DNA of 64,000 nucleotides from an uncultured delta proteobacterium. GTDB lineage: Bacteria; Desulfobacterota; Binatia; UBA9968. Location of the stretch: assembly GCA_963737905.1 (NCBI GenBank), contig CAVTUQ010000022.1, forward strand, positions 1 to 64,000, read 5' to 3'. Under the pieces are notes generated by a model. That model saw only the letters and a list, made by a program, of their open reading frames with translations, was not told the DNA's origin and did no database searches. How positions within the stretch are numbered: position 1 is the first letter of the stretch; each line of letters begins with the position of its first letter. This document shows, piece after piece, positions 1 to 64,000 of the stretch. The translations under genes and the position numbers were made by a program.

Positions 1-59
1 TGATGGAAATTCCAAGCAGAGCACGAGCAAGTTTCTGACCTCGGCCGCTTCCTCTGGGA

Positions 60-635
60 GTGTCGGGCTGTTGGAGAATCAAACATCACCCGCGATCGTT
101 CTGGGCAACGGTCCAAGCCGACATCAGCCGGTTTCGCGAGGAAGATGATTCATTGCGTGCGTTGATTCGTGGGCTATTATCGCAAGGGTTTCAGGCACTT
201 TTTGTCTATCGCGTCTTTCGCTGGTTTCATGAGCGGGGAATACCCACGCAACCCATACGTTTTTTCTGCGAGAGATTTATCGAGATGACGACAGGCATAT
301 CTATCCCGCCGAGGCGACGATCGGCAAAGGTCTACGCATTCACCATTTTGGGGGCATCATTTTCCATTCGGGTGTGATCCTGGGAGAACATTGCACGATT
401 TATCAAGGGGTGACTGTGGGGGACCGTGGTGGTCATAGGTGGTCATGGAGGCGCACCGCGCGTGGGTCATCGAGTGCTGATCGGTGCGGGAGCCAAACTG
501 ATAGGAAAAATCAAAGTCGGAGATGATTGTGTGATCGGTGCCAATGCCGTAGTTCACACATCTGTTCCGGCACGACATCTCGCCGTAGGAGTGCCTGCAA
601 CCATCAAGAAGCGTCGTACCGATGTACGTTACTAG
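60..635 (+). CDS. Serine O-acetyltransferase-like hexapeptide acetyltransferase (CysE/WcaB family), frameshifted
   Basis: Joined frames read TGISIP-AEATIGKGLRIHHFGGII...IYQGVTVG...PRVGHRVLIGAGAKLIGKIKVGDDCVIGANAVV, which are left-handed beta-helix repeats. Frameshifts lie near 308 and at a GGTGGTCAT duplication at 428-446. Confidence 0.85.
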
Positions 636-1812
636 ATCAGCCTCTGGCACATTGCCTACATTGGCTCTTTGAGAACATTTTCTTCCGAACTGCGGTGGCA
701 CTATTACCTGGTTGTATGAAACCTACAGGAGGTTTGATCCAGGGGAGGTTGTGGTGGTGGCGGGCGATAAAGGTAACACGGTGGATGTCGATCGAAAGCT
801 GCCGTTTAAAGTCGAGCGCCTCCGGATGCTGATGAATGACTGGGATCCCACACAGCCAGCGTCGCTGTGGCGCTATTTGCCATGTTCCGTCACGTAAGGA
901 AGAGTCAGCGGTTGCATCAGGCAGCACAAATTCATTGCATGAAAGTGCTTCCCGAAGGCGTGGTCGCGTGGGCTTTGTGGCAGCTCGCAGGAGTTCCGTA
1001 TTTACTCTGTGCCCATGGCGAAGAGATTCAAATGAAATTGACATCTCGGAAGCTTTCTTGGCTGATTCCTATCCTGTATCGGGCTGCGACTGCGATCATT
1101 GCGAACTCCTGTCACACCAAACAGTTGTTGGTAGATATCGGTGTTCGTTCGGAACGGATTCACGTGATCCATCCGGCGTAGATGTTGCCGCTTTCCATGC
1201 AGAGCGAAGGCGCGCTTGTCTATTCGTCAACGACACAATCTCGGCAACTCGGTTGTTTTACTCACCGTGGGACGTCTTCAACGACGCAAGGGGCAGGACA
1301 TGGTTATCCGTGCGCTGCCTCTTATAAACACCATAATGCCGAACGTATTTTACTTGATTGTCGGAAGCGGTGAAGAAGAGAAATACTTGCGCGATTTAGC
1401 GGCAACACTTGGTGTTGTGGAAAATGTCGTGTTTGTGGGTTCGATTGCGGACGACGAGCGCGCCGCCTACTATTCCGCTGTGCGACCTCTTCGTGATGCC
1501 CGACCGGCAGATCGATGCAGACATCGAAGGTTTCGGAATCGTGTTTTTGGAGGCGGGGGCGGCGGCAAAACCCGTAATCGGAGGACTGAGCGGTGGTACG
1601 GCGGAAGCGATCCAGGAGGGATTACTGGGTTACGCGTTGACGATGAAAACCCATCGGCGATAGCGACGGCGGTGATCGATCTCTTGGTCGATACAACCAA
1701 GGCCGAATCGATGGGCCGCGCGGGCAGACGACGCGTCAAAGAAGCCTTCACATGGGAAAAGATCGTTGAACGCACCCGCCACGTGGCGGCGGCAGTGGGA
1801 GGATTTACTTAA
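622..1812 (+). CDS. Glycosyltransferase family 4, split by several frameshifts
   Basis: Fragments 712-897, 867-1181 (AHGEE, NSCHT), 1216-1812 (LTVGRLQRRKGQD) and 1409-1663 (EGFGIVFLEA) form one GT-B protein. The start is approximate. Confidence 0.85.
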
Positions 1813-1818
1813 TTTAGC

Positions 1819-4455
1819 ATGAACGACCAACTTTCAGTTTCGTTGCTCATCGAAGAGCGGTCGGGCATACGAAGAGCCGCTGAGCCCATATCGGTCGGAA
1901 TACCATTCGAGCGCGGCGCGTTGATGCGACCAGAATCGCTCGTCTTATCGGATGCCAACGGTCAATGTCGAGCTCTTCAGAGCGTTGCGCTGGCCCATTG
2001 GTCCGACGAAAGCATAAAATGGTTGTTGCTTGATTTTCAGGCCGACGTCGAACCGAACGGTACGGCTGTCTACCGGATTTGTCTCGGTGAAACAACGTGT
2101 CCGGAAGATCACGGTGGAAATATCCTCGTCGCTGAAACCCTGGAACGTTTCGTGGTTAACACCGGCAGAGCGACTTTCTCGGTGAACCGGTGTCTATATA
2201 AGCCGTTCGATGCGGTGCAGGTAAATGGCACGGAGCTCTTGTCCGATGAAGGAACCTCGTTTGTACTGTCCGGCGAAGACGGCACGGCTTATGTTCCGTA
2301 CATCGACGATATCGTTCTTGAAACGAACGGCCCAGTGCGCGCAACGATTAATGCGCAAGGCAACGTGCAGTCTGCCGCCGGCAAGAGTCTAGCTCGATTT
2401 ATCGCGCGGTTGAGTTTTTACGCGGATAGCGGATTCGTTGAAATGCGGATCACCCTGCGCAATCCGCGGGCGGCGCGCCATCCTGGGGGATTATGGGATC
2501 TTGGCGACGAGGGTTCGATCTATTTTAAGGACCTGTCACTACACGTGCCGTTGAAAGGACAGAGTAGTCCGGAGATCTGTTGGACAACTCAGCTGTCGCA
2601 GGAAAGCACGACGCACCCTGGCGATTGCGTAGAGATTTACCAGGACTCGAGCGGTGGGGAGAACTGGCGCAGCGCGAATCATGTTAACCGTTTCGGCCAA
2701 GTGACTCACTCTTTTCGTGGTTACCGGGTTCTAGCAAAGGAAGTGTTGATTGAAGAAGGACTAAGAGCGACGCCAACTATCACAATGTATAGAGAGAGGG
2801 GCGGTGTTGCCGGTGCAATCGAGAAATTCTGGCAGACTTTTCCTAAAGCTATCGAGGTCAACAGAAACAAACTCACGCTACGATTATTTCCGTGCCAGTA
2901 CAATGACGTCTTCGAATTGCAAGGCGGGGAACAGAAGAGCCATACGCTTTACGTCGAATTTGCGGGGCCTGGCGAAAAGCGACCTGACCTAGAGTGGGTA
3001 CATGACCGGTTAATCCCCCAAGCTACACCCGAGTGGTATTCAAAATCCAAAGCCTGCAACTATCTAACTCCTCGCGCGCAGACTTATAACCTCCAATGTT
3101 TACAGTTGATTGATACGGCAATCGATGGTCCACAATCGTTTTTTGCCCGCCGGGAAATTATCGATGAATACGGCTGGCGCCATTTTGGAGATCTTTACGC
3201 GGACCACGAGGCCGTGGGTTATACTGATGACACGCCGCTGGTTGCCCACTATAACAATCAATACGACGTGATCTACGGTGCCATTGTCCAATATCTTCGT
3301 GGTGGCGACAAACGGTGGTTCGAACTTGCGTCCGACCTCGCCAGACATGTCATCGATATCGATATCTACCATACCCAAGAAGACCGTCCTGCATTCAACG
3401 GCGGCTTGTTCTGGCATACGGATCATTACCTTGACGCGGGAACAGCGACACATCGTGCCTACTCAAAGACAAGTCTGAAGACGAGAGACGCGCGCTTCTA
3501 TGGTGGAGGTCCAGCGAATGAGCACAACTATACCAGTGGATTGTTGCTTTATCATTATCTGACGGGGAGCGAAGCAGCACGTGAAGCCGTGCTTAGTCTC
3601 GCCGATTGGGTTATCAACATGGACGATGGTTCGCAGCGGGTTCTTGGATGGCTTGACCGAAGACCGACGGGTTTATGCAGCGCATCCGCTAGCCGTGAAT
3701 ACCACGGTCCGGGCCGTGGATCAGGGAATTCGCTCAATGCTCTAGTGGATGCATATCTTCTTACACACGAAGAGCGTTACTTAGCAAAGGCGGAAGAAAT
3801 TATCCGCCGATGTATTCATCCTAATGACGATTTTAACGCACGTTGTTTGGATAATATAGAGCATCACTGGTCATACCTCGTGTTCCTTCAAGCACTCGGC
3901 AAATATCTCGACTGCAAAGTTGATATAGCTGCGATCGATTATATGTACAGTTACGCTCGGACCAGCTTGGTTCATTATGCTGAGTGGATGCTAGATCACG
4001 AGGTTCCCTATGCCACGGTTCTACATAAAGTCGAAATTCCCACAGAAACTTGGCCGGCGCAGGATATTCGTAAGAGCATCGTCTTTCATCTGGCGGCGAG
4101 ATTTGCCGTTGGACCATCGCGCCAGAAATTTAGAGAAAGAGGTGCCTTTTTCTTTCAGGCCTGTGTGAATGATCTCCGGTCTTTTCCCACGTGTACGCTT
4201 ACACGGCCGATCGCTTTATTGTTGTCCAATGCCCATGTTCATTCCTATTTCGAGAACCATTTCGAAGATATGGTTTATCCTTCGCCCGAGTCGTACGATT
4301 TTGGCCGACCGCTGCAGTTTTCTCCTCAGTTTACGGAGTTGTATTGGGCTCGTGAAAGGCTTTTAGCCTTATTTCGCTCGGTAATCGATAAAGGACGTGC
4401 CATCAGATGGTTAGCTCGAAAAAGGCAGTCCTCCTGGGGGATCCACGGTGGCTAA
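1819..4455 (+). CDS. 878-aa protein resembling the PcRGLX/YetA (exo-rhamnogalacturonan lyase-like) family
   Basis: N-terminal EPISVGIPF...HWSDESIKWLLLDF; later YGWRHFGD, NNQYD and HVIDID motifs typical of the RIFT-barrel/beta-sandwich/alpha-toroid family; located in a polysaccharide cluster. Confidence 0.6.
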   Translation: MNDQLSVSLLIEERSGIRRAAEPISVGIPFERGALMRPESLVLSDANGQCRALQSVALAHWSDESIKWLLLDFQADVEPNGTAVYRICLGETTCPEDHGGNILVAETLERFVVNTGRATFSVNRCLYKPFDAVQVNGTELLSDEGTSFVLSGEDGTAYVPYIDDIVLETNGPVRATINAQGNVQSAAGKSLARFIARLSFYADSGFVEMRITLRNPRAARHPGGLWDLGDEGSIYFKDLSLHVPLKGQSSPEICWTTQLSQESTTHPGDCVEIYQDSSGGENWRSANHVNRFGQVTHSFRGYRVLAKEVLIEEGLRATPTITMYRERGGVAGAIEKFWQTFPKAIEVNRNKLTLRLFPCQYNDVFELQGGEQKSHTLYVEFAGPGEKRPDLEWVHDRLIPQATPEWYSKSKACNYLTPRAQTYNLQCLQLIDTAIDGPQSFFARREIIDEYGWRHFGDLYADHEAVGYTDDTPLVAHYNNQYDVIYGAIVQYLRGGDKRWFELASDLARHVIDIDIYHTQEDRPAFNGGLFWHTDHYLDAGTATHRAYSKTSLKTRDARFYGGGPANEHNYTSGLLLYHYLTGSEAAREAVLSLADWVINMDDGSQRVLGWLDRRPTGLCSASASREYHGPGRGSGNSLNALVDAYLLTHEERYLAKAEEIIRRCIHPNDDFNARCLDNIEHHWSYLVFLQALGKYLDCKVDIAAIDYMYSYARTSLVHYAEWMLDHEVPYATVLHKVEIPTETWPAQDIRKSIVFHLAARFAVGPSRQKFRERGAFFFQACVNDLRSFPTCTLTRPIALLLSNAHVHSYFENHFEDMVYPSPESYDFGRPLQFSPQFTELYWARERLLALFRSVIDKGRAIRWLARKRQSSWGIHGG

Positions 4456-5638
4456 GGTTCGACTGCTCGAGTTACGGAACACTTACAAGTGGGGAGGTGG
4501 TCCTGATAAGACCATTCTGCTCTCAGCCGAGCAACACGACCGCGAGAGGGTAGAGGTGGTCGTGGCCTATGTTCGAGACACGTCGGATTATGAGTTTCGC
4601 ATTGCTGAGAAAGCCCAGGCGAAACGGTTGACCTTCTACGAAATCGAAGAGCGGGCCAAGCTAGACTTGCGGGTAGTGCAAACTCTATCTGAGATCGTGT
4701 TGCGACATGATATTAATCTTATTCACGCTCACGACTACAAAAGCGACTTTTTTGCTTATTTACTTCGGTGGAAACTCCGGCAGCGGCGGCCCGCCGTAAT
4801 CTCGACCATGCACGGCTGGGCGTTACCAGGGCTGCGCGGCCGTATTTTCTGGCGATTGGATCTTTTGCTGATGCGCCGGTTCGACCACGTAATCGCTGTG
4901 TCACACGCGACGAAGGAAGAAATGGTCGTCGCCGGCGTGCCATCAGACCTCATTAGCGTTATTCATAATGGAATTGATACGGCAACCTGGTCACAGCGCC
5001 AGGTGAACCTTTCAATGCGACATGCTCTTGGCCTGAGCAACGCGTTTCCAATTATCGGCTATGTCGGACGAATATCTCCGGAAAAAGACATGAAAAATTG
5101 GTTGCGCGCCGCTGCGTTGATAACGCGGGAGTATCGAACTGCTCAGTTCGTTATAGTTGGTGAAGGCCGGGATGATAATCTATCGCATGAACTTAAGAGC
5201 CTCGCGGACGCGTTAGGTATCGGAAGCCAAGTTCATTTTCTCGGTTACCGCGAAGATCTTCTTTCGATTTATGCCACATTTGATCTGTTCTTCCTAAGTT
5301 CACGCCGGGAAGGAATCTGTAATAGCCTCTTGGAAGCGATGGCGATGGGAATTCCTACTGTGGCGACAGACGTCGGAGGCACGAAAGAACTAATTGCGGA
5401 CGGGCAGACCGGATACCTGCTCTCAGCAGGGGATGTCGAAGGTATGGCGCGGGTTCTACTCGCGCTTGTCCGTGATGAGTTTTTGCGCAAGACCGTCGGT
5501 AGCGCTGGTCGGAAGCACATAGAGGACAAGTTCTCTTTCGTATCCCGTTTGAAGTGTATTGAAACCCTATACGAGCGGATTATTGATCAACCGATGGACG
5601 CGGGCCAACGCCGCCATCTCGTATTGCCGACCGGGTAG
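4448..5638 (+). CDS. Glycosyltransferase family 4
   Basis: HAHDYKS, IHNGID, VGRISPEK and EGICNSLLEAMAMG (EX7E) motifs. Confidence 0.92.
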   Translation: MAKVRLLELRNTYKWGGGPDKTILLSAEQHDRERVEVVVAYVRDTSDYEFRIAEKAQAKRLTFYEIEERAKLDLRVVQTLSEIVLRHDINLIHAHDYKSDFFAYLLRWKLRQRRPAVISTMHGWALPGLRGRIFWRLDLLLMRRFDHVIAVSHATKEEMVVAGVPSDLISVIHNGIDTATWSQRQVNLSMRHALGLSNAFPIIGYVGRISPEKDMKNWLRAAALITREYRTAQFVIVGEGRDDNLSHELKSLADALGIGSQVHFLGYREDLLSIYATFDLFFLSSRREGICNSLLEAMAMGIPTVATDVGGTKELIADGQTGYLLSAGDVEGMARVLLALVRDEFLRKTVGSAGRKHIEDKFSFVSRLKCIETLYERIIDQPMDAGQRRHLVLPTG

Positions 5639-5645
5639 CAGATTT

Positions 5646-7580
5646 ATGTGTGGAATTGCCGGAAAAATCTATTTTGACCGAGAACGATTCGTCACCGCCG
5701 AAGAGGTTCGGGCGATGGGTAGTGCTATGAGCCATCGAGGGCCGGACGGGGAAGGAACCTGGGTAGAGGGGAACGTCGGCTTGACTCATCGCCGACTAGC
5801 GATTATCGACCTCAGCACGGCGGCAGGCCAGCCCATGTGCAACGAAGATGGATCGCTGTGGATTACCTTCAATGGCGAGATCTACAACTTTCACGAGTTG
5901 CGGCGAGAGCTCGAAAAACAAGGACACGTCTTTCGGACTCACAGTGATACTGAAGTGATCGTTCACGCTTACGAGGAATTTGGGCGCCATTGTCTGGAGC
6001 GACTGCGGGGTATGTTCGCTTTTGCGATCTGGGACGGCCGCACCCGTACGCTTTTTCTCGCACGCGACCGGGTCGGGAAAAAACCGCTTTTTTACTTCTA
6101 CGCTGCTGACCGTTTCCTCTTCGCTTCGGAAATAAAGGCCCTCTTCGCGGACGATACTGTTCTGCGTCAACCTGATCGAGTCGCGATCGATCATTTTCTT
6201 AGTCTCGGCTATGTCCCCGGACCTCGTTCCGCTTTTCTCGGCATCCGCAAATTGCCGCCCGCGCATTGGCTGGAGATTCGAGACGGCAAAATGGAATTCG
6301 GTCGTTATTGGAAACTCCGCTACACGCCGAAACGAAGGATCTCCATGAAGGATGCCGTTGCCGAGCTGCAGTGGCGTCTCGCGGAAGCGGTGCGGTTACG
6401 ATTAGTCAGCGACGTGCCGCTGGGAGCGTTTTTGAGCGGCGGCGTGGACTCAAGCGCAGTGGTCATTCATATGGCGGAGGCGATGGATCGTCCTGTCCGC
6501 ACTTTTTCGGTGGGTTTCGGGGACATCCGGTTCGACGAACGCGTTTATGCACGCCAGGTAGCCGAACGCTACGGTACGGACCATACCGAGCTCGTCGTCG
6601 AAGCGCCGGTAACGGATATTTTGTCCCGTCTAGTATGGCATTACGACGAGCCTTTTGGCGATTCGTCGGCCGTGCCAAGCTATGCAATCGCGGAGTTGAC
6701 ACGTCAACACGTGACGGTCGTGCTTAATGGCGATGGCGCGGATGAGACCTTTGCCGGCTATGACTGGTACAAGATGGACTGCTGGATCCAGCACGGAGAA
6801 TTTCTGCCATTAAGGCTGCGCGAGTGGTTCGCAGGCCTTATGCAGCGTTTTCCTGCAAACGAGAGCAAAAGCGGACCGCGCTGGAAACTAACTCGACTCG
6901 CTGAGGTACTGGCCTTGCCGCCATCTCGTCGATACGCTCAATGGACGGAGCATTTCGGGCCTAAAGCGCGTGAGCGGCTGTATTCTTCAGCGTTCAAAGA
7001 AAGTGTCAAAGAGAGTGATCCCGATAGCTTGTTTGCGTCTGCGTTTGCGCAATGCGACGCTAAAGATTGGCTGGATACAGTGCTTGAGGCTGATGTGAAT
7101 TTGTATTTAGCAGATGACCTGTTGGTTAAGATGGACCGCGCTACGATGGCTCACTCTTTAGAAGCGCGGTCCCCTTTTCTTGACCATGTAGTTATGGAAC
7201 TTGCTGCGAGTCTTCCAGTCTCGTTCAAGCAAGCGTGGGGACAGAAAAAACGGATCTTAAAATCCTCCCTTCGCGGACGCATCCCGGATACGCTGCTCGA
7301 TCGACCGAAGATGGGTTTCAGCGTTCCAATCGCCAAATGGTTTCGCACTGATTTGCGGGAAATGGCACATGACGTTCTGTTATCTCCACGCGCATCCGAA
7401 AGAGGCTATTTTGACGGAACGGAGATTGCCAGGCTCTTGTATGATCACTCCGTCAACAAAGTAGATCACGGACCGAGTCTGTGGAATCTCTTGATGCTTG
7501 AATTGTGGCATCGAGAGTTCATTGACCAGCCAGAGCCGTTTAACGCAAAGGATCCTGTGCGGCATCGGGTAATGGCATAA
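5646..7580 (+). CDS. asnB: Asparagine synthase (glutamine-hydrolysing)-type amidotransferase, polysaccharide-associated
   Basis: MCGIAG start at 5646 (Ntn Cys), HRGPD, HRRLAIID, FNGEIYN, LSGGVDSS, KMDRATMAHSLEARSPFLD. Confidence 0.93.
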   Translation: MCGIAGKIYFDRERFVTAEEVRAMGSAMSHRGPDGEGTWVEGNVGLTHRRLAIIDLSTAAGQPMCNEDGSLWITFNGEIYNFHELRRELEKQGHVFRTHSDTEVIVHAYEEFGRHCLERLRGMFAFAIWDGRTRTLFLARDRVGKKPLFYFYAADRFLFASEIKALFADDTVLRQPDRVAIDHFLSLGYVPGPRSAFLGIRKLPPAHWLEIRDGKMEFGRYWKLRYTPKRRISMKDAVAELQWRLAEAVRLRLVSDVPLGAFLSGGVDSSAVVIHMAEAMDRPVRTFSVGFGDIRFDERVYARQVAERYGTDHTELVVEAPVTDILSRLVWHYDEPFGDSSAVPSYAIAELTRQHVTVVLNGDGADETFAGYDWYKMDCWIQHGEFLPLRLREWFAGLMQRFPANESKSGPRWKLTRLAEVLALPPSRRYAQWTEHFGPKARERLYSSAFKESVKESDPDSLFASAFAQCDAKDWLDTVLEADVNLYLADDLLVKMDRATMAHSLEARSPFLDHVVMELAASLPVSFKQAWGQKKRILKSSLRGRIPDTLLDRPKMGFSVPIAKWFRTDLREMAHDVLLSPRASERGYFDGTEIARLLYDHSVNKVDHGPSLWNLLMLELWHREFIDQPEPFNAKDPVRHRVMA

Positions 7581-7602
7581 TCGTACCTCGTTAACTCCTC
7601 TT

Positions 7603-8610
7603 TTGAACCTCATGCTGAATCCCCTCCCGGCAGGGTCTTGCTCTATCGATGCTTCAGAGCGAGGCAAACTCATCGTCGTGATCGATACAGAGGAGGACTT
7701 CAATTGGTCGCTCGGTTTCTCCCGGCAGAATACTTCGGTCAGGTCAATCCGGTCTCTTGAGAAGATTCAACTTCTCTTCGACGAATTCCGAATCCTGCCC
7801 GTCTACGTAGTGGATTATCCTGTCGCTTTTCAGTCGAACGGCTATCTCCCTCTAAAGGAGCTTCATGCCTCCGGTCGTTGCCTCATTGGCGCTCATTTGC
7901 ATCCTTGGGTCAATCCGCCTTTCGAGGAGGAAGTGAGTCGGCGTAACAGCTTTCCCGGCAATTTGTCGCGTTCTTTGGAAGCAGCAAAGCTACGAATCCT
8001 AGGAGATCTCATTGGTGAGAGGTTTGGCTCTCGACCTGTGATTTACAAAGCGGGACGTTATGGGGTTGGGGCCAATACCGTCGATATTCTCGAAGAGCAA
8101 GGCTACGCAGTGGACCTAAGTGTCTGTCCCTATATGGATTATTCTTCTGAGGGCGGCCCGGATTTTACGAAATACCCTGCCGTGCCGTATTGGTTCGGGA
8201 AAAACAATCATTTGCTAGAAATACCGTTGACGGTCGGCTTTGTTGGTTGGCTGCGTTTTTGGGAAGACTTGTATAGCCTTGCACGCAGTTTTCCATTCAA
8301 TCGAATCCATTTGGGCGGTGTCCTGGCGCGTGCCGGATTGCTCAACAGGATATGGCTTTCTCCCGAGGGCTACACTCTGGCAGAAAACATCGCCCTTTTG
8401 CACGCCCTCTACCGAGACGGATTACGGATTTTCTCTTTTGCTTTTCATAGCCCATCAGTACAGCCCGGAAATACGCCCTATGTAACATCGCAAAACGATC
8501 TGGAACGATTTCTCTCGCAGTGTCGGGGTTTCTTTGATTACTTTATGGGACAAATTGGCGGTGTGGCTACCACGCCACTCGAGCTAAAAAGGCATCTAAG
8601 CAAGGTGTGA
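7603..8610 (+). CDS. Polysaccharide deacetylase-like protein (WalW-like)
   Basis: IDTEEDF, GAHLHPWVNPP, YKAGRYG and FHSPS motifs. Confidence 0.8.
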   Translation: MNLMLNPLPAGSCSIDASERGKLIVVIDTEEDFNWSLGFSRQNTSVRSIRSLEKIQLLFDEFRILPVYVVDYPVAFQSNGYLPLKELHASGRCLIGAHLHPWVNPPFEEEVSRRNSFPGNLSRSLEAAKLRILGDLIGERFGSRPVIYKAGRYGVGANTVDILEEQGYAVDLSVCPYMDYSSEGGPDFTKYPAVPYWFGKNNHLLEIPLTVGFVGWLRFWEDLYSLARSFPFNRIHLGGVLARAGLLNRIWLSPEGYTLAENIALLHALYRDGLRIFSFAFHSPSVQPGNTPYVTSQNDLERFLSQCRGFFDYFMGQIGGVATTPLELKRHLSKV

Positions 8611-8632
8611 ATACTCACCGATAGGAGAACAA

Positions 8633-10492
8633 ATGATTGTCGCCGGTATCTCGCCATTAGATAAAGACTCGACTGTGTCCATTGTTGTTGACGGCAAAGT
8701 CGTCTTCGCCGCGGGAGAAGAACGCTTTACGCGCAACAAATTGCAAGACGGATTCCCTACCGAAGCCTTGCAGGCGGGTCTGAAGCACACGGGAATTCGG
8801 CTGCAAGACATCGGTGTCGTCGCTTACCCTTTCTTCGATTGGCCACGCGAGACCGAGTTGTTCAACAAAAATATTCAAGATGAAAGGAGGTTTCTTGATG
8901 ATGCGCTGCGGGGAAATACGTGTGGGCAGATCGAGGCGGCACTTGCTAAAGTCCCTTCGCGCGACCAGCTGATTCCTGGACTGGATTTTCCTAATGAAAA
9001 AATGGAAAAGCCGTTTATCCACAAAATGTTCTACCGGCTTACCGGAGTGGAAAGTGTAGTCTCTCGCAATATCGCCCGGCGAGGTTCGGACGCCTGGAGC
9101 CATGAGGCGATGAAGTATCACAAGGTCTGGCAGGACGATTTGGAAGAAAATCTCGCAGAACTTGGACTCCGGGACAAACTTAAACGCTTTGATCATCATA
9201 TTGCCCACTCCGCGGCGGCGTATTTCGCAAGCGGCCTCGAGCGAGCATTGATCGTGACACTTGACGGCTATGGCTCAGGCTTGGCTGGGTCTGTGTGCGT
9301 AGGAGAAGGCGCTCGTTTCCGCCGAATTCACGAATTGGAGTACCCGCATTCACTAGGAACATTTTACGAGAGCGTAACGTCGTCTCTGGGGTTCAAGCCG
9401 TCTCGGCATGAGGGGAAGATCGTGGGCCTAGCGGCATATGGTGATCCGGAGATTTTACTTGGCACCATTTTGAGCCGTTTTGACCAGGAACCCGGGAACT
9501 TTCGTATCCGTGAGAGCAACAATATCTATTTCTCGCGGTATCTGGCCACGTTATTTCCTAAAATTGACGTCGCAGCTGCTTACCAGCGAGCGTTGGAAAT
9601 CGTCGCCACTAATTACATCCGGCATTACGTGCAACAAACAGGAATAGACGCCGTTGTTTTCGCGGGAGGCGTGGCGGCAAATGTCAAATTAAATCAGCGG
9701 ATTTTCGAGATCCCCGAGGTTAAGCGCATCTTTGTTTACCCGAACATGGGAGACGGGGGGTGCGGCACCGGAGCGGCTTTTCTTGCGAGTCGCGAGCAAA
9801 TGGAAAATCGAGAGGGGTACCAAACCGTCTATTTTGGCCCCGATTATACGCAAGATTCCATCGTGCGGGAGTTGCAAACAGCGGGCTTAGCTTTTGAACA
9901 AATCACGCCCATAGAGCCAGTGATTGCCAAGCTCATTCACCAGGGCAACGTCGTGGCGCGATTTAACGGTCGCATGGAATACGGCCCGCGAGCGTTAGGC
10001 AATCGATCCATCTTATATCGTGCCACGGAGCCGGAAGTAAACCAGTGGCTTAACCAGCGGCTCGGCCGTACTGAATTCATGCCCTTTGCCCCTGTGACGC
10101 TTTTTGGGGAGCGTTACCGCTGCTACGAAAATATCGATGGCGCGGAGTCTGCCGCGCAGTTCATGACGATTACTCTTGACTGCACGGATTACATGATGCG
10201 GACCTCTCCGGCCGCGGTTCATGTCGATGGTACCGCGCGGCCGCAATTGATCCGAGAGGAGACCAATCCCAGTTATCATCGAATTTTGCGCGAGTACTAT
10301 CAGTTGAGCGGAATTCCATCCTTGATTAATACTAGCTTTAACATGCATGAAGAACCGATAGTGAACTCCCCGCAAGACGCGATCCGGGCGTTTCTTCAGG
10401 GGAACCTTGACTATTTGGCCATTGGTGATTTTCTCGTCAGACACCCTACATTGAAGTCTGCCAACAAATGCGCCGAGCTTGACAGCCGGTGA
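8633..10492 (+). CDS. O-carbamoyltransferase (NodU/CmcH family)
   Basis: EERFTRNK, DHHIAH, HEGKIVGLAAYG, GGVAANVKLN, EYGPRALGNRSI, HVDGTARPQ, NTSFN. Confidence 0.93.
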   Translation: MIVAGISPLDKDSTVSIVVDGKVVFAAGEERFTRNKLQDGFPTEALQAGLKHTGIRLQDIGVVAYPFFDWPRETELFNKNIQDERRFLDDALRGNTCGQIEAALAKVPSRDQLIPGLDFPNEKMEKPFIHKMFYRLTGVESVVSRNIARRGSDAWSHEAMKYHKVWQDDLEENLAELGLRDKLKRFDHHIAHSAAAYFASGLERALIVTLDGYGSGLAGSVCVGEGARFRRIHELEYPHSLGTFYESVTSSLGFKPSRHEGKIVGLAAYGDPEILLGTILSRFDQEPGNFRIRESNNIYFSRYLATLFPKIDVAAAYQRALEIVATNYIRHYVQQTGIDAVVFAGGVAANVKLNQRIFEIPEVKRIFVYPNMGDGGCGTGAAFLASREQMENREGYQTVYFGPDYTQDSIVRELQTAGLAFEQITPIEPVIAKLIHQGNVVARFNGRMEYGPRALGNRSILYRATEPEVNQWLNQRLGRTEFMPFAPVTLFGERYRCYENIDGAESAAQFMTITLDCTDYMMRTSPAAVHVDGTARPQLIREETNPSYHRILREYYQLSGIPSLINTSFNMHEEPIVNSPQDAIRAFLQGNLDYLAIGDFLVRHPTLKSANKCAELDSR

Positions 10493-10657
10493 AGAAATCG
10501 GCCGTAAATCTCCCTCGGTTAAAAGGGGAAAGTCGTTAGCCTCGGTAAACTGTTGACCTCAAAACGTTCGCTTACTGACATTGGCTTGAACGATGCCGTC
10601 GCCTTCTATGCAGTCATTGGATAACAAAAAGAATCTGTTTCGCGGCGCTTCTATGAA

Positions 10658-13288
10658 ATGGCCCGGGAAGAACGTAGCGCCATTGCCATCCCTGAAAGCT
10701 CAACTATCACCTTTGCCGATTTAGTCGCTGAAAGTGAGATCTGTGCGCTCGCTCTGGATGATTTAGGCGTGCGGCGCAACAACCGAGTTGGAATCCTGTT
10801 GCCCAATAGTCCGGCCACGATCACGACGTTCATCGGCGTTACCTCGCGCGCTACGGCGGCACCGCTTAATCCGGCCTACGGCGCTGCGGAGTTTGAGTTT
10901 TACCTCTCGGATTTGAACGTCAAGGCTCTGATGATCGATTCAACGTTGGATTCCGTGGCCAGACGCGTCGCTAAGGATCTTGGTATTCCGGTTCTCGATA
11001 TTGCACCGCTCGCGGCTGGATCAGCTAGGTTTTCTGGGTCGCCGGGTAAGAGAAATGAGGCCGTTTTGGCTAGGGACGCTGTTCAGATTGATGACGTTGC
11101 TCTTGTGCTTCACACCTCAGGCACGACATCCAAGCCTAAAATTGTTCCGTTGACTCACGCGAATATTTTGTCTTCGACAGAAAATATTATACGCACCCTC
11201 AACCTGAGCTCTGCAGACCGCTGTTTGACCATAATGCCGTTGTTTCATATTCACGGGATCATGGTTACGCTTTCGGCGCTGCTGGCCGGCGGCCAAGTCT
11301 GTCCTGTAGGATTCGATCCGCAGCAATTTTTTGCGATCGTCGACGAATTCAAACCGACCTGGTACTCCGCCGTACCCACGATGCATCAGGCGATTCTCAG
11401 AATGGCCGCCTCGTTTAGCGGTGCTGTCGAGCGCTCCAGGCTACGTTTTATACGTTCGTCGTCGGCTTCTTTGCCCGTGCGAGTCAAGGCGGAACTGGAA
11501 AAAGTGTTTAATGCGCCGATGATTGAAGCCTATGGGATGACCGAGGCTGCCCACCAGATGGCGAGCAATCCGTTGCCGCCTAAGGAACAGAAGCCCGGAT
11601 CCGTCGGATTGGCGGCGGGACCGCAGATAGCCATCATGGATGACCGGGGCAAGATACTTTCTGCGGGAGAGACCGGCGAAATCGTGATTCGTGGGCCGAA
11701 TGTATTCCAGGGGTACGCGAATAATCAACGTGCGGCCGCGGAGGCTTTCAGCGCCGGCTGGTTTAGGACCGGGGATCAAGGATATTTCGATGCCGAGGGT
11801 TATCTTTTTCTTACCGGCCGGCTAAAGGATATTATCAACCGCGGCGGCGAGAAAATTTCACCAGCCGAGCTAGACGAAGTCCTCCTCAGTCATCCAGCCA
11901 TCGAACAGGCAGTCACATTTCCGGTTCCCCATCCGACTCTTGGTGAAGACGTGGCAGCCGCGGTTATTGCGCGGCAAGGGGTTGCGGTCAGCGAAAAGGA
12001 GGTTCGCGACTATGTTGCCGCGCGCATAAGTGGTTTTAAGGTACCGCAACGAGTGCTGATCGTCACGAAGATTCCTAAGGGCTCTACTGGTAAGATCCAA
12101 CGCCGCAGCGTCGCGGAAAAATTAGGCCTGCTGGATCCCAGCGCCACAGAACTTAAGGCAGATTCGACGGTCGCCGCTCTCGCGGGAACCTTGGAGTCCC
12201 AGTTGGTTCAACTTTGGGAAGAACTTCTAGGGGTTCGTCATGTTGGCATTCATGACAATTTTTTTGAACTTGGCGGCGATTCCTTACTTGCCGTCCAAAT
12301 GATGTTGCGGTTTGAGAGGCTCGTCGGCAAGCGAGTCCCATTGACGACCCTTTTTGCCGGCCCGACAGTATCGCAGTTATGCCACGCTGTGCATTCTAAC
12401 CGTTTTGGCGAGTTTTCATCTCTTGTTGTCGAGCTTAATTCGAGCGGGACCCTACCGCCGCTGTTTTTCCTCCACGGAGACATCATGGGTGGAGGCTTTT
12501 TTAGCTTAAATCTCGCGCAAACCGTAGGTTCGAATCGACCCATGTACGTTCTCAATCCTCACGGGTTGAACGGCGAATCGATACCCAAATCGGTAGAGGA
12601 AATGGCTGCTTCCTATGTGCAGATTCTTCGGACCGTCCAACCCCAAGGGCCGTATTGGTTGAGCGGTTATTGTAAAGGCGGGGTGGTGGCTTTCGAGATG
12701 GCCCGTCAACTTGAACAAAATGGTGAAGCCGTGGCCTCGGTTTTGATGATTGCCGCGTCCGGATGGAAGAAGCGGTATCGATCTCTTAGATTGATGACCA
12801 AGCTCATCGCGCTTTTGAAGGGGCTCAACGAGGATCAGCGGCTGGAATTGTTTAATAAAGGGCGTTATCGGTTTCCTTTCAGCGAGGAGCTTCAGCGCTA
12901 TTATTTGCGCCGGATAGGAGAATTTCGGACGATGCGATTAGGCGATCAGCTAAAATGCCTTGTTAACAAGTTTAGAAAGGAAATTCAGAAACCTACGTCG
13001 GCTTCGCTCGATGAGAAAAAACTCAATTTTGAAAACACTGTTAATCAGACTCAATTCCAAATTCTTGATCTTGCTCATACGAAAGCTCTTGAGGCGCATA
13101 TGCCAGGGCGGTATTCGGGTAAGTTAGCGCTATTATGGCCGCTGGAGGATCGAATGCGCGTGGCAGAAGAATGGAAACGAGTTGCCCCGACGATAGAAAT
13201 CCACAGGGTACCGGGGAGCCATACGGATTGTGTGACGACGCACGTGACCAGCCTCGGGAAGTGCATGAAAGCGTGGCTCGATAAATGA
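10658..13288 (+). CDS. Stand-alone adenylation-carrier-thioesterase (A-T-TE) protein with an oxalate-CoA-ligase-like A domain
   Basis: LHTSGTTSKPK, YGMTE and FRTGD (ANL family); FFELGGDSL (phosphopantetheine site); GYCKGG and VPGSH (thioesterase). The true start may be slightly upstream (~10593) behind a frameshift. Confidence 0.88.
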   Translation: MAREERSAIAIPESSTITFADLVAESEICALALDDLGVRRNNRVGILLPNSPATITTFIGVTSRATAAPLNPAYGAAEFEFYLSDLNVKALMIDSTLDSVARRVAKDLGIPVLDIAPLAAGSARFSGSPGKRNEAVLARDAVQIDDVALVLHTSGTTSKPKIVPLTHANILSSTENIIRTLNLSSADRCLTIMPLFHIHGIMVTLSALLAGGQVCPVGFDPQQFFAIVDEFKPTWYSAVPTMHQAILRMAASFSGAVERSRLRFIRSSSASLPVRVKAELEKVFNAPMIEAYGMTEAAHQMASNPLPPKEQKPGSVGLAAGPQIAIMDDRGKILSAGETGEIVIRGPNVFQGYANNQRAAAEAFSAGWFRTGDQGYFDAEGYLFLTGRLKDIINRGGEKISPAELDEVLLSHPAIEQAVTFPVPHPTLGEDVAAAVIARQGVAVSEKEVRDYVAARISGFKVPQRVLIVTKIPKGSTGKIQRRSVAEKLGLLDPSATELKADSTVAALAGTLESQLVQLWEELLGVRHVGIHDNFFELGGDSLLAVQMMLRFERLVGKRVPLTTLFAGPTVSQLCHAVHSNRFGEFSSLVVELNSSGTLPPLFFLHGDIMGGGFFSLNLAQTVGSNRPMYVLNPHGLNGESIPKSVEEMAASYVQILRTVQPQGPYWLSGYCKGGVVAFEMARQLEQNGEAVASVLMIAASGWKKRYRSLRLMTKLIALLKGLNEDQRLELFNKGRYRFPFSEELQRYYLRRIGEFRTMRLGDQLKCLVNKFRKEIQKPTSASLDEKKLNFENTVNQTQFQILDLAHTKALEAHMPGRYSGKLALLWPLEDRMRVAEEWKRVAPTIEIHRVPGSHTDCVTTHVTSLGKCMKAWLDK

Positions 13289-13420
13289 GATCCTTCCAGG
13301 GATTAAGCCTTGGGGATTAACTAGACGGACATTTGCGTGCGGCCGGTGCAGCGTGAAGGATAACAGCAATCCCTCCATTTCCGCTGCGGTCCTTAGTGCC
13401 TTAATTCGAATCGCATTACT

Positions 13421-14545
13421 GTGAATCATTTTCATCAAATGCTCACCGCGAAATCTTTTGGCGGAGCGAACACGATTGCTTTGAATCTTACCGCTGCTCT
13501 GCGCGACCGCGGAAAACAAAGTTCTGTCTGGATTCCAGGTGAGGGACCCGCCAAAGCCAAAGCTGAAGAAATGGGATTAACGTGGCGTCTATACGATCCT
13601 ACCCGAGCTCTAGCATCTTCAAGGCTGAGTTCGACGGTATGTAACTGGATCGTTGGTCGACAACTGTGTTCATATCGCCCGGGTTTGATTCACGTGCATG
13701 CCCCACACTTCTACAGAGCGTTACTGCCTGCATTGAGAGTGTCCCGATTAAAAACCGTTGTTCACGTTCATTTGGAAGAGGCACAGAACAGTCTACGATG
13801 GGCTCTCAGAACCCCTCCCCAGGTGATTATCACCTGTGCGCGCTTTCTCGTAGATCAGGTTCGTAATGCCCTTCCCGAACACCTTCAATGCAGTCAATCT
13901 ATTGTTGCTGTTCCTAATGCTGTGGATATGGACCGATTTCATCCGGGAGATAAGGATTCAGCGAAACAGAAAGTCGGCGCTCCGCGGAACAGTCCGTTGA
14001 TCTTGTTTGTGGCAAATCTTGCTCCACATAAAGGTCACGAAACCGGCATTCGTGCCGTAGCGATTTTGAAGGAAAGAGGTGTAAACGCGTGGCTGTGGTT
14101 CGCTGGTATTGAGCGCGGCGGTAGCTTTGAATATACGGAGCGGTTAAAGAGGCTTTGTGGTGAATTAGGGTTAGCCAATCGAGTGCGATTCTTAGGTCAA
14201 CGGAGCGACGTTCCCGAATTACTGCGAGCTGCGGATTGCGTGATTCTGCCGTCTACTGCGGAAGGGTTGCCGTTGTCCCTTATAGAAGCCCAGGCTTCGA
14301 AGGTGCCTGTACTAGCGGCGCCAACTGCCGGAATACCAGAGATTATTGCTCACGGGAAAACTGGCTTTCTTGTACCTGCGGATGATGCGGCCGGCTACGC
14401 TGACAACCTTTATTATTTACTCGATAATCGATCTTTGTATGCACAAATCGCAAAAACTGCGTACTCAGCAGTTGTGCGAGAGTATGGTTGGAAAACTTAT
14501 ATTGAAAGAATCTGGGGAGTTTACCAAGCTCTCCTACAGAGTTAA
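13421..14545 (+). CDS. Glycosyltransferase family 4
   Basis: FGGA at the N-terminus, VPNAVD, NLAPHKG, EGLPLSLIEA. Confidence 0.92.
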   Translation: MNHFHQMLTAKSFGGANTIALNLTAALRDRGKQSSVWIPGEGPAKAKAEEMGLTWRLYDPTRALASSRLSSTVCNWIVGRQLCSYRPGLIHVHAPHFYRALLPALRVSRLKTVVHVHLEEAQNSLRWALRTPPQVIITCARFLVDQVRNALPEHLQCSQSIVAVPNAVDMDRFHPGDKDSAKQKVGAPRNSPLILFVANLAPHKGHETGIRAVAILKERGVNAWLWFAGIERGGSFEYTERLKRLCGELGLANRVRFLGQRSDVPELLRAADCVILPSTAEGLPLSLIEAQASKVPVLAAPTAGIPEIIAHGKTGFLVPADDAAGYADNLYYLLDNRSLYAQIAKTAYSAVVREYGWKTYIERIWGVYQALLQS

Positions 14546-14681
14546 GCATGTACTAGAAAGAATGAAGTAGATACCCAATTGTCCCATTTGCTGAGCGAAT
14601 GCTACTAGGAGCAACCACCATTAATTTTTTTAGGCAACTACGCATTGCCCCGCAGAAATTGAAAGTAATAAGGAGGCGACC

Positions 14682-15584
14682 ATGATTGAAACAGCAAGAT
14701 TAACGCCTGGTCCAGGATTCAAGCTCATTAATTCCATTCTATACTATGGTATGAGGCTGCTGCCGTACGCGTGGTCGCGTCGAGCCATCGCGTTCGGAGT
14801 CGCCAAATGTATTGATTGGCTCCACCCGGTCGCAGGGATTGATTCTAATCAGGCCTCCCAAAAACCGGGTGATTCTATTCTAACAGCTCTGCAGCGACAG
14901 GGATGGATATGTCTTGAGCCATCACTGTCGCCATTGCAGATTAATGAGATGCAGGCGTTTCTCGCAGAGAAAAAAGTGATTAGTGGAGATCGTTCATTCC
15001 TCATAGACGAAGCTCCCGGTGATGTGCTTTGGGCCGGTTATTCGTTGAACGACGTACTTAAGTGCCCCCATGTCATATCACTGATGAATAGTCCCCAAGT
15101 GCTCCGGATTGCGCGCGCCTATCTGGGTTGTTCTCCGACTATTTCGGGCATAGGTTTAAACTGGTCTTTTCCGTCATCGGGTCAAGCAGTTGACGTGCAG
15201 TGCTTCCACCGTGATCCGGACGACTGGCGTTTTTTCAAGTTATTCGTCTATTTAACGGATGTCGATGATCACTCAGGTCCCCATGAGTTCATTGCGGGAT
15301 CGCACCGATCATCGGGACGTATTTTTTCAAAGCCATATACTGTCGAAGAAGTCGACTGTCTTTACGGCCAGGAGCGAATAATCAAAATTGTCGGTCCGAA
15401 GGGTACGACTTTCGTTGCGGACACCTGGGGTGTTCACAGAGGACAGGTGCCCACTACACAACCGCGGTTATTGTTGCAGATTCAGTATTCCATCTTACCG
15501 ATATTCAAATACAATTACCGACCTGTTCCGATTCCAAATGCGGAACTTTTGGATCCGTATACTAACCGTCTCCTGGTCGCCTGA
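14682..15584 (+). CDS. Fe(II)/2-oxoglutarate dioxygenase (phytanoyl-CoA dioxygenase-like)
   Basis: HxD motif FHRDPDD, GPHEFIAGSH, distal His in DTWGVHRG, and a downstream Arg (PRLLLQ). Confidence 0.8.
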   Translation: MIETARLTPGPGFKLINSILYYGMRLLPYAWSRRAIAFGVAKCIDWLHPVAGIDSNQASQKPGDSILTALQRQGWICLEPSLSPLQINEMQAFLAEKKVISGDRSFLIDEAPGDVLWAGYSLNDVLKCPHVISLMNSPQVLRIARAYLGCSPTISGIGLNWSFPSSGQAVDVQCFHRDPDDWRFFKLFVYLTDVDDHSGPHEFIAGSHRSSGRIFSKPYTVEEVDCLYGQERIIKIVGPKGTTFVADTWGVHRGQVPTTQPRLLLQIQYSILPIFKYNYRPVPIPNAELLDPYTNRLLVA

Positions 15585-15832
15585 GGACTCGCTACTTGAT
15601 CTATATCAAGGTTTCACAGATATCCGATTGATCGAGAAGTGTTTCCGAGCTGTGGACAATCAATATTGTTGACATTGCGCTGACGATCCTAACATTTCTC
15701 GGATTACGGGTGCCGAGCAGGCTGCAAACTCTTCACTGTTATACTGCTTTTTTGAAAGAACCATAGCCGAGATGAGCATCCGAAGGTCGCATACGGCAAC
15801 TAACCGCCTTACTCCGTGATTTTGGCGGGCCA

Positions 15833-17062
15833 ATGAGTTCAAAAAAACATTTATCGATCGTATTTGTGACGGACAAGTTTCCTTGGCCTTTAGATGATGG
15901 AGGTCAGATCCGGACATATCAGATTCTTAAAAGCCTTTCAGCTCACTTCCGAGTAATACTCGTTGCCCTCTCTCCTCCTTTTCCCAACTGTGAGGAGCCG
16001 ATCCGGAATTTAGGAGTCGAGATCGTGAATTTTTCTCGAAACCGGCCGTCTTGGACAATGCTATTCTACATAGTAAGCGCGCTGTTCACAAGGCGTCCTT
16101 ATCCGCTGCCGAAAAACTTCTCTCCTAAGATCCTTGGAGAGATCCGTCGTCGCATGCATGTGGGAGACGTCCACGCGCTTCACTTGAATCACCTGGATGC
16201 GGCTCAATATATAGAATGGCTGGATGGAGCGTCGTCGCAGGTTAAAATTGTATTTGATACCCATAATCTTCTCACTTCCTTCTATGCCCAGCTAGTAAGG
16301 TCCGAACGCAACGTGTTGCGCAGGGGCTATTCTTGGATCCAATGGCGAAAAATGCGTTCTTATGAACACACCATTATGCGCAAAACGGACTGCGTGGTTG
16401 TCTGTTCCGAGCCGGAGAGGCAAATGCTACGCGACTGGGGAGTTAAGACGGGTTTCGTTGTGCCCAATGGGGTTGACACCCAATTCTTTACGCCGACACC
16501 GTCGCGTTTGCGGCTCGATGGACAACCGCTACATATGGTCTTCACAGGCGCAATGGACTATTTGCCAAATGCCGACGGAATACGATGGTTTCTCCGGTCG
16601 GTCTTGCCTAAACTAGACGATGTAGCGATAGCCTATAAACTGACTGTCGTAGGCAAGAATCCTCCTGCAGATCTTCGAGCCTGGGAGACCCCTGGGAAAA
16701 TTGAATTTACTGGTCGAGTCGAGGACGTCAGGCCGTATACCCGTTCCGCCGATGTGTTCGTTGTTCCGCTACAAGTTGGCGGAGGCACCCGGCTAAAAAT
16801 ACTAGAGTCGCTGGCGATGCAAGTTCCCGTCGTCTCGACGCGTTTGGGAGCGGCGGGCTTGGACCTGGAAGATGGCATTCACTTGCGACTGGCTGACGAT
16901 GCCGCCACAATGGTGCATGCAATCACGGAACTGTGCGCTTTACCGGATCGCGCTCAGGAGATGGCACGACGTGGACGGCAAAAAGTGCTTGAAAGTTATG
17001 ACTGGGCGGCGGTGACGCTGCCTCTATGCCAGTATTATGGCAAAGCGTTGTCAGAAAATTAA
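15833..17062 (+). CDS. Glycosyltransferase family 4 (XrtA-system-associated type)
   Basis: FPWPLDDGGQIR, VPNGVD, FTGAMDYLPN, GGGTRLKILES. Confidence 0.9.
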   Translation: MSSKKHLSIVFVTDKFPWPLDDGGQIRTYQILKSLSAHFRVILVALSPPFPNCEEPIRNLGVEIVNFSRNRPSWTMLFYIVSALFTRRPYPLPKNFSPKILGEIRRRMHVGDVHALHLNHLDAAQYIEWLDGASSQVKIVFDTHNLLTSFYAQLVRSERNVLRRGYSWIQWRKMRSYEHTIMRKTDCVVVCSEPERQMLRDWGVKTGFVVPNGVDTQFFTPTPSRLRLDGQPLHMVFTGAMDYLPNADGIRWFLRSVLPKLDDVAIAYKLTVVGKNPPADLRAWETPGKIEFTGRVEDVRPYTRSADVFVVPLQVGGGTRLKILESLAMQVPVVSTRLGAAGLDLEDGIHLRLADDAATMVHAITELCALPDRAQEMARRGRQKVLESYDWAAVTLPLCQYYGKALSEN

Positions 17063-17114
17063 CGCTACTTTTAGTGTGCTTCCTTAGTAGACTGACTTAA
17101 TTCAATAACTTCCG

Positions 17115-18425
17115 ATGCTACGTCTCGCCATATTTTTGATAGCTGCCGCTATAGGCACATATTACGCGCTTCAAGCGCCATTCTATGCGTTACTGTGCTA
17201 TTTAGCTAACGCCTACTTTCGACCGGAAGATTGGGTCTGGGGAGATTTTGTAAGATCGCTTCGTTTGTCTTTTGTCATAGGGCTCTATGTTATCGTGTCC
17301 ACCGTTCTGTCGCGGCACCGCCTAGCGTGGAACGGCAGGATTGCTCTTCTCTGGTCGTTTCTCTTCCTCGCGTTTTTATCGTCTCTCTTGTCGGAGCATT
17401 CTACTTATAGTTGGCCCTACGTGATCGAATTTGTAAAAGTAATTGTGATGACTCATCTAATCGTCACGTTGACGGATGACTTTGCAAAGTTTCGGCTAGT
17501 AAGTCTTACCATCGTTCTGGGCTTAGGACTGGAGCAGGGCAAGCAGGGGTGGTTCTATCTCCTGGCTTCTCCCGGAGGGGCTAACAATAATCCAGTGGCT
17601 TTCCTCGGAGATAATAACGGAACGGCGGTAGGGATGTTGATGCTGGTTCCATTGGCCGGTCTTGTGATGCAAACAAGTCAGAGCAAGTGGGTAAAGCGGT
17701 TTTTCGGCGGATTACTTATCGGATGCGTCTATAGGGCGCTGTCTACTTATTCAAGAGGAGGCTTTCTTGCGGCGATCGCTATGGGCGGGGTATGGATCCT
17801 ACGAACCCGTCACAAGGTCCGCAATTTGCTCGGAACGTTAGTGGTTCTTGTCATTGTTCTGCCGGCACTTCCGGATGCCTTTTGGAACCGAATGGGTACG
17901 ATCCGGACATATGAAGAAGAAGAGGACAAATCCGCTATAGGAAGATTTCATTTCTGGTCGGTTGCGGGAGACATGGCGGCGCGTAATCCGATTCTTGGCA
18001 TAGGGTTCAATAGCTATAATAAAGCCTACGACGCTTATGATTTTTCCGCCGGAAAGTATGGGAACGAGCGGTCGGTGCACAGCAGCTTTTTCGGTGTCCT
18101 AGCTGAATTAGGATATGTTGGCCTCTTTCTGTACGTGCTTATCCTTTTGAGTGCGTTTAGGGCTTGTGCTCACGTGAGAAGAGTTGCCTCTAGGAATGAG
18201 GCGCTGGTAGATTTGGGAAAGGGTGCGGTCGCCCTTCAAACGAGCTTAGTTGCGTTTGTCGTAGGGGGAAGCTTTGTTCCCTTCCAATATAATGAGATTC
18301 TCTGGCACGTAATCGGGTTATCGATGGTGCTGAGGCGACTTGCCGCACAACAAGAACAAGTCCTGTCGACCAAATTGATGGTAAAACAACCGCCTTCTCC
18401 CGTGCGAGATCCTTTCGCCGCTTAG
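17115..18425 (+). CDS. O-antigen ligase/Wzy_C family membrane protein (putative O-glycosylation ligase, XrtA-associated type)
   Basis: About 10-12 hydrophobic segments; YFRPEDWVW, GDNN, TYSRGGFLA, HSSFFGVLAELG. Confidence 0.85.
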   Translation: MLRLAIFLIAAAIGTYYALQAPFYALLCYLANAYFRPEDWVWGDFVRSLRLSFVIGLYVIVSTVLSRHRLAWNGRIALLWSFLFLAFLSSLLSEHSTYSWPYVIEFVKVIVMTHLIVTLTDDFAKFRLVSLTIVLGLGLEQGKQGWFYLLASPGGANNNPVAFLGDNNGTAVGMLMLVPLAGLVMQTSQSKWVKRFFGGLLIGCVYRALSTYSRGGFLAAIAMGGVWILRTRHKVRNLLGTLVVLVIVLPALPDAFWNRMGTIRTYEEEEDKSAIGRFHFWSVAGDMAARNPILGIGFNSYNKAYDAYDFSAGKYGNERSVHSSFFGVLAELGYVGLFLYVLILLSAFRACAHVRRVASRNEALVDLGKGAVALQTSLVAFVVGGSFVPFQYNEILWHVIGLSMVLRRLAAQQEQVLSTKLMVKQPPSPVRDPFAA

Positions 18426-18440
18426 TCTTTGGTTTCTTTT

Positions 18441-19544
18441 ATGCGGATTCTGCACGTCGTGCCATCCTTTGGTCTTGGTGGGATGGAGAAAATCATGTGT
18501 GCGATAATCAATGCTTCGACGAATGAGCATCAGCATGCAATCTTGTCGCTCGATGGATGTGCCAGTGCGCTCACGTGGATTTCAGGTAGTCGAGTTCAGA
18601 TGATTCCGTTCCGCAAGTACAAATCAAGGAGATTGTTCTTCTGTTCGCTATACAAGACATTGTGCCAGAATCGTCCCGACTTACTGATGACCTACAATTG
18701 GGGGGCTATTGACGCGATTTGGCTCGGGCGCTTAGCAAGCATTTCAAATATCATACACCACGAACATGGTTTTAATGTGGATGAGGGCGTTTCGACGGCA
18801 TGGCGGAGAGACGTGATCCGGTTTATCGTTTACCGACTCGTGTCTAAGGTTGTCGTCGTATCGCATGAGTTGGAGGAGATGCTGCGTAGCCGGTTCCGGC
18901 TCTCGGAATCGGCCGTTACCCGCATTTCAAATGGGATTGATACTTCTTTTTATTCGCCGAGCGAAGGGGAGCGACAGCAAATGCGGGCATCACTGGGTTA
19001 TCAGGAATCGGACCTAGTAATTGGATTTTCTGGACGTCTCGATCCCATAAAAAACCTTACTCTGTTACTTGAAGTGTTCCGGAGTAGCAATCCACGTAAG
19101 TATCCTGTTCGTCTATTGGTCGTCGGCGATGGCCCAGATCGACTGCGTCTAGAGGCTCACTGTGACTCTTCAGGATTGCGTTCCTACGCCATGTTTGTCG
19201 GCGAGCAAACTGAGGTGCTGCCGTATTTGCGAGCCATGGATGTGTTTTTATTAACGTCTTTACGTGAGCAGATGCCTCTGACGGTTCTAGAAGCCATGGC
19301 GGTGGGAATGCCGGTGATTGCAACTCGGGTGGGGGAACTTCCCTACATCATTGATGACGGCACAGACGGTTTTATTCGAGATCTGTATGCCACCGCTGAG
19401 CCATTGGCGAAAGCGTTAGGTGCGCTTCTCTGCTCATCGAGGCGAAAGGTAATGAGTGCTGCTGCACGACAAAAAGTTTTAACGAAATTTCGTCAGCAAA
19501 CGATGCTGAAACACTACCTCGATTTGATTCGGCAGTTCGCTTAA
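18441..19544 (+). CDS. Glycosyltransferase family 4
   Basis: MRILHVVPSFGLGGMEK, HHEHG, SNGID, GRLDPIKN, EQMPLTVLEAMA. Confidence 0.92.
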   Translation: MRILHVVPSFGLGGMEKIMCAIINASTNEHQHAILSLDGCASALTWISGSRVQMIPFRKYKSRRLFFCSLYKTLCQNRPDLLMTYNWGAIDAIWLGRLASISNIIHHEHGFNVDEGVSTAWRRDVIRFIVYRLVSKVVVVSHELEEMLRSRFRLSESAVTRISNGIDTSFYSPSEGERQQMRASLGYQESDLVIGFSGRLDPIKNLTLLLEVFRSSNPRKYPVRLLVVGDGPDRLRLEAHCDSSGLRSYAMFVGEQTEVLPYLRAMDVFLLTSLREQMPLTVLEAMAVGMPVIATRVGELPYIIDDGTDGFIRDLYATAEPLAKALGALLCSSRRKVMSAAARQKVLTKFRQQTMLKHYLDLIRQFA

Positions 19545-20121
19545 ATTATCGGTACAAGATCTTTTTCCACGAGTGAAAGCTTTGCTACGCAAGCTAGTGC
19601 ACGTGCTGAAGCCTATAAACAAAGTCAGCGCGATGTTGCTGAGCGAATTATCGGGTTGTAAACGAGTGAACGCTGTGAAAACTTTGCCAATGTGAAAATA
19701 CCCGGTGGTGGAGCGCTCGGTTCCGTCCCTCGCTAGCACCATCGCAAAGCCGGTCCCTAATGGTGCTCTTTGGTCGCTTTTATACCTAACTAACGTCTCG
19801 GTGCGGTGCGGCCTAACGTATAGCGCTTTATCCCCAAACCCTGAAAGCAATCAAGTCGCGGAATAATCTGCGTCGGATCGACGGGGGATAAAACGTGTTG
19901 GACTAAACCGCGGAGCAACGCGTCAGTTAGGCTATGCAGATTGTAAAGCCGCACAGCCGAGCAGAGTGTGACGCTTTGTTAGCGATAGATCGGCATGCGG
20001 GTGAAGGTCGCGTTCGGCGCCGATAGGTTTTCTGTGATGGCGACGGCGCAATGAGGCTTCGGCGCCAGTTTTCGCACAGGCAGACACACCCGTGCGAAGA
20101 CCGCAGGTTGACAGTTGGGAA

Positions 20122-21325
20122 TTAAACGGGCTTAAGAGCGAATAAGGCTTTTTCATGAGGAATCCATCGGGGAGAGCTTGATGTACGGGGCAGTTCCCCC
20201 ACGACGATCATGGTTCCCTTGTGGCAGCACGGGCAGGGACTGAGATTGACGCCGATGATTTCTCGCAGCAAGTCTATGGCTGATTGATTGGGGCTTTGGG
20301 GCAAAGCGGGATCAAGTTTCAGAAGTTTGCGGCATTGAGTCAGTGCCCGTTTCTTAGAGCGGTTGGCTAAGAAGCCGAAGTGATGGATGCGCATAAAGCA
20401 TTCGGGCAAGACATGGAGGAGAAAACGCCGGATGAATTCATGGGCATCAAGGGGCAAGGGCTTCTTTCTATCTCCATCTTTGCGATCTCTATAACTCAAG
20501 GTGACCTGGCCGTTTTGGACGTTGAGGATGCGGTCATTGGACGGAGCCACGCGGTGGGTGTAGCGGCCGAGGTAATCAAGCACGGTCTGTGGGGAAGCGA
20601 AAGGTTTTTTTGCGTAAACCACCCAATTCTTTTTCCACAAGGTCTGGGTATCCCTGTTAGCCGCTGGGATTTTTCCTTTATCACAGGCTTGTTGTAACAG
20701 GTCGAGAAACTTTCCACGAAAGACCTGGCTCAGAGCTGTGACCGGAAACAGAAAGTTTTTGCGTTCAGAGATCCAACGGTGGTGATCGAAGGACATAGCA
20801 CGGGCAGGGACCAGACAGTACAGATGAAAATGGTCATTGAGGATTTGATCCCAGGTATGAAGCACAGCGATGATCTCTACCGTTCCTTTAAAGCGCCTTT
20901 GGCCAAACTCCAGGATCGTTTCAACGACGGCTTTAAACAGGAGAGCTAACAGAATCTTTTTGTGGGCGAGAATGAGCCGGTTCAGCTCGTGCGGTAGGGT
21001 GAAGACCAGATGGAAGTACCCCCACTGGCAAAAGCTCAGAGGTTTGCTTTTGAAGCCACTTGGCCTTGGCCAGGGACTGGCATTTCGGGCAGTGGCGGTT
21101 ACGGCAGGAGTTATAGGTCGGGTGCTCAAAGCCGCACGTGTCGCACTGTTTGAGATGCCCTCCCAGCTCTTGGGTGCGACAGAGCTCAACGGCCCGCATC
21201 ACCTTGAGATGGTAGGTTGGCAAACGATCCGCACGGCGGTAGATCTCCCCGTGTTGGCGAAAAATGTCGGCTAGCTCGGGGCGCGCCTTTCTTACTCCTG
21301 CCCGCCCATGTTCGAGAGGCAGCAA
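20122..21325 (-). pseudogene. IS91-family (Y2/HUH) transposase with zinc-binding domain
   Basis: ELADIFR...CRTQELGGH...YNSCRNRHCPKCQ, YFHLVFTLPHEL, VLHTW, YLGRYTHRVA, EFIRRFLLHVLP. Frameshifted, and the HUH region reads HFHLY. Confidence 0.85.
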
Positions 21326-21340
21326 AGGCGAAGGCGCCTT

Positions 21341-22116
21341 TCAGTCAGGGAATCTCAAAAGGTCCAAAGGACTCCCCGTAGAGACAAGCTTGGGCTGGCG
21401 GATCTGCAAATAACGCTGGGTACTCTGAAGTGTAGCAAAGCAATAGCGCAGTATGTGGATGCCGCGGCCTTCTTGAATTTCCGCTTTCTCTTTGGCCAGA
21501 TTGTAGATTCTATGGGCGTAATTAATGGAAATCGGACTGCCCTTGGCATTGGGAAAAAGATACATCGGCGAGCGATGCTCTTTCCAATACTTGCGCAGCT
21601 CCAAGAGCAGCCGCTCTGACAAAATCGTGTAGCGGTCTTTTTTCCCCTTACCTTGCTCCACCCTTACCATCATCCGTTCACTGTCGATGTCGCTGACTTT
21701 AAGCCTGACCAGCTCGCTGACCCGAACTCCTGTTGCATAGGCCGTCATCAAAAGACAGCGGTTGCGAAGCTTGTCGTTGGCATAAAGCAAACGCTCGACT
21801 TCCTTCTGGCTTAACACCTCCGGCAATCGCCAGCTGCCTTTCTTGGCAGCAAAAACAACTTCTATTCGTCCCACCCCAGCATCTGATAGTAAAAGAACTT
21901 CATCCCCGAGATCGCCACGTTGCGTGAACTCGGCGAGAGGTCCCGGGCTTGGAGATGCAACAGATGAGAGCGAATCGGCTCTTGAGTGAGCTGATCCGGC
22001 GACTGACGATAATACTTTACCAGCCCCACCATCGGTGAAACGTAGGACTGCTCAGTGCGGGGCGAGAAGTTCCTAAGCTTCATCTCCTCGATCATCTTGG
22101 TCCGCAGTGCTCCCAT
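21341..22116 (-). pseudogene. Tyrosine recombinase (integrase with SAM-like N-terminal domain)
   Basis: LRNFSPRTEQSY, LPEVLS, YATGVRVSE, GKGKKDR. Frameshift near 21865; the C-terminal box reads HILRYCFATLQSTQRY, with the LLGH segment missing. Confidence 0.85.
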
Positions 22117-22266
22117 AAAAACTCCTCCTTGGATTAAATTTGGGAGCTACGCTAAACCAGATGATGAGAATGAGCCAGGAAGGTAAATGGAAAACAAAAG
22201 GCTGAGTGAAAAACAACCGGCCTCACATAGCCAGTGCCACCGCGAAGCGGTTTAGTTCACCATCCA

Positions 22267-23556
22267 TTATTTAATCGCTAGGTTACTGGGCGCGCTAGGT
22301 GCGGTAACGGGAGGTTGGGTAGAGCCAGTTACATTGTTTATCTGATACACTTTTATGAGCGGTGCGCAATTGGTGTCTTCACATGATGCCGAAACGTAAA
22401 TTCTTTGCTTAATCGCGTCGTAGGCAACGCCTTGAATATCAACGAATGACGAGTCAAGTTTCCAGACCTCATAGGGCCTCACTTCCCAAGATTGCTTCTG
22501 TCCGTTTTTAACCGCCACTAAGTCATTCGCATCGTAGGCCCAGACATGGGACTGGTAGGGATACGCATGGGTTCCCTGGCCACTATCGGCAGGATCATTA
22601 CATGCCGCCCCGGTACCATAACAGTATGCTCCGAGCCCATGTTTGCCGAAGTACAGGACGGTGCGGGTTCCTTGAGGGAATGCCATACCCGTGATGACAT
22701 CCGCCTGGCTCCAGTAAAGATTTCCCACATTAGTATTGTTTAGAGGATTTCCATACGGATAACCAAGCACAAGTGTCGCTGCGACCGGATTTTTGCTTCC
22801 AATATCGGAGGGAATAATGACCGATGCTGACGGTCCCCACGATTGAAGGGAGTTTATAGCTCCACCGGAGCCACCGACCAAGACCGGTCCACCAAACGCA
22901 GATTGCCATTCGGCAGGAATAGCGGCCGCATATTTATCAACCCAGCCCGGGTATTTGTTTCCAATAGTAAACGGACCCTGTACTTGTCCTTTGGTGGATA
23001 AGTTGATCGGCCTCACAAATTGTGATTTTGACTGGGTCGCGGCACCGTCATAATATGAAAATGCACCTAAATATAAGCGGTCATTATAAACAAATGCCGA
23101 TCCAATGATTTTAGAATTAGGATCGGAGGGATTAATAGAGCCCAGTTTGCCTTCGAGAGGATCCGTAAGGTTCTGCAAAACGGTCGCGGTAGGTATTCCG
23201 GAAAATGATTGGGGTACGGCAACCTCCGCAATTTCTTGCTCATACGGATGCCCGCCAATAAAAAGAGAATTGTTTGCGGGGTTATAGGTGATGCCATATG
23301 TCCCTAATCCTCCCGTTCCGGCATAACTAAAACCATGCGTGCTTCCCAGAGTTCCCGACGGTAGTTTGAATGTCCCTAGAAGTGAGAGATTGTTGCTCTG
23401 GATTCGGGGAGCGCTGCTGGGTGTTTGCGCGTATACGTGCAAAGGCAACAGGGCAAGAGACATGACGACGACCAGATTACTGAAGATTGAGAAAAAACGA
23501 ACCTTCTGTTCACAAATCATAATACCCTCTGGAGTTTCACTGTTGTTGTTATCCAT
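22267..23556 (-). CDS. Secreted hypothetical protein (Gly/Ser/Tyr-rich, possibly beta-propeller)
   Basis: 429-aa ORF with a signal-peptide-like segment ending VYA|QT; C-terminus PPVTAPSAPSNLAIK. Confidence 0.7.
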   Translation of the reverse strand: MDNNNSETPEGIMICEQKVRFFSIFSNLVVVMSLALLPLHVYAQTPSSAPRIQSNNLSLLGTFKLPSGTLGSTHGFSYAGTGGLGTYGITYNPANNSLFIGGHPYEQEIAEVAVPQSFSGIPTATVLQNLTDPLEGKLGSINPSDPNSKIIGSAFVYNDRLYLGAFSYYDGAATQSKSQFVRPINLSTKGQVQGPFTIGNKYPGWVDKYAAAIPAEWQSAFGGPVLVGGSGGAINSLQSWGPSASVIIPSDIGSKNPVAATLVLGYPYGNPLNNTNVGNLYWSQADVITGMAFPQGTRTVLYFGKHGLGAYCYGTGAACNDPADSGQGTHAYPYQSHVWAYDANDLVAVKNGQKQSWEVRPYEVWKLDSSFVDIQGVAYDAIKQRIYVSASCEDTNCAPLIKVYQINNVTGSTQPPVTAPSAPSNLAIK

Positions 23557-23881
23557 GTTTCAACACTCAGTAATCGATTCGTAAGAAGATGACCTAGTTC
23601 AGTTGTCATTAGCACTTCCCCGCCACGGTTAGGTTACCTCGCTGTTCGCCGGTCATCGCCGAACCGTGAACAATGCATTGTTGGCGACCTTAAAGCTGCT
23701 TAATGACGTAAGCGTTGCAAATCCGGAAGATTTCATTAATGAGACCCATTCCCATCCCCAAAACCCGATAAATACCTTAGATGAACTTGTCACTGCTCGC
23801 AATCGCGATGAATCTTGTATCTATGCCAGCCCCCAGGCTTTTATAGCTACACAACAGAATATTTCCCGATGGGTGTCATGT

Positions 23882-24046
23882 TTAGTTTGCTACTAGATTG
23901 CTCGGTGCTGCCGGAACCAGTGCTGTCGGCGGTGGACTCGACGCGCTGTACTCATCGGCTCCGATATCCGAAGCAAGCCCCACAGGTCGGCGTCGACCAT
24001 CAAAGTCATCGTTAACTGCCACGCTAGTTCGTCGGTCAATAGCACC
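23882..24046 (-). pseudogene. C-terminal remnant of a secreted protein (choice-of-anchor-Q-like tail)
   Basis: Manual translation: GAIDRRTSVAVNDDFDGRRRPVGLASDIGADEYSASSPPPTALVPAAPSNLVAN*. No N-terminal body is present. Confidence 0.7.
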
Positions 24047-24053
24047 CGTCCCG

Positions 24054-24068
24054 GCAAGGCTTGTGCCA
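24054..24068 (-). promoter_or_regulatory. Sigma54 (-24/-12) promoter
   Basis: Minus strand TGGCACAAGCCTTGC matches TGGCAC-N5-TTGC exactly; AT-rich region upstream. Confidence 0.75.
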
Positions 24069-24292
24069 AACCGCGGTCATGCTCTGTTTGTTTGCTAAGT
24101 TACCGATTTCTAGGTCAAAAATTATAAGATCATCCTATCATGGCTGAAAGAGAATATCTAAACTAACATTTTGTCTATAATTCTGTGCAATTTTGAATCC
24201 GTAGTGGTTAGGGTTTTTCCTCAAACATTTTTGGCCGGGAGAAAATATTCGCGGCACAGAGGTTGCCTAAAGTCTGATGATAGTGGCATGGA

Positions 24293-25321
24293 ATGAAAGT
24301 AGTCACTATCGATTCAGAAGAAAGCGCATGGGAACTTTTCATTCGGTCCGTCGAAGACGCGACTTCTTATCATCAGTTCAAATGGAGAAATGTCATTACT
24401 GAAAGCTTTGGGCATAATTGTCATTACCTTGCTGCGATCGATGAGAACGGAGAGTGGCAGGGAGTGCTTCCCCTCGTCCACATGCGTAGTAGGCTTTTCG
24501 GTCATTTTTTGATTTCAGTCCCGTTTGTCAATTACGGTGGACTACTTTGCAAGAATGATTCAGCTGCAGGATGTTTGCTGAGGAGGCAGAACGGCTTCGG
24601 CGTTCCCTTGGAGCAACACACGTTGAGTTACGACACGTCGGGGGATCCCTCAAAGGGATTCCGAGTCGGCAGCATAAGGTCACGATGATATTAGATTTGG
24701 CTACTGATGTTGACGCTCAATGGCGAACTTTCAATGCCAAGCTGCGCAACCAGATACGAAAGGCGCAGAAAAGTGGGTTGCAATCTGTGGCCGGTCATCT
24801 AGAACTCCTAGATGGGTTCTACGAGGTTTTCGCCCGTAATATGCGAGACCTTGGCACGCCAGTCTATGCAAAGAGCTTTTTCCATAATATTCTGGAAGGA
24901 TTCCCGGAAAGCACGAGGATTTTTGCCGTCTACCACGAACACAAAAGTGATTGCTGCTGGGATCGGCTCCTGGTTTAGGAAAACATTAGAAATGCCCTGG
25001 GCATCCTCAATCAGCGATTATAATGTGCTCTGTCCTAACAACATGCTTTATTGGGAAGCGATACAGTTTGCCATACGCAATGGGTTCCGTAAGTTCGACT
25101 TTGGCCGATCAACGCTCAACGAAGGGACGTATAATTTCAAGAAACAATGGGGTGCAAAGCCTGTCCAACTTTACTGGCAATACCTGATGGATGGTCAGAA
25201 CAGCATTCCTGATCTGAACCCGACGAATCCGAGGTATCAAACAGCCATTCGTATATGGCAGCGTCTTCCTTTGCCGGTAACCAGGGTACTTGGGCCGATG
25301 ATCGTTCGAAACATCCCATAA
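24293..25321 (+). CDS. FemAB-like GNAT protein, XrtA/PEP-CTERM system-associated, frameshifted
   Basis: SVPFVNYGG, KLRNQIRKA, NMRDLGTPVY, FDFGRST, FKKQWGAKP across three frames. Confidence 0.85.
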
Positions 25322-25498
25322 ACGGTCGTGAGAGTTCAGAAAACAATTATGGTGACAGCTTGGGATTATGACAAGCCGATACGGCCGGCATTGTTCTGAT
25401 GGAGAAACCAGTAACAATGGAACGACTTACCTTGAATTCATGTCCACGATAGCGGCTTTTGGTACGAGTAATATGTTCAAAGATGCGTAAGCGTTATC

Positions 25499-26431
25499 TT
25501 GGTAACGGGTGGCGCGGGCTTTATCGGTTCGCATATTGTGCGACGACTTGTTGGCGAGGGGGAATTAGTTCGGGTAGTGGATAATTTGTCTACGGGTCAG
25601 TCAATACGCTTGAAGACTGCACGCGATTCCATAGAATTCGTAGAAGGGGACTTGGCCGACGAGCGGGTTAGTGATGAGATCGTTAGAGATGTCGATTACG
25701 TTTTGCATCAAGCGGCAGTGCCATCGGTGCAACGGTCCGTTTACGATCCCATTGGTACGAACCGAGCAAATGTGAACGCGACTTTGAACCTTTTAGAAAG
25801 TTGCCGGAAAGCAGGTGTTCGTCGTCTCGTCTACGCGGCATCGTCGTCCGCTTATGGTGATACAGAGGTTCTCCCCAAGGCGGAGGAGATGTCGCCGAAT
25901 CCACTCTCGCCCTATGCGCTACAGAAATTGGTCGGGGAGCGCTACTGCAGGCTGTATTATGACCTGTATGGGCTGGAAACGGTGAGCCTCAGATATTTCA
26001 ATGTTTTTGGTCCCGGCCAAGATCCTCACTCAGAGTACTCAGCAGTTATTCCCAAATTTATCACTAAACTATTAGCGCGAGAGCCTATAACTGTTTACGG
26101 CGACGGCGAACAATCCCGCGATTTCACTTACGTTGAAAACGTGGTGGAGGCCAATTTACTTGCTTTACGGGCGAGTGAAGTCAATGGGAATGTTTGCAAT
26201 ATAGGTTGTGGTGAACACATCACTCTGAACGAGTTAATCCGTCTGCTGGAGGAAATCCTAGGAATCAAAGCAAATGTGAATTACGCTGCCTCCAAGGCTG
26301 GCGATGTACGGCACTCTTTGGCTGATATTACTCGGGCACGCCATTTTTTGGGCTATGAGCCTAAAGTCATGGTGAAGGAGGGGCTTAGACGAACGGTTCA
26401 AGCATTTATGATACACCGAATGCGGAAGTGA
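25499..26431 (+). CDS. NDP-sugar epimerase/dehydratase (extended SDR, WbpP-like)
   Basis: VTGGAGFIG, SSSAYG, YALQK (YxxxK), RYFNVFGP, RDFTYV. The true start is probably ~25483. Confidence 0.92.
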   Translation: MVTGGAGFIGSHIVRRLVGEGELVRVVDNLSTGQSIRLKTARDSIEFVEGDLADERVSDEIVRDVDYVLHQAAVPSVQRSVYDPIGTNRANVNATLNLLESCRKAGVRRLVYAASSSAYGDTEVLPKAEEMSPNPLSPYALQKLVGERYCRLYYDLYGLETVSLRYFNVFGPGQDPHSEYSAVIPKFITKLLAREPITVYGDGEQSRDFTYVENVVEANLLALRASEVNGNVCNIGCGEHITLNELIRLLEEILGIKANVNYAASKAGDVRHSLADITRARHFLGYEPKVMVKEGLRRTVQAFMIHRMRK

Positions 26432-26512
26432 AGTTCATAGATTATATATATTAAGATCGCTTTGAGATCAGTAACTGAACACGAATAGCCGTTCGTCTCA
26501 AAAATTGGCGCC

Positions 26513-26545
26513 AAAATCCCAGCCAGAACTGGCTGGGATTTTTTT
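26513..26545. terminator. Intrinsic terminator between convergent genes
   Basis: AAAATCCCAGCCA-gaac-TGGCTGGGATTTTTTT stem-loop with T/A tracts. Confidence 0.75.
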
Positions 26546-26605
26546 GGCCTCGACAATTCAGCAAAACTATCAGCGCAAGATTTGATCAATAACCAAGAGA
26601 ATTAG

Positions 26606-26944
26606 CTATTGGTAGTCTTTGCTCACTTGCTCGGGAGTAATAATCCAATCCCCTGTACACGATCTGCGAGCTACCTCGCCAATTTGTTTCCCATTGGTTC
26701 CGCCCTCATAGTTCCCGGCGACCCCATAAGTTGCGGTGTAGGCTACGGCTGCGCCGGCTTGGGTTCCCACACAGGTAACAAATTTGAACGGGACGTGAAG
26801 TACCGACAGCAATACGCTGCCCAGGACAGAGAACCCGTCAGTCTGTTGCGTAGTAGATTGTTGTGCGCGCAACGCGCCCGGAACTGCCAAGACGCTTATC
26901 ACTAAAAGCCCTCCACACATGCTGCGAACAATCCTTCTTTTCAT
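26606..26944 (-). CDS. Small exported hypothetical protein
   Basis: MKRRIVRSMCGGLLVISVLAVPGALRA|QQ signal peptide with an AGGAG RBS; two Cys in the mature part. Confidence 0.6.
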   Translation of the reverse strand: MKRRIVRSMCGGLLVISVLAVPGALRAQQSTTQQTDGFSVLGSVLLSVLHVPFKFVTCVGTQAGAAVAYTATYGVAGNYEGGTNGKQIGEVARRSCTGDWIITPEQVSKDYQ

Positions 26945-27011
26945 ACTTTGAACTCCTTTCATCCAATTCTTGAGAGTAACAATTTTGACTGGGTTTCTCT
27001 CGCACGTCAAG

Positions 27012-28382
27012 CTATGGCCGTTGTAACGTGACGTGACGCCCGTGTGTTTTTCCGTTTGTGCTACTCGTCATATTCGCAAAACTTGCTGTCCCGAGAGAGC
27101 AATCTGTCGGTTTATGTCGGGGTTGCTTCAACAATTGCGTGATCTCGTGAGCTGGAATGGGGTAGCTGTAGTAATAGCCTTGGGCTTCATCGCATTCAAA
27201 GCCGACGAGCATGTCGTTAGCCTCCTGGGTTTCCACACCTTCCGCGGTTACCTTAAGGCTCAAATTGTGTCCTAAATCGACGATGGATCGCACGATGACT
27301 GCATTGTCCCGGTCCGATTCCATATTCTGAACGAAAGATTTGTCAATTTTCATCCCTGTGACGGGTAACTTTCTCAGATGCGCCAGAGACGAATATCCCG
27401 TGCCAAAATCATCAATAGTAAAGCGTACCCCCAAATCTCTGATGAGTGTTAACGTGCGCATCGTTCGTTGCGGATCCCCCATAATCGCGCTCTCTGTAAT
27501 TTCGAACTCCAATCTTTCGGCCGGCATTCCCATGCTCTTGGTAAGACCCGCGATCTGGTCCGGTAGCTCTTGAGCTTCCAGGTTCCACATGGATAGATTG
27601 ACGGCAATGCCTATATCGATTCCCAAGTCGTTCCAGGCACGGCACTGGAGAAGCGACTGATGGAGTACCCAGAGAGTAAGGGGAATGATTAAGCCGGTTC
27701 TTTCGGCCACCGGAATAAATTCATCGGGTGGAATCAGTCCGAGCTCCGGATGCTGCCAGCGGGTTAGAACCTCAAGGCCACCGATCAAGCCAGTTTTTAG
27801 GTTTATCTTGGGTTGATATAGCAAAAACAGTTGATCGGCTACGATCGCCCGCCGCAACTCGCTCATGCGTAATACAGCGCGAGGCGCATTATTCTGCTCT
27901 TGTGCATACACTACGTATTTGTTTCTTGTCCTTTTGGCGGTGCTTAGCGCGATATCGGCTCGGTGCACTAAGTTATCTGCACTGCTACTATGCTCTGGAA
28001 ATAGTGCGATTCCAATGCGTGGCCGAACGTCGAATGTTACCGCCTCAAGTAACAAAGGTTCTTCCAACTTGCCCAGAACTTTCCGTGCGACGAAAATGAC
28101 ATCATCTGGCCCGGCAACAGAGGGTAACAAAACTGCCAGCTCTCCGCCGTCCATGCGAACTACTGTATCTGAGTCTCTCAGTACCGTGCGCAGACGGATC
28201 CAAATCTTCTCAGCAAATTCCTTTGCCAGCTCAGAATCTTGAATTGGAAAGTTGTTTGGGCCGTCGATATCAATCAGCAACAGGCCAACTTGCTTGACAT
28301 CATGTTGGGCCGCCAGGAGAGCCTGTCGAAGGCGGAGTTCAAAAAGAGTATTCCCAGACAAATCAGCAAAGACTTGGTTCAT
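27012..28382 (-). CDS. Degenerate-GGDEF/EAL c-di-GMP phosphodiesterase
   Basis: GGDEF site reads DGGEL. The EAL domain looks intact: YQPK, EVLTRW, EITES, DDFGTGYSS, KIDKSF, AEGVE, QGY. Confidence 0.9.
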   Translation of the reverse strand: MNQVFADLSGNTLFELRLRQALLAAQHDVKQVGLLLIDIDGPNNFPIQDSELAKEFAEKIWIRLRTVLRDSDTVVRMDGGELAVLLPSVAGPDDVIFVARKVLGKLEEPLLLEAVTFDVRPRIGIALFPEHSSSADNLVHRADIALSTAKRTRNKYVVYAQEQNNAPRAVLRMSELRRAIVADQLFLLYQPKINLKTGLIGGLEVLTRWQHPELGLIPPDEFIPVAERTGLIIPLTLWVLHQSLLQCRAWNDLGIDIGIAVNLSMWNLEAQELPDQIAGLTKSMGMPAERLEFEITESAIMGDPQRTMRTLTLIRDLGVRFTIDDFGTGYSSLAHLRKLPVTGMKIDKSFVQNMESDRDNAVIVRSIVDLGHNLSLKVTAEGVETQEANDMLVGFECDEAQGYYYSYPIPAHEITQLLKQPRHKPTDCSLGTASFANMTSSTNGKTHGRHVTLQRP

Positions 28383-28499
28383 TAAGCTCCAACCTGGTGA
28401 AAATTAGTTACCACCTGTGATTGATGTCGCCAAGTGTCTTTGTCCAGGACGTTTGTTTAGTGACTGCTTTTTGACGTAACTCGCTAGCGGTGATTGGCA

Positions 28500-28514
28500 G
28501 CAAGCCGTATGCCA
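28500..28514 (-). promoter_or_regulatory. Sigma54 promoter for the EAL gene
   Basis: Minus strand TGGCATACGGCTTGC; GACA-N4-TGTC dyad at 28636-28647 upstream. Confidence 0.7.
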
Positions 28515-28892
28515 TTGCCTCCAGGTCATAAAGAAAATCGTGTAGTCTCAAGTGGATTCATTATCGCGGCGGGTCGCTGAAGAAATGTTGGCGCCTTTCT
28601 AATCCTACTTCTGCGACATCATCGTGCACATAGGTGACATGTTTGTCTCATGGATGCTTTCCATCGGACCCATTTTGAACTCACGCCGTGGCAATTGCAG
28701 TGAGCGATGGGATGGTCCTTAATGTGTCAGATCTAACCGCCATTCAGGCGCGGTTTTAGGAGCGCCGATATAAAGGTGGCGTGACCATGCTGTGATGAGC
28801 CGGCGATTATTAACGCACATCAAATAAAACCAAAGATGGCAAGTTAGAAAAGAGTTCTCTGGAAACCTATAAACCGCCAGTAAGTTCCGAAG

Positions 28893-30095
28893 CTATCCCA
28901 CCGCTCGATTGATGTTTTTCGCCTCACTAACCTTTCTTCTAGAAGACGCTAGGAGTGATACAGCGTTTTCCTTGAGGCGAGGAAGCGGCAGCTTTATCAA
29001 ATTTCGCAAGCGGCGCCTCGCCAGACGCCCGCCTTCGGACGCTCGTGGCAGTACGATTTTGAATGTCGTTCCCTTTCCTACTTCGCTCTCTACGCTCATT
29101 GTTCCGTTCATCTGATCCACGTGTTTTTTGACGATGCTGAGGCCCAATCCGATTCCCCCGCGTGAATTCTCAGATGAAGTCTTGTGAACTTGCATGAAGG
29201 GGTCAAAAATGTTCGAGAGATGGTGGTGGGCAATTCCTATCCCAGTGTCGGATACGTCGAGGGCGACGGTTTGGCTTGTCAACCAGTTAAGCCGGACTGA
29301 AATGACTCCACGATCTGTATACTTGATTGCGTTCTGAAGCAGATTGCTAACTATCTCTTTGAATCTCTCAGGGTCAGTGTTAAGTGTATTGACCTCTTTG
29401 GAAAGCTCCCATCTGAGCTCAAGACCTTTTTGCCTGCACAAGAAATCAAAGGTATCGCGAAGATCATCAAAAATGTTACTAACCGGAAATTCTTCAACAC
29501 GAAGGGACTGCTTGTTTGCCTCCAACCGGGAAAAAATGAGGATCTGATCAATCATGTTCTTGAGATGACTCGACTGTTTCGCAACAATCTGAAGAATTTC
29601 CTGATGCTTGGATTCAATCTCTCCGTAGAGTCCATCCGTTATGCACTCTATGTAGCCTATGATCACCGCAAGTGGGGTGCGTAACTCATGTGAGACTTGA
29701 TTGAGGAATTCTGATTTGAGCCGGGCCACATGCTCGGCTCTTTCTTTCTCCTGCTTCAAGACTTCGAGCGCCGAGGCTGTCGTATCCTTCGGAGCCGACT
29801 TGGCCCCGGCAATAGCCAATCCGACGATTAGAATTCCGAAAACGGCGATAGAACCGTAAAGCAACAATTCCTTGTTACTTCTGAAAGTCGCGAAATAATT
29901 AGTGAGCTTACTCAGAATACTTTGGGGAACCTGAGATGTTCTAGTACTCAGTTGTTTGACGCCGATGGAGTCGCGGCTCCCGGCCCATTTTAGCTCGCCG
30001 GAAATGCTCGCTTGGTGCGGTTCAAATAGTATCCAAGCGCCAACAACGAGGGTTAGGACGAACGGGATGAGAAGGGCTACGCTTCGAAGCGACAT
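28893..30095 (-). CDS. Membrane sensor histidine kinase
   Basis: Two TM segments; SHELRTPL, NLLQNAIKYT, DTGIG, FDPF, GLGL. Confidence 0.93.
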   Translation of the reverse strand: MSLRSVALLIPFVLTLVVGAWILFEPHQASISGELKWAGSRDSIGVKQLSTRTSQVPQSILSKLTNYFATFRSNKELLLYGSIAVFGILIVGLAIAGAKSAPKDTTASALEVLKQEKERAEHVARLKSEFLNQVSHELRTPLAVIIGYIECITDGLYGEIESKHQEILQIVAKQSSHLKNMIDQILIFSRLEANKQSLRVEEFPVSNIFDDLRDTFDFLCRQKGLELRWELSKEVNTLNTDPERFKEIVSNLLQNAIKYTDRGVISVRLNWLTSQTVALDVSDTGIGIAHHHLSNIFDPFMQVHKTSSENSRGGIGLGLSIVKKHVDQMNGTMSVESEVGKGTTFKIVLPRASEGGRLARRRLRNLIKLPLPRLKENAVSLLASSRRKVSEAKNINRAVG

Positions 30096-30098
30096 TCG

Positions 30099-31094
30099 TC
30101 AGGCGTGTGCGGATGTTTGAGTCAAGCCCTTTTTGCCTCGGGGAAGACAAACCTGGATCCTATCCTTGCCGCTATTTTTGGCCACGTACATCGCCTGATC
30201 TGCATCCTCTAACATTTGTTGCCAGTCAGTATATTGCTTAGTCGAGGCTGAACTTAGGCCGATACTGACCGTGAGCGGAAAGAGGCTAGTGCTAATGCCG
30301 AATGTTTGCGACCTGATTTCTTCATGAATCTTGTTGGCCACCTGCAGGGCGCTTTCTTGGTCAGTTTCGGGCAGAATCAGGACGAATTCTTCTCCACCAT
30401 ATCGGGCCGGGAAATCACTTCGCCGAGTTTTTTCTCGCAAGATTGCGGAAATTTTGACGAGCGCGGTATCCCCGCCGTGATGTCCATAGGTATCGTTGAT
30501 AGTTTTAAAGTTGTCGATGTCCAAAAGTAGAACCGAGAGTGGATGGTTGTATCGCTTTGCTCTTTCAAATTCTTCCGCAATCTTTCGTTCGAACGCGCGT
30601 CGATTAAAGAGGCCAGTCAGTGGATCAATCTGGGTTTGATACTCGAGGTTCTGTTGATAGTGCACGACTCTAGAACCCACGCGAACTCTGGCCAGCAACT
30701 CGGAAAAGGAAAATGGCTTCGTAATATAGTCGTCGGCCCCGAGATCGAGCCCGCGTACTCTATCCCCTTCCTGGATCCTGGCCGTAATTAGAATCATGTA
30801 GATGCCCTTGAGGGCGGGATCACTGCGGATACTTTTGATCAGCTCAAAACCATCCATTTTTGGCATCATTATGTCCGACAGCGCAATCTGGACGTTTTCC
30901 TTTTGGAGTTTTTCCAAGGCCTCCATGCCATTCCCCGCAGTCACAACGCGGTAGCCTTCTCGCTGAAGAACAATTGCCAGGAGGTCCCGTTGATCCGGAT
31001 GATCTTCGATGACCAAGATCGTTAACGGTTTTCGTTCGTCTCCGCCAGTTTTCATATAAGTCTCATGGAGCAAATTTTTATAGGACACTCGCAC
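30099..31094 (-). CDS. Response-regulator diguanylate cyclase (REC-GGDEF)
   Basis: IEDH, DIMMP and KPF (REC); DPLTGLFNRR, RRSD I-site and RYGGEEF. Confidence 0.93.
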   Translation of the reverse strand: MRVSYKNLLHETYMKTGGDERKPLTILVIEDHPDQRDLLAIVLQREGYRVVTAGNGMEALEKLQKENVQIALSDIMMPKMDGFELIKSIRSDPALKGIYMILITARIQEGDRVRGLDLGADDYITKPFSFSELLARVRVGSRVVHYQQNLEYQTQIDPLTGLFNRRAFERKIAEEFERAKRYNHPLSVLLLDIDNFKTINDTYGHHGGDTALVKISAILREKTRRSDFPARYGGEEFVLILPETDQESALQVANKIHEEIRSQTFGISTSLFPLTVSIGLSSASTKQYTDWQQMLEDADQAMYVAKNSGKDRIQVCLPRGKKGLTQTSAHA

Positions 31095-31489
31095 TTAAAA
31101 ACGGACATAAATCTTCCGAGCGCACAAAAAAGAGCCGTGGGAACATCGTCGTCATCCAATCTTGTTCATGAACTAGCGCAACACGCAAACGTTGGCTCCT
31201 CGACGCAAAACATGTTCCAGAGGCGAAGCGTGTTTTTTGGATCTCAATAGTCTGTTCGGCAAAACAGTCGTCTGGATTCAAGTCCTTCTCTAGGTGGCAT
31301 ATTTTCTGCGCCATGGCAAAGACCAGCAATTCACGCGTTGGTGGTTAACTGATAGCTGATCGTCTTCATAGCTACTTGTTGCGCAATTTGTGACACTTCA
31401 TTCAAAGAGCCTGTCACTTTTGTCAAAGAAATCTTGCAAAAATCCGGTTTTGATCTCGTAAGGCTTTGAAAAATATAGTCAGAGGTTAC

Positions 31490-31504
31490 TGGCATAATTA
31501 CTGC
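31490..31504 (+). promoter_or_regulatory. Sigma54 promoter for the flp pilin/tad operon
   Basis: TGGCATAATTACTGC with correct GG-N10-GC spacing; GTGACA/TGTCAC dyads at 31390-31425. Confidence 0.65.
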
Positions 31505-31625
31505 TCTTTCGGCAGGTCAACATGATGACAATTCCTCAAAAAATCGCCTTAGATAGTTGGTTAGACGTCGATCGGGACTCAAGACTTATTAATCGATGGT
31601 CGTAAAGAAAGGGGGTGAAAGAACA

Positions 31626-31823
31626 ATGGAGTTTCTAAAAAGGTTGGTAGTCGAGGAAGAGGGGCAAGGCTTGGTGGAATACACCTTGATCGTCCTTCTC
31701 GTCGCATTGGTTTTCTGGGTTGCCGTTAAAGGTACAAACGCTGATCAGGCGCTGTCAAACACCTGGACCAGCATCGTTGGCTGTCTTAACGCCGGTACTG
31801 CTGCCGGTTGTGGCGGATCATAA
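31626..31823 (+). CDS. flp: Flp (type IVc) pilin
   Basis: EEEG|QGLVEYTLI prepilin motif plus hydrophobic helix; GGGGGTGA RBS; first gene of the tad locus. Confidence 0.93.
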   Translation: MEFLKRLVVEEEGQGLVEYTLIVLLVALVFWVAVKGTNADQALSNTWTSIVGCLNAGTAAGCGGS

Positions 31824-31841
31824 GCATTTGCGTAGTCCGAT

Positions 31842-31877
31842 CTCGGGGGCAAGAAACGGCCGATTCTTGCCCCCGAG
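31842..31877 (+). terminator. Post-pilin stem-loop (mRNA stabiliser or partial terminator)
   Basis: Perfect 14-bp inverted repeat CTCGGGGGCAAGAA/TTCTTGCCCCCGAG, with no U-tract. Confidence 0.65.
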
Positions 31878-31940
31878 GCAGAAGTAAAAGGAATTGTCAG
31901 GGTTTCGGTCAAAAACTGAATGAAGTAATGGCGTCGTAAA

Positions 31941-32489
31941 TTGCTGAGTCCGCTCGACTTCTCGATCTTACTGGTGACTGTCCTTTCGGTCTTCTTCGAC
32001 TTGACGGTGCGAAGGATTCCGAACTGGATTATTGCGTTTGGACTTGCGGGTGGCTTGCTGCTTAACGCGTCCCAAGGTTTTACTCAGTTTTCTCACAGCC
32101 TCCTGGGGTTCATTGGAGGTATAGCCGTTTTTATCGTCCCTTTTGCGTTTGGATGGATGGGTGCGGGAGACGTGAAATATTTTGGCGTGGTCGGTGCGCT
32201 TCTTGGCGTCGAATGGCTTCCACGCGTACTTTTCTACTCGGCAATGATAGCCGGGGTTATTGCTGTCGCTTATACCGCTGTCGGCAGATTCCATTCTGGT
32301 TCTGGATTCTTTAAGGACACGTGGTCCGATTGCAAGCTCGCCATCCTTAGCTTCGGTCGAGTGCTCCCTGACTCTATCGGTAAAAGAACCGCCAAAGGTG
32401 CCGATTCAGTCCCTTGGGGCGTTGCGATTGGGGCCGGAACTTTGGTGGCTTACTATTTTGATCCCACTGGTCGGTGGGCCGGCTTTTAA
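31941..32489 (+). CDS. cpaA: Prepilin peptidase, family A24 (CpaA/TadV)
   Basis: DLTVRRIPN, MGAGDVK, VPWGVAI. Confidence 0.9.
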   Translation: MLSPLDFSILLVTVLSVFFDLTVRRIPNWIIAFGLAGGLLLNASQGFTQFSHSLLGFIGGIAVFIVPFAFGWMGAGDVKYFGVVGALLGVEWLPRVLFYSAMIAGVIAVAYTAVGRFHSGSGFFKDTWSDCKLAILSFGRVLPDSIGKRTAKGADSVPWGVAIGAGTLVAYYFDPTGRWAGF

Positions 32490-32557
32490 CCAATAAACTA
32501 GCTCGGGAGCCGATAAGTAACCGAAATTTCTAAAATCTGCACAGAAGAGGAGCTGTT

Positions 32558-33391
32558 ATGCAAAATAGGCTAAAAATTGCGCTCGTTGTCGCCGTATTCT
32601 TCGGATTGATCGCGGCATACGGGATCTATAACTTTCTTCGTCAGCAGCGGCAGGCCGCCGAGGCCCTGAGGCAAGAAACTCAAAACGTTGTGGTGGCTGC
32701 CAAGGAAATCCCCGCGGGCACGGCCATCAACGACGACATGATCAAGAAAGGCATGGTCAAGGCTGTTCAGTGGCCGAAAGCATCTGTACCCACCGGCTCT
32801 TTCTCTTCACCCGAGCAGCTGGTGGGCAAGACCAATCGGGTAAAGATCATGGCGAATGAACCCATCTCGGAGTCGCGTCTGGCTGGAGAAGGGGCGGGTT
32901 TAACTATTCGGCTGGAGGCGGGTAAGCGGGCGATGGCCCTTAAGGTGGATGAGATCATCGGAGTCAGCGGCTTTATCGTTCCAGATGATCGTGTGGATGT
33001 GATTGTGACTACGACGCCGCCGGGCAAACAGAACCAGGACGACAAGATTTCCAAGATCGTGCTGCAGAACAAGCGAGTGCTCTCTGTGGCACAAAGCGTG
33101 GAGCAGAAAGACGGCAAGCCCCAGGTAGCTCGGTCGATCACGGTTGAGGTGACGCCTGAAGAGTCGGAGAAGCTTTCGCTTGCGACGCAAGAAGGGCAGA
33201 TCGTCCTCGCGTTACGGAGCATAGGGGATGACGCGGATGCAAAGACAGCCGGAAGCAACAAACGGGATCTGCTTGCGGTTGCGGCGCCGGCCCGTAAAGG
33301 CGGAGGGAGTCGCCCTGTAATCGCCCAAGCTCCGGAGAAATATCGGGTGGAAGTGCTTCACGGCAGTGACAGAAAAGTGGTGGAATTCTAA
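32558..33391 (+). CDS. cpaB: Flp pilus assembly protein CpaB/RcpC
   Basis: N-terminal TM, SAF domain (VVVAAKEIPAG), GVSGFIVPDDRVDVIV. Confidence 0.92.
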   Translation: MQNRLKIALVVAVFFGLIAAYGIYNFLRQQRQAAEALRQETQNVVVAAKEIPAGTAINDDMIKKGMVKAVQWPKASVPTGSFSSPEQLVGKTNRVKIMANEPISESRLAGEGAGLTIRLEAGKRAMALKVDEIIGVSGFIVPDDRVDVIVTTTPPGKQNQDDKISKIVLQNKRVLSVAQSVEQKDGKPQVARSITVEVTPEESEKLSLATQEGQIVLALRSIGDDADAKTAGSNKRDLLAVAAPARKGGGSRPVIAQAPEKYRVEVLHGSDRKVVEF

Positions 33392-33409
33392 GTGGGAAGG
33401 GGAGCATTC

Positions 33410-34921
33410 ATGAAAAAGCGCAAGGTTATGTGGACAAGGGTAAGTGGTTTTCTGGCCGCAACGGCTTTGGTTTCGTTCTGCTTGGTTGTCTCTAGCAGCG
33501 GCTCAGCAGGCTACACCAACGATCTCTGTAACAGTCAACAAGTCAATGGTGTTTCGGCTCGCCGAGCGAGCCAAACGAGTCTCCGTCTCGCAACCCGGCG
33601 TTGCGGACGTGGTGGTCGTTGCTCCGAGTCAACTTCTGATCAACGGCAAAGCCGTGGGTACAACATCGCTGATTGTTTTCAATGAAAAGGGAGACGTCGC
33701 CAATTACGATCTTGATAGTTCTCCCCGATGTCGCCGCGCTGCGAGGCCAACTGCGCTTACTGTTCCCCAATGAAAAGGTCGAAGTTCGACGTCAGGGCCC
33801 TCCCTTTTATTAAAGGGCGAAGTCTCCAATGAAGTAGTTTACGACAAAGTCCTGGAAATAGCCCAAACTTATATTCCGCCAAAGCCGCCGAAGGAAGTTG
33901 CACCCTCCACAAGCACGAGTGTCAATGTCAGCAGAACTAGCTCCGTGCGACTTCCCCCAACTGGGACTGCATTTGCGGGCGGAGGGCAGCTAGCCTTCCT
34001 CGAGGAAGAATCGATGACCGATAGCGACAGATGGGGCGACAAGACGAAAGATCGACGGAATTATTGATCTGCTGACGATCAAAGAAGTTCGGCAGATCGA
34101 GCTGGACGTTATCGTTGCGGAAGTTTCGACTCCTCAAGCTGAGAGAGATCGGATTTGATTTCTCGCCAGCAGGCTGGAAACACGACTTCCAATACATTTC
34201 TAGGCACCCAGTCCGGGTTTGTACCACCACTTCCGGCAGTCGCGGGTGCCTCCGGCTTTTTCCGGTATGTCAACGGTTCATATTCTCTGACTACCTTGTA
34301 CCGCATGCTTCAAAACAAAGATGTCACCGAGATACTCGCTCAGCCTCGACTTGTTATGAAGAATGGCCGAGCAGGCGGTTTTTTGGCGGGTGGAGAGTTT
34401 CCAGTAGTCCAAACTCTGTCGGATTCGTTCTCGGTCGAGTTCAAGCCCTTCGGTGTGCGGCTCGATTTTGTTCCGACGCTGAATTGGTCCGATCGGATTG
34501 ATTTGAGAGTTTTTCCTGAAGTGAGTGAAATTGACCAGAGCGGTCTCGGTTCAGGGAGTTCCCGGGTCTCAAGGTGAGGCGAACTGTAAACCGCGTTGAG
34601 ATGGGAGAAGGCGAGAGCCTGGTGATCGCGCGGTCTGCTCGACCGACAGAATTCTCAAAGATCTAACCAAGTTTCCGCTCCTTGGGTGACATACCTATCT
34701 TAGGTACGCTTTTTAGGAGCACGCGCTTTAGAAACCAGGAGACTGAGTTGGTGTTTGTCATCACTCCGCGGATTGTCAAAACGATGAAGCCCGGTGAAAA
34801 ACCGCAGCTTCCTTCGTTGGAAAAGTATGACGACCCGGATATTCGCCAGATTCCGCTTCCCGGAACGTCAGGACAAAGATCGACTGATCGACCAGGGGCC
34901 CCGGGAGCGACCATTCCTTGA
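33410..34921 (+). CDS. cpaC: Tad secretin CpaC/RcpA, heavily frameshifted
   Basis: Fragments: RVSVSQPGVADVVV...GKAVGTTSL, LAQPRLV...FLAGGEFP...FKPFGVRLDF, GDIPILGTLFRS...ETELVFVITP. Confidence 0.85.
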
Positions 34922-34992
34922 AGAGTCATGTGACATCGGTGTTCTGAGCCGCGTACTGGGATCAACGACGTAGGGGAAATGAAACAAGCATC

Positions 34993-36223
34993 ATGAAGCT
35001 GCCCATTTATCTGATCGGTGAAGACAGTCTGGCTCTAGCCTCATTGAGACAACAGCTGGAGAAAGAGCCGGCTTTTTTCATCGAGTCAAGGGTCCAAAAC
35101 TACGCGGATGCTTTTGATCATTTACGCAGCAAGAGCGGGCCGATCGTTGCTGTGATTGACCTCAATCGCGATGAGGAGCGAGCCTTCGCCGTGGCGGCAG
35201 AGATCAAATTCAAACTGTCCAACGTCCGTTTGGTCATGACGTCGCCCGATGACAATCCTCAGACTCTCCTGCGGGCGATGAGATCCGGGGCTGAAGAGTA
35301 TTTGACCCAGCCTTTCAATTGGCCAGAGGTCTTGAAGTCTTTCGATCATATCCGAAAGAAGATAGACGTCCATGTCTCGCCCGGTCGAGGCGTCGAGCGG
35401 GGCAAAATAATTGCGGTCTCGTCAAACAAAGGCGGAGTGGGTTCCACCACCCTCGCAACGAATCTTGCCTCGAATTTGGCAGGTCAAAACAAATCAGTCT
35501 GTCTGGTCGACCTGGTTTTGCAATTTGGCTCGGTGACGAGTTTCTTAAATATCGATGCGTCGTACACCATTTTAGACTTGGCGAAAAATGTCAAACGAAT
35601 TGATCCTCTGCTTCTCGACGGCTCCCTAGTTAAACATAGCTCCGGTGTCAGAGTTCTTGCAGAGCCCTTCTACGCTGAAGATGCCCGAAGAATTACCCCA
35701 TCCGATATCGACGAGATTCTCGATGTGTTGGCTCAATCCTTTGATTTCGTTGTTGTTGATACCGCGAAAGAATTCGATGAGATGCTGGGATTGGTTTTAG
35801 ACAAAGCAGGGACTCGTTCTTTTCGTTACGGAAATGGATGTACCGTCGTTAAAGAGTGCCCATAGAGCGTTCGAGCTGTTCGAACGCATGGGTATTTATG
35901 ACAAAAAGATCCGGCTTATTTTGAATCGCTACGTCAAAAGTAAGCTCATGAGTCTCGAATCCGTCGAAAAGGCCCTTGGCGTTAAGGTGTTTTGGACACT
36001 CCCAAATAATTATCCAACTGCGATTGCGGCTGTCAATCAGGGACTGTCGATTGAAGAGTCCGACCCGCGATCCGACATTGCCGATAGCTATGCGGGGTTG
36101 ATGACTGCTGTGCTGGAAGCTTTCAAGTATTCCGGGCTCGCAACGATGCGAGACGACGAGGACGAAGATAAGAAATCTGGCCTCCTTGGCCGTTGGATTC
36201 CGATGCGAGGGCTACTCAAGTAA
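34993..36223 (+). CDS. cpaE: CpaE/TadZ (REC-like domain + MinD/ParA ATPase), frameshift near 35810
   Basis: RAMRSGAEEYL, SNKGGVGSTT, FVVVDT; continues DVPSLK...LILNRY...AVNQG in the next frame. Confidence 0.88.
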
Positions 36224-36238
36224 GTAAGAGAGGACTCA

Positions 36239-37630
36239 ATGAAAAATCCACCGTTCGAATCCGATAAAGACAAGTGGGAAATTCAAAGGGGCGGCAACTT
36301 CGACGGTCTTAGAACCCCTCTGCGACCCATGCAGGCTGGGAATCCGGACGCGATTCTTCAGGATTTGCGGTTGCGAATTCACCGGCGGTTAATCGACACC
36401 TTGGATCTCACCAAGCTTTCAGCCTTGGAAATGGAAAGTGTCAAGGTCGAGATCAGGCGAATTCTTGAGGATATGGTCATGGCTGAAGCCATTCCTCTTA
36501 GTCGTGCGGATCGGGACCGTTTGGTCTCGGACGTTCAGCATGAGGTATTTGGGTTGGGACCTTTAGAAACCCTAATGAAAGACCCTGAAATCGCCGACAT
36601 TCTGGTCAACACACATAGTCATGTTTTTGTGGAACGATACGGTAAACTTGAGAAGACCGATGTCCGCTTTCGCGACAACGCCCACCTGATGCAGATTATA
36701 GAGCGGATCGTAACCCGAGTGGGGCGACGAGTAGATGAAAGCTCGCCGATGGTCGATGCCCGACTGGCGGATGGGTCGCGCGTAAACGCGATTATCCCGC
36801 CATTGGCACTGGATGGGCCAGTTCTTTCGATTCGCCGATTCGGCACGGACCGTTTGACGATCAACGATCTGGTTCAATTCAACTCGGTGCCCGCAGAAAT
36901 TGCTGAAGTGGCGGCGGCCTGTGTGAAGTCACGCCTAAACATTTTAGTTTCCGGAGGAACCGGGGCTGGAAAAACAACTCTCCTTAACTGTCTGTCGAAC
37001 TACATTCCGGAAAACGAGCGTATCGTAACCATTGAAGACTCCGCGGAACTGAAGCTGCAGCAGGAACACGTAGTGCGGCTGGAGACCCGGCCCCCCAACA
37101 TTGAGGGACAGGGTTCAGTGACGCAGCGGGATTTGGTGCGCAATGCGTTGCGTATGAGACCGGACCGAATCGTCATCGGTGAGGTCAGAGGCGGCGAAGC
37201 GTTGGACATGATGCAGGCGATGAACACTGGACATGACGGCTCGATTAGCACCATTCATGCTAATAGCGCGCGCGACGCGCTATCGCGTCTGGAGACGATG
37301 ATGTTGATGGCCGGTATCCACCTGCCAGAAAGAGCTCTAAGAGAACAAGTTGCCTCAGCCCTGGATGTTATTGTGCAGTTATCGCGCCTCAGCGACGGTA
37401 GCCGAAAGGTCGTCGAGTTTACCGAAGTTAGCGGTATGGAAGGCAGCACGATAACGACACAGACAATTTTCAAGTTCGAGCAACGAGGCGTCGAAAACGG
37501 TAAGGTCTTGGGAGACTTTGTGGCGACGGGAGTGATGCCCTCGTTTATGGATCGGCTGGAGCGGTATGGGTTTAAAATTCCGAATACTCATTTTCTGCCG
37601 CTGTCAATGACAGCGAAAAGAAGGGCGTGA
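36239..37630 (+). CDS. cpaF: Tad pilus assembly ATPase CpaF/TadA
   Basis: [39 protein letters not shown]. Confidence 0.95.
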
Positions 37631-38604
37631 TGAACCTACTACTGATTGTATTGTTTTCCTTTCTCGCGGCGATGTCGCTTATCATAGTGATGTTCTTCGT
37701 GCCTATGGCGGTGCAAAACTCGCCGCAGGCCAGGATCAAAAGACGGCTCACTACGATCGGCCGTGCCGGATATGCTTCCAGAGCGGACGTACAGAACCTT
37801 TTGAAAAGCTCTCTGTACAGTGACGTTCCGTGGGTCAATGCGCTGCTATCCAGAGTCCAGTTCGCCAAGCATCTCGATTTACTCCTTGAACGGGCCAATG
37901 TTGACATGACATTAGGTCTGTTTATTTTGTGTTCTGTTGTCGCCAGCGGGGTTGCCATTTTTCTTTTTTTGATTGTGGGTCAGCCATTTCCCCTAGCCGT
38001 TGTTGTGGGGTTGATCGCGCTTGTCTGCCCCTACGCCTATCTTAAGTATATTACGTGGAAGCGAATGAGACGTTTTTTGGAACAGATGCCAGATGGCTTG
38101 GACATGATAAGCCAGAGCCTCCAGGCGGGGTTGGGCTTAACCCAGGCAATGGTTTTCGTCGCTAAGGAGATGCCTGATCCTCTCGGCACAGAGTTTTCTG
38201 TTTTCATCGAGGAGGTCAATCTCGGTCTTCCTCTGGCAGACGCATTAAAGAAGCTGGAAGAGCGTATGGCTTTGCCTGAAGTGAGGCTTTTCAATACAGC
38301 CCTTCTAGTCCAGCGGGAAGTCGGCGGAAGCTTAGCTGAATTACTGAACAAGCTGGCTGACATCATTAGAGACCGCTTTCGAATTGAAAGATTGATCAAA
38401 AGCTTGACCGGACAGAACCGAATGAGTGCCTGGACCGTCTGCTCCATTCCGCCATTTCTGGGCGTGTTTATGTTTATTAGGGAGCCTCAGATGATGAATG
38501 AGATGTTAACTGATCCCATGGGTCGAGCAATGCTGGCTGCGGCGCTGGTTTTAGAGATTCTCGGAATAATTGTTTTCCGAAAGCTCATAAAAGTTCACAT
38601 CTAA
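37627..38604 (+). CDS. tadB: Tad platform protein TadB (T2SSF domain)
   Basis: [10 protein letters not shown]...[15 protein letters not shown]; position after cpaF. Confidence 0.92.
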
Positions 38605-38614
38605 GCGGGGTATT

Positions 38615-39550
38615 ATGGAAGCATTAATCGCCATCGGAATATTCGCCTTGGTTTTTGGGGTTATTTATTTCACGCTGGCATCGAGAGCGCCGGTAGCTGA
38701 AGAAGCTATTCAAAGACGATTGGACAACATCGCCGCTCAGCCCAAGACAGCGGCTCGGCTTCGCTTGTACGACGCCAAGGAAGATACCTTTTGGGAGACT
38801 GTCGCTAACTTCTTTCTGGGTGACAAACGGGAGATACCTGGGGCCTACTCGAAAGTGGGGAGACTCTTGCACCAGGCTGCCTACCGAGGGGAGAGAGCAA
38901 TACGTATTTTTTGGGGCCTTCGTATTTTTCTTGGTCTCGCATTCTCATTTGGCGGATTGGTGCTGGCGTTTTTCTCGAAGGCGTCTACTCAAGATGTCAT
39001 TTTGTTGGGAGGCGTCGGCGGAATCGTCGGCTACATGTTGCCTTATCTGACTGTCCGTCGGAAAGCAAAAATGCGGGTCTTGGAAATGAAGGAAACACTA
39101 CCCGACACCTTGGATCTGATCGTGGTTTGTGTGGAAGCGGGAATGGGTGTGGATGCGGCTTTGAATCGCGTGGGTAAAGAGCAGGCGGACCAGGGGCTGG
39201 CGATGGGCGAGGAGTTGTTGCTCGCAACCCAAGAATTGCAAGCGGGTGCAGTGCGCAAGGAAGCGTTGACTCGTTGTGCCGACAGGATCGGGATCGAAGA
39301 ATTTCGTGGGCTCATCACTTTTCTGACCCAAACCGAAGAGTTGGGGGGCAGCATAGCGCGCTCCCTAAGAGTGTATGCGTCGACGATGCGCGAAAAAAGA
39401 AGCCAGGCGGCGGAGGAAGCAGCGCGCAAAGCGGTGATAAAGCTTATTTTCCCACTGGTCTTTTTTATTCTCCCGGCCATCTTTATCCTCTTATTGGGTC
39501 CGGCTGCTCTGAGTATTATGAAGACATTATCGAGTCCCCTTAAGGGATAG
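38615..39550 (+). CDS. tadC: Tad platform protein TadC
   Basis: LPDTLDLIVVCVEAG, AEEAARK, FPLVFFILPA. Confidence 0.92.
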   Translation: MEALIAIGIFALVFGVIYFTLASRAPVAEEAIQRRLDNIAAQPKTAARLRLYDAKEDTFWETVANFFLGDKREIPGAYSKVGRLLHQAAYRGERAIRIFWGLRIFLGLAFSFGGLVLAFFSKASTQDVILLGGVGGIVGYMLPYLTVRRKAKMRVLEMKETLPDTLDLIVVCVEAGMGVDAALNRVGKEQADQGLAMGEELLLATQELQAGAVRKEALTRCADRIGIEEFRGLITFLTQTEELGGSIARSLRVYASTMREKRSQAAEEAARKAVIKLIFPLVFFILPAIFILLLGPAALSIMKTLSSPLKG

Positions 39551-39552
39551 AG

Positions 39553-39951
39553 ATGCCCGTAACTAATCTTACGAAGAAAACCTGGCTGGCAACCAAGGTT
39601 CGGAAGGCGGATAGCTTTCTCACTCGGCTGGTCGGCCTTCTGAAAAGAACCCACTTAGGTCCGGAAGAGGCCCTTTGGCTGATGCCAAGCAAAGGGATTC
39701 ATACGATCGGAATGAAGTTCCCCATTGATGTCGTTTTTCTGGATAAAGATAATATGGTCCTCGGTATTATCTCTGGCTTAGTCCCCTATCGAGTTACCGG
39801 TGTGCGTCTGAAAGGCCACAGCGTGCTCGAATTGCCGAAAGGTACATTGAAGAAATCACGCACCGAAGTCGGCGACAAGTTGGAAATTTCCCTGGTCGAG
39901 TCCTCCCAGATGGATGATCTCAAAGACAATCGACTCAGTCAGATTGCGTGA
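39553..39951 (+). CDS. DUF192 family protein
   Basis: ADSFLTRLVGLL, IHTIGMKFPIDVVFLD, VLELPKG. Confidence 0.85.
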   Translation: MPVTNLTKKTWLATKVRKADSFLTRLVGLLKRTHLGPEEALWLMPSKGIHTIGMKFPIDVVFLDKDNMVLGIISGLVPYRVTGVRLKGHSVLELPKGTLKKSRTEVGDKLEISLVESSQMDDLKDNRLSQIA

Positions 39952-41548
39952 CTTGGGAGGTCACGTCACTAGCATACGATCGCTTTTGTCGAAAGCGAAT
40001 TCCACGGCAAGAGATAGCCTGTCTGCGAATTCTCCTAGCCTTGCGGTTGCCCGCTACCTAGGGGCTCCAATCCCAGCGTCCCTGGCAAATTCGGAAAAGA
40101 CTCTTCGCCGCCTGCTCATCGTCGTGCTTCTCTACTGTATTCCGGCGTTCAAAGCCATGGTCCCAGTCATCGATCCGGACATCTGGTGGCATCTTCGCAC
40201 CGGCCAATGGATAGTTGATCACGCCCAGGTGCCGGCGACCGATCCGTTTTCTGGCTACGGCGTTGGAAAACCCTGGGTTGCCTATAGCTGGCTGTTTGAG
40301 ATCCTGGTTTACGCTCTATTTACAAAACTTGGTCTAATGGGGATCCTCCTCTTTACGGTCTCGATGTTCTTGCTCATCGTGGCCGTTTTACATGGCGCGC
40401 TGCGGCGGGCGAAGTTGCCTTTCATAGTTGAGGTGCTTTTCGTGGCGGTCGCTGTTGGCGCCATGAGTAGTCTGATTTCTCCCAGATCCTGGCTCTTTTC
40501 GATTCTGTTTTTCACCATGGAGCTTGCCATTTTGTTTCATGTGAGGCGAACGGACAAGATTACCCCAATGCTAGCGCTTCCGCCGCTATTCGTCTTGTGG
40601 GCGAATTTGCACATGCAGTTTGTCTATGGTCTCGCCACTCTTGGACTATTTCTCGTGGAGATTCTTCTGTCGCAGTTGCCGTCCCTCAGCCTGTATGGGC
40701 GTCGTCAGCCTAATGTCTCTCCTGGGCGAGTATCACTTCTATTATTGGCGTGCCTGCTTGCGACTTTGATAACCCCCTATCATTTTCGACTTTATATTCC
40801 GATTTTTGAAGTCATCGGACAGACCGGAGCTTTTCAGTTGGTCTCGGAGCTCCTCCCTTTATCCTTTCGAGCTTTCGCGGACTGGCTGGTCATCGGGCTC
40901 GCGATTGCAGCGGCCTTTGGCCTTGGTTGGCAGAGAGCTTGGCTTCCGTTTCCAACTCTTTTGTTACTAATGGGAACTTTTCTCGCGTTTAGAGCGCGAA
41001 GAGACGTTTGGGTTCTGGCGTTGGCTGCCGTGTTTACTATCAGTGAGTTTGGGAGGTTTGTGAGCAGCGAGCCCTCCTTCGGCTTTACCAAGTTGCGGGC
41101 CATCTGTGTAGTTGTTGCACTGGCGGTGGCGACTTACATGATCGGTCTGCACCGTCAAATCTCGGAACGGCAGTTGGAAAGCGCTGTCGAGCGTGGGTTC
41201 CCTGTCGCGGCGGTGAAGTTTGTTAACGAAAAGAATTACTCTGGGCCGCTCTACAATCACTTCAATTGGGGAGGGTATTTGATCTGGGCTTTACCCAGGT
41301 TGCCCGTTTCAATGGATGGTCGAATGAACTTGCATGGCGATCAACGCATAGAGCGCTCCGTCAACACATGGTCTGGTCTAAAGGGATGGGAATCGGACCC
41401 GGAGCTGATGAAAGCCCGATTGGTCATTGGCGGAGCCGACCAGGCACTTATGAACCTAATGCGTACGGACCCGCGTTTTAAGCTCGTCTATGACGATGGT
41501 GTCGCAGCCATTTTTGTTAGTACGACTGATGCCGTTTCGTCGAATTAA
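39914..41548 (+). CDS. Multi-pass membrane protein, GT-C glycosyltransferase-like
   Basis: Acidic first-loop motif DPDIWWHLRTG, WANLH, more than 10 TM segments, soluble C-terminal domain (WGGYLIW, DGR). Confidence 0.7.
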   Translation: MISKTIDSVRLRDLGGHVTSIRSLLSKANSTARDSLSANSPSLAVARYLGAPIPASLANSEKTLRRLLIVVLLYCIPAFKAMVPVIDPDIWWHLRTGQWIVDHAQVPATDPFSGYGVGKPWVAYSWLFEILVYALFTKLGLMGILLFTVSMFLLIVAVLHGALRRAKLPFIVEVLFVAVAVGAMSSLISPRSWLFSILFFTMELAILFHVRRTDKITPMLALPPLFVLWANLHMQFVYGLATLGLFLVEILLSQLPSLSLYGRRQPNVSPGRVSLLLLACLLATLITPYHFRLYIPIFEVIGQTGAFQLVSELLPLSFRAFADWLVIGLAIAAAFGLGWQRAWLPFPTLLLLMGTFLAFRARRDVWVLALAAVFTISEFGRFVSSEPSFGFTKLRAICVVVALAVATYMIGLHRQISERQLESAVERGFPVAAVKFVNEKNYSGPLYNHFNWGGYLIWALPRLPVSMDGRMNLHGDQRIERSVNTWSGLKGWESDPELMKARLVIGGADQALMNLMRTDPRFKLVYDDGVAAIFVSTTDAVSSN

Positions 41549-41560
41549 GGAATATTTCGC

Positions 41561-43231
41561 GTGAAATCCTGGCTCCGGCGCTCGTTCCGGCAAGAAAAGT
41601 CCAGCAGTAAATTTGGGTTCTTTCTATGGGCGATCCTCCTGGGCCTGCTAGTTGGTGTGGCAAGCGTCTGGAGCAGCAACAAGGATGTGCTTGGTCTTTT
41701 CCATGATGATGGCATCTATGCTGTCGTCGCAAAGTCTCTCAGCGACGGATCCGGGTATCGGATCATTAGTCTTCCTACCGCTCCCGATCAAACGAAATAT
41801 CCGTTTCTCTATTCGTATATTCTTTCTTGGCTATGGAGCCTTGACCCAAAGTTTCCCGATAACATTGGTCTCTTGAAAGCTGCAAACGCGGTATTTCTTT
41901 CCGCGAGTTTTGTTCTCAGTTATTTCTTCTATCGTCGCCGCATAGAAGGAGAAGAATCCGAAGCTTTGTTATTCGCAGCGCTGGTGTGTATCAATCGGCT
42001 GTGTTTTCGTTCACAGATTTTACCGTCAGTGACATCTTGTTTCTTTTGCTTTGTCTCTGTGCGCTTTTGTGATTTTCGATTCCTCGGAGCGGTGTATTTC
42101 GCGGACCCAGTCGTCACGCTATTGGCAGCTCTTGTTGGTCTCGGCTGCCTGACTCGATCAGCAGGAGTGTCCGCTGGCAGTGGCCGGGGCCTTTCATTTC
42201 GCATGGGCAAGCGATATCGAGATTTGACGCTACTATGTCGTGCGTTGTGCTTTTACTTATTACCCCCTGGTGGCTGTGGGTTGGAACCCATTCAAACCAG
42301 ACGGCGAGTTCTGCTCAATACTATGGTTCGTACAGTTCGGAACTCCCCGCGTTTGTAATCATGTGGTACGATCCCTTCGGTGCCATAGAGATTGTTTGGG
42401 GTAACTTGCGTTACATAGTGGAAGCTCTCGACTTGATATTCCAATCGAGAATAATCCCCGGGTCTATTGTTGCCAGTAGGCTTATTGTTGCTATTGGGAT
42501 TATGGCGGTCATTTAACGACCAGTCGGTATTTTTTCGCTCCTATATCCTTTTGTATTTGGCTTTGGTGGTTGCTTGGCCGTTTCATCCTCGCGCTATCTG
42601 ATTCCGTTAGTTCCTGCGATATACTTCTTTTTGTTCCGAGGCGTTCAGGCCGCCGAATTTCATTTAAGTGATTTGATGACTTCGGAGACTCGAAAGAAAA
42701 TCCTGTGTCACTTCGTGCGAGTCACATTTGCCCTTGTCGTCGTGTTGCACGTGGGATGGATTTCCAACTATCTATTCAGTAAGGATGTGGCGACGACAAG
42801 GGCTTGGTTCGGCATACGATTGCCTGCAAGCTGGCAAGGTTTTTCAGAGACGTTTGAGTGGATTCGGAGTCATACAGACGATAAAGCAGTCCTTGCCACA
42901 GTTTTCGATCCTATGTACTACTTATACACGGGGCGACGATCGATCCAACCCGGTCTATATAAGCCGCAGAACGTACTTTTATCCGTATGGCCAAGCCGTC
43001 CCTGATGCGGGATCCCCTGATGAGATCAGAGCAGAGCTCAAATCGTTGGGTGTTAGGTTTCTTGTAACGCACCCGCTTAGCGGTTACGGAGAAGGGGACG
43101 ATTACTCTAAATTGTGGACGGGGTTGATTCGCTCGTATCATAATCAGGTAAAATTAGTATTCACTAGTTCCGATGGCAAACACCATATCTATGCTCTCCC
43201 GCAGGACATTAGGTCACTAACACATGATTGA
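41561..43231 (+). CDS. Second GT-C (PMT/ArnT-like) membrane glycosyltransferase, frameshifted
   Basis: FHDDGIYAVVAKSL...KYPFLY, later RYLIPLVP and DPMYYLYTGR across several frames. Confidence 0.65.
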
Positions 43232-44132
43232 TGCAGCGACCGACTTATTGCTAGGTGTACAGAATGAGGATGGAGGGTGGGGTTACTTCAAGGGGCAACA
43301 CAGTAATACAGAGTCAACGTCATTTGCACTGATGGCTTTGAAGTCAATGGAAGGGAAGGCATTCATTGAGCCGAGGACTGCGGGGCTGAAGTGGTTGCTC
43401 CGGCGCCAGAAAGAGGACGGTAGTTTTCCCCTCAACGACACATCGAACCAAAGCTCATGGACCACTCCTATTGCGGTTTTAGCGCTTTTATCTTTTCAAG
43501 ACCAAAGCGAACCTGCCTTGAGGGCGGCGAAATGGATTTTGACGCAAGAGGGAAGAAAGCCCGGCTGGGTCGCATCGCTCTTGGTCCGGTTGTCCTTAAT
43601 AAAGAAAATGACAGAACTTGATCCCTACCTCAGCGGGTGGTCTTGGACCGCTGGAGCTTTCAGCTGGGTAGAACCAACCAGTTACTCGCTAATGGCACTA
43701 AAGAAGTTGAAGCGGAGTTTGGTGGGATACGGGACTAATTGTGAGGAAAGAATTCGGCAGGGCGAAATGTTGATCTACGATCGGATGTGTGAAAACGGTG
43801 GGTGGAACTATGGAAACTCCAGAGTCTTGGGGGAAGCCCTGTGGCCGTACCCGGATGTAACAGCGGTGGCTTTGATCGCGCTTCAAGACCGGGCGGCGAG
43901 TGAGGCCAATCAAACAAGTTTGCGTGCTTTGGACAACATGCTGCAGGAAGCTGCTTCCGGCACCGCCCTAGGCTGGGGTATTCTTTGTTTAACGCTCTAT
44001 AATCGGGAAGTAAGAGAATGGAAGAAGCTTCTGGTGAAGAATTTTGAAAAGACGAGGTTTCTAGGTGAAACAAAGGCGGTGGCATTGGCCTTGCTCGCGT
44101 TTGGAAATGGGGCTAGTTTGTTTCACGTTTGA
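43224..44132 (+). CDS. Prenyltransferase/squalene-cyclase (QW) repeat protein
   Basis: QNEDGGWGY, QKEDGSFP, CENGGWNYG repeats; WVEPTS. Confidence 0.8.
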   Translation: MIDAATDLLLGVQNEDGGWGYFKGQHSNTESTSFALMALKSMEGKAFIEPRTAGLKWLLRRQKEDGSFPLNDTSNQSSWTTPIAVLALLSFQDQSEPALRAAKWILTQEGRKPGWVASLLVRLSLIKKMTELDPYLSGWSWTAGAFSWVEPTSYSLMALKKLKRSLVGYGTNCEERIRQGEMLIYDRMCENGGWNYGNSRVLGEALWPYPDVTAVALIALQDRAASEANQTSLRALDNMLQEAASGTALGWGILCLTLYNREVREWKKLLVKNFEKTRFLGETKAVALALLAFGNGASLFHV

Positions 44133-44138
44133 GCTTGA

Positions 44139-45131
44139 ATGATGAATCGCAGGGAGTTTATCAAAGTTTCGGCTGCAGCGTCGCTCGCCTCTCTTGTCGG
44201 GTGCCGGCCATCAGTTCGTTGGGACCGAGATGCTTATCGGAAACCAGCGATTTCTCGGATCGCGATTCTGGAGGCCAGGAGTTATCAAGCTTCGCTGGAG
44301 GATATTATTCTTCGTGGAATCCAGTTGTTCAAGCTTGATCTAAAGGGGAAACGAATCGTACTGAAACCGAACTTGGTCGAGTTTGACCCCAAGGGCGTAA
44401 TTAACACCCATCCCGCGGTGATCGAAGCGGCCATAGGTTCGTTCAGAAGCTTGGGCGCCCGGGAGGTTGTGGTCGCCGAGGGACCCGGCCATCGTCGTGA
44501 CAGCGAGTACCTCCTAACGGCTTCGGGGATTTATGATGTGATCAACGAACACAGAGTTCGCTATGTGGATCTCAATACGGACGATGTGCGTCGCACGAAA
44601 CTGCGTAGTAATTTTACCAACCTGAGGGAATTATATCTTCCCGAAACGTTGTTCAATGCGGATTTGCTGGTTTCGATGCCGAAGTTAAAAACCCATCACT
44701 GGGCCGGTGTGACTCTTTCCCTAAAGAACATGTTCGGCGTTGTTCCCGGGTCGGTCTATGGGTGGCCAAAGAACGCGCTCCATTGGGCAGGTATTCACGG
44801 CAGCATCTTAGACATTAATAGTTCATTACCGATTCCGCAATTTGCCATTGTCGATGGGATTGTTGGAATGGAGGGGAATGGGCCACTCCAGGGACAAGCC
44901 AAACAGAGCGGCGTCCTGATCCTAGGTGATGACTTGGTTGCTGTAGATGCCACGGCGGCGAGGATCATGAAGATCGAACCGAGAAAAATCGAGTACCTCG
45001 AGATGGCTGACCGATTTCTGGGAAACATCCGTCACGAGAAAATCGAACAAGCGGGCGAACGATTGGAGCGATTTCAGCAGGACTACCGCGTTATCGAGAA
45101 CTTTCAGGAGCTCAAGGTACTGACAGGATAA
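44139..45131 (+). CDS. DUF362 protein with Tat signal (possible Tat lipoprotein)
   Basis: NRREFIK twin-arginine motif and LVGC; LKPNLV, NTHP, PKLKTH, LSLKNMFG, MEGNGP, VAVD. Confidence 0.85.
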   Translation: MMNRREFIKVSAAASLASLVGCRPSVRWDRDAYRKPAISRIAILEARSYQASLEDIILRGIQLFKLDLKGKRIVLKPNLVEFDPKGVINTHPAVIEAAIGSFRSLGAREVVVAEGPGHRRDSEYLLTASGIYDVINEHRVRYVDLNTDDVRRTKLRSNFTNLRELYLPETLFNADLLVSMPKLKTHHWAGVTLSLKNMFGVVPGSVYGWPKNALHWAGIHGSILDINSSLPIPQFAIVDGIVGMEGNGPLQGQAKQSGVLILGDDLVAVDATAARIMKIEPRKIEYLEMADRFLGNIRHEKIEQAGERLERFQQDYRVIENFQELKVLTG

Positions 45132-45158
45132 GGATTAAGAATTACTGAAGGGCTACGG

Positions 45159-45197
45159 AAAGAAAAGAGCCGGATAAAAGTCCGGCTCTTTTCTTTT
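45159..45197. terminator. Bidirectional intrinsic terminator
   Basis: AAGAAAAGAGCCGGA-loop-TCCGGCTCTTTTCTTTT between convergent operons. Confidence 0.85.
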
Positions 45198-45219
45198 GGC
45201 CTTTCCTACAAAGGAAGGA

Positions 45220-46640
45220 CTAACCGGCCTGGTCGTCGGATGGTATCATCAGTTTTTGCCCGATGTAGATGTAATGTGGGTTCTTCACAGAATCCCTATT
45301 GGCATCGTAGATCTTTTCCCACTTGTACGGCGAATTGTAGAAGCGTTCAGACAGTTTGCTGAGAGTATCGCCCGCCTTTACCGTATACTCCTGGGATGCT
45401 GGACTTGTTGCCTTGGCGGTAACGGGAGTTGCTGCCGACCTTTCAGTCGAAAACGGAATCTGTTTGGCAACCGGCTTTGCTTTTTCCTCCGCTGTGACGG
45501 CCTTGCCTTTGGCTTCCGCCGGGAGCGGCTTTTTCTTTGACTATCTCTGGGGCGGGTAGGGGCTCGGGGCGTGACGGTGCCGCCTTTGCTACCGCAGCGG
45601 ACTTGTACAACCGATCTATGAATCCAGAGCTGTCCAGCTCTTTTATGAAAGTAAGATCTACGAACTGCTCAGGCTTGGCTGACCGGGCATTGGGGTCTTT
45701 GACCCCTAGCTCACGCAGGATGATTTGAATACCCTTGAGAGTGGGGTAAGGTTTCTCTGGAACCAGGTTGAGCGCAATAGAGTCGTAAGTGTCATCCAAT
45801 ATGTCCTTATCATCGGTCCGGAGATATTTGGTGAGAATCTCCAATGTTTCTCTGCGATGGGTTTTAGCGTAGTGGATTCCCTCAACATAGGCTCGCATGA
45901 AATCGCGAACGAGCTCCGGTTTCGATTTGATCAGCGATCTGGTCGTTGCTATGCCGGTATGTTGATATTCGAGGCCGAGCATCTGGAGGTCGGCTAACAT
46001 TGGATACCCCAATTTCTTGGCTCTGAGGGTCGTGGGCGCCGAGAGCATCGCCCCTTGTATTTTTCCTGCTTCCAGCGCTGCCAACAATGCCGGAACGTTT
46101 CCGAGTTGGAGAATGGTTAGATCCTTATTGGGGTCAAGGCCATATTTCTCCAATGCGTAACGCATCGCAAAATCTGTCGATGATCCAAAGCGAGTGACGC
46201 CAACAGTTTTACCTTTGAATTGGTCAGGCCGGCTTATGCTTTTGTCCGTATACAACTGGAAAGTGAGGGTGTTAATCACGCCGGCAATCATCACTGCGTC
46301 GGCGCCGCGCAGATTGCTTTGCATGATCGCGGCGCCTGCCATATGCGCGAAGCTCACGTCTCCGGCGATCAACGATTGCGCGGACGTACTTCCCGATTCA
46401 ATCAAGACTGGACTGGACGTCCAAGCCGTATTTTTTGAAAAACCCTCTTCTCTTGCGTGACCCAAAGGGGGGCGTTGTTACCGGATATCGAGCTGTATGC
46501 AACCATGACTTTTTGTAGGGGGACCGTTCCCGCTTTATCCGCAGCCGCCAAATTGCGCGACATCCGGCGATCGTGAGCGCGAAAAAGAATAGCAACGCCA
46601 AGATCAAGAGCCCGGGTTTCATCTGCAAAGTTGGGTTCAT
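45220..46640 (-). CDS. NMT1/THI5/SsuA-like solute-binding protein fused to a C-terminal LysM domain, frameshifted
   Basis: GVTRFGSSTD, YQHTG, PEQFVD...GFIDRLY; Pro/Ala/Lys linker; manual translation of the end gives EYTVKAGDTLSKLSERFYNSPYKWEKIYDANRDSVKNPHYIYIGQKLMIP, stop at 45220-45222. Confidence 0.8.
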
Positions 46641-46754
46641 TTTCTCTCCTTCAAAGGGCTAACCGCGATTGGGTTTTTGATTCTGTTGACGGTTTAAACT
46701 CCGCCGAGCCTATCATCGTTGATCTCCTTGTTTCAAACCCAACAACAGATTGTC

Positions 46755-47540
46755 TCAAGCCCGATTGAGACGAGCCATGGCTGCCTTCAAGCTGGCCCTC
46801 ATTCGTTCGAGGGAACGTGCGAGTTCACCAATCTCATCGTTGGATTGAAAAGAAACGGGCGTATCCAACTGCCCCCTGCTTATGTCGTCGGCGATCGACT
46901 TCAATTCTAATAGGGGACGAATCGTTTTGCTCGCAATCATGGTTGAAATCGCTATGCCGATGGCGAGGCAAAGCGCGATTAGGCCAACTATAGTGAGCAA
47001 AGTACCGCGAACATCCTGTTGCACCGTTTCGGCCCAAAGTCCCACGTGAACGGCTCCTAATTGGCCATCGAGAAGCGGAGCCTGCGTTTCGTAAACCGAC
47101 TGACCACGCACGCTGGTTGTTCGTGCTTTAAACGTACGCTGATCCGCCGTAGCGCCGGTTTCTTTCAATTCTGCTGGAAAGGGTTGAAGACTGGTGGCGA
47201 CAATCTCGCCTTTGGGATCTTGAATGTAGGCATATGCCACTCCGTCCAGTCGCCCATATTTGGCAATTAGTGCGTCCAGTTCCAGAGCGTTCTTTCGTGA
47301 CACATAACCGGCCGCAGCATCACTTAGGTTCGCGGCAATGGCCGCTGAACGTAGATCGACTTGCCTTTGGAGTGCATTCCCAGTCAGGTAATACACGATT
47401 CCTATAACGCAGAGACCCAAGAGCAGGATAAGGCCACCGAAAGCGGTCACAAACTTCCACCTGAGACTGCTTCCCTGCCAGCCGGGGCTTGCGGGCGTAG
47501 CTACTTTCGTACTTTCCAAAGAAAGGGATTCCTGTGGCAT
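46755..47540 (-). CDS. Two-TM receptor with HAMP domain and no output domain
   Basis: TM, periplasmic domain, TM, then IRPLLELKSIADDISRGQLD...DEIGELARSLERMR; ends 12 aa later. Confidence 0.85.
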   Translation of the reverse strand: MPQESLSLESTKVATPASPGWQGSSLRWKFVTAFGGLILLLGLCVIGIVYYLTGNALQRQVDLRSAAIAANLSDAAAGYVSRKNALELDALIAKYGRLDGVAYAYIQDPKGEIVATSLQPFPAELKETGATADQRTFKARTTSVRGQSVYETQAPLLDGQLGAVHVGLWAETVQQDVRGTLLTIVGLIALCLAIGIAISTMIASKTIRPLLELKSIADDISRGQLDTPVSFQSNDEIGELARSLERMRASLKAAMARLNRA

Positions 47541-47560
47541 GCCGCCTCCTGTAAAACAGG

Positions 47561-48355
47561 TTAGAATTTCTTGAAATTGGAAATCTCTTGAAGCATGGAT
47601 TCTTCAACCTTCTGCCTCAGCTTCCCGTCAGAAATCTCTTTGCTGATTAGGCCGATTAAGTCGTCCAGCTTGGCTTCGGGGAAATTGTCTTGAGACTCTC
47701 CCAGACTATCGATCTGATCTCGCAGTACCAACGGGGCCATGGGACCCATGGCTTCCGTGAGGATGCTCGTGAGCCGATCAAACAAAGCAGGGGGGACGAT
47801 ATCGGTCCGGGTTTTAGAAGAAGGGTTGACAATTTCCACCAAACCAGACTTGTGGAGGTTGAAGATAACTTTTGCTGTGTAGGCGAACGGTATACGTAGA
47901 AGCTCGGCTATATCCTGTACGGTTCGCGAGCCATCGATCTTGCTCAACACTCGCCACCCAACATAGGGCACGGTAATAGGGCCACTTTGTGCCTCGCCAG
48001 GATCGGCAATCCGAAAGACAGCTTTTCCTGAGGGGATGACTTCCAATATGGTCTCCCACTCTCGGCTCATAGCCTTCACTTCGTCGAGAATTTCGGCTGA
48101 CGTTTTTTTAATGGTGGTAATGGGAACAGTCCCATTTGGCATTAAAGTAAAGACCCCCTCGCCCCACGTCACGGGATACAGCAGCGCCTTCTCGCCCTCG
48201 CCAATAGGGCAGGTAGCATGGATGATGTTACCCTCGGCAATATATACTTCGACTGTCTCTTTGCCGCGAGAGAGTTTCAGAACGCCTGACTTTTTGCCGC
48301 CGGTGGCGAGAAGTAGGATGTCGTTGAGGCTAATCTGCGCTAAATTGCCTTGCAT
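47561..48355 (-). CDS. DUF4388 (PATAN-like) protein with winged-helix-like middle and helical C-terminal domain
   Basis: MQGNLAQISLNDILLL...KSGVL...GNIIHA...WGEGVF; WRVLSKIDGSRTVQDIA; MGPMAPLVL. Confidence 0.82.
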   Translation of the reverse strand: MQGNLAQISLNDILLLATGGKKSGVLKLSRGKETVEVYIAEGNIIHATCPIGEGEKALLYPVTWGEGVFTLMPNGTVPITTIKKTSAEILDEVKAMSREWETILEVIPSGKAVFRIADPGEAQSGPITVPYVGWRVLSKIDGSRTVQDIAELLRIPFAYTAKVIFNLHKSGLVEIVNPSSKTRTDIVPPALFDRLTSILTEAMGPMAPLVLRDQIDSLGESQDNFPEAKLDDLIGLISKEISDGKLRQKVEESMLQEISNFKKF

Positions 48356-48389
48356 ACGGATAACTCACTAGGAAATGATGAGCTATTCA

Positions 48390-48716
48390 TTACCGATCTT
48401 CCAGAGATCGGCGCGCGTTCGTGCCACTGGGCGTCTTTTTAATTTGGTCAACCACATCGTCGTGACCATTGAGCGCGGTCTTGAGCGTCTTGATAACGGC
48501 AAGACTCTTGCTGATTCCGACCATTTGCTCAAGGGTCGATTTGATCTGGCTCTGTAACAGGTCGACCTCCTCCGAAGAAATACTTTGGAGTTGGGACTGG
48601 AGTTCATCATAGAGCCGGGTGATGCTATCGATCTGTCCTAGGGACTCCGTTTTTTGAGTGATTTCCTCATAGAGCCGGGAGATGTCCTCGGTTAGATTTT
48701 GCAATTCATTTTTCAT
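48390..48716 (-). CDS. Small coiled-coil hypothetical protein
   Basis: 108 aa with heptad pattern and repeated RLYEE/RLYDE; tightly packed in the operon. Confidence 0.7.
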   Translation of the reverse strand: MKNELQNLTEDISRLYEEITQKTESLGQIDSITRLYDELQSQLQSISSEEVDLLQSQIKSTLEQMVGISKSLAVIKTLKTALNGHDDVVDQIKKTPSGTNARRSLEDR

Positions 48717-48734
48717 AGAGTTGACCAGCCTTCT

Positions 48735-50357
48735 TTATTTTGTTTTTTTTTCTGACGCTTTGTCGGCAGGATTGTGCGATAGACCCGCTTCAACCGTTTT
48801 GGGTTTGTCAACACTTGAGACGGAGGGTGCTGAAAGAGTTTCTCCTATGTTGGTTTCGCCAGTCGGAGATGCCTTCTTCGATGTCGTCTCCGAGGAGTTT
48901 GAGGATGGCGACGCTGAAGAGGCGCTGACGGGTACAGCAGACTTGGAGGAGGAGAAAAAATAGAATCCCGAAAAAATCAGAGTCAGCAGTAGGAATGCGG
49001 CAACCACCCCCGTCTTTAGATTGAGCGGACTTTGCCTAGAATAAAGATCGTACTCCCCGTAGTCCTTTATGAGCTTTTTGAGCTTCCGATCGAGTTCTCC
49101 GTCTTTTCGTTGTGAGGGAAGGTTCGGTTGAGTCGGCAGATGTACTGTCGCCGATGCGTTAACTTGCGGTGTGGCCGTTGAAGGTTCGAGTCCTGGCTGT
49201 TTCTTGGCTTCAGCTCTTGAGGTTGAATTTGGCAAGATAGTGAATTCGCCGTAATCTTTTATGAGATCATCTAGGAGCCGTTGGTCAAAGTTTGCTTCTT
49301 CGGAAGTGGCCATGTGCGTTTGACCCGTAGTTTCCACTGTTTCTGTCTCCGAAACGGCTGGGTGCACTTCCATTTCTACGGTACCTTTGAATTCTTCAAA
49401 AATGGCTTCATGACTCGGTGATGACTCGTTGCGCGTATCGGCAAATTCAGCGATTATTTCCCGTGGCTGGAGTGATGTTGTGCTATCGTCAAAGAAAATC
49501 GTGTCGGTCGCCTTGTCTGAGAAGGGTTCATTGGGCTCAAAGTCGATTTCTGTCGAAGCCGGATGAAGAATGGCCTCAGTTTGCTCTAGATCCTCACTCG
49601 TAAGATTGGCAGGAGTTTCGCTCGTAAATCTCTCGGGTAACTCGTACTCAATTTTCGGCAAGTCTGCTGCTAGCTCTTGATCGCTAGTAGGCGTTTCTGG
49701 GAGCGTCTCAACAGGTTTCGGAAAAACAGGCTCAATGTCTATTGCCGGAGCCGGATGGAGAACCACCTCAGATTCATCTGGAGCTTCACGGATCGCGACA
49801 ACACCAGTTTCGCGCGCAGATCTCTCTGGTAAGGCGTGCTCGATTTCCGGCAAGTCTGCTAGCTCTTGTTCGTTCGTCGGGGACTGAGGGATGATCGCAG
49901 CAGGCTTGGGAACAATAGGAGTCCAGGCCGGCGTATTGGCAAACGGTAATACTTCCGGGACGCTCTTGGCTTCTTTGATCAAATTGATGATGCGCCGGAA
50001 TTTCAACAGGGTCCCCACCTGGGCTATAGAATGAACCGCTATGGGTTCAACCAGCGTGGTGAGCCTGCCCTGTTCCAAACTCTGCGCCTCCACCAGTTGC
50101 ACTGTCTTTTTTAGTCGGCTCATTCGCTGTTTGATTTCGGTCAGCGCCCTGAGCCGTCGTTGCATCTCGCCCAGCCCCAGGGACATTGTTTGCAATCTTT
50201 GATCAATCTGGGAGACTTGTTCAAGGGTAAAGCCTTCCACACGTTCACGAAGGCCTTCGATGGAGTTGACCACCTTGTCAATGGACCGTGTGGTCGGCGT
50301 ACGTTGTGGCAAGGACTGGGTCTCAAGCGGATTTTTTTCTTTTTGGGCCGTGAGCAT
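48735..50357 (-). CDS. Hypothetical protein: coiled coil, acidic disordered repeats, single TM near the C-terminus
   Basis: 540-aa ORF; E/P/T-rich centre, two LIKDYGE motifs, TM GVVAAFLLLTLIFSGFYFF. Confidence 0.75.
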   Translation of the reverse strand: MLTAQKEKNPLETQSLPQRTPTTRSIDKVVNSIEGLRERVEGFTLEQVSQIDQRLQTMSLGLGEMQRRLRALTEIKQRMSRLKKTVQLVEAQSLEQGRLTTLVEPIAVHSIAQVGTLLKFRRIINLIKEAKSVPEVLPFANTPAWTPIVPKPAAIIPQSPTNEQELADLPEIEHALPERSARETGVVAIREAPDESEVVLHPAPAIDIEPVFPKPVETLPETPTSDQELAADLPKIEYELPERFTSETPANLTSEDLEQTEAILHPASTEIDFEPNEPFSDKATDTIFFDDSTTSLQPREIIAEFADTRNESSPSHEAIFEEFKGTVEMEVHPAVSETETVETTGQTHMATSEEANFDQRLLDDLIKDYGEFTILPNSTSRAEAKKQPGLEPSTATPQVNASATVHLPTQPNLPSQRKDGELDRKLKKLIKDYGEYDLYSRQSPLNLKTGVVAAFLLLTLIFSGFYFFSSSKSAVPVSASSASPSSNSSETTSKKASPTGETNIGETLSAPSVSSVDKPKTVEAGLSHNPADKASEKKTK

Positions 50358-50431
50358 AACGCCAAATCTTTATGCGGAAAACTAGTACCTGTGTAGAAAC
50401 GGGTGGTTACTCTAAAGTAATGAGGTGGGAA

Positions 50432-50446
50432 GCAAAATAGTTGCCA
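50432..50446 (-). promoter_or_regulatory. Sigma54 promoter for the 50357-45220 operon
   Basis: Minus strand TGGCAACTATTTTGC; perfect dyad TGTTCA-tct-TGAACA at 50530-50544. Confidence 0.7.
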
Positions 50447-50602
50447 GCGTAATGATGTGGAAAAGGTTCGTGATTTCAGCAACCTAAGGACAGGTTTTTC
50501 CTCAAATTGCTAGATTATTCCCACAACTCTGTTCATCTTGAACAAAATTGTACATAGAGGCTTAATTTGCATAACTTTAAAAGGTAAAATCTATCATTAG
50601 GA

Positions 50603-51399
50603 TCAACGTGGACCCAGGATCAATAGCCGGCGTCGCGCATCCAGAGAAACATGAAAATGTTTTAGGAAATCCAAGCCCAGCAAGCCCTCAATGCGCGGGT
50701 CTGTTGAAAAATCGTGAATGGACACGACCAGATCATGAACCTCAGCGTCACCTACCTTGAGAGATCCCAATCGGGCCAGCGGCACGGTAATAACGCCCCC
50801 CACCGTTCCCACCTTACTTGCCCCTAGCGCGCTCAGAGCTAGGTTGCTTGCGATGCGACGAGACACAACTGTAATCGTGGCCCCGGTATCCAACGCCAAG
50901 CTGGCCTTTAGAGCACCATTGAACGTGACGGGAACAATGACCGAAGCACCATTCATTACGACCGGTACGGCAATCGTATTCGTTCCGGAACTTCCGGCGG
51001 GTGATGACGGGACAATGACTTGATAGAGGCAACGAGGGCTCTGCTGGAAGCGACTTAAAAAACTTTTCGAGTTTTCTCGATTCGTCAGTATCGCTCTGTT
51101 TCATCCACCCAACCGTACCGTTCTTCGCTTTAACCAAGTACCACCGTGCGCTTCCTCCACCCAAGGTATTCGCCAAGGGAGAGATCTCGTCGCCCTTCTT
51201 GAGGATTGCGACCACGGCTGAAGACTCATCGGGATCCGTGAACAGTTCTATTTCCCCCACGGTGGGAAGGCGGACCGTGGCAGCCGGTGACTGTTTACAA
51301 ACAGAGCATAGTACGAAAGCAGTAAAGATCAGGGCCGCTTTGAGCTTCGTAAAGGTCGTCTCCGCAGAATGTTTTTTTGAACGGACCGAGCAATTTCAA
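50603..51399 (-). CDS. Exported retropepsin-like aspartyl protease with N-terminal SH3b-like domain, frameshifted
   Basis: LDTGA and GLLGLDFL (clan AA); upstream fragment VVAILKKGDEI...WYLVKAKNGTVGWM; hydrophobic signal-like stretch. The start is approximate. Confidence 0.78.
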
Positions 51400-52700
51400 T
51401 GTGGCTCGGAGCGCCCGGCGTCAGCTTGGGAGAGGGAGAACTTTTCGATTTTCCTATACAGTGTCCGCGTGGATATGCCGAGCGCCTCGGCGGCCTTCGC
51501 CTTGTTGCCGTTGGTTTGACGCAGTGCCTCCTCAATGAGATTTTTCTCGCCCTCCTCGATGTTGCGAATGGCTTTTGTCCCAATTTCCTCACGGTGCCCA
51601 GTGGCGTAGTTCTGTAAGTTCATTGGGAGATCGCTCAGCGTGATGTAATCGCCGTCCGAAACCATCACCGCACTTTCAACAACGCTTCTAAGTTCGCGAA
51701 TGTTTCCCGGCCAGGGATAATCCAGGAATAGGGCCTTGGCGGAACTGCTGACTTTCTTTAATGGCTTGCGAAACTGGCTACAGGCTTGGTAGACAAAATT
51801 GGCCACGAGTAAAATGATATCCTCTCGCCTGTCGTGCAAAGGTGGGAGGATAATTCGCGCACTATTGAGACGAAAATACAAGTCTTTTCTAAAGCCATTA
51901 TTCTGGATCGCCGCATCCAGTTCTTTGTTAGTTGCTGCGATAATTCGAACATCGCTGGTCTTGGGTGTGGATTCACCTACCTTGTAGAATTCACGCGTTT
52001 CGAGAAAGCGTAAAAGTTTGAGCTGGATAGCTGGGGCGAGATCACCTATCTCGTCTAGAAATAGTGTTCCCCCTTCCGCGGCTTCAACAAAGCCTTTCTT
52101 GTTTCGATCGGCTCCAGTGAACGCACCCTTCACATACCCAAAAAGCTCGCTTTCAACTAGCGTCTCGGGAATGGCTGTCATATTGCAACCCACAAAGGGT
52201 TTATCGGCACGTGGTCCCAAAGAATGAATGTACTGAGCCATCACTTCCTTCCCGGTTCCTGTTTCGCCTGTCACGAGAACCGTGATGTCGTGCATGGCAT
52301 AACGGTTTGCGAGGTTCAGAACCTCGTGGAATTGTGGCGTTTCCCCGATCATCAAAGGTGTTTTGACGGAATGGGGAGATTTGACATCGCCGGAATCCGC
52401 AGCGTGACCGAGCAGGTTACAAAGAGGACGGGAATGTTTAGGATGGTAACAAACAACTGTTATTTCCGATGGTGTCGTACGTATCCGATCGAGGAAACTT
52501 CCCCAGATCGTGCCTTGGCAAAGCGTAACGTCGATCAATACAAACTTAATTTGGTCGGCGGGAAAAGCCGAAAATACCCGCTCGGCTTCGTCGACAGTTC
52601 GGCTCAAATGGACAGAGAAATCGCGGGCCTCCAGCTGCTTGGCAATCGGAGCGGGAGGAGATTCTACGGACTGAATAATCAGCGCGAAAGACTTTGGCAT
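51396..52700 (-). CDS. Sigma54-dependent enhancer-binding activator with atypical receiver-like N-terminus
   Basis: [35 protein letters not shown], Fis-type HTH. Confidence 0.93.
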
Positions 52701-52719
52701 CCAAAAACCACTCTCGTTA

Positions 52720-54162
52720 TTAAGAGCCGGGTAGAATAACCATATTCTCTAGCGAATCATCCAGCAGTTGACTGGTAATCCGCGGAGGCGTGCCAAGATA
52801 ATTACTAGCCGCAATCACGTGTTCCGCTATAAACTTCGGATGGAATCCGGCAAATGGGACCTTGTGTTTTAGGTAAAACGAGTTGAGAAGATACGCCATG
52901 ATATCTTCAGAGAATGCCAGGCCGTAGGACTCGCAAATCCGACGAAAGATCTCTCTATATTCATCCGCTGTTGGTGGATTAATCTTTAATTTGTAATGGA
53001 CACGGCGAAGCTGGGCAGGATCCATCAATTCTTCAGGTGGGAAGTTGGTTGCAAAAATGACTAATTGATCAAAGAGCAGGGCAAATTTTTTCCCCGTGTG
53101 AAGTGTGAGGTAATCAATTTTTCGCTCCAAAGGAAAAATCCAGCGGTTGAGCAATTCGTGAGGCCGTACCCGCTGGCGGCCAAAATCGTCGATGACGAAT
53201 ATGCCGCCGATGGCCTTCATCTGTAACGGGGCTTCGTAATATTTCGAATGGATATCGAAATCCAAATCTAGCATTTCAAGAGTCAGCTCGCCGCCAGAAA
53301 TGATATACGGTCTCCGACAACGAACCCAACGGGGATCGTATTCCATATGGGGCAAGAACATTGGATGACTGCTCCCGTTAGCACCGTTGGAGTTGGTTGA
53401 CAAAGCCACATGGACCGAGGGATCGAAGATCTTGATGATCTGCCCGTCGGCTTCGATGCAGTAGGGTACATAGACCGGTTGCTCGAAGGCTGAGATGAGA
53501 CCTTCAGCGATAGAGGTTTTTCCATTTCCCGCGGCTCCGTAGAAAAGAATGGCTCTGCCTGAGTTCGACGCCGGCCCGAGTTGTCTAATGATATCCTCGG
53601 ATAGCACTAGATGAGAAAGTGCCTTTTTCAGCTTCTCCATGTTGATGATCTCATTGGTGATCGTCTGTTTTTGGACTTGAATCTGATAGGGTTCGAGTGG
53701 GACCGGCGCCGGACCAATGTACTCGCAGCGCCTGAGGGCTTCGCTTGCCCGCTCCTTGCCCGCGCTGGTGAGAGCATAGCGCATGACATTTTGGCTCTTC
53801 TCGGATGGACCGCGAATTTCAACGAGCGCCTCTTTCTTGGCGAAATCCAGCAAAGCTTCGACGACGCCTCGCGTCAATTTAATCTGCTCTGATATTTCCG
53901 GAATCGTCTGAACGGCGGAGATGTACATGATCCGCAGAACGGAGTTGAGGAGAAAGTTTGCTTCTAATCCGGTTTCCTCGATTGTCTTGGGGACCAAGGG
54001 AGGCTCTTGGAGGATGGACTCGAGTTTTTCACGGGTGATGTAGCCGAGAGCGATTAAGTTGTCGCCAATGCGGCCCCCGGCGATCTTCTGTTGATGGAGA
54101 ACCTTTTTTAGTTGGTCCTCATTAATAAAATTCTTTGCTAATAAAAGTTCGCCGATAGCCAT
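52720..54162 (-). CDS. AAA-type ATPase with N-terminal MshEN-like domain
   Basis: IGELLLAKNFINEDQLKKVLHQQ-KIAGG-RIGDNLIALGYITREKL; Walker A GAAGNGKTS; IDDFGRQR; ATN. Confidence 0.8.
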   Translation of the reverse strand: MAIGELLLAKNFINEDQLKKVLHQQKIAGGRIGDNLIALGYITREKLESILQEPPLVPKTIEETGLEANFLLNSVLRIMYISAVQTIPEISEQIKLTRGVVEALLDFAKKEALVEIRGPSEKSQNVMRYALTSAGKERASEALRRCEYIGPAPVPLEPYQIQVQKQTITNEIINMEKLKKALSHLVLSEDIIRQLGPASNSGRAILFYGAAGNGKTSIAEGLISAFEQPVYVPYCIEADGQIIKIFDPSVHVALSTNSNGANGSSHPMFLPHMEYDPRWVRCRRPYIISGGELTLEMLDLDFDIHSKYYEAPLQMKAIGGIFVIDDFGRQRVRPHELLNRWIFPLERKIDYLTLHTGKKFALLFDQLVIFATNFPPEELMDPAQLRRVHYKLKINPPTADEYREIFRRICESYGLAFSEDIMAYLLNSFYLKHKVPFAGFHPKFIAEHVIAASNYLGTPPRITSQLLDDSLENMVILPGS

Positions 54163-54311
54163 CTTTTAAGCCCCTTGCCAGAAAAAGGTTGTTTTTACCT
54201 AGCGTAGCGATTATCATTTCTCGGTATGCACCGCAAAAAACCGTTTCATTATAAGTTACCTGGGGATGCTGTCAAGCAAAGCGTCTTCAATCGTCGGATT
54301 GGAAGGGTGGC

Positions 54312-55868
54312 ATGATCGTCTGGCCGCGCTGTCTCAAGGCTCTTTTTTTTGTGGTCGCGGTGGGTTTGTCTGGTTGCGCTACGATGGAAGAAAACCCTAA
54401 GAAAAACCTGCAGTTGGGACTGATAACTACTCCGCCGACATACTACACTACACAAAAGGCCAGATACCTAGGTGAAAAATATAAAACCAACCTCGATCGT
54501 TTAGTCGAGCGCATCGTTCGGAACCCGAAAACTGCGAATCTCCAGTTCGCCAATAACATCGCTTCTGTCGGCGGGATCGGATTTTTTACCCACTCCGCGA
54601 CCACCTCTGTCGATGAACGGTTCCTGGAAATTATCATGGGTGTGCCGGACACCTTCGACTCAAAGCTTGACCATGGCGCAAAAATCCATCGGGTCTTTTC
54701 GCTGTACGGGGAGGAATTGCTGTCAATGCTTGCGAGCGATTCCGATATCTATCAAGAGAAGGAAGTGAATGGATATGGATTAAACCTCTCTTGGAGAAAT
54801 CTCGTTTCCGATGCCGCGGGACCGCGAATCTCATTGGAACGATCTACTCTGTATTTCCCTAAAGCGAGAGTTCGAAGCTTTCTGCGAGGAGATTTAAGTC
54901 AAAATGCCTTTCTGGCCGAAGCTGTAATCTTCGCTGTTGTCGATGACGGTCCAATGAAACTGGTTTCTTACCGGCCGCAAGAATTGAAGCCAGATTCGCG
55001 CAGGTCGATTCAGGAGGAACCGCTGATCGTCGGGCGAATCCCTGCGAAACCGGAGGCGCGATTGGAGCAAGCCGCTTCGCTTGCGCCTGTAGCTAAGCAA
55101 TCAATTAAGGGCAGCGAACAGGGAAAGAACTCTCCTCTACCAAACGATAATTCGGGTGAGGCTAAAGTTCCGACCGGATTGACAGAGAAACTCGCAGATT
55201 GGAACGAAGTGCGCCCTGCAGCTAACAACCCGGGTGAAGCTCCGGTCGCTTCTTCTGCTCCCATCCAAGCTTCGACAAAAGAATTAAAAGAATTATCTGT
55301 AGCTCCCCTCAAGAAGGACGTTGTGGTGGGAAAGCAAGAATCTGCCGACCGTGCGTCTTTAGCGAGTCTAGAACAGAACAATGCGGAAACAGAAAATGTG
55401 CGGCCCGGAGTTGATCTGGCGTCGCTCCCTGTATCTCCAGCGCTTGTTCCGATCACGGATGCACTGAAAGTGGAGGGGGCAATAAAAGATCCGTTGAAGG
55501 AGCAACCATTGTTGGATAGTAGAGAGGCTAAGACAGCAGGAGCACAGTCACTTGCGTTGCCCTCAGCGAAGGTCTTGCAGGGATTCGTGATTCAGCTGGC
55601 GTTTGGCGAGATGGCCGAGGCCCGGCGCTGGGCCGAAGCTCTGGAACAGCGGGGGTTTGCGGTTTCCCTGACCGAGGTGGGTGGTAGCGGAGCGGTGCGC
55701 GTCCGAATCGGGAATTTTACGGGTCGCGACGAAGCGGAGCGAAAGCTTCATGCGCTTCGCCAAGATGGCCTCAAAGGCATTGTTCTCAATCTCCCGCAGG
55801 CCTATCGACCGGAGGTTCATCCGGCGGTTGCTGAGGAGAGTGGAAAAACCGTCTCCGCCGTTCAGTAG
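54312..55868 (+). CDS. Lipoprotein with C-terminal SPOR domain
   Basis: LSGC lipobox; disordered linker; FVIQLAF...VRVRIGNFTGRDEAE. Confidence 0.8.
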   Translation: MIVWPRCLKALFFVVAVGLSGCATMEENPKKNLQLGLITTPPTYYTTQKARYLGEKYKTNLDRLVERIVRNPKTANLQFANNIASVGGIGFFTHSATTSVDERFLEIIMGVPDTFDSKLDHGAKIHRVFSLYGEELLSMLASDSDIYQEKEVNGYGLNLSWRNLVSDAAGPRISLERSTLYFPKARVRSFLRGDLSQNAFLAEAVIFAVVDDGPMKLVSYRPQELKPDSRRSIQEEPLIVGRIPAKPEARLEQAASLAPVAKQSIKGSEQGKNSPLPNDNSGEAKVPTGLTEKLADWNEVRPAANNPGEAPVASSAPIQASTKELKELSVAPLKKDVVVGKQESADRASLASLEQNNAETENVRPGVDLASLPVSPALVPITDALKVEGAIKDPLKEQPLLDSREAKTAGAQSLALPSAKVLQGFVIQLAFGEMAEARRWAEALEQRGFAVSLTEVGGSGAVRVRIGNFTGRDEAERKLHALRQDGLKGIVLNLPQAYRPEVHPAVAEESGKTVSAVQ

Positions 55869-55915
55869 TCCCAAGGCCCTCGATCGGGTTTGAGCCGAGG
55901 GCAAAAGTAGCGTAG

Positions 55916-57364
55916 CTAATTTCCCTCTGTGAGTTTTCGCTTTAAGATTTCATTTGCCTTTTGCGGGTTGGCCTTGCCCTGAGTTGCCTTCATGACTTGA
56001 CCGACAAGAAAGCCAAATATCTTTTCGTTTCCTGCCTGATAGTCGGCAACCTGTTTAGGATGAGACACCAAGACATGATCGATCGCTTTCTCGATACTTT
56101 CCGAGTCAGAGACCTGCTCGAGCCCCTTTTCCACTACGATCTCTTGCGGTGACCGTCCGGAATCCGCCATCGCTTCGAAAACCGTCTTAGCGATTTTGCC
56201 GCTGATCTTGCCTTGATCAATGAGCGCGATCATGGCCGCGAGATTCTCGGCCTTGACGGGCCAGTTGGTGATGTAGAGCCTTTCGTCAAGCTTGCGCTCT
56301 TTCAGTAAACGAAAGAGATCACCCGTCATCCAATTGGCGATAGCCTTAGGATTCCTGTGGGTTACCAGAGCCGATTCGAAGTAGTCGGCAATATCTTTGC
56401 GGCTGGTCAGAAGCTCCGCGTCGTAGGGGAGGATGTCGTACTGAGAAATTAGACGGGCTTTACGGGCAGCCGGCAACTCAGGTAAGGAGGTTCGAATCTT
56501 ATCAATCCATTCCTCGTCGATTACCACAGGCAATAGATCGGGGTCCGGGAAATAGCGATAATCGTGGGCGAACTCCTTGGTACGCATGGAACGGGTCTCT
56601 TCCCGATCCGGATCCCATAAACGAGTTTCTTGAATCAACCTGCCTCCGTCCGAGAGCGTTTCGGTGTGGCGGCGAATCTCGAATTCAATAGCCTTTTCAA
56701 CCGCCTTGAAAGAGTTGAGATTCTTAAGTTCGACTTTTGTGCCCAGCGCGCTCGTTCCTTCGGGCCTCACTGAGACGTTAGCATCGCAACGAAAGCTGCC
56801 TTCTTCCATATTGCCATCACAGATCCCGAGATACTGAAGAATAGCTCTGAGAGTCCTTAGATAAGTGCCCGCCTCTTCCGCACTTCGGATATCGGGTTCG
56901 CTCACGATCTCCAACAATGGTACGCCAGCGCGGTTGAGATCGACGAGACTCGCGTCGCTCCGCAGATCGTGAATGCTTTTCCCAGCATCCTCTTCCATGT
57001 GGATTCTGGTTAATCGGATGCGTTTGGCGGCGCTGTTCAGAGTGATGTCGATATGGCCATTGATGCAGATGGGAAGTTCGTACTGACTGATCTGATAACC
57101 TTTCGGGAGATCAGGGTAAAAGTAATTTTTGCGCGCCAGACGGCTGGAACGCGCAATCTCGCAATGCGTTGCGAGCCCCGCGCGAATCGCGAATTCCACC
57201 ACTTTCTTATTCAACACCGGCAGGACGCCCGGGAACCCGGTGCAGATCGGACAAGTACTCTGGTTGGGGGCTTGGCCGAACTTCGTCGCGCAGCCGCAAA
57301 AGATCTTCGATTCGGTTAGTAGCTGCGCATGGACTTCGAGGCCGATTACTGTTTCGTATTTCAT
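55916..57364 (-). CDS. gatB: Asp/Glu-tRNA amidotransferase subunit B
   Basis: VIGLEVHAQL, RKNYFYPDLPKGYQISQ, HMEEDAGK, DYRYFPDPDL. Confidence 0.98.
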   Translation of the reverse strand: MKYETVIGLEVHAQLLTESKIFCGCATKFGQAPNQSTCPICTGFPGVLPVLNKKVVEFAIRAGLATHCEIARSSRLARKNYFYPDLPKGYQISQYELPICINGHIDITLNSAAKRIRLTRIHMEEDAGKSIHDLRSDASLVDLNRAGVPLLEIVSEPDIRSAEEAGTYLRTLRAILQYLGICDGNMEEGSFRCDANVSVRPEGTSALGTKVELKNLNSFKAVEKAIEFEIRRHTETLSDGGRLIQETRLWDPDREETRSMRTKEFAHDYRYFPDPDLLPVVIDEEWIDKIRTSLPELPAARKARLISQYDILPYDAELLTSRKDIADYFESALVTHRNPKAIANWMTGDLFRLLKERKLDERLYITNWPVKAENLAAMIALIDQGKISGKIAKTVFEAMADSGRSPQEIVVEKGLEQVSDSESIEKAIDHVLVSHPKQVADYQAGNEKIFGFLVGQVMKATQGKANPQKANEILKRKLTEGN

Positions 57365-57370
57365 GACTGC

Positions 57371-58828
57371 TTACAGATTCGGTTTTCTCTTGTGCCAGTC
57401 CGTGGACTGCTCATAAGCGTAGGCGATGTTCAAGATCGTCGATTCATCAAAGTGCTTTCCTATTATCTGCATGCCGATGGGGAGGCCTTCAGAGTCAAAC
57501 GCACAGGGCAAAGAGAGGGCGGGTAAACCCGCGAGGTTGACGGAGATGGTATAGATGTCTGAAAGGTACATCTGTAATGGGTCCTGGGTTTTCTCGCCGA
57601 TCTTGAACGCCGTTGTTGGAGCTGTCGGAGTGATGATGGCATCGCATGTCTCAAATGCTTCGTCGAAGTCCTTTTTTATCAATGTGCGAACTCTTTGGGC
57701 TTTGAGATAATAGGCGTCATAATAGCCGGCGGAAAGGGCGTAGGTGCCGAGCATGATGCGCCGTTTCACCTCCGGCCCGAATCCTTCTGCGCGACTTAAC
57801 ATGTAAGTTTCAATGAGATCCTTCGCGCGGGCGCGATGGCCGTATCTCATACCGTCATAGCGCGCCAGGTTTGAACTCGCCTCGGCCGTAGCGACGATAT
57901 AATAGACGGCCACCGCGTAATCCGTGTGCGGTAGAGAAATTTCTTCGATGATGGCGCCATTCTTTTCGAGCTGACGAACTGCGTTGCGAAGCGCTTGGTC
58001 TACCTCCGGCTGTATGCCGGAGACGGAATATTCCTTCGGAATACCTAGGCGCAGCCCTTTGACGGCTCCGGTCAACGACGCCGAATAGGGCGGAACCGGC
58101 CGGTTAGCCGAGGTGGAATCCGCCGGGTCGTAGCTGGCTATCGTTTCGAGCATGAGCGCGGAGTCTCTAACGTCTTTGGTCATAGGTCCCACTTGGTCCA
58201 TGGACGAAGCAAAGGCGATGATTCCGTAGCGGCTGACTCGGCCGTAGGTCGGTTTGAGGCCCACGATACCACAAAAGGCCGCCGGTTGGCGGATGGAACC
58301 GCCGGTGTCGGTGCCCAACGCGACGATGCACTGGTCGGCAGCGAGGGCCGCCGCTGAACCGCCGGAAGAGCCGCCGGGAACGCGACTCGTATCCCAGGGA
58401 TTGCGCGTCGAAAAAAATGCCGAGTTCTCCGCTGATGAGCCCATGGCAAATTCATCGAGGTTGGTTTTCCCGATGATGATCGCGCCGCTTGCCCGGAGCT
58501 TCTTGACCGTTGTGCCGTCATAGGGCGGGATGAAGTTTGCGAGAATTTTGGACGCACAAGTGGTTCGAATACCGCGAGTGAGAAAATTATCCTTCACCGC
58601 GATCGGTATCCCGAGAAGAGAGTGGGGATTTGTTTCCGTTTTGAGCAGTCGGTCCGCGTGCTTGGCTTCCTCTAAAGCCGTATCGCGGCAAAGAGTTATA
58701 TAGCAATGGACTTTCTCTTCGGTCTCGGAGATTCGCCGAAAAACGGCCTCTGTAAGCTCCAGCGCCGAACATTCCCGTTTGCGGAGCTTTTCCTTGGCTT
58801 CGTGGAGCGTGAGTGCGGAGAGGCTCAT
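57371..58828 (-). CDS. gatA: Asp/Glu-tRNA amidotransferase subunit A
   Basis: [41 protein letters not shown]. Confidence 0.98.
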
Positions 58829-59112
58829 TCAATGATTTTGGGAACCTGAAAGAAGTTGTTCTCTTGTGCCGGTGCGTTGGCTAAGAGAAGTTCGGCGTTA
58901 GGTTCGTTGGTGACGACGTCATCACGCATGGGAATTGTCATGTCCACCGCGCGGGTGAACGGTTCGATCCCGGATGTATCCAATTGGTTGAGCTTTCCCA
59001 TGTACTGCAGGATATTATCTAGCTGTTCTGTAAGGCGTTCTTGGTCCTCCGGCGTTAGTTGCAGCCGGGCCAACATGGCCACCCGTTGGACCTCTTCACG
59101 CGTCAATTTCAT
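58825..59112 (-). CDS. gatC: Asp/Glu-tRNA amidotransferase subunit C
   Basis: [12 protein letters not shown]...LLANAP...FQVPKIIE; upstream of gatA. Confidence 0.96.
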
Positions 59113-59323
59113 CAGATTTTTTGTAACATAGCGCCAGATCAATTCCAATCACGTTACCCATAACAGCAGCACAATGCTCGAACCAGATATCTTAGGGCAA
59201 GCAAATTAAGAGCATAGGGGTCATCGGTTTAAGCCGGAATTACCGGTATTGCCCAGATACTATGATCCGTCGAACGATAATTTATTTGCAGTTATTTACC
59301 CTTTTCGGCTAAAAGAAAAGGCG

Positions 59324-60053
59324 ATGGGCGACAATCAGATACCGTTGTCGGAAGAGCTTATTCAACCTCCTGCCCCCGGTGCAATTGAAGAGGAAACGTA
59401 TTCCCGTGGGTTTAAGTGTATTGCCGGATTAGACGAAGTCGGCAGGGGCCCGCTTGCGGGGCCGGTGGTGGCGGCGGCGGTGGTTCTATCTCGGGGGTTT
59501 TCGCACCCGGACATCAAAGACTCCAAGATGTTGAGCCCGAGCCAGCGCGAGACGTTGGTGCCCATTATCAAAGAAAATGCGGTGACCTGGGGACTCGGTA
59601 TCGTCGGAGTCGAAGAAATCGACCGAATTAACATCCTTAGGGCGAGTTTGCACGCTATGGGCAAGGCGCTAAAGGCTTTGCGTCAAACCCCAGATTGTCT
59701 TCTCATCGATGGGAACCAGAAAATCCCCGCTGAATTTTTCCGGGTAAGGTTAATCCCGGGCAAACCTCGGCCGCAACAGAGAACCATTGTCAAGGGAGAC
59801 CAGTTGTGTTTTTCCATTGCCGCGGCATCGATTCTGGCGAAGGTGGTGAGGGATGCAATGATGGTCGAAATCGACAAGAGCTATCCCGAGTACGGCTTTG
59901 CGAGTCACAAAGGATATGCCTGTGTCGCCCATCTCCAAGCACTGCGCCGCTTTGGTCCGTCTCCTGTTCACCGAAGAAGCTTTAAACCTGTGCGCGATGC
60001 TTGCACCGAGAGCGAGGATGCGAGATTAGTGCTCATCCAGGGAAAGCGCGAGA

Positions 60054-60061
<8 letters not shown>
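59324..60061 (+). CDS. rnhB: Ribonuclease HII
   Basis: GLDEVGRGPLAGPVV, DSK, IAAASILAKV, HKGY, HRRSF. Confidence 0.96.
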
Positions 60062-61728
<1,667 letters not shown>

Positions 61729-61766
61729 TGCCTGTAAAATAGGTTAATTCACAGACTAAGCATACA

Positions 61767-62507
61767 ATGAGTTCCAGTGGGGTCAGTTTTTCGATTGCCT
61801 CCTGCGCCGCTTGGGCTCCAGGGGTGGAGACGAAGGAGGCCTGGAGGGAATGGGCCTACGCAAATTGCGCTATCAGAGGTGATATCGCTGCCCCGGTTCA
61901 AGCAATGCCACCGATGCTACGTCGGCGGGCGGGCTTTCTTGGCAAGATGGCTCTTGAAGTCGCCTATCGGTGTCTGGGTCACCGCATCGATGTTCCTACC
62001 GTCTTCAGCTCCCGACACGGAGAGGCTTCGCGATCAGTTGACCTGCTGTTGGATCTTGCGAAGGGGGTGCCGCTTTCTCCGACGTCATTTGGCCTATCGG
62101 TCCACAACGCTACCGGCGGCCTGTTCTCGATTGGGCGCGGTGATCATGCCAGTGATATCGGGCTATCGGCTGGTAGAAGCAGCGTTGAACATGCTGTTAT
62201 TGAGGCCTGCGGACTGCTTGCGGAGGGTGAGCCTGCAGTGTTGCTCGTAGTATACGATTGCCCTTTGCCGACTCCGTATTGTGTATTTCAAGATTGCGAT
62301 GAACAACCCTTTGCGTGGGCTTGGTTAATGCAGCCTCCGGATGATGAGCTGGTCTCGCTTGCGTGGTCGGATGCTTTGGAACATAGTCCTCAAAGTTTTG
62401 AGCGCTTGCCGGCCGGATTGGAGATCCTGCGTTTCTACTTGCGTAAAGATCCCACCCTCCAACGAATATGTGATACACGTCGGTGGCTTTGGTCCCGTCA
62501 TGTTTAG
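61767..62507 (+). CDS. Beta-ketoacyl synthase chain-length factor (aryl polyene cluster type)
   Basis: PPMLRRR, FSSRHGE, SPTSFGLSVHNA. Confidence 0.85.
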   Translation: MSSSGVSFSIASCAAWAPGVETKEAWREWAYANCAIRGDIAAPVQAMPPMLRRRAGFLGKMALEVAYRCLGHRIDVPTVFSSRHGEASRSVDLLLDLAKGVPLSPTSFGLSVHNATGGLFSIGRGDHASDIGLSAGRSSVEHAVIEACGLLAEGEPAVLLVVYDCPLPTPYCVFQDCDEQPFAWAWLMQPPDDELVSLAWSDALEHSPQSFERLPAGLEILRFYLRKDPTLQRICDTRRWLWSRHV

Positions 62508-63270
62508 TAGTCTTATCCGTTATTGGCGAGTGTTCGGTACCGGGTTGAGTTTCGTTACGGTCGGCATTGGCGGAGTTTTCTTATTTCCCGCGCTCAATAT
62601 TGTCATTCGAAGCCGGCAGCTGCGTTCAGTTATCGCGCGCGATGTAATCAGGTTAACTTTCCGCTTTATCGTTGAGCTGATGCGACTGATGGGCGTGTTT
62701 CGGTATGAAATTAGCGGACTGGAACGACTGGAACGCTACGGACTGCTGATTCTTGCCAACCATCCGACACTCATCGATATTGTGTTTCTCATGGCCTTTG
62801 TCAAGCGGGCCGACTGCATCGTCAAGAGCGAGCTTTGGCGCAACCCGTTCACCCATGCCACGGTTCGTGCCGCGGCCTATGTTCGCAATGATGATTATGG
62901 TGCCCAACTCATTGAAGACTGCGTTGCAGCAGTTCGCTGTGGTGGTAATCTGATCATTTTTCCTGAAGGTACGCGCACGCGCGCGAACGGCTCGATCACT
63001 CTTAAACGGGGCGCGGCGAATATTGCGGTGCGTGCTCAGTGCAACGTTACGCCGGTGCTTATACGCTGTGCGCCTCCGATGCTGGTCAAGGGAGAAAGAT
63101 GGTGGCGGCTGCCGTCTCGCCCGTCGTATTACCGCATTGAGGTGCAAGAGGACATCGATATCCGGCATTTTATCACTGAAGCCGGTAGCAATGTTTTAGC
63201 CGCTCGGCGGCTTACCGATCATTTGCAGGATTATTTTACTCAGGAGAAAGCACGTCATGGGGTCGGTTGA
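62500..63270 (+). CDS. Lysophospholipid acyltransferase (aryl polyene cluster type)
   Basis: ANHPTLID (HX4D), IFPEGTR, KRGAA. Confidence 0.88.
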   Translation: MFSSLIRYWRVFGTGLSFVTVGIGGVFLFPALNIVIRSRQLRSVIARDVIRLTFRFIVELMRLMGVFRYEISGLERLERYGLLILANHPTLIDIVFLMAFVKRADCIVKSELWRNPFTHATVRAAAYVRNDDYGAQLIEDCVAAVRCGGNLIIFPEGTRTRANGSITLKRGAANIAVRAQCNVTPVLIRCAPPMLVKGERWWRLPSRPSYYRIEVQEDIDIRHFITEAGSNVLAARRLTDHLQDYFTQEKARHGVG

Positions 63271-63517
63271 GGACGAAGTAAAACGACTGATCATCGATGT
63301 TCTTCAACTTGAAGACATCACTCCGGCCGACATCGATGCTGACGCGCCCTTATTTATCAATGGACTTGGGTTGGACTCCATCGACGCGCTCGAATTGGGG
63401 GTGGCCCTCCATAAGCGTTATGGGATATCCCTGTCGGGCGATGCAGAAGAGGTTCGTCGCCACTTTGCGTCAGTGAGTTCGCTCGCCGCCATGATCGCCA
63501 GTCACAGGACGAAATGA
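63257..63517 (+). CDS. Acyl carrier protein
   Basis: GLGLDSIDALEL. Confidence 0.92.
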   Translation: MGSVEDEVKRLIIDVLQLEDITPADIDADAPLFINGLGLDSIDALELGVALHKRYGISLSGDAEEVRRHFASVSSLAAMIASHRTK

Positions 63518-63532
63518 AGGGGGGACTAAGCT

Positions 63533-63796
63533 ATGGCTTTATCCAATGTGGTAACTAACGAGGACATTTACCCGATGTTGGTCGATATGTTGCATGAGAT
63601 GTTCGAGTTGGATAAGTCGAAAATAACGCTTGAAGCGAATCTGTACTCCGATCTCGATATCGATAGCATCGATGCCGTTGATCTTGCGGTCAAGCTAAAG
63701 GAACTTACGGGCAAGAGACTGCAGCCGGAGGTTTTTAAGAGTGTCCGCACGGTTCAGGATGTCGTCAACGCGTTAGCCTCACTCCAGGCAAAGTAA
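63533..63796 (+). CDS. Acyl carrier protein
   Basis: DLDIDSIDAVDL, FKSVRTVQDVV. Confidence 0.92.
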   Translation: MALSNVVTNEDIYPMLVDMLHEMFELDKSKITLEANLYSDLDIDSIDAVDLAVKLKELTGKRLQPEVFKSVRTVQDVVNALASLQAK

Positions 63797-63802
63797 TCCC
63801 CG

Positions 63803-64000
63803 ATGTCTGTGTCAAGTCTAGTGATGATCTGCATCACCTTGATTTATCCCCTGGCCGTCTGGCTCGGCCAGGGGCAAATCGAGCCCCGATTTCTCGCCGG
63901 CTTGTTGGTGCTTGTCGGATTGACACGGCTGCATATGCTAAAAATTAGCCAGGCCGGGCGCTGGTGGATAGGAGGGACGTTGCTTCTTTTCATGGTGGCC
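63803..64000 (+). CDS. Membrane protein of aryl polyene cluster (COG4648-like), truncated by the window end
   Basis: ATG at 63803; TLIYPLAVWLG...PRFLAGLLVL; position after the tandem ACPs. Confidence 0.65.
   Translation, partial: MSVSSLVMICITLIYPLAVWLGQGQIEPRFLAGLLVLVGLTRLHMLKISQAGRWWIGGTLLLFMVA

Follow-up and report, generated by a model that had tools for sequence, protein, structure and literature searches.

A lineage-restricted gene cluster in an uncultured soil bacterium as a candidate sigma-54-controlled regulatory module

Eight co-oriented genes (g1 to g8) lie on the minus strand between positions 45220 and 54162 of a 64,000-nucleotide stretch of DNA from an uncultured soil bacterium, hereafter the window. 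The parts of this cluster are real and are conserved in close relatives. Our preferred reading, to which we assign a probability of roughly 40%, is that they form a lineage-restricted regulatory module of two transcription units, with the sigma-54 activator g2 controlling the second unit. That the parts make up one kinase-free signalling system, as the initial annotation proposed, is a guess. ORF and Pfam scans bear out its eight genes and largely the domains it gave them, and a Pfam search of the g1-g8 block likewise gave no match to ABC_tran, a permease, HisKA/HATPase_c or MCP. The frame changes in g8 were passed over silently. A two-component system within the cluster is rejected, as there is no HisKA/HATPase_c in the block and no Response_reg match in g2 at E<=0.01, and so is an ABC importer, as a scan of 12 + 47 window ORFs gave no BPD_transp or ABC_tran match. 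The term ‘kinase-free’ holds for the block itself, but a histidine kinase is encoded elsewhere in the window (28893-30095, 15 kb from the cluster) and one window cannot show the absence of kinases. PADLOC defence models gave no full-length match, only local AAA matches to IetA (at most 36 bits), and the RtcR-type models gave generic activator-core matches only.

The first unit would comprise, under a sigma-70 promoter, the g1 ATPase, the g2 activator and the exported SH3b-retropepsin protease g3, and the second would be an envelope set, g4-g8, under a sigma-54 promoter with an upstream tandem repeat. Intergenic gaps measure 18-34 nt within g1-g2 (19 nt) and g4-g7, and 116 nt ahead of g8; the single long gap in the cluster, 245 nt, contains the sigma-54 site. 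Upstream of g1, a predicted sigma-70-type promoter (54248..54275, minus strand; TTGACA-16-TATAAT, 12/12 consensus matches) sits 86 nt from the ATG and would function for this gene. The initial annotation placed a sigma-54 promoter at 50432-50446, which is plausible. This candidate (minus strand, TGGCAACTATTTTGC) reads TGGCAA-N5-TTGC, one mismatch from TGGCAC-N5-TTGC, and precedes the g4 ATG by 75-89 nt; GG at -24, GC at -12, exact spacing and a downstream gene are all present. Sigma-54-like sites with at most one mismatch number 7 in the window versus 3.7 ± 1.9 in shuffles, a count not above chance, so the candidate's support comes from its position and conservation. CTGGCA-N5-TTTTGC is retained at this site in L002, the only related genome locus recovered, which ends before g6-g8. 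Additionally, a block of tandem ACA(A/G)NNTTGT repeats further upstream (50523..50553, minus strand), which occurs once in the whole window, is shared by the window and L002 while the remaining spacer has diverged. It is a candidate activator binding site that g2 may recognize. After the g8 stop, a hairpin with a T-run (45159..45189, minus strand; AGAGCCGGA-cttta-TCCGGCTCT-TTTCTTT), missing from the program's scan list and found by reading the sequence directly, is a likely intrinsic terminator shared with a converging plus-strand operon.

The proposed regulator g2 (51396..52700, minus strand; 434 aa) is a sigma-54 enhancer-binding protein, and a scan of 59 window ORFs gave no second sigma-54 activator. 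It matches Sigma54_activat (2e-65), AAA_lid_14 and a C-terminal HTH_8 (1.3e-15), and has Walker A/B motifs and an intact GAFTGA loop, with LFLDEIG in the PDB alignment. Its N-terminus (residues 1-112) is receiver-like and atypical: Response_reg has no Pfam match in g2 at E<=0.01, alignments with PDB relatives begin only around residue 98-117, and D57 is kept in L002, with QS/HS as the acidic pair. In the best reading, this domain is a degenerate receiver. Phosphorylation is possible, given the Asp57-equivalent, the distant histidine kinase in the window and possible others in the genome.

Upstream of g2, g1 (52720..54162, minus strand; 480 aa) combines MshEN_N, a winged-helix-like region and an AAA+ ATPase. 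Residues 3-53 match NCBIfam NF053729 (MshE-type c-di-GMP motif) with 56 bits (cut-off 38), and the MshE structure 5htl matches the N-terminus with E = 2.3e-5. The MshEN motif is a pair of 24-residue stretches, [RKPN]hGxxhhxx[GAS]hhxxxxhxxxhxx[QNKRYWST], with a 5-residue joiner. This layout is present in g1 (motif 1, residues 2-25; spacer, 26-30; motif 2, 31-54), but the relaxed motif itself is missed at three positions, two in motif 1 (A2, N11) and one in motif 2 (P54). Aligned to the key MshE residues (taken from PMC5013675), g1 keeps the equivalents of G11, L25, L29, Q32, R38, G40, L54 and L58; R9, the first-motif Arg needed for binding, is replaced by Ala and Q61 by Pro, which makes c-di-GMP binding uncertain. 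Judged by its sequence, g1 is a probable c-di-GMP-sensing ATPase, and its MshEN domain would make c-di-GMP the most obvious input, a consequence overlooked in the initial annotation.

The motor of g1 is an AAA+ core with Walker A/B and invariant GxxGNGK(T/S), DDFGRQ and LNRW motifs. A Foldseek search with its AF2 model (pLDDT 88.7) returned 8p49 best, followed by Lon/RuvB ATPases. We rejected a T2SSE secretion or pilus ATPase (MshE, PilB) for g1, as it has no T2SSE match and its fold is nearest to the 8p49, Lon and RuvB AAA+ proteins. Relatives 83-93% identical over 100% of the length exist, and clustering of the wider family at 50% identity gives 3483 clusters for E<=1e-3 and 716 for E<=1e-30; an N-terminal MshEN match is found in 31 of its 150 best representatives. 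We found no description of an MshEN_N-winged-helix-AAA+ receptor in the literature searched.

The first three genes of the second unit are largely as initially described (a tail-anchored acidic protein, a small helical protein and a DUF4388 protein), in agreement with composition, TM segment and Pfam. The 540-aa g4 (48735..50357, minus strand) begins with a helical region, continues with an acidic middle part rich in Pro (50 D+E versus 13 K+R in residues 131-360) and ends in a Ser-rich tail, with two (L/M)xxxYG motifs and one hydrophobic/TM segment at residues 443-471. It has no Pfam, NCBIfam or Atlas match; its counterpart L002:7168-8643 shares 28% identity and retains both the TM segment and the motif FDQxLLxxLIKDYGEFTI. 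The 108-aa helical (coiled-coil-like) g5 (48390..48716, minus strand), 56% identical to L002:8652-8978, has no family above cut-off in Pfam or NCBIfam. The 264-aa g6 (47561..48355, minus strand) is a PATAN/DUF4388 protein (PF14332, residues 2-100; 47.3 bits versus a cut-off of 25) with a DUF8082-like C-terminal region. Its alpha-clip insertion is apparently absent, as 99 residues cover 121 profile positions. Sequence search gave no PDB relative of g6, and Atlas look-alikes of 263-264 aa, a lead only, carry PatA_N + DUF8082.

The order of an activator, a sigma-54 promoter and helical membrane-associated proteins, together with a g2 core related to PspF (5nss, E = 5e-54), raises the possibility of a Psp-like envelope-stress response, in which g5 or g4 would hold the activator until damage sensed via g7/g8 freed g2. 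The peptidoglycan-binding LysM of g8 and the exported SH3b-protease g3 likewise point to the cell wall. We find this distinctly unlikely: PspA/IM30, PspB and PspC have no Pfam or NCBIfam match in g4, g5 or the rest of the block, all g5 similarities fall below cut-offs, and g2 has an N-terminal domain, unlike PspF.

Next in the second unit, the 261-aa g7 (46755..47540, minus strand) is a TM-sCache_3_2-TM-HAMP protein (HAMP, 50.7 bits; sCache_3_2, 39.6 bits; TM segments at residues 27-57 and 176-207). A two-TM HAMP receptor without an output domain had been described correctly, and its periplasmic sCache_3_2 domain had been missed. The protein terminates 9 residues past the HAMP match, with an invariant C-terminal helix. 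In a search that covered lengths up to 457 aa, the best 120 relatives are 68-92% identical and uniformly short (232-270 aa), and 118 of the 120 contain Cache and HAMP only; this rules out a truncated kinase, an outcome that the initial annotation had itself named as fatal to its proposal. A methyl-accepting chemotaxis protein or sensor kinase is likewise rejected, as no MCPsignal or kinase output follows the HAMP domain. Against YfiN and YfiR-associated kinase sensor models, g7 scores 18 and 34.5 bits, far below cut-offs.

Two genes are frame-broken in the present sequence. The first, g3 (50603..51399, minus strand), encodes an exported SH3b and retropepsin-like aspartyl protease (DTGA) with two breaks; SH3_3 scores 27.2 bits in ORF 50817-51395 and Asp_protease_2 62.7 bits (cut-off 24.3) in ORF 50606-51100. 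The catalytic motif is LDTGAT, with MDTGSS as its counterpart in L002, where the homologue (6182-6946) is one intact 254-aa SH3b+protease ORF. No standard start codon precedes the signal-like hydrophobic segment of g3, and the start is likely a TTG overlapping the g2 stop, which would require a shift at an A7 run. The second, g8 (45220..46640, minus strand), encodes an exported NMT1/SsuA-type solute-binding protein with LysM (NMT1, 68.8 bits) and contains four frame changes; its LysM piece scores 62 bits against PRK11198, below the cut-off of 134. The fusion noted initially is real, as LysM occurs in 109 of 119 g8 relatives, and intact NMT1+LysM relatives measure 443-497 aa.

One explanation for the two breaks in g3 and four in g8 is decay, with both genes pseudogenes and the system defunct in this genome. 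This is very unlikely. Between its breaks, g8 matches the intact 471-aa relative P0392 almost residue for residue, with one visible substitution in the in-frame core of about 300 residues and zero in the LysM part. With four indels but hardly any substitutions, errors of sequencing or assembly are a better fit than decay, and further window genes are split too (cpaC, 33444-34577; tadZ, 34993-36223; a glycosyltransferase, 1216-1812). Within each frame, g3 and g8 are nearly identical to their intact relatives, and the breaks are therefore most likely indel errors.

Gene order in relatives, a check proposed in the initial annotation, is kept within the lineage. Of the three outcomes named there as refuting, the two looked for, a truncated HAMP kinase and lost gene order, were both absent. 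In L002, the order g1-g2-g3-g4-g5 is preserved at 64% g1 identity. Judged by identical contig sizes of at least 9 kb in six other assemblies, homologues of g1 and g8 are co-located on contigs of 10942, 13176 and 143166 bp (3 cases versus 0.065 expected), and those of g7 and g8 on contigs of 12901, 45434 and 182665 bp (3 versus 0.035 expected). As synteny with L002 extends to the flanking gatB (72% amino acid identity) and SPOR gene, order may reflect relatedness only. Outside the lineage, phmmer found g3-g6 or solute-binding protein homologues near a g1-family gene in 0 of 79 other loci, and Pfam found DUF4388, Sigma54_activat, NMT1 or LysM within 2.6 kb at 0 of 29 MshEN-type loci (144 of 149 neighbours scanned, the 5 largest being dropped). 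Taken together, the conservation evidence for one system is weak. A rather unlikely alternative is that there is no single system, with g1 a free-standing c-di-GMP effector ATPase beside an activator-controlled operon, in an order owed to kinship. The large g1 family, with heterogeneous neighbours elsewhere, and the reach of L002 synteny into housekeeping genes agree with this, whereas the short g1-g2 gap, the single strong promoter upstream and the pairing of g1 and g8 homologues in other assemblies on contigs as short as 10.9 and 13.2 kb argue for linkage. Additionally, GGDEF/EAL genes lie beside 3 of the 29 other g1-type loci, which fits a signalling role.

Under our preferred reading of a two-unit module, g2 most likely binds the upstream repeat and turns unit 2 on, its activity being set by protein partners and not by a cognate kinase in the cluster. 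Candidate inputs would be a c-di-GMP-sensing g1 and possibly feedback from unit-2 products, by analogy with PspA acting on PspF. The unit-2 proteins may form a sensing complex of inner membrane and periplasm, with g8 as a solute-binding protein of the periplasm that LysM anchors to peptidoglycan, g7 as a Cache-HAMP receptor without output, g6 as a PATAN adaptor, g4 as a membrane-anchored acidic helical protein and g5 as a small helical protein; cytoplasmic readout would pass through HAMP to g6, g4 and g5. PixE uses its PATAN domain to bind PilB1 at the N-terminal half, which bears MshEN (bioRxiv 10.1101/2021.06.11.447907), and by analogy g6 might in turn act on g1. MshEN and DUF4388 occur together in one Myxococcus protein (PMC5013675, Supplementary Table 4). 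What the sequences establish is the domain content, the layout of the operons, the conservation of the promoter, the intactness of the conserved families and their co-location in relatives; from these we infer all protein-protein and protein-DNA contacts, c-di-GMP binding and the physiological output. A stronger version, in which a widespread g1-type c-di-GMP receptor ATPase is wired to g2 and to the PATAN/Cache-HAMP/SBP module in a phosphorylation-independent loop, linking sigma-54 transcription to c-di-GMP and a cue from the periplasm solely through protein contacts, seems improbable to us.

The initial annotation favored another output, possible control of the neighbouring Tad pilus. In this version, the wall-tethered solute-binding protein would bind a ligand and dock on g7, at its Cache domain, and HAMP would signal by contact to DUF4388 on a g4/g5 scaffold. 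The solute-binding protein is indeed an orphan, as the 59 ORFs scanned include no ABC partner for it; g7 combines a Cache domain in the periplasm with the lack of an output domain, and g7 and g8 homologues share contigs. Further, a Tad/Flp locus is present in the window (31596-39550), and cyanobacterial PATAN domains act on pilus motors (bioRxiv 10.1101/2021.06.11.447907). However, the Tad locus is on the opposite strand, with about 5.7 kb of other genes between, and the two gene sets converge on the terminator; the Tad ATPase (36239-37630) has only T2SSE in Pfam and no MshEN, whereas the MshEN-bearing N-terminal half of PilB1 is, in the same source, the part bound by PATAN. The Tad and flp genes have no nearby copy of the conserved element upstream in the g4 promoter, and the proposal leaves out the c-di-GMP motif of g1. 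Control of the Tad pilus is thus without support, and we consider the scheme as a whole unlikely.

If the two-unit module is correct, the few known kinds of c-di-GMP receptor would be joined by a new architecture, that of g1. The module would also illustrate how a sigma-54 activator can be fed, without a kinase, by a PATAN adaptor together with a HAMP receptor that lacks an output domain, and it would give a role to genes conserved in an abundant lineage of uncultured soil bacteria. If the genes are mere neighbours, this is an ordinary activator-controlled operon next to an uncharacterised ATPase. Much like the MshE/PilB-type receptors (Wang et al. 2016, PMC5013675), g1 has the 24-residue motif pair, the 5-residue spacer and most contact residues; it differs in a Lon/RuvB-like AAA+ motor with a winged-helix-like insert in place of T2SSE, and in the Ala at the first-motif Arg. 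Its architecture is missing from Supplementary Table 4 of that study. With the PatA-type regulators (PixE, PixG, PatA), g6 shares PATAN/DUF4388 as a protein-binding output module associated with MshEN-bearing partners. In contrast to these regulators, g6 is without a receiver domain and has a DUF8082-like C-terminus, and no chemotaxis-like or type IVa pilus genes are nearby.

In YfiBNR and in SBP-dependent sensors such as LuxPQ and TorTS, a periplasmic accessory or peptidoglycan-bound component controls a HAMP membrane protein with a periplasmic sensor. The pair g7 and g8 may resemble these systems in layout. It differs in that g7 is without GGDEF or kinase output, and g8 is an NMT1/SsuA-type solute-binding protein, not a YfiR or LuxP homologue. 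FleQ/FleN and VpsR bring c-di-GMP input to a sigma-54 activator of surface or envelope genes, as may be the case here, and FleN is a partner ATPase that modulates the activator FleQ. Here, the nucleotide-binding motif is on a separate AAA+ protein, g1, whose contact with g2 is hypothetical. Finally, PspF-PspA offers a kinase-independent activator with a homologous core and a sigma-54 operon that encodes helical proteins associated with the membrane; the present cluster differs in having no PspA/B/C homologues and an extra g2 N-terminal domain, and its operon also holds PATAN, Cache-HAMP and SBP-LysM proteins.

Eight consecutive, co-oriented genes (g1 to g8) occupy the minus strand at 45220-54162, as the initial annotation had described in proposing a kinase-free envelope-signaling system. 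The first, g1 (52720-54162, minus strand, 480 aa), had been called a MshEN-like AAA ATPase, and this assignment holds. Over residues 3-53 it scores 56 bits with the NCBIfam model for the MshE-related c-di-GMP motif (NF053729, cut-off 38), and the solved MshE N-domain (5htl) aligns at an E-value of 2.3e-5; no Pfam model matches at E<=0.01. A spacer of the canonical length, 5 residues, separates the two 24-residue motifs (2-25 and 31-54), and Arg9 of MshE, essential there, is replaced by Ala. The remainder of g1 is an AAA+ ATPase in which GxxGNGK(T/S), DDFGRQ and LNRW are invariant. Built from 30 relatives, the AlphaFold2 model of g1 is confident (pLDDT 88.7), and its nearest solved folds are an uncharacterized Pyrococcus hexamer (8p49), followed by the ATPase modules of Lon and RuvB. 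The family comprises 3483 clusters (50% identity) at E<=1e-3 and 716 at 1e-30; among the 150 best, the match begins within the first ten residues, and therefore includes the MshEN part, in 31. In literature searches on MshEN with AAA+ and on Q8U0N8 / 8P49, the g1 architecture was not found to be described.

Further along the cluster, neither g4 (540 aa) nor g5 (108 aa) could be assigned to a family, and an Atlas search with g4 gave no usable match. The g4 protein runs from a basic helical N-terminus through an acidic proline-rich middle and a hydrophobic segment (443-471) to a serine-rich tail. DUF4388/PATAN is found in g6 at 47 bits; a sequence search of g6 against the PDB returned 0 matches at E<=10, and its AlphaFold2 model, built without an alignment, has a pLDDT of 41.9, too low for a fold search. 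The g7 protein has the layout TM-sCache_3_2-TM-HAMP and ends directly after HAMP. Its 120 best relatives (similar-length forms) are 232-270 aa long and 118 of them carry only Cache and HAMP, which argues against a truncated kinase. The predicted complex of the periplasmic part of g7 (residues 50-186) with the solute-binding protein (SBP) domain (residues 33-346) of P0392, an intact 471-aa relative of g8, scored 0.00 in two runs without controls, a value that weighs neither for nor against binding.

Two genes are interrupted in this assembly. In the exported aspartyl protease proposed for g3, SH3b and Asp_protease_2 fall in separate frames, and the signal-like segment has no standard in-frame start codon; the counterpart in L002 (a contig of 9 kb that bears the label 'Deltaproteobacteria bacterium'; g1 identity 64%) is a single intact 254-aa SH3b-retropepsin ORF. 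Similarly, the SBP-LysM fusion proposed for g8 is intact in relatives (NMT1+LysM proteins of 443-497 aa; leaving aside the 299-aa piece from the window itself, 109 of 119 listed relatives have LysM) but here undergoes four frame changes, between which it is nearly identical to P0392. Other genes of the window also seem split or cut short: the cpaC secretin (33444-34577) is in at least two pieces, tadZ/cpaE (34993-36223) is in two overlapping ORFs, and the match of a glycosyltransferase (1216-1812) to its profile covers just the first half. These cases suggest an indel-prone assembly. Because of them, the intact relatives and the near-identity to P0392, the breaks in g3 and g8 are more likely indel errors of sequencing or assembly than signs of decay.

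The g1-family scan, with one genome per species, listed at least 80 loci. Among those listed, only L002 has the same neighbors, in the order g1-g2-g3-g4-g5 up to the contig end. Since gatB and a SPOR gene are also collinear there, this order may reflect relatedness only. The other 79 listed loci have no g3, g4, g5, g6 or SBP homologue nearby; a sigma-54 activator of some kind lies within 10 kb in 5 of the 79. When 144 neighbors of the g1-type gene at 29 MshEN-type loci were annotated with Pfam, none matched DUF4388, Sigma54_activat, NMT1 or LysM, and GGDEF/EAL genes stand beside 3 of the 29. Within the lineage, top matches for g1, g7 and g8 show 67-93% identity, and several are named Candidatus Binatia. 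Same-size contigs of at least 9 kb carry homologues of g1 and g8 (10942, 13176 and 143166 bp) and of g7 and g8 (12901, 45434 and 182665 bp), coincidences far above expectation; two of these shared contigs only slightly exceed the 8.9-kb cluster. In named NCBI records, for which few accessions were returned, no g7 and g8 homologues were adjacent by accession. Coincidences among contigs below 9 kb are near chance level and were dropped as evidence. Homologues of g1 and g7 fall on four same-size contigs below 5.1 kb (3894, 3905, 4769 and 5065), where ~1 would be expected. A contig of this length has no room for the two genes as they are arranged in the window; chance, cluster-level bookkeeping or another gene order in some relatives may account for the coincidences.

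Homologues of g1 that lack MshEN show other neighborhoods. In a Myxococcaceae locus (L031:5576-7030), a sigma-54 activator with a GAF domain is encoded ~1 kb downstream of such a homologue and on its strand, the only other proximity of ATPase and activator noted among the listed loci. In Anaerolineae (Chloroflexi, L037-L072), the ATPase is followed in 20-21 loci by a GDPD phosphodiesterase after ~10 nt and by a GH3-like protein after ~1.1 kb, with GT2 and RecJ-like genes upstream; this looks like housekeeping synteny and offered no lead on function.

The sigma-54 activator attributed to g2 (51396-52700, minus strand) is complete: Sigma54_activat (2e-65) and HTH_8 are both present and the GAFTGA loop is intact. 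It is the sole such activator among 59 scanned window ORFs. Receiver models gave no match in residues 1 to ~112; the Asp57-equivalent is retained in this N-terminus. A perfect TTGACA-16-TATAAT precedes g1, intergenic gaps are 18-34 nt within g1-g2 and within g4-g7, a hairpin and T-run lie 3′ of g8, and a sigma-54-like sequence, TGGCAACTATTTTGC, lies at 50432-50446 inside the 245-nt gap 5′ of g4. The initial annotation had proposed a promoter at this site. Sigma-54-like matches in the whole window (7 versus 3.7 +/- 1.9 expected) are not above chance, but CTGGCA-N5-TTTTGC is kept in the otherwise diverged L002 spacer, as is an upstream block of two ACA(A/G)NNTTGT repeats ~two helical turns apart. 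Together, the promoters, gaps, conserved L002 elements and g8 hairpin support, at the level of sequence, two putative transcription units, of which g1-g3 would depend on sigma-70 and g4-g8 on sigma-54. As g2 adjoins the sigma-54 promoter before g4, we infer that it acts there. Rfam, at gathering scores, gave 0 matches in the whole window, and therefore no c-di-GMP riboswitch.

Control of the Tad pilus, raised initially as a possibility, found no support: the upstream block occurs once in the window, and a regular-expression search found no second copy near Tad or flp genes. The Tad locus (31941-39550: prepilin peptidase, RcpC/CpaB, secretin, TadZ, CpaF and two TadB/C-like genes) is preceded by a Flp-type pilin ORF at 31596-31823(+), containing …EEGQGLVEYTLIVLL…; beyond it, without a change of strand, come a DUF192 gene and then family-less ORFs, several in number, up to DUF362 at 44139-45131. 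Additional sigma-54-like -24/-12 matches lie at 28500-28514(-), 31205-31219(-), 31490-31504(+), 24054-24068(-), 24252-24266(+) and 44080-44094(+), that at 24054 being perfect. The genes just 3′ of such sites include the flp pilin gene, a GGDEF-EAL gene (27012-28382) and a REC-GGDEF/histidine-kinase pair (28893-31094), and sigma-54 control may be common to the cluster, c-di-GMP turnover genes and pilin genes. Elsewhere, a polysaccharide gene cluster (1216-19544), which includes an adenylation-carrier-thioesterase protein (10658-13288), is bordered by a Y2-type transposase and a phage-type integrase fragment at 20122-21874(-).

The most economical model for the cluster is that c-di-GMP and/or an envelope cue would act through protein contacts on g2, which would in turn activate sigma-54 transcription of g4-g8. 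The model fits published points: MshEN_N alone binds c-di-GMP (PMC5013675, in its section 12 and Supplementary Tables 4 and 6), PixE binds PilB1, in its N-terminal half, through a PATAN domain (as reported in bioRxiv 10.1101/2021.06.11.447907), and one Myxococcus protein carries both MshEN and DUF4388 (as listed in PMC5013675 Supplementary Table 4). It is weakened by the Ala at MshE Arg9 in g1 and by the Asp57-equivalent in g2, and its contacts are proposed only.

PADLOC found no defence system in the cluster, and literature searches on DUF4388 / MshEN and PATAN / sigma-54 / HAMP found no description of it. Its logic is akin to that of FleQ/FleN, PspF/PspA and PatA-type regulators, and presumably also of YfiBNR, yet by the features that define each of these systems it belongs to none of the four. 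The cluster is a new combination of known parts with a putative signaling function; it is real, and a single soil lineage conserves it.
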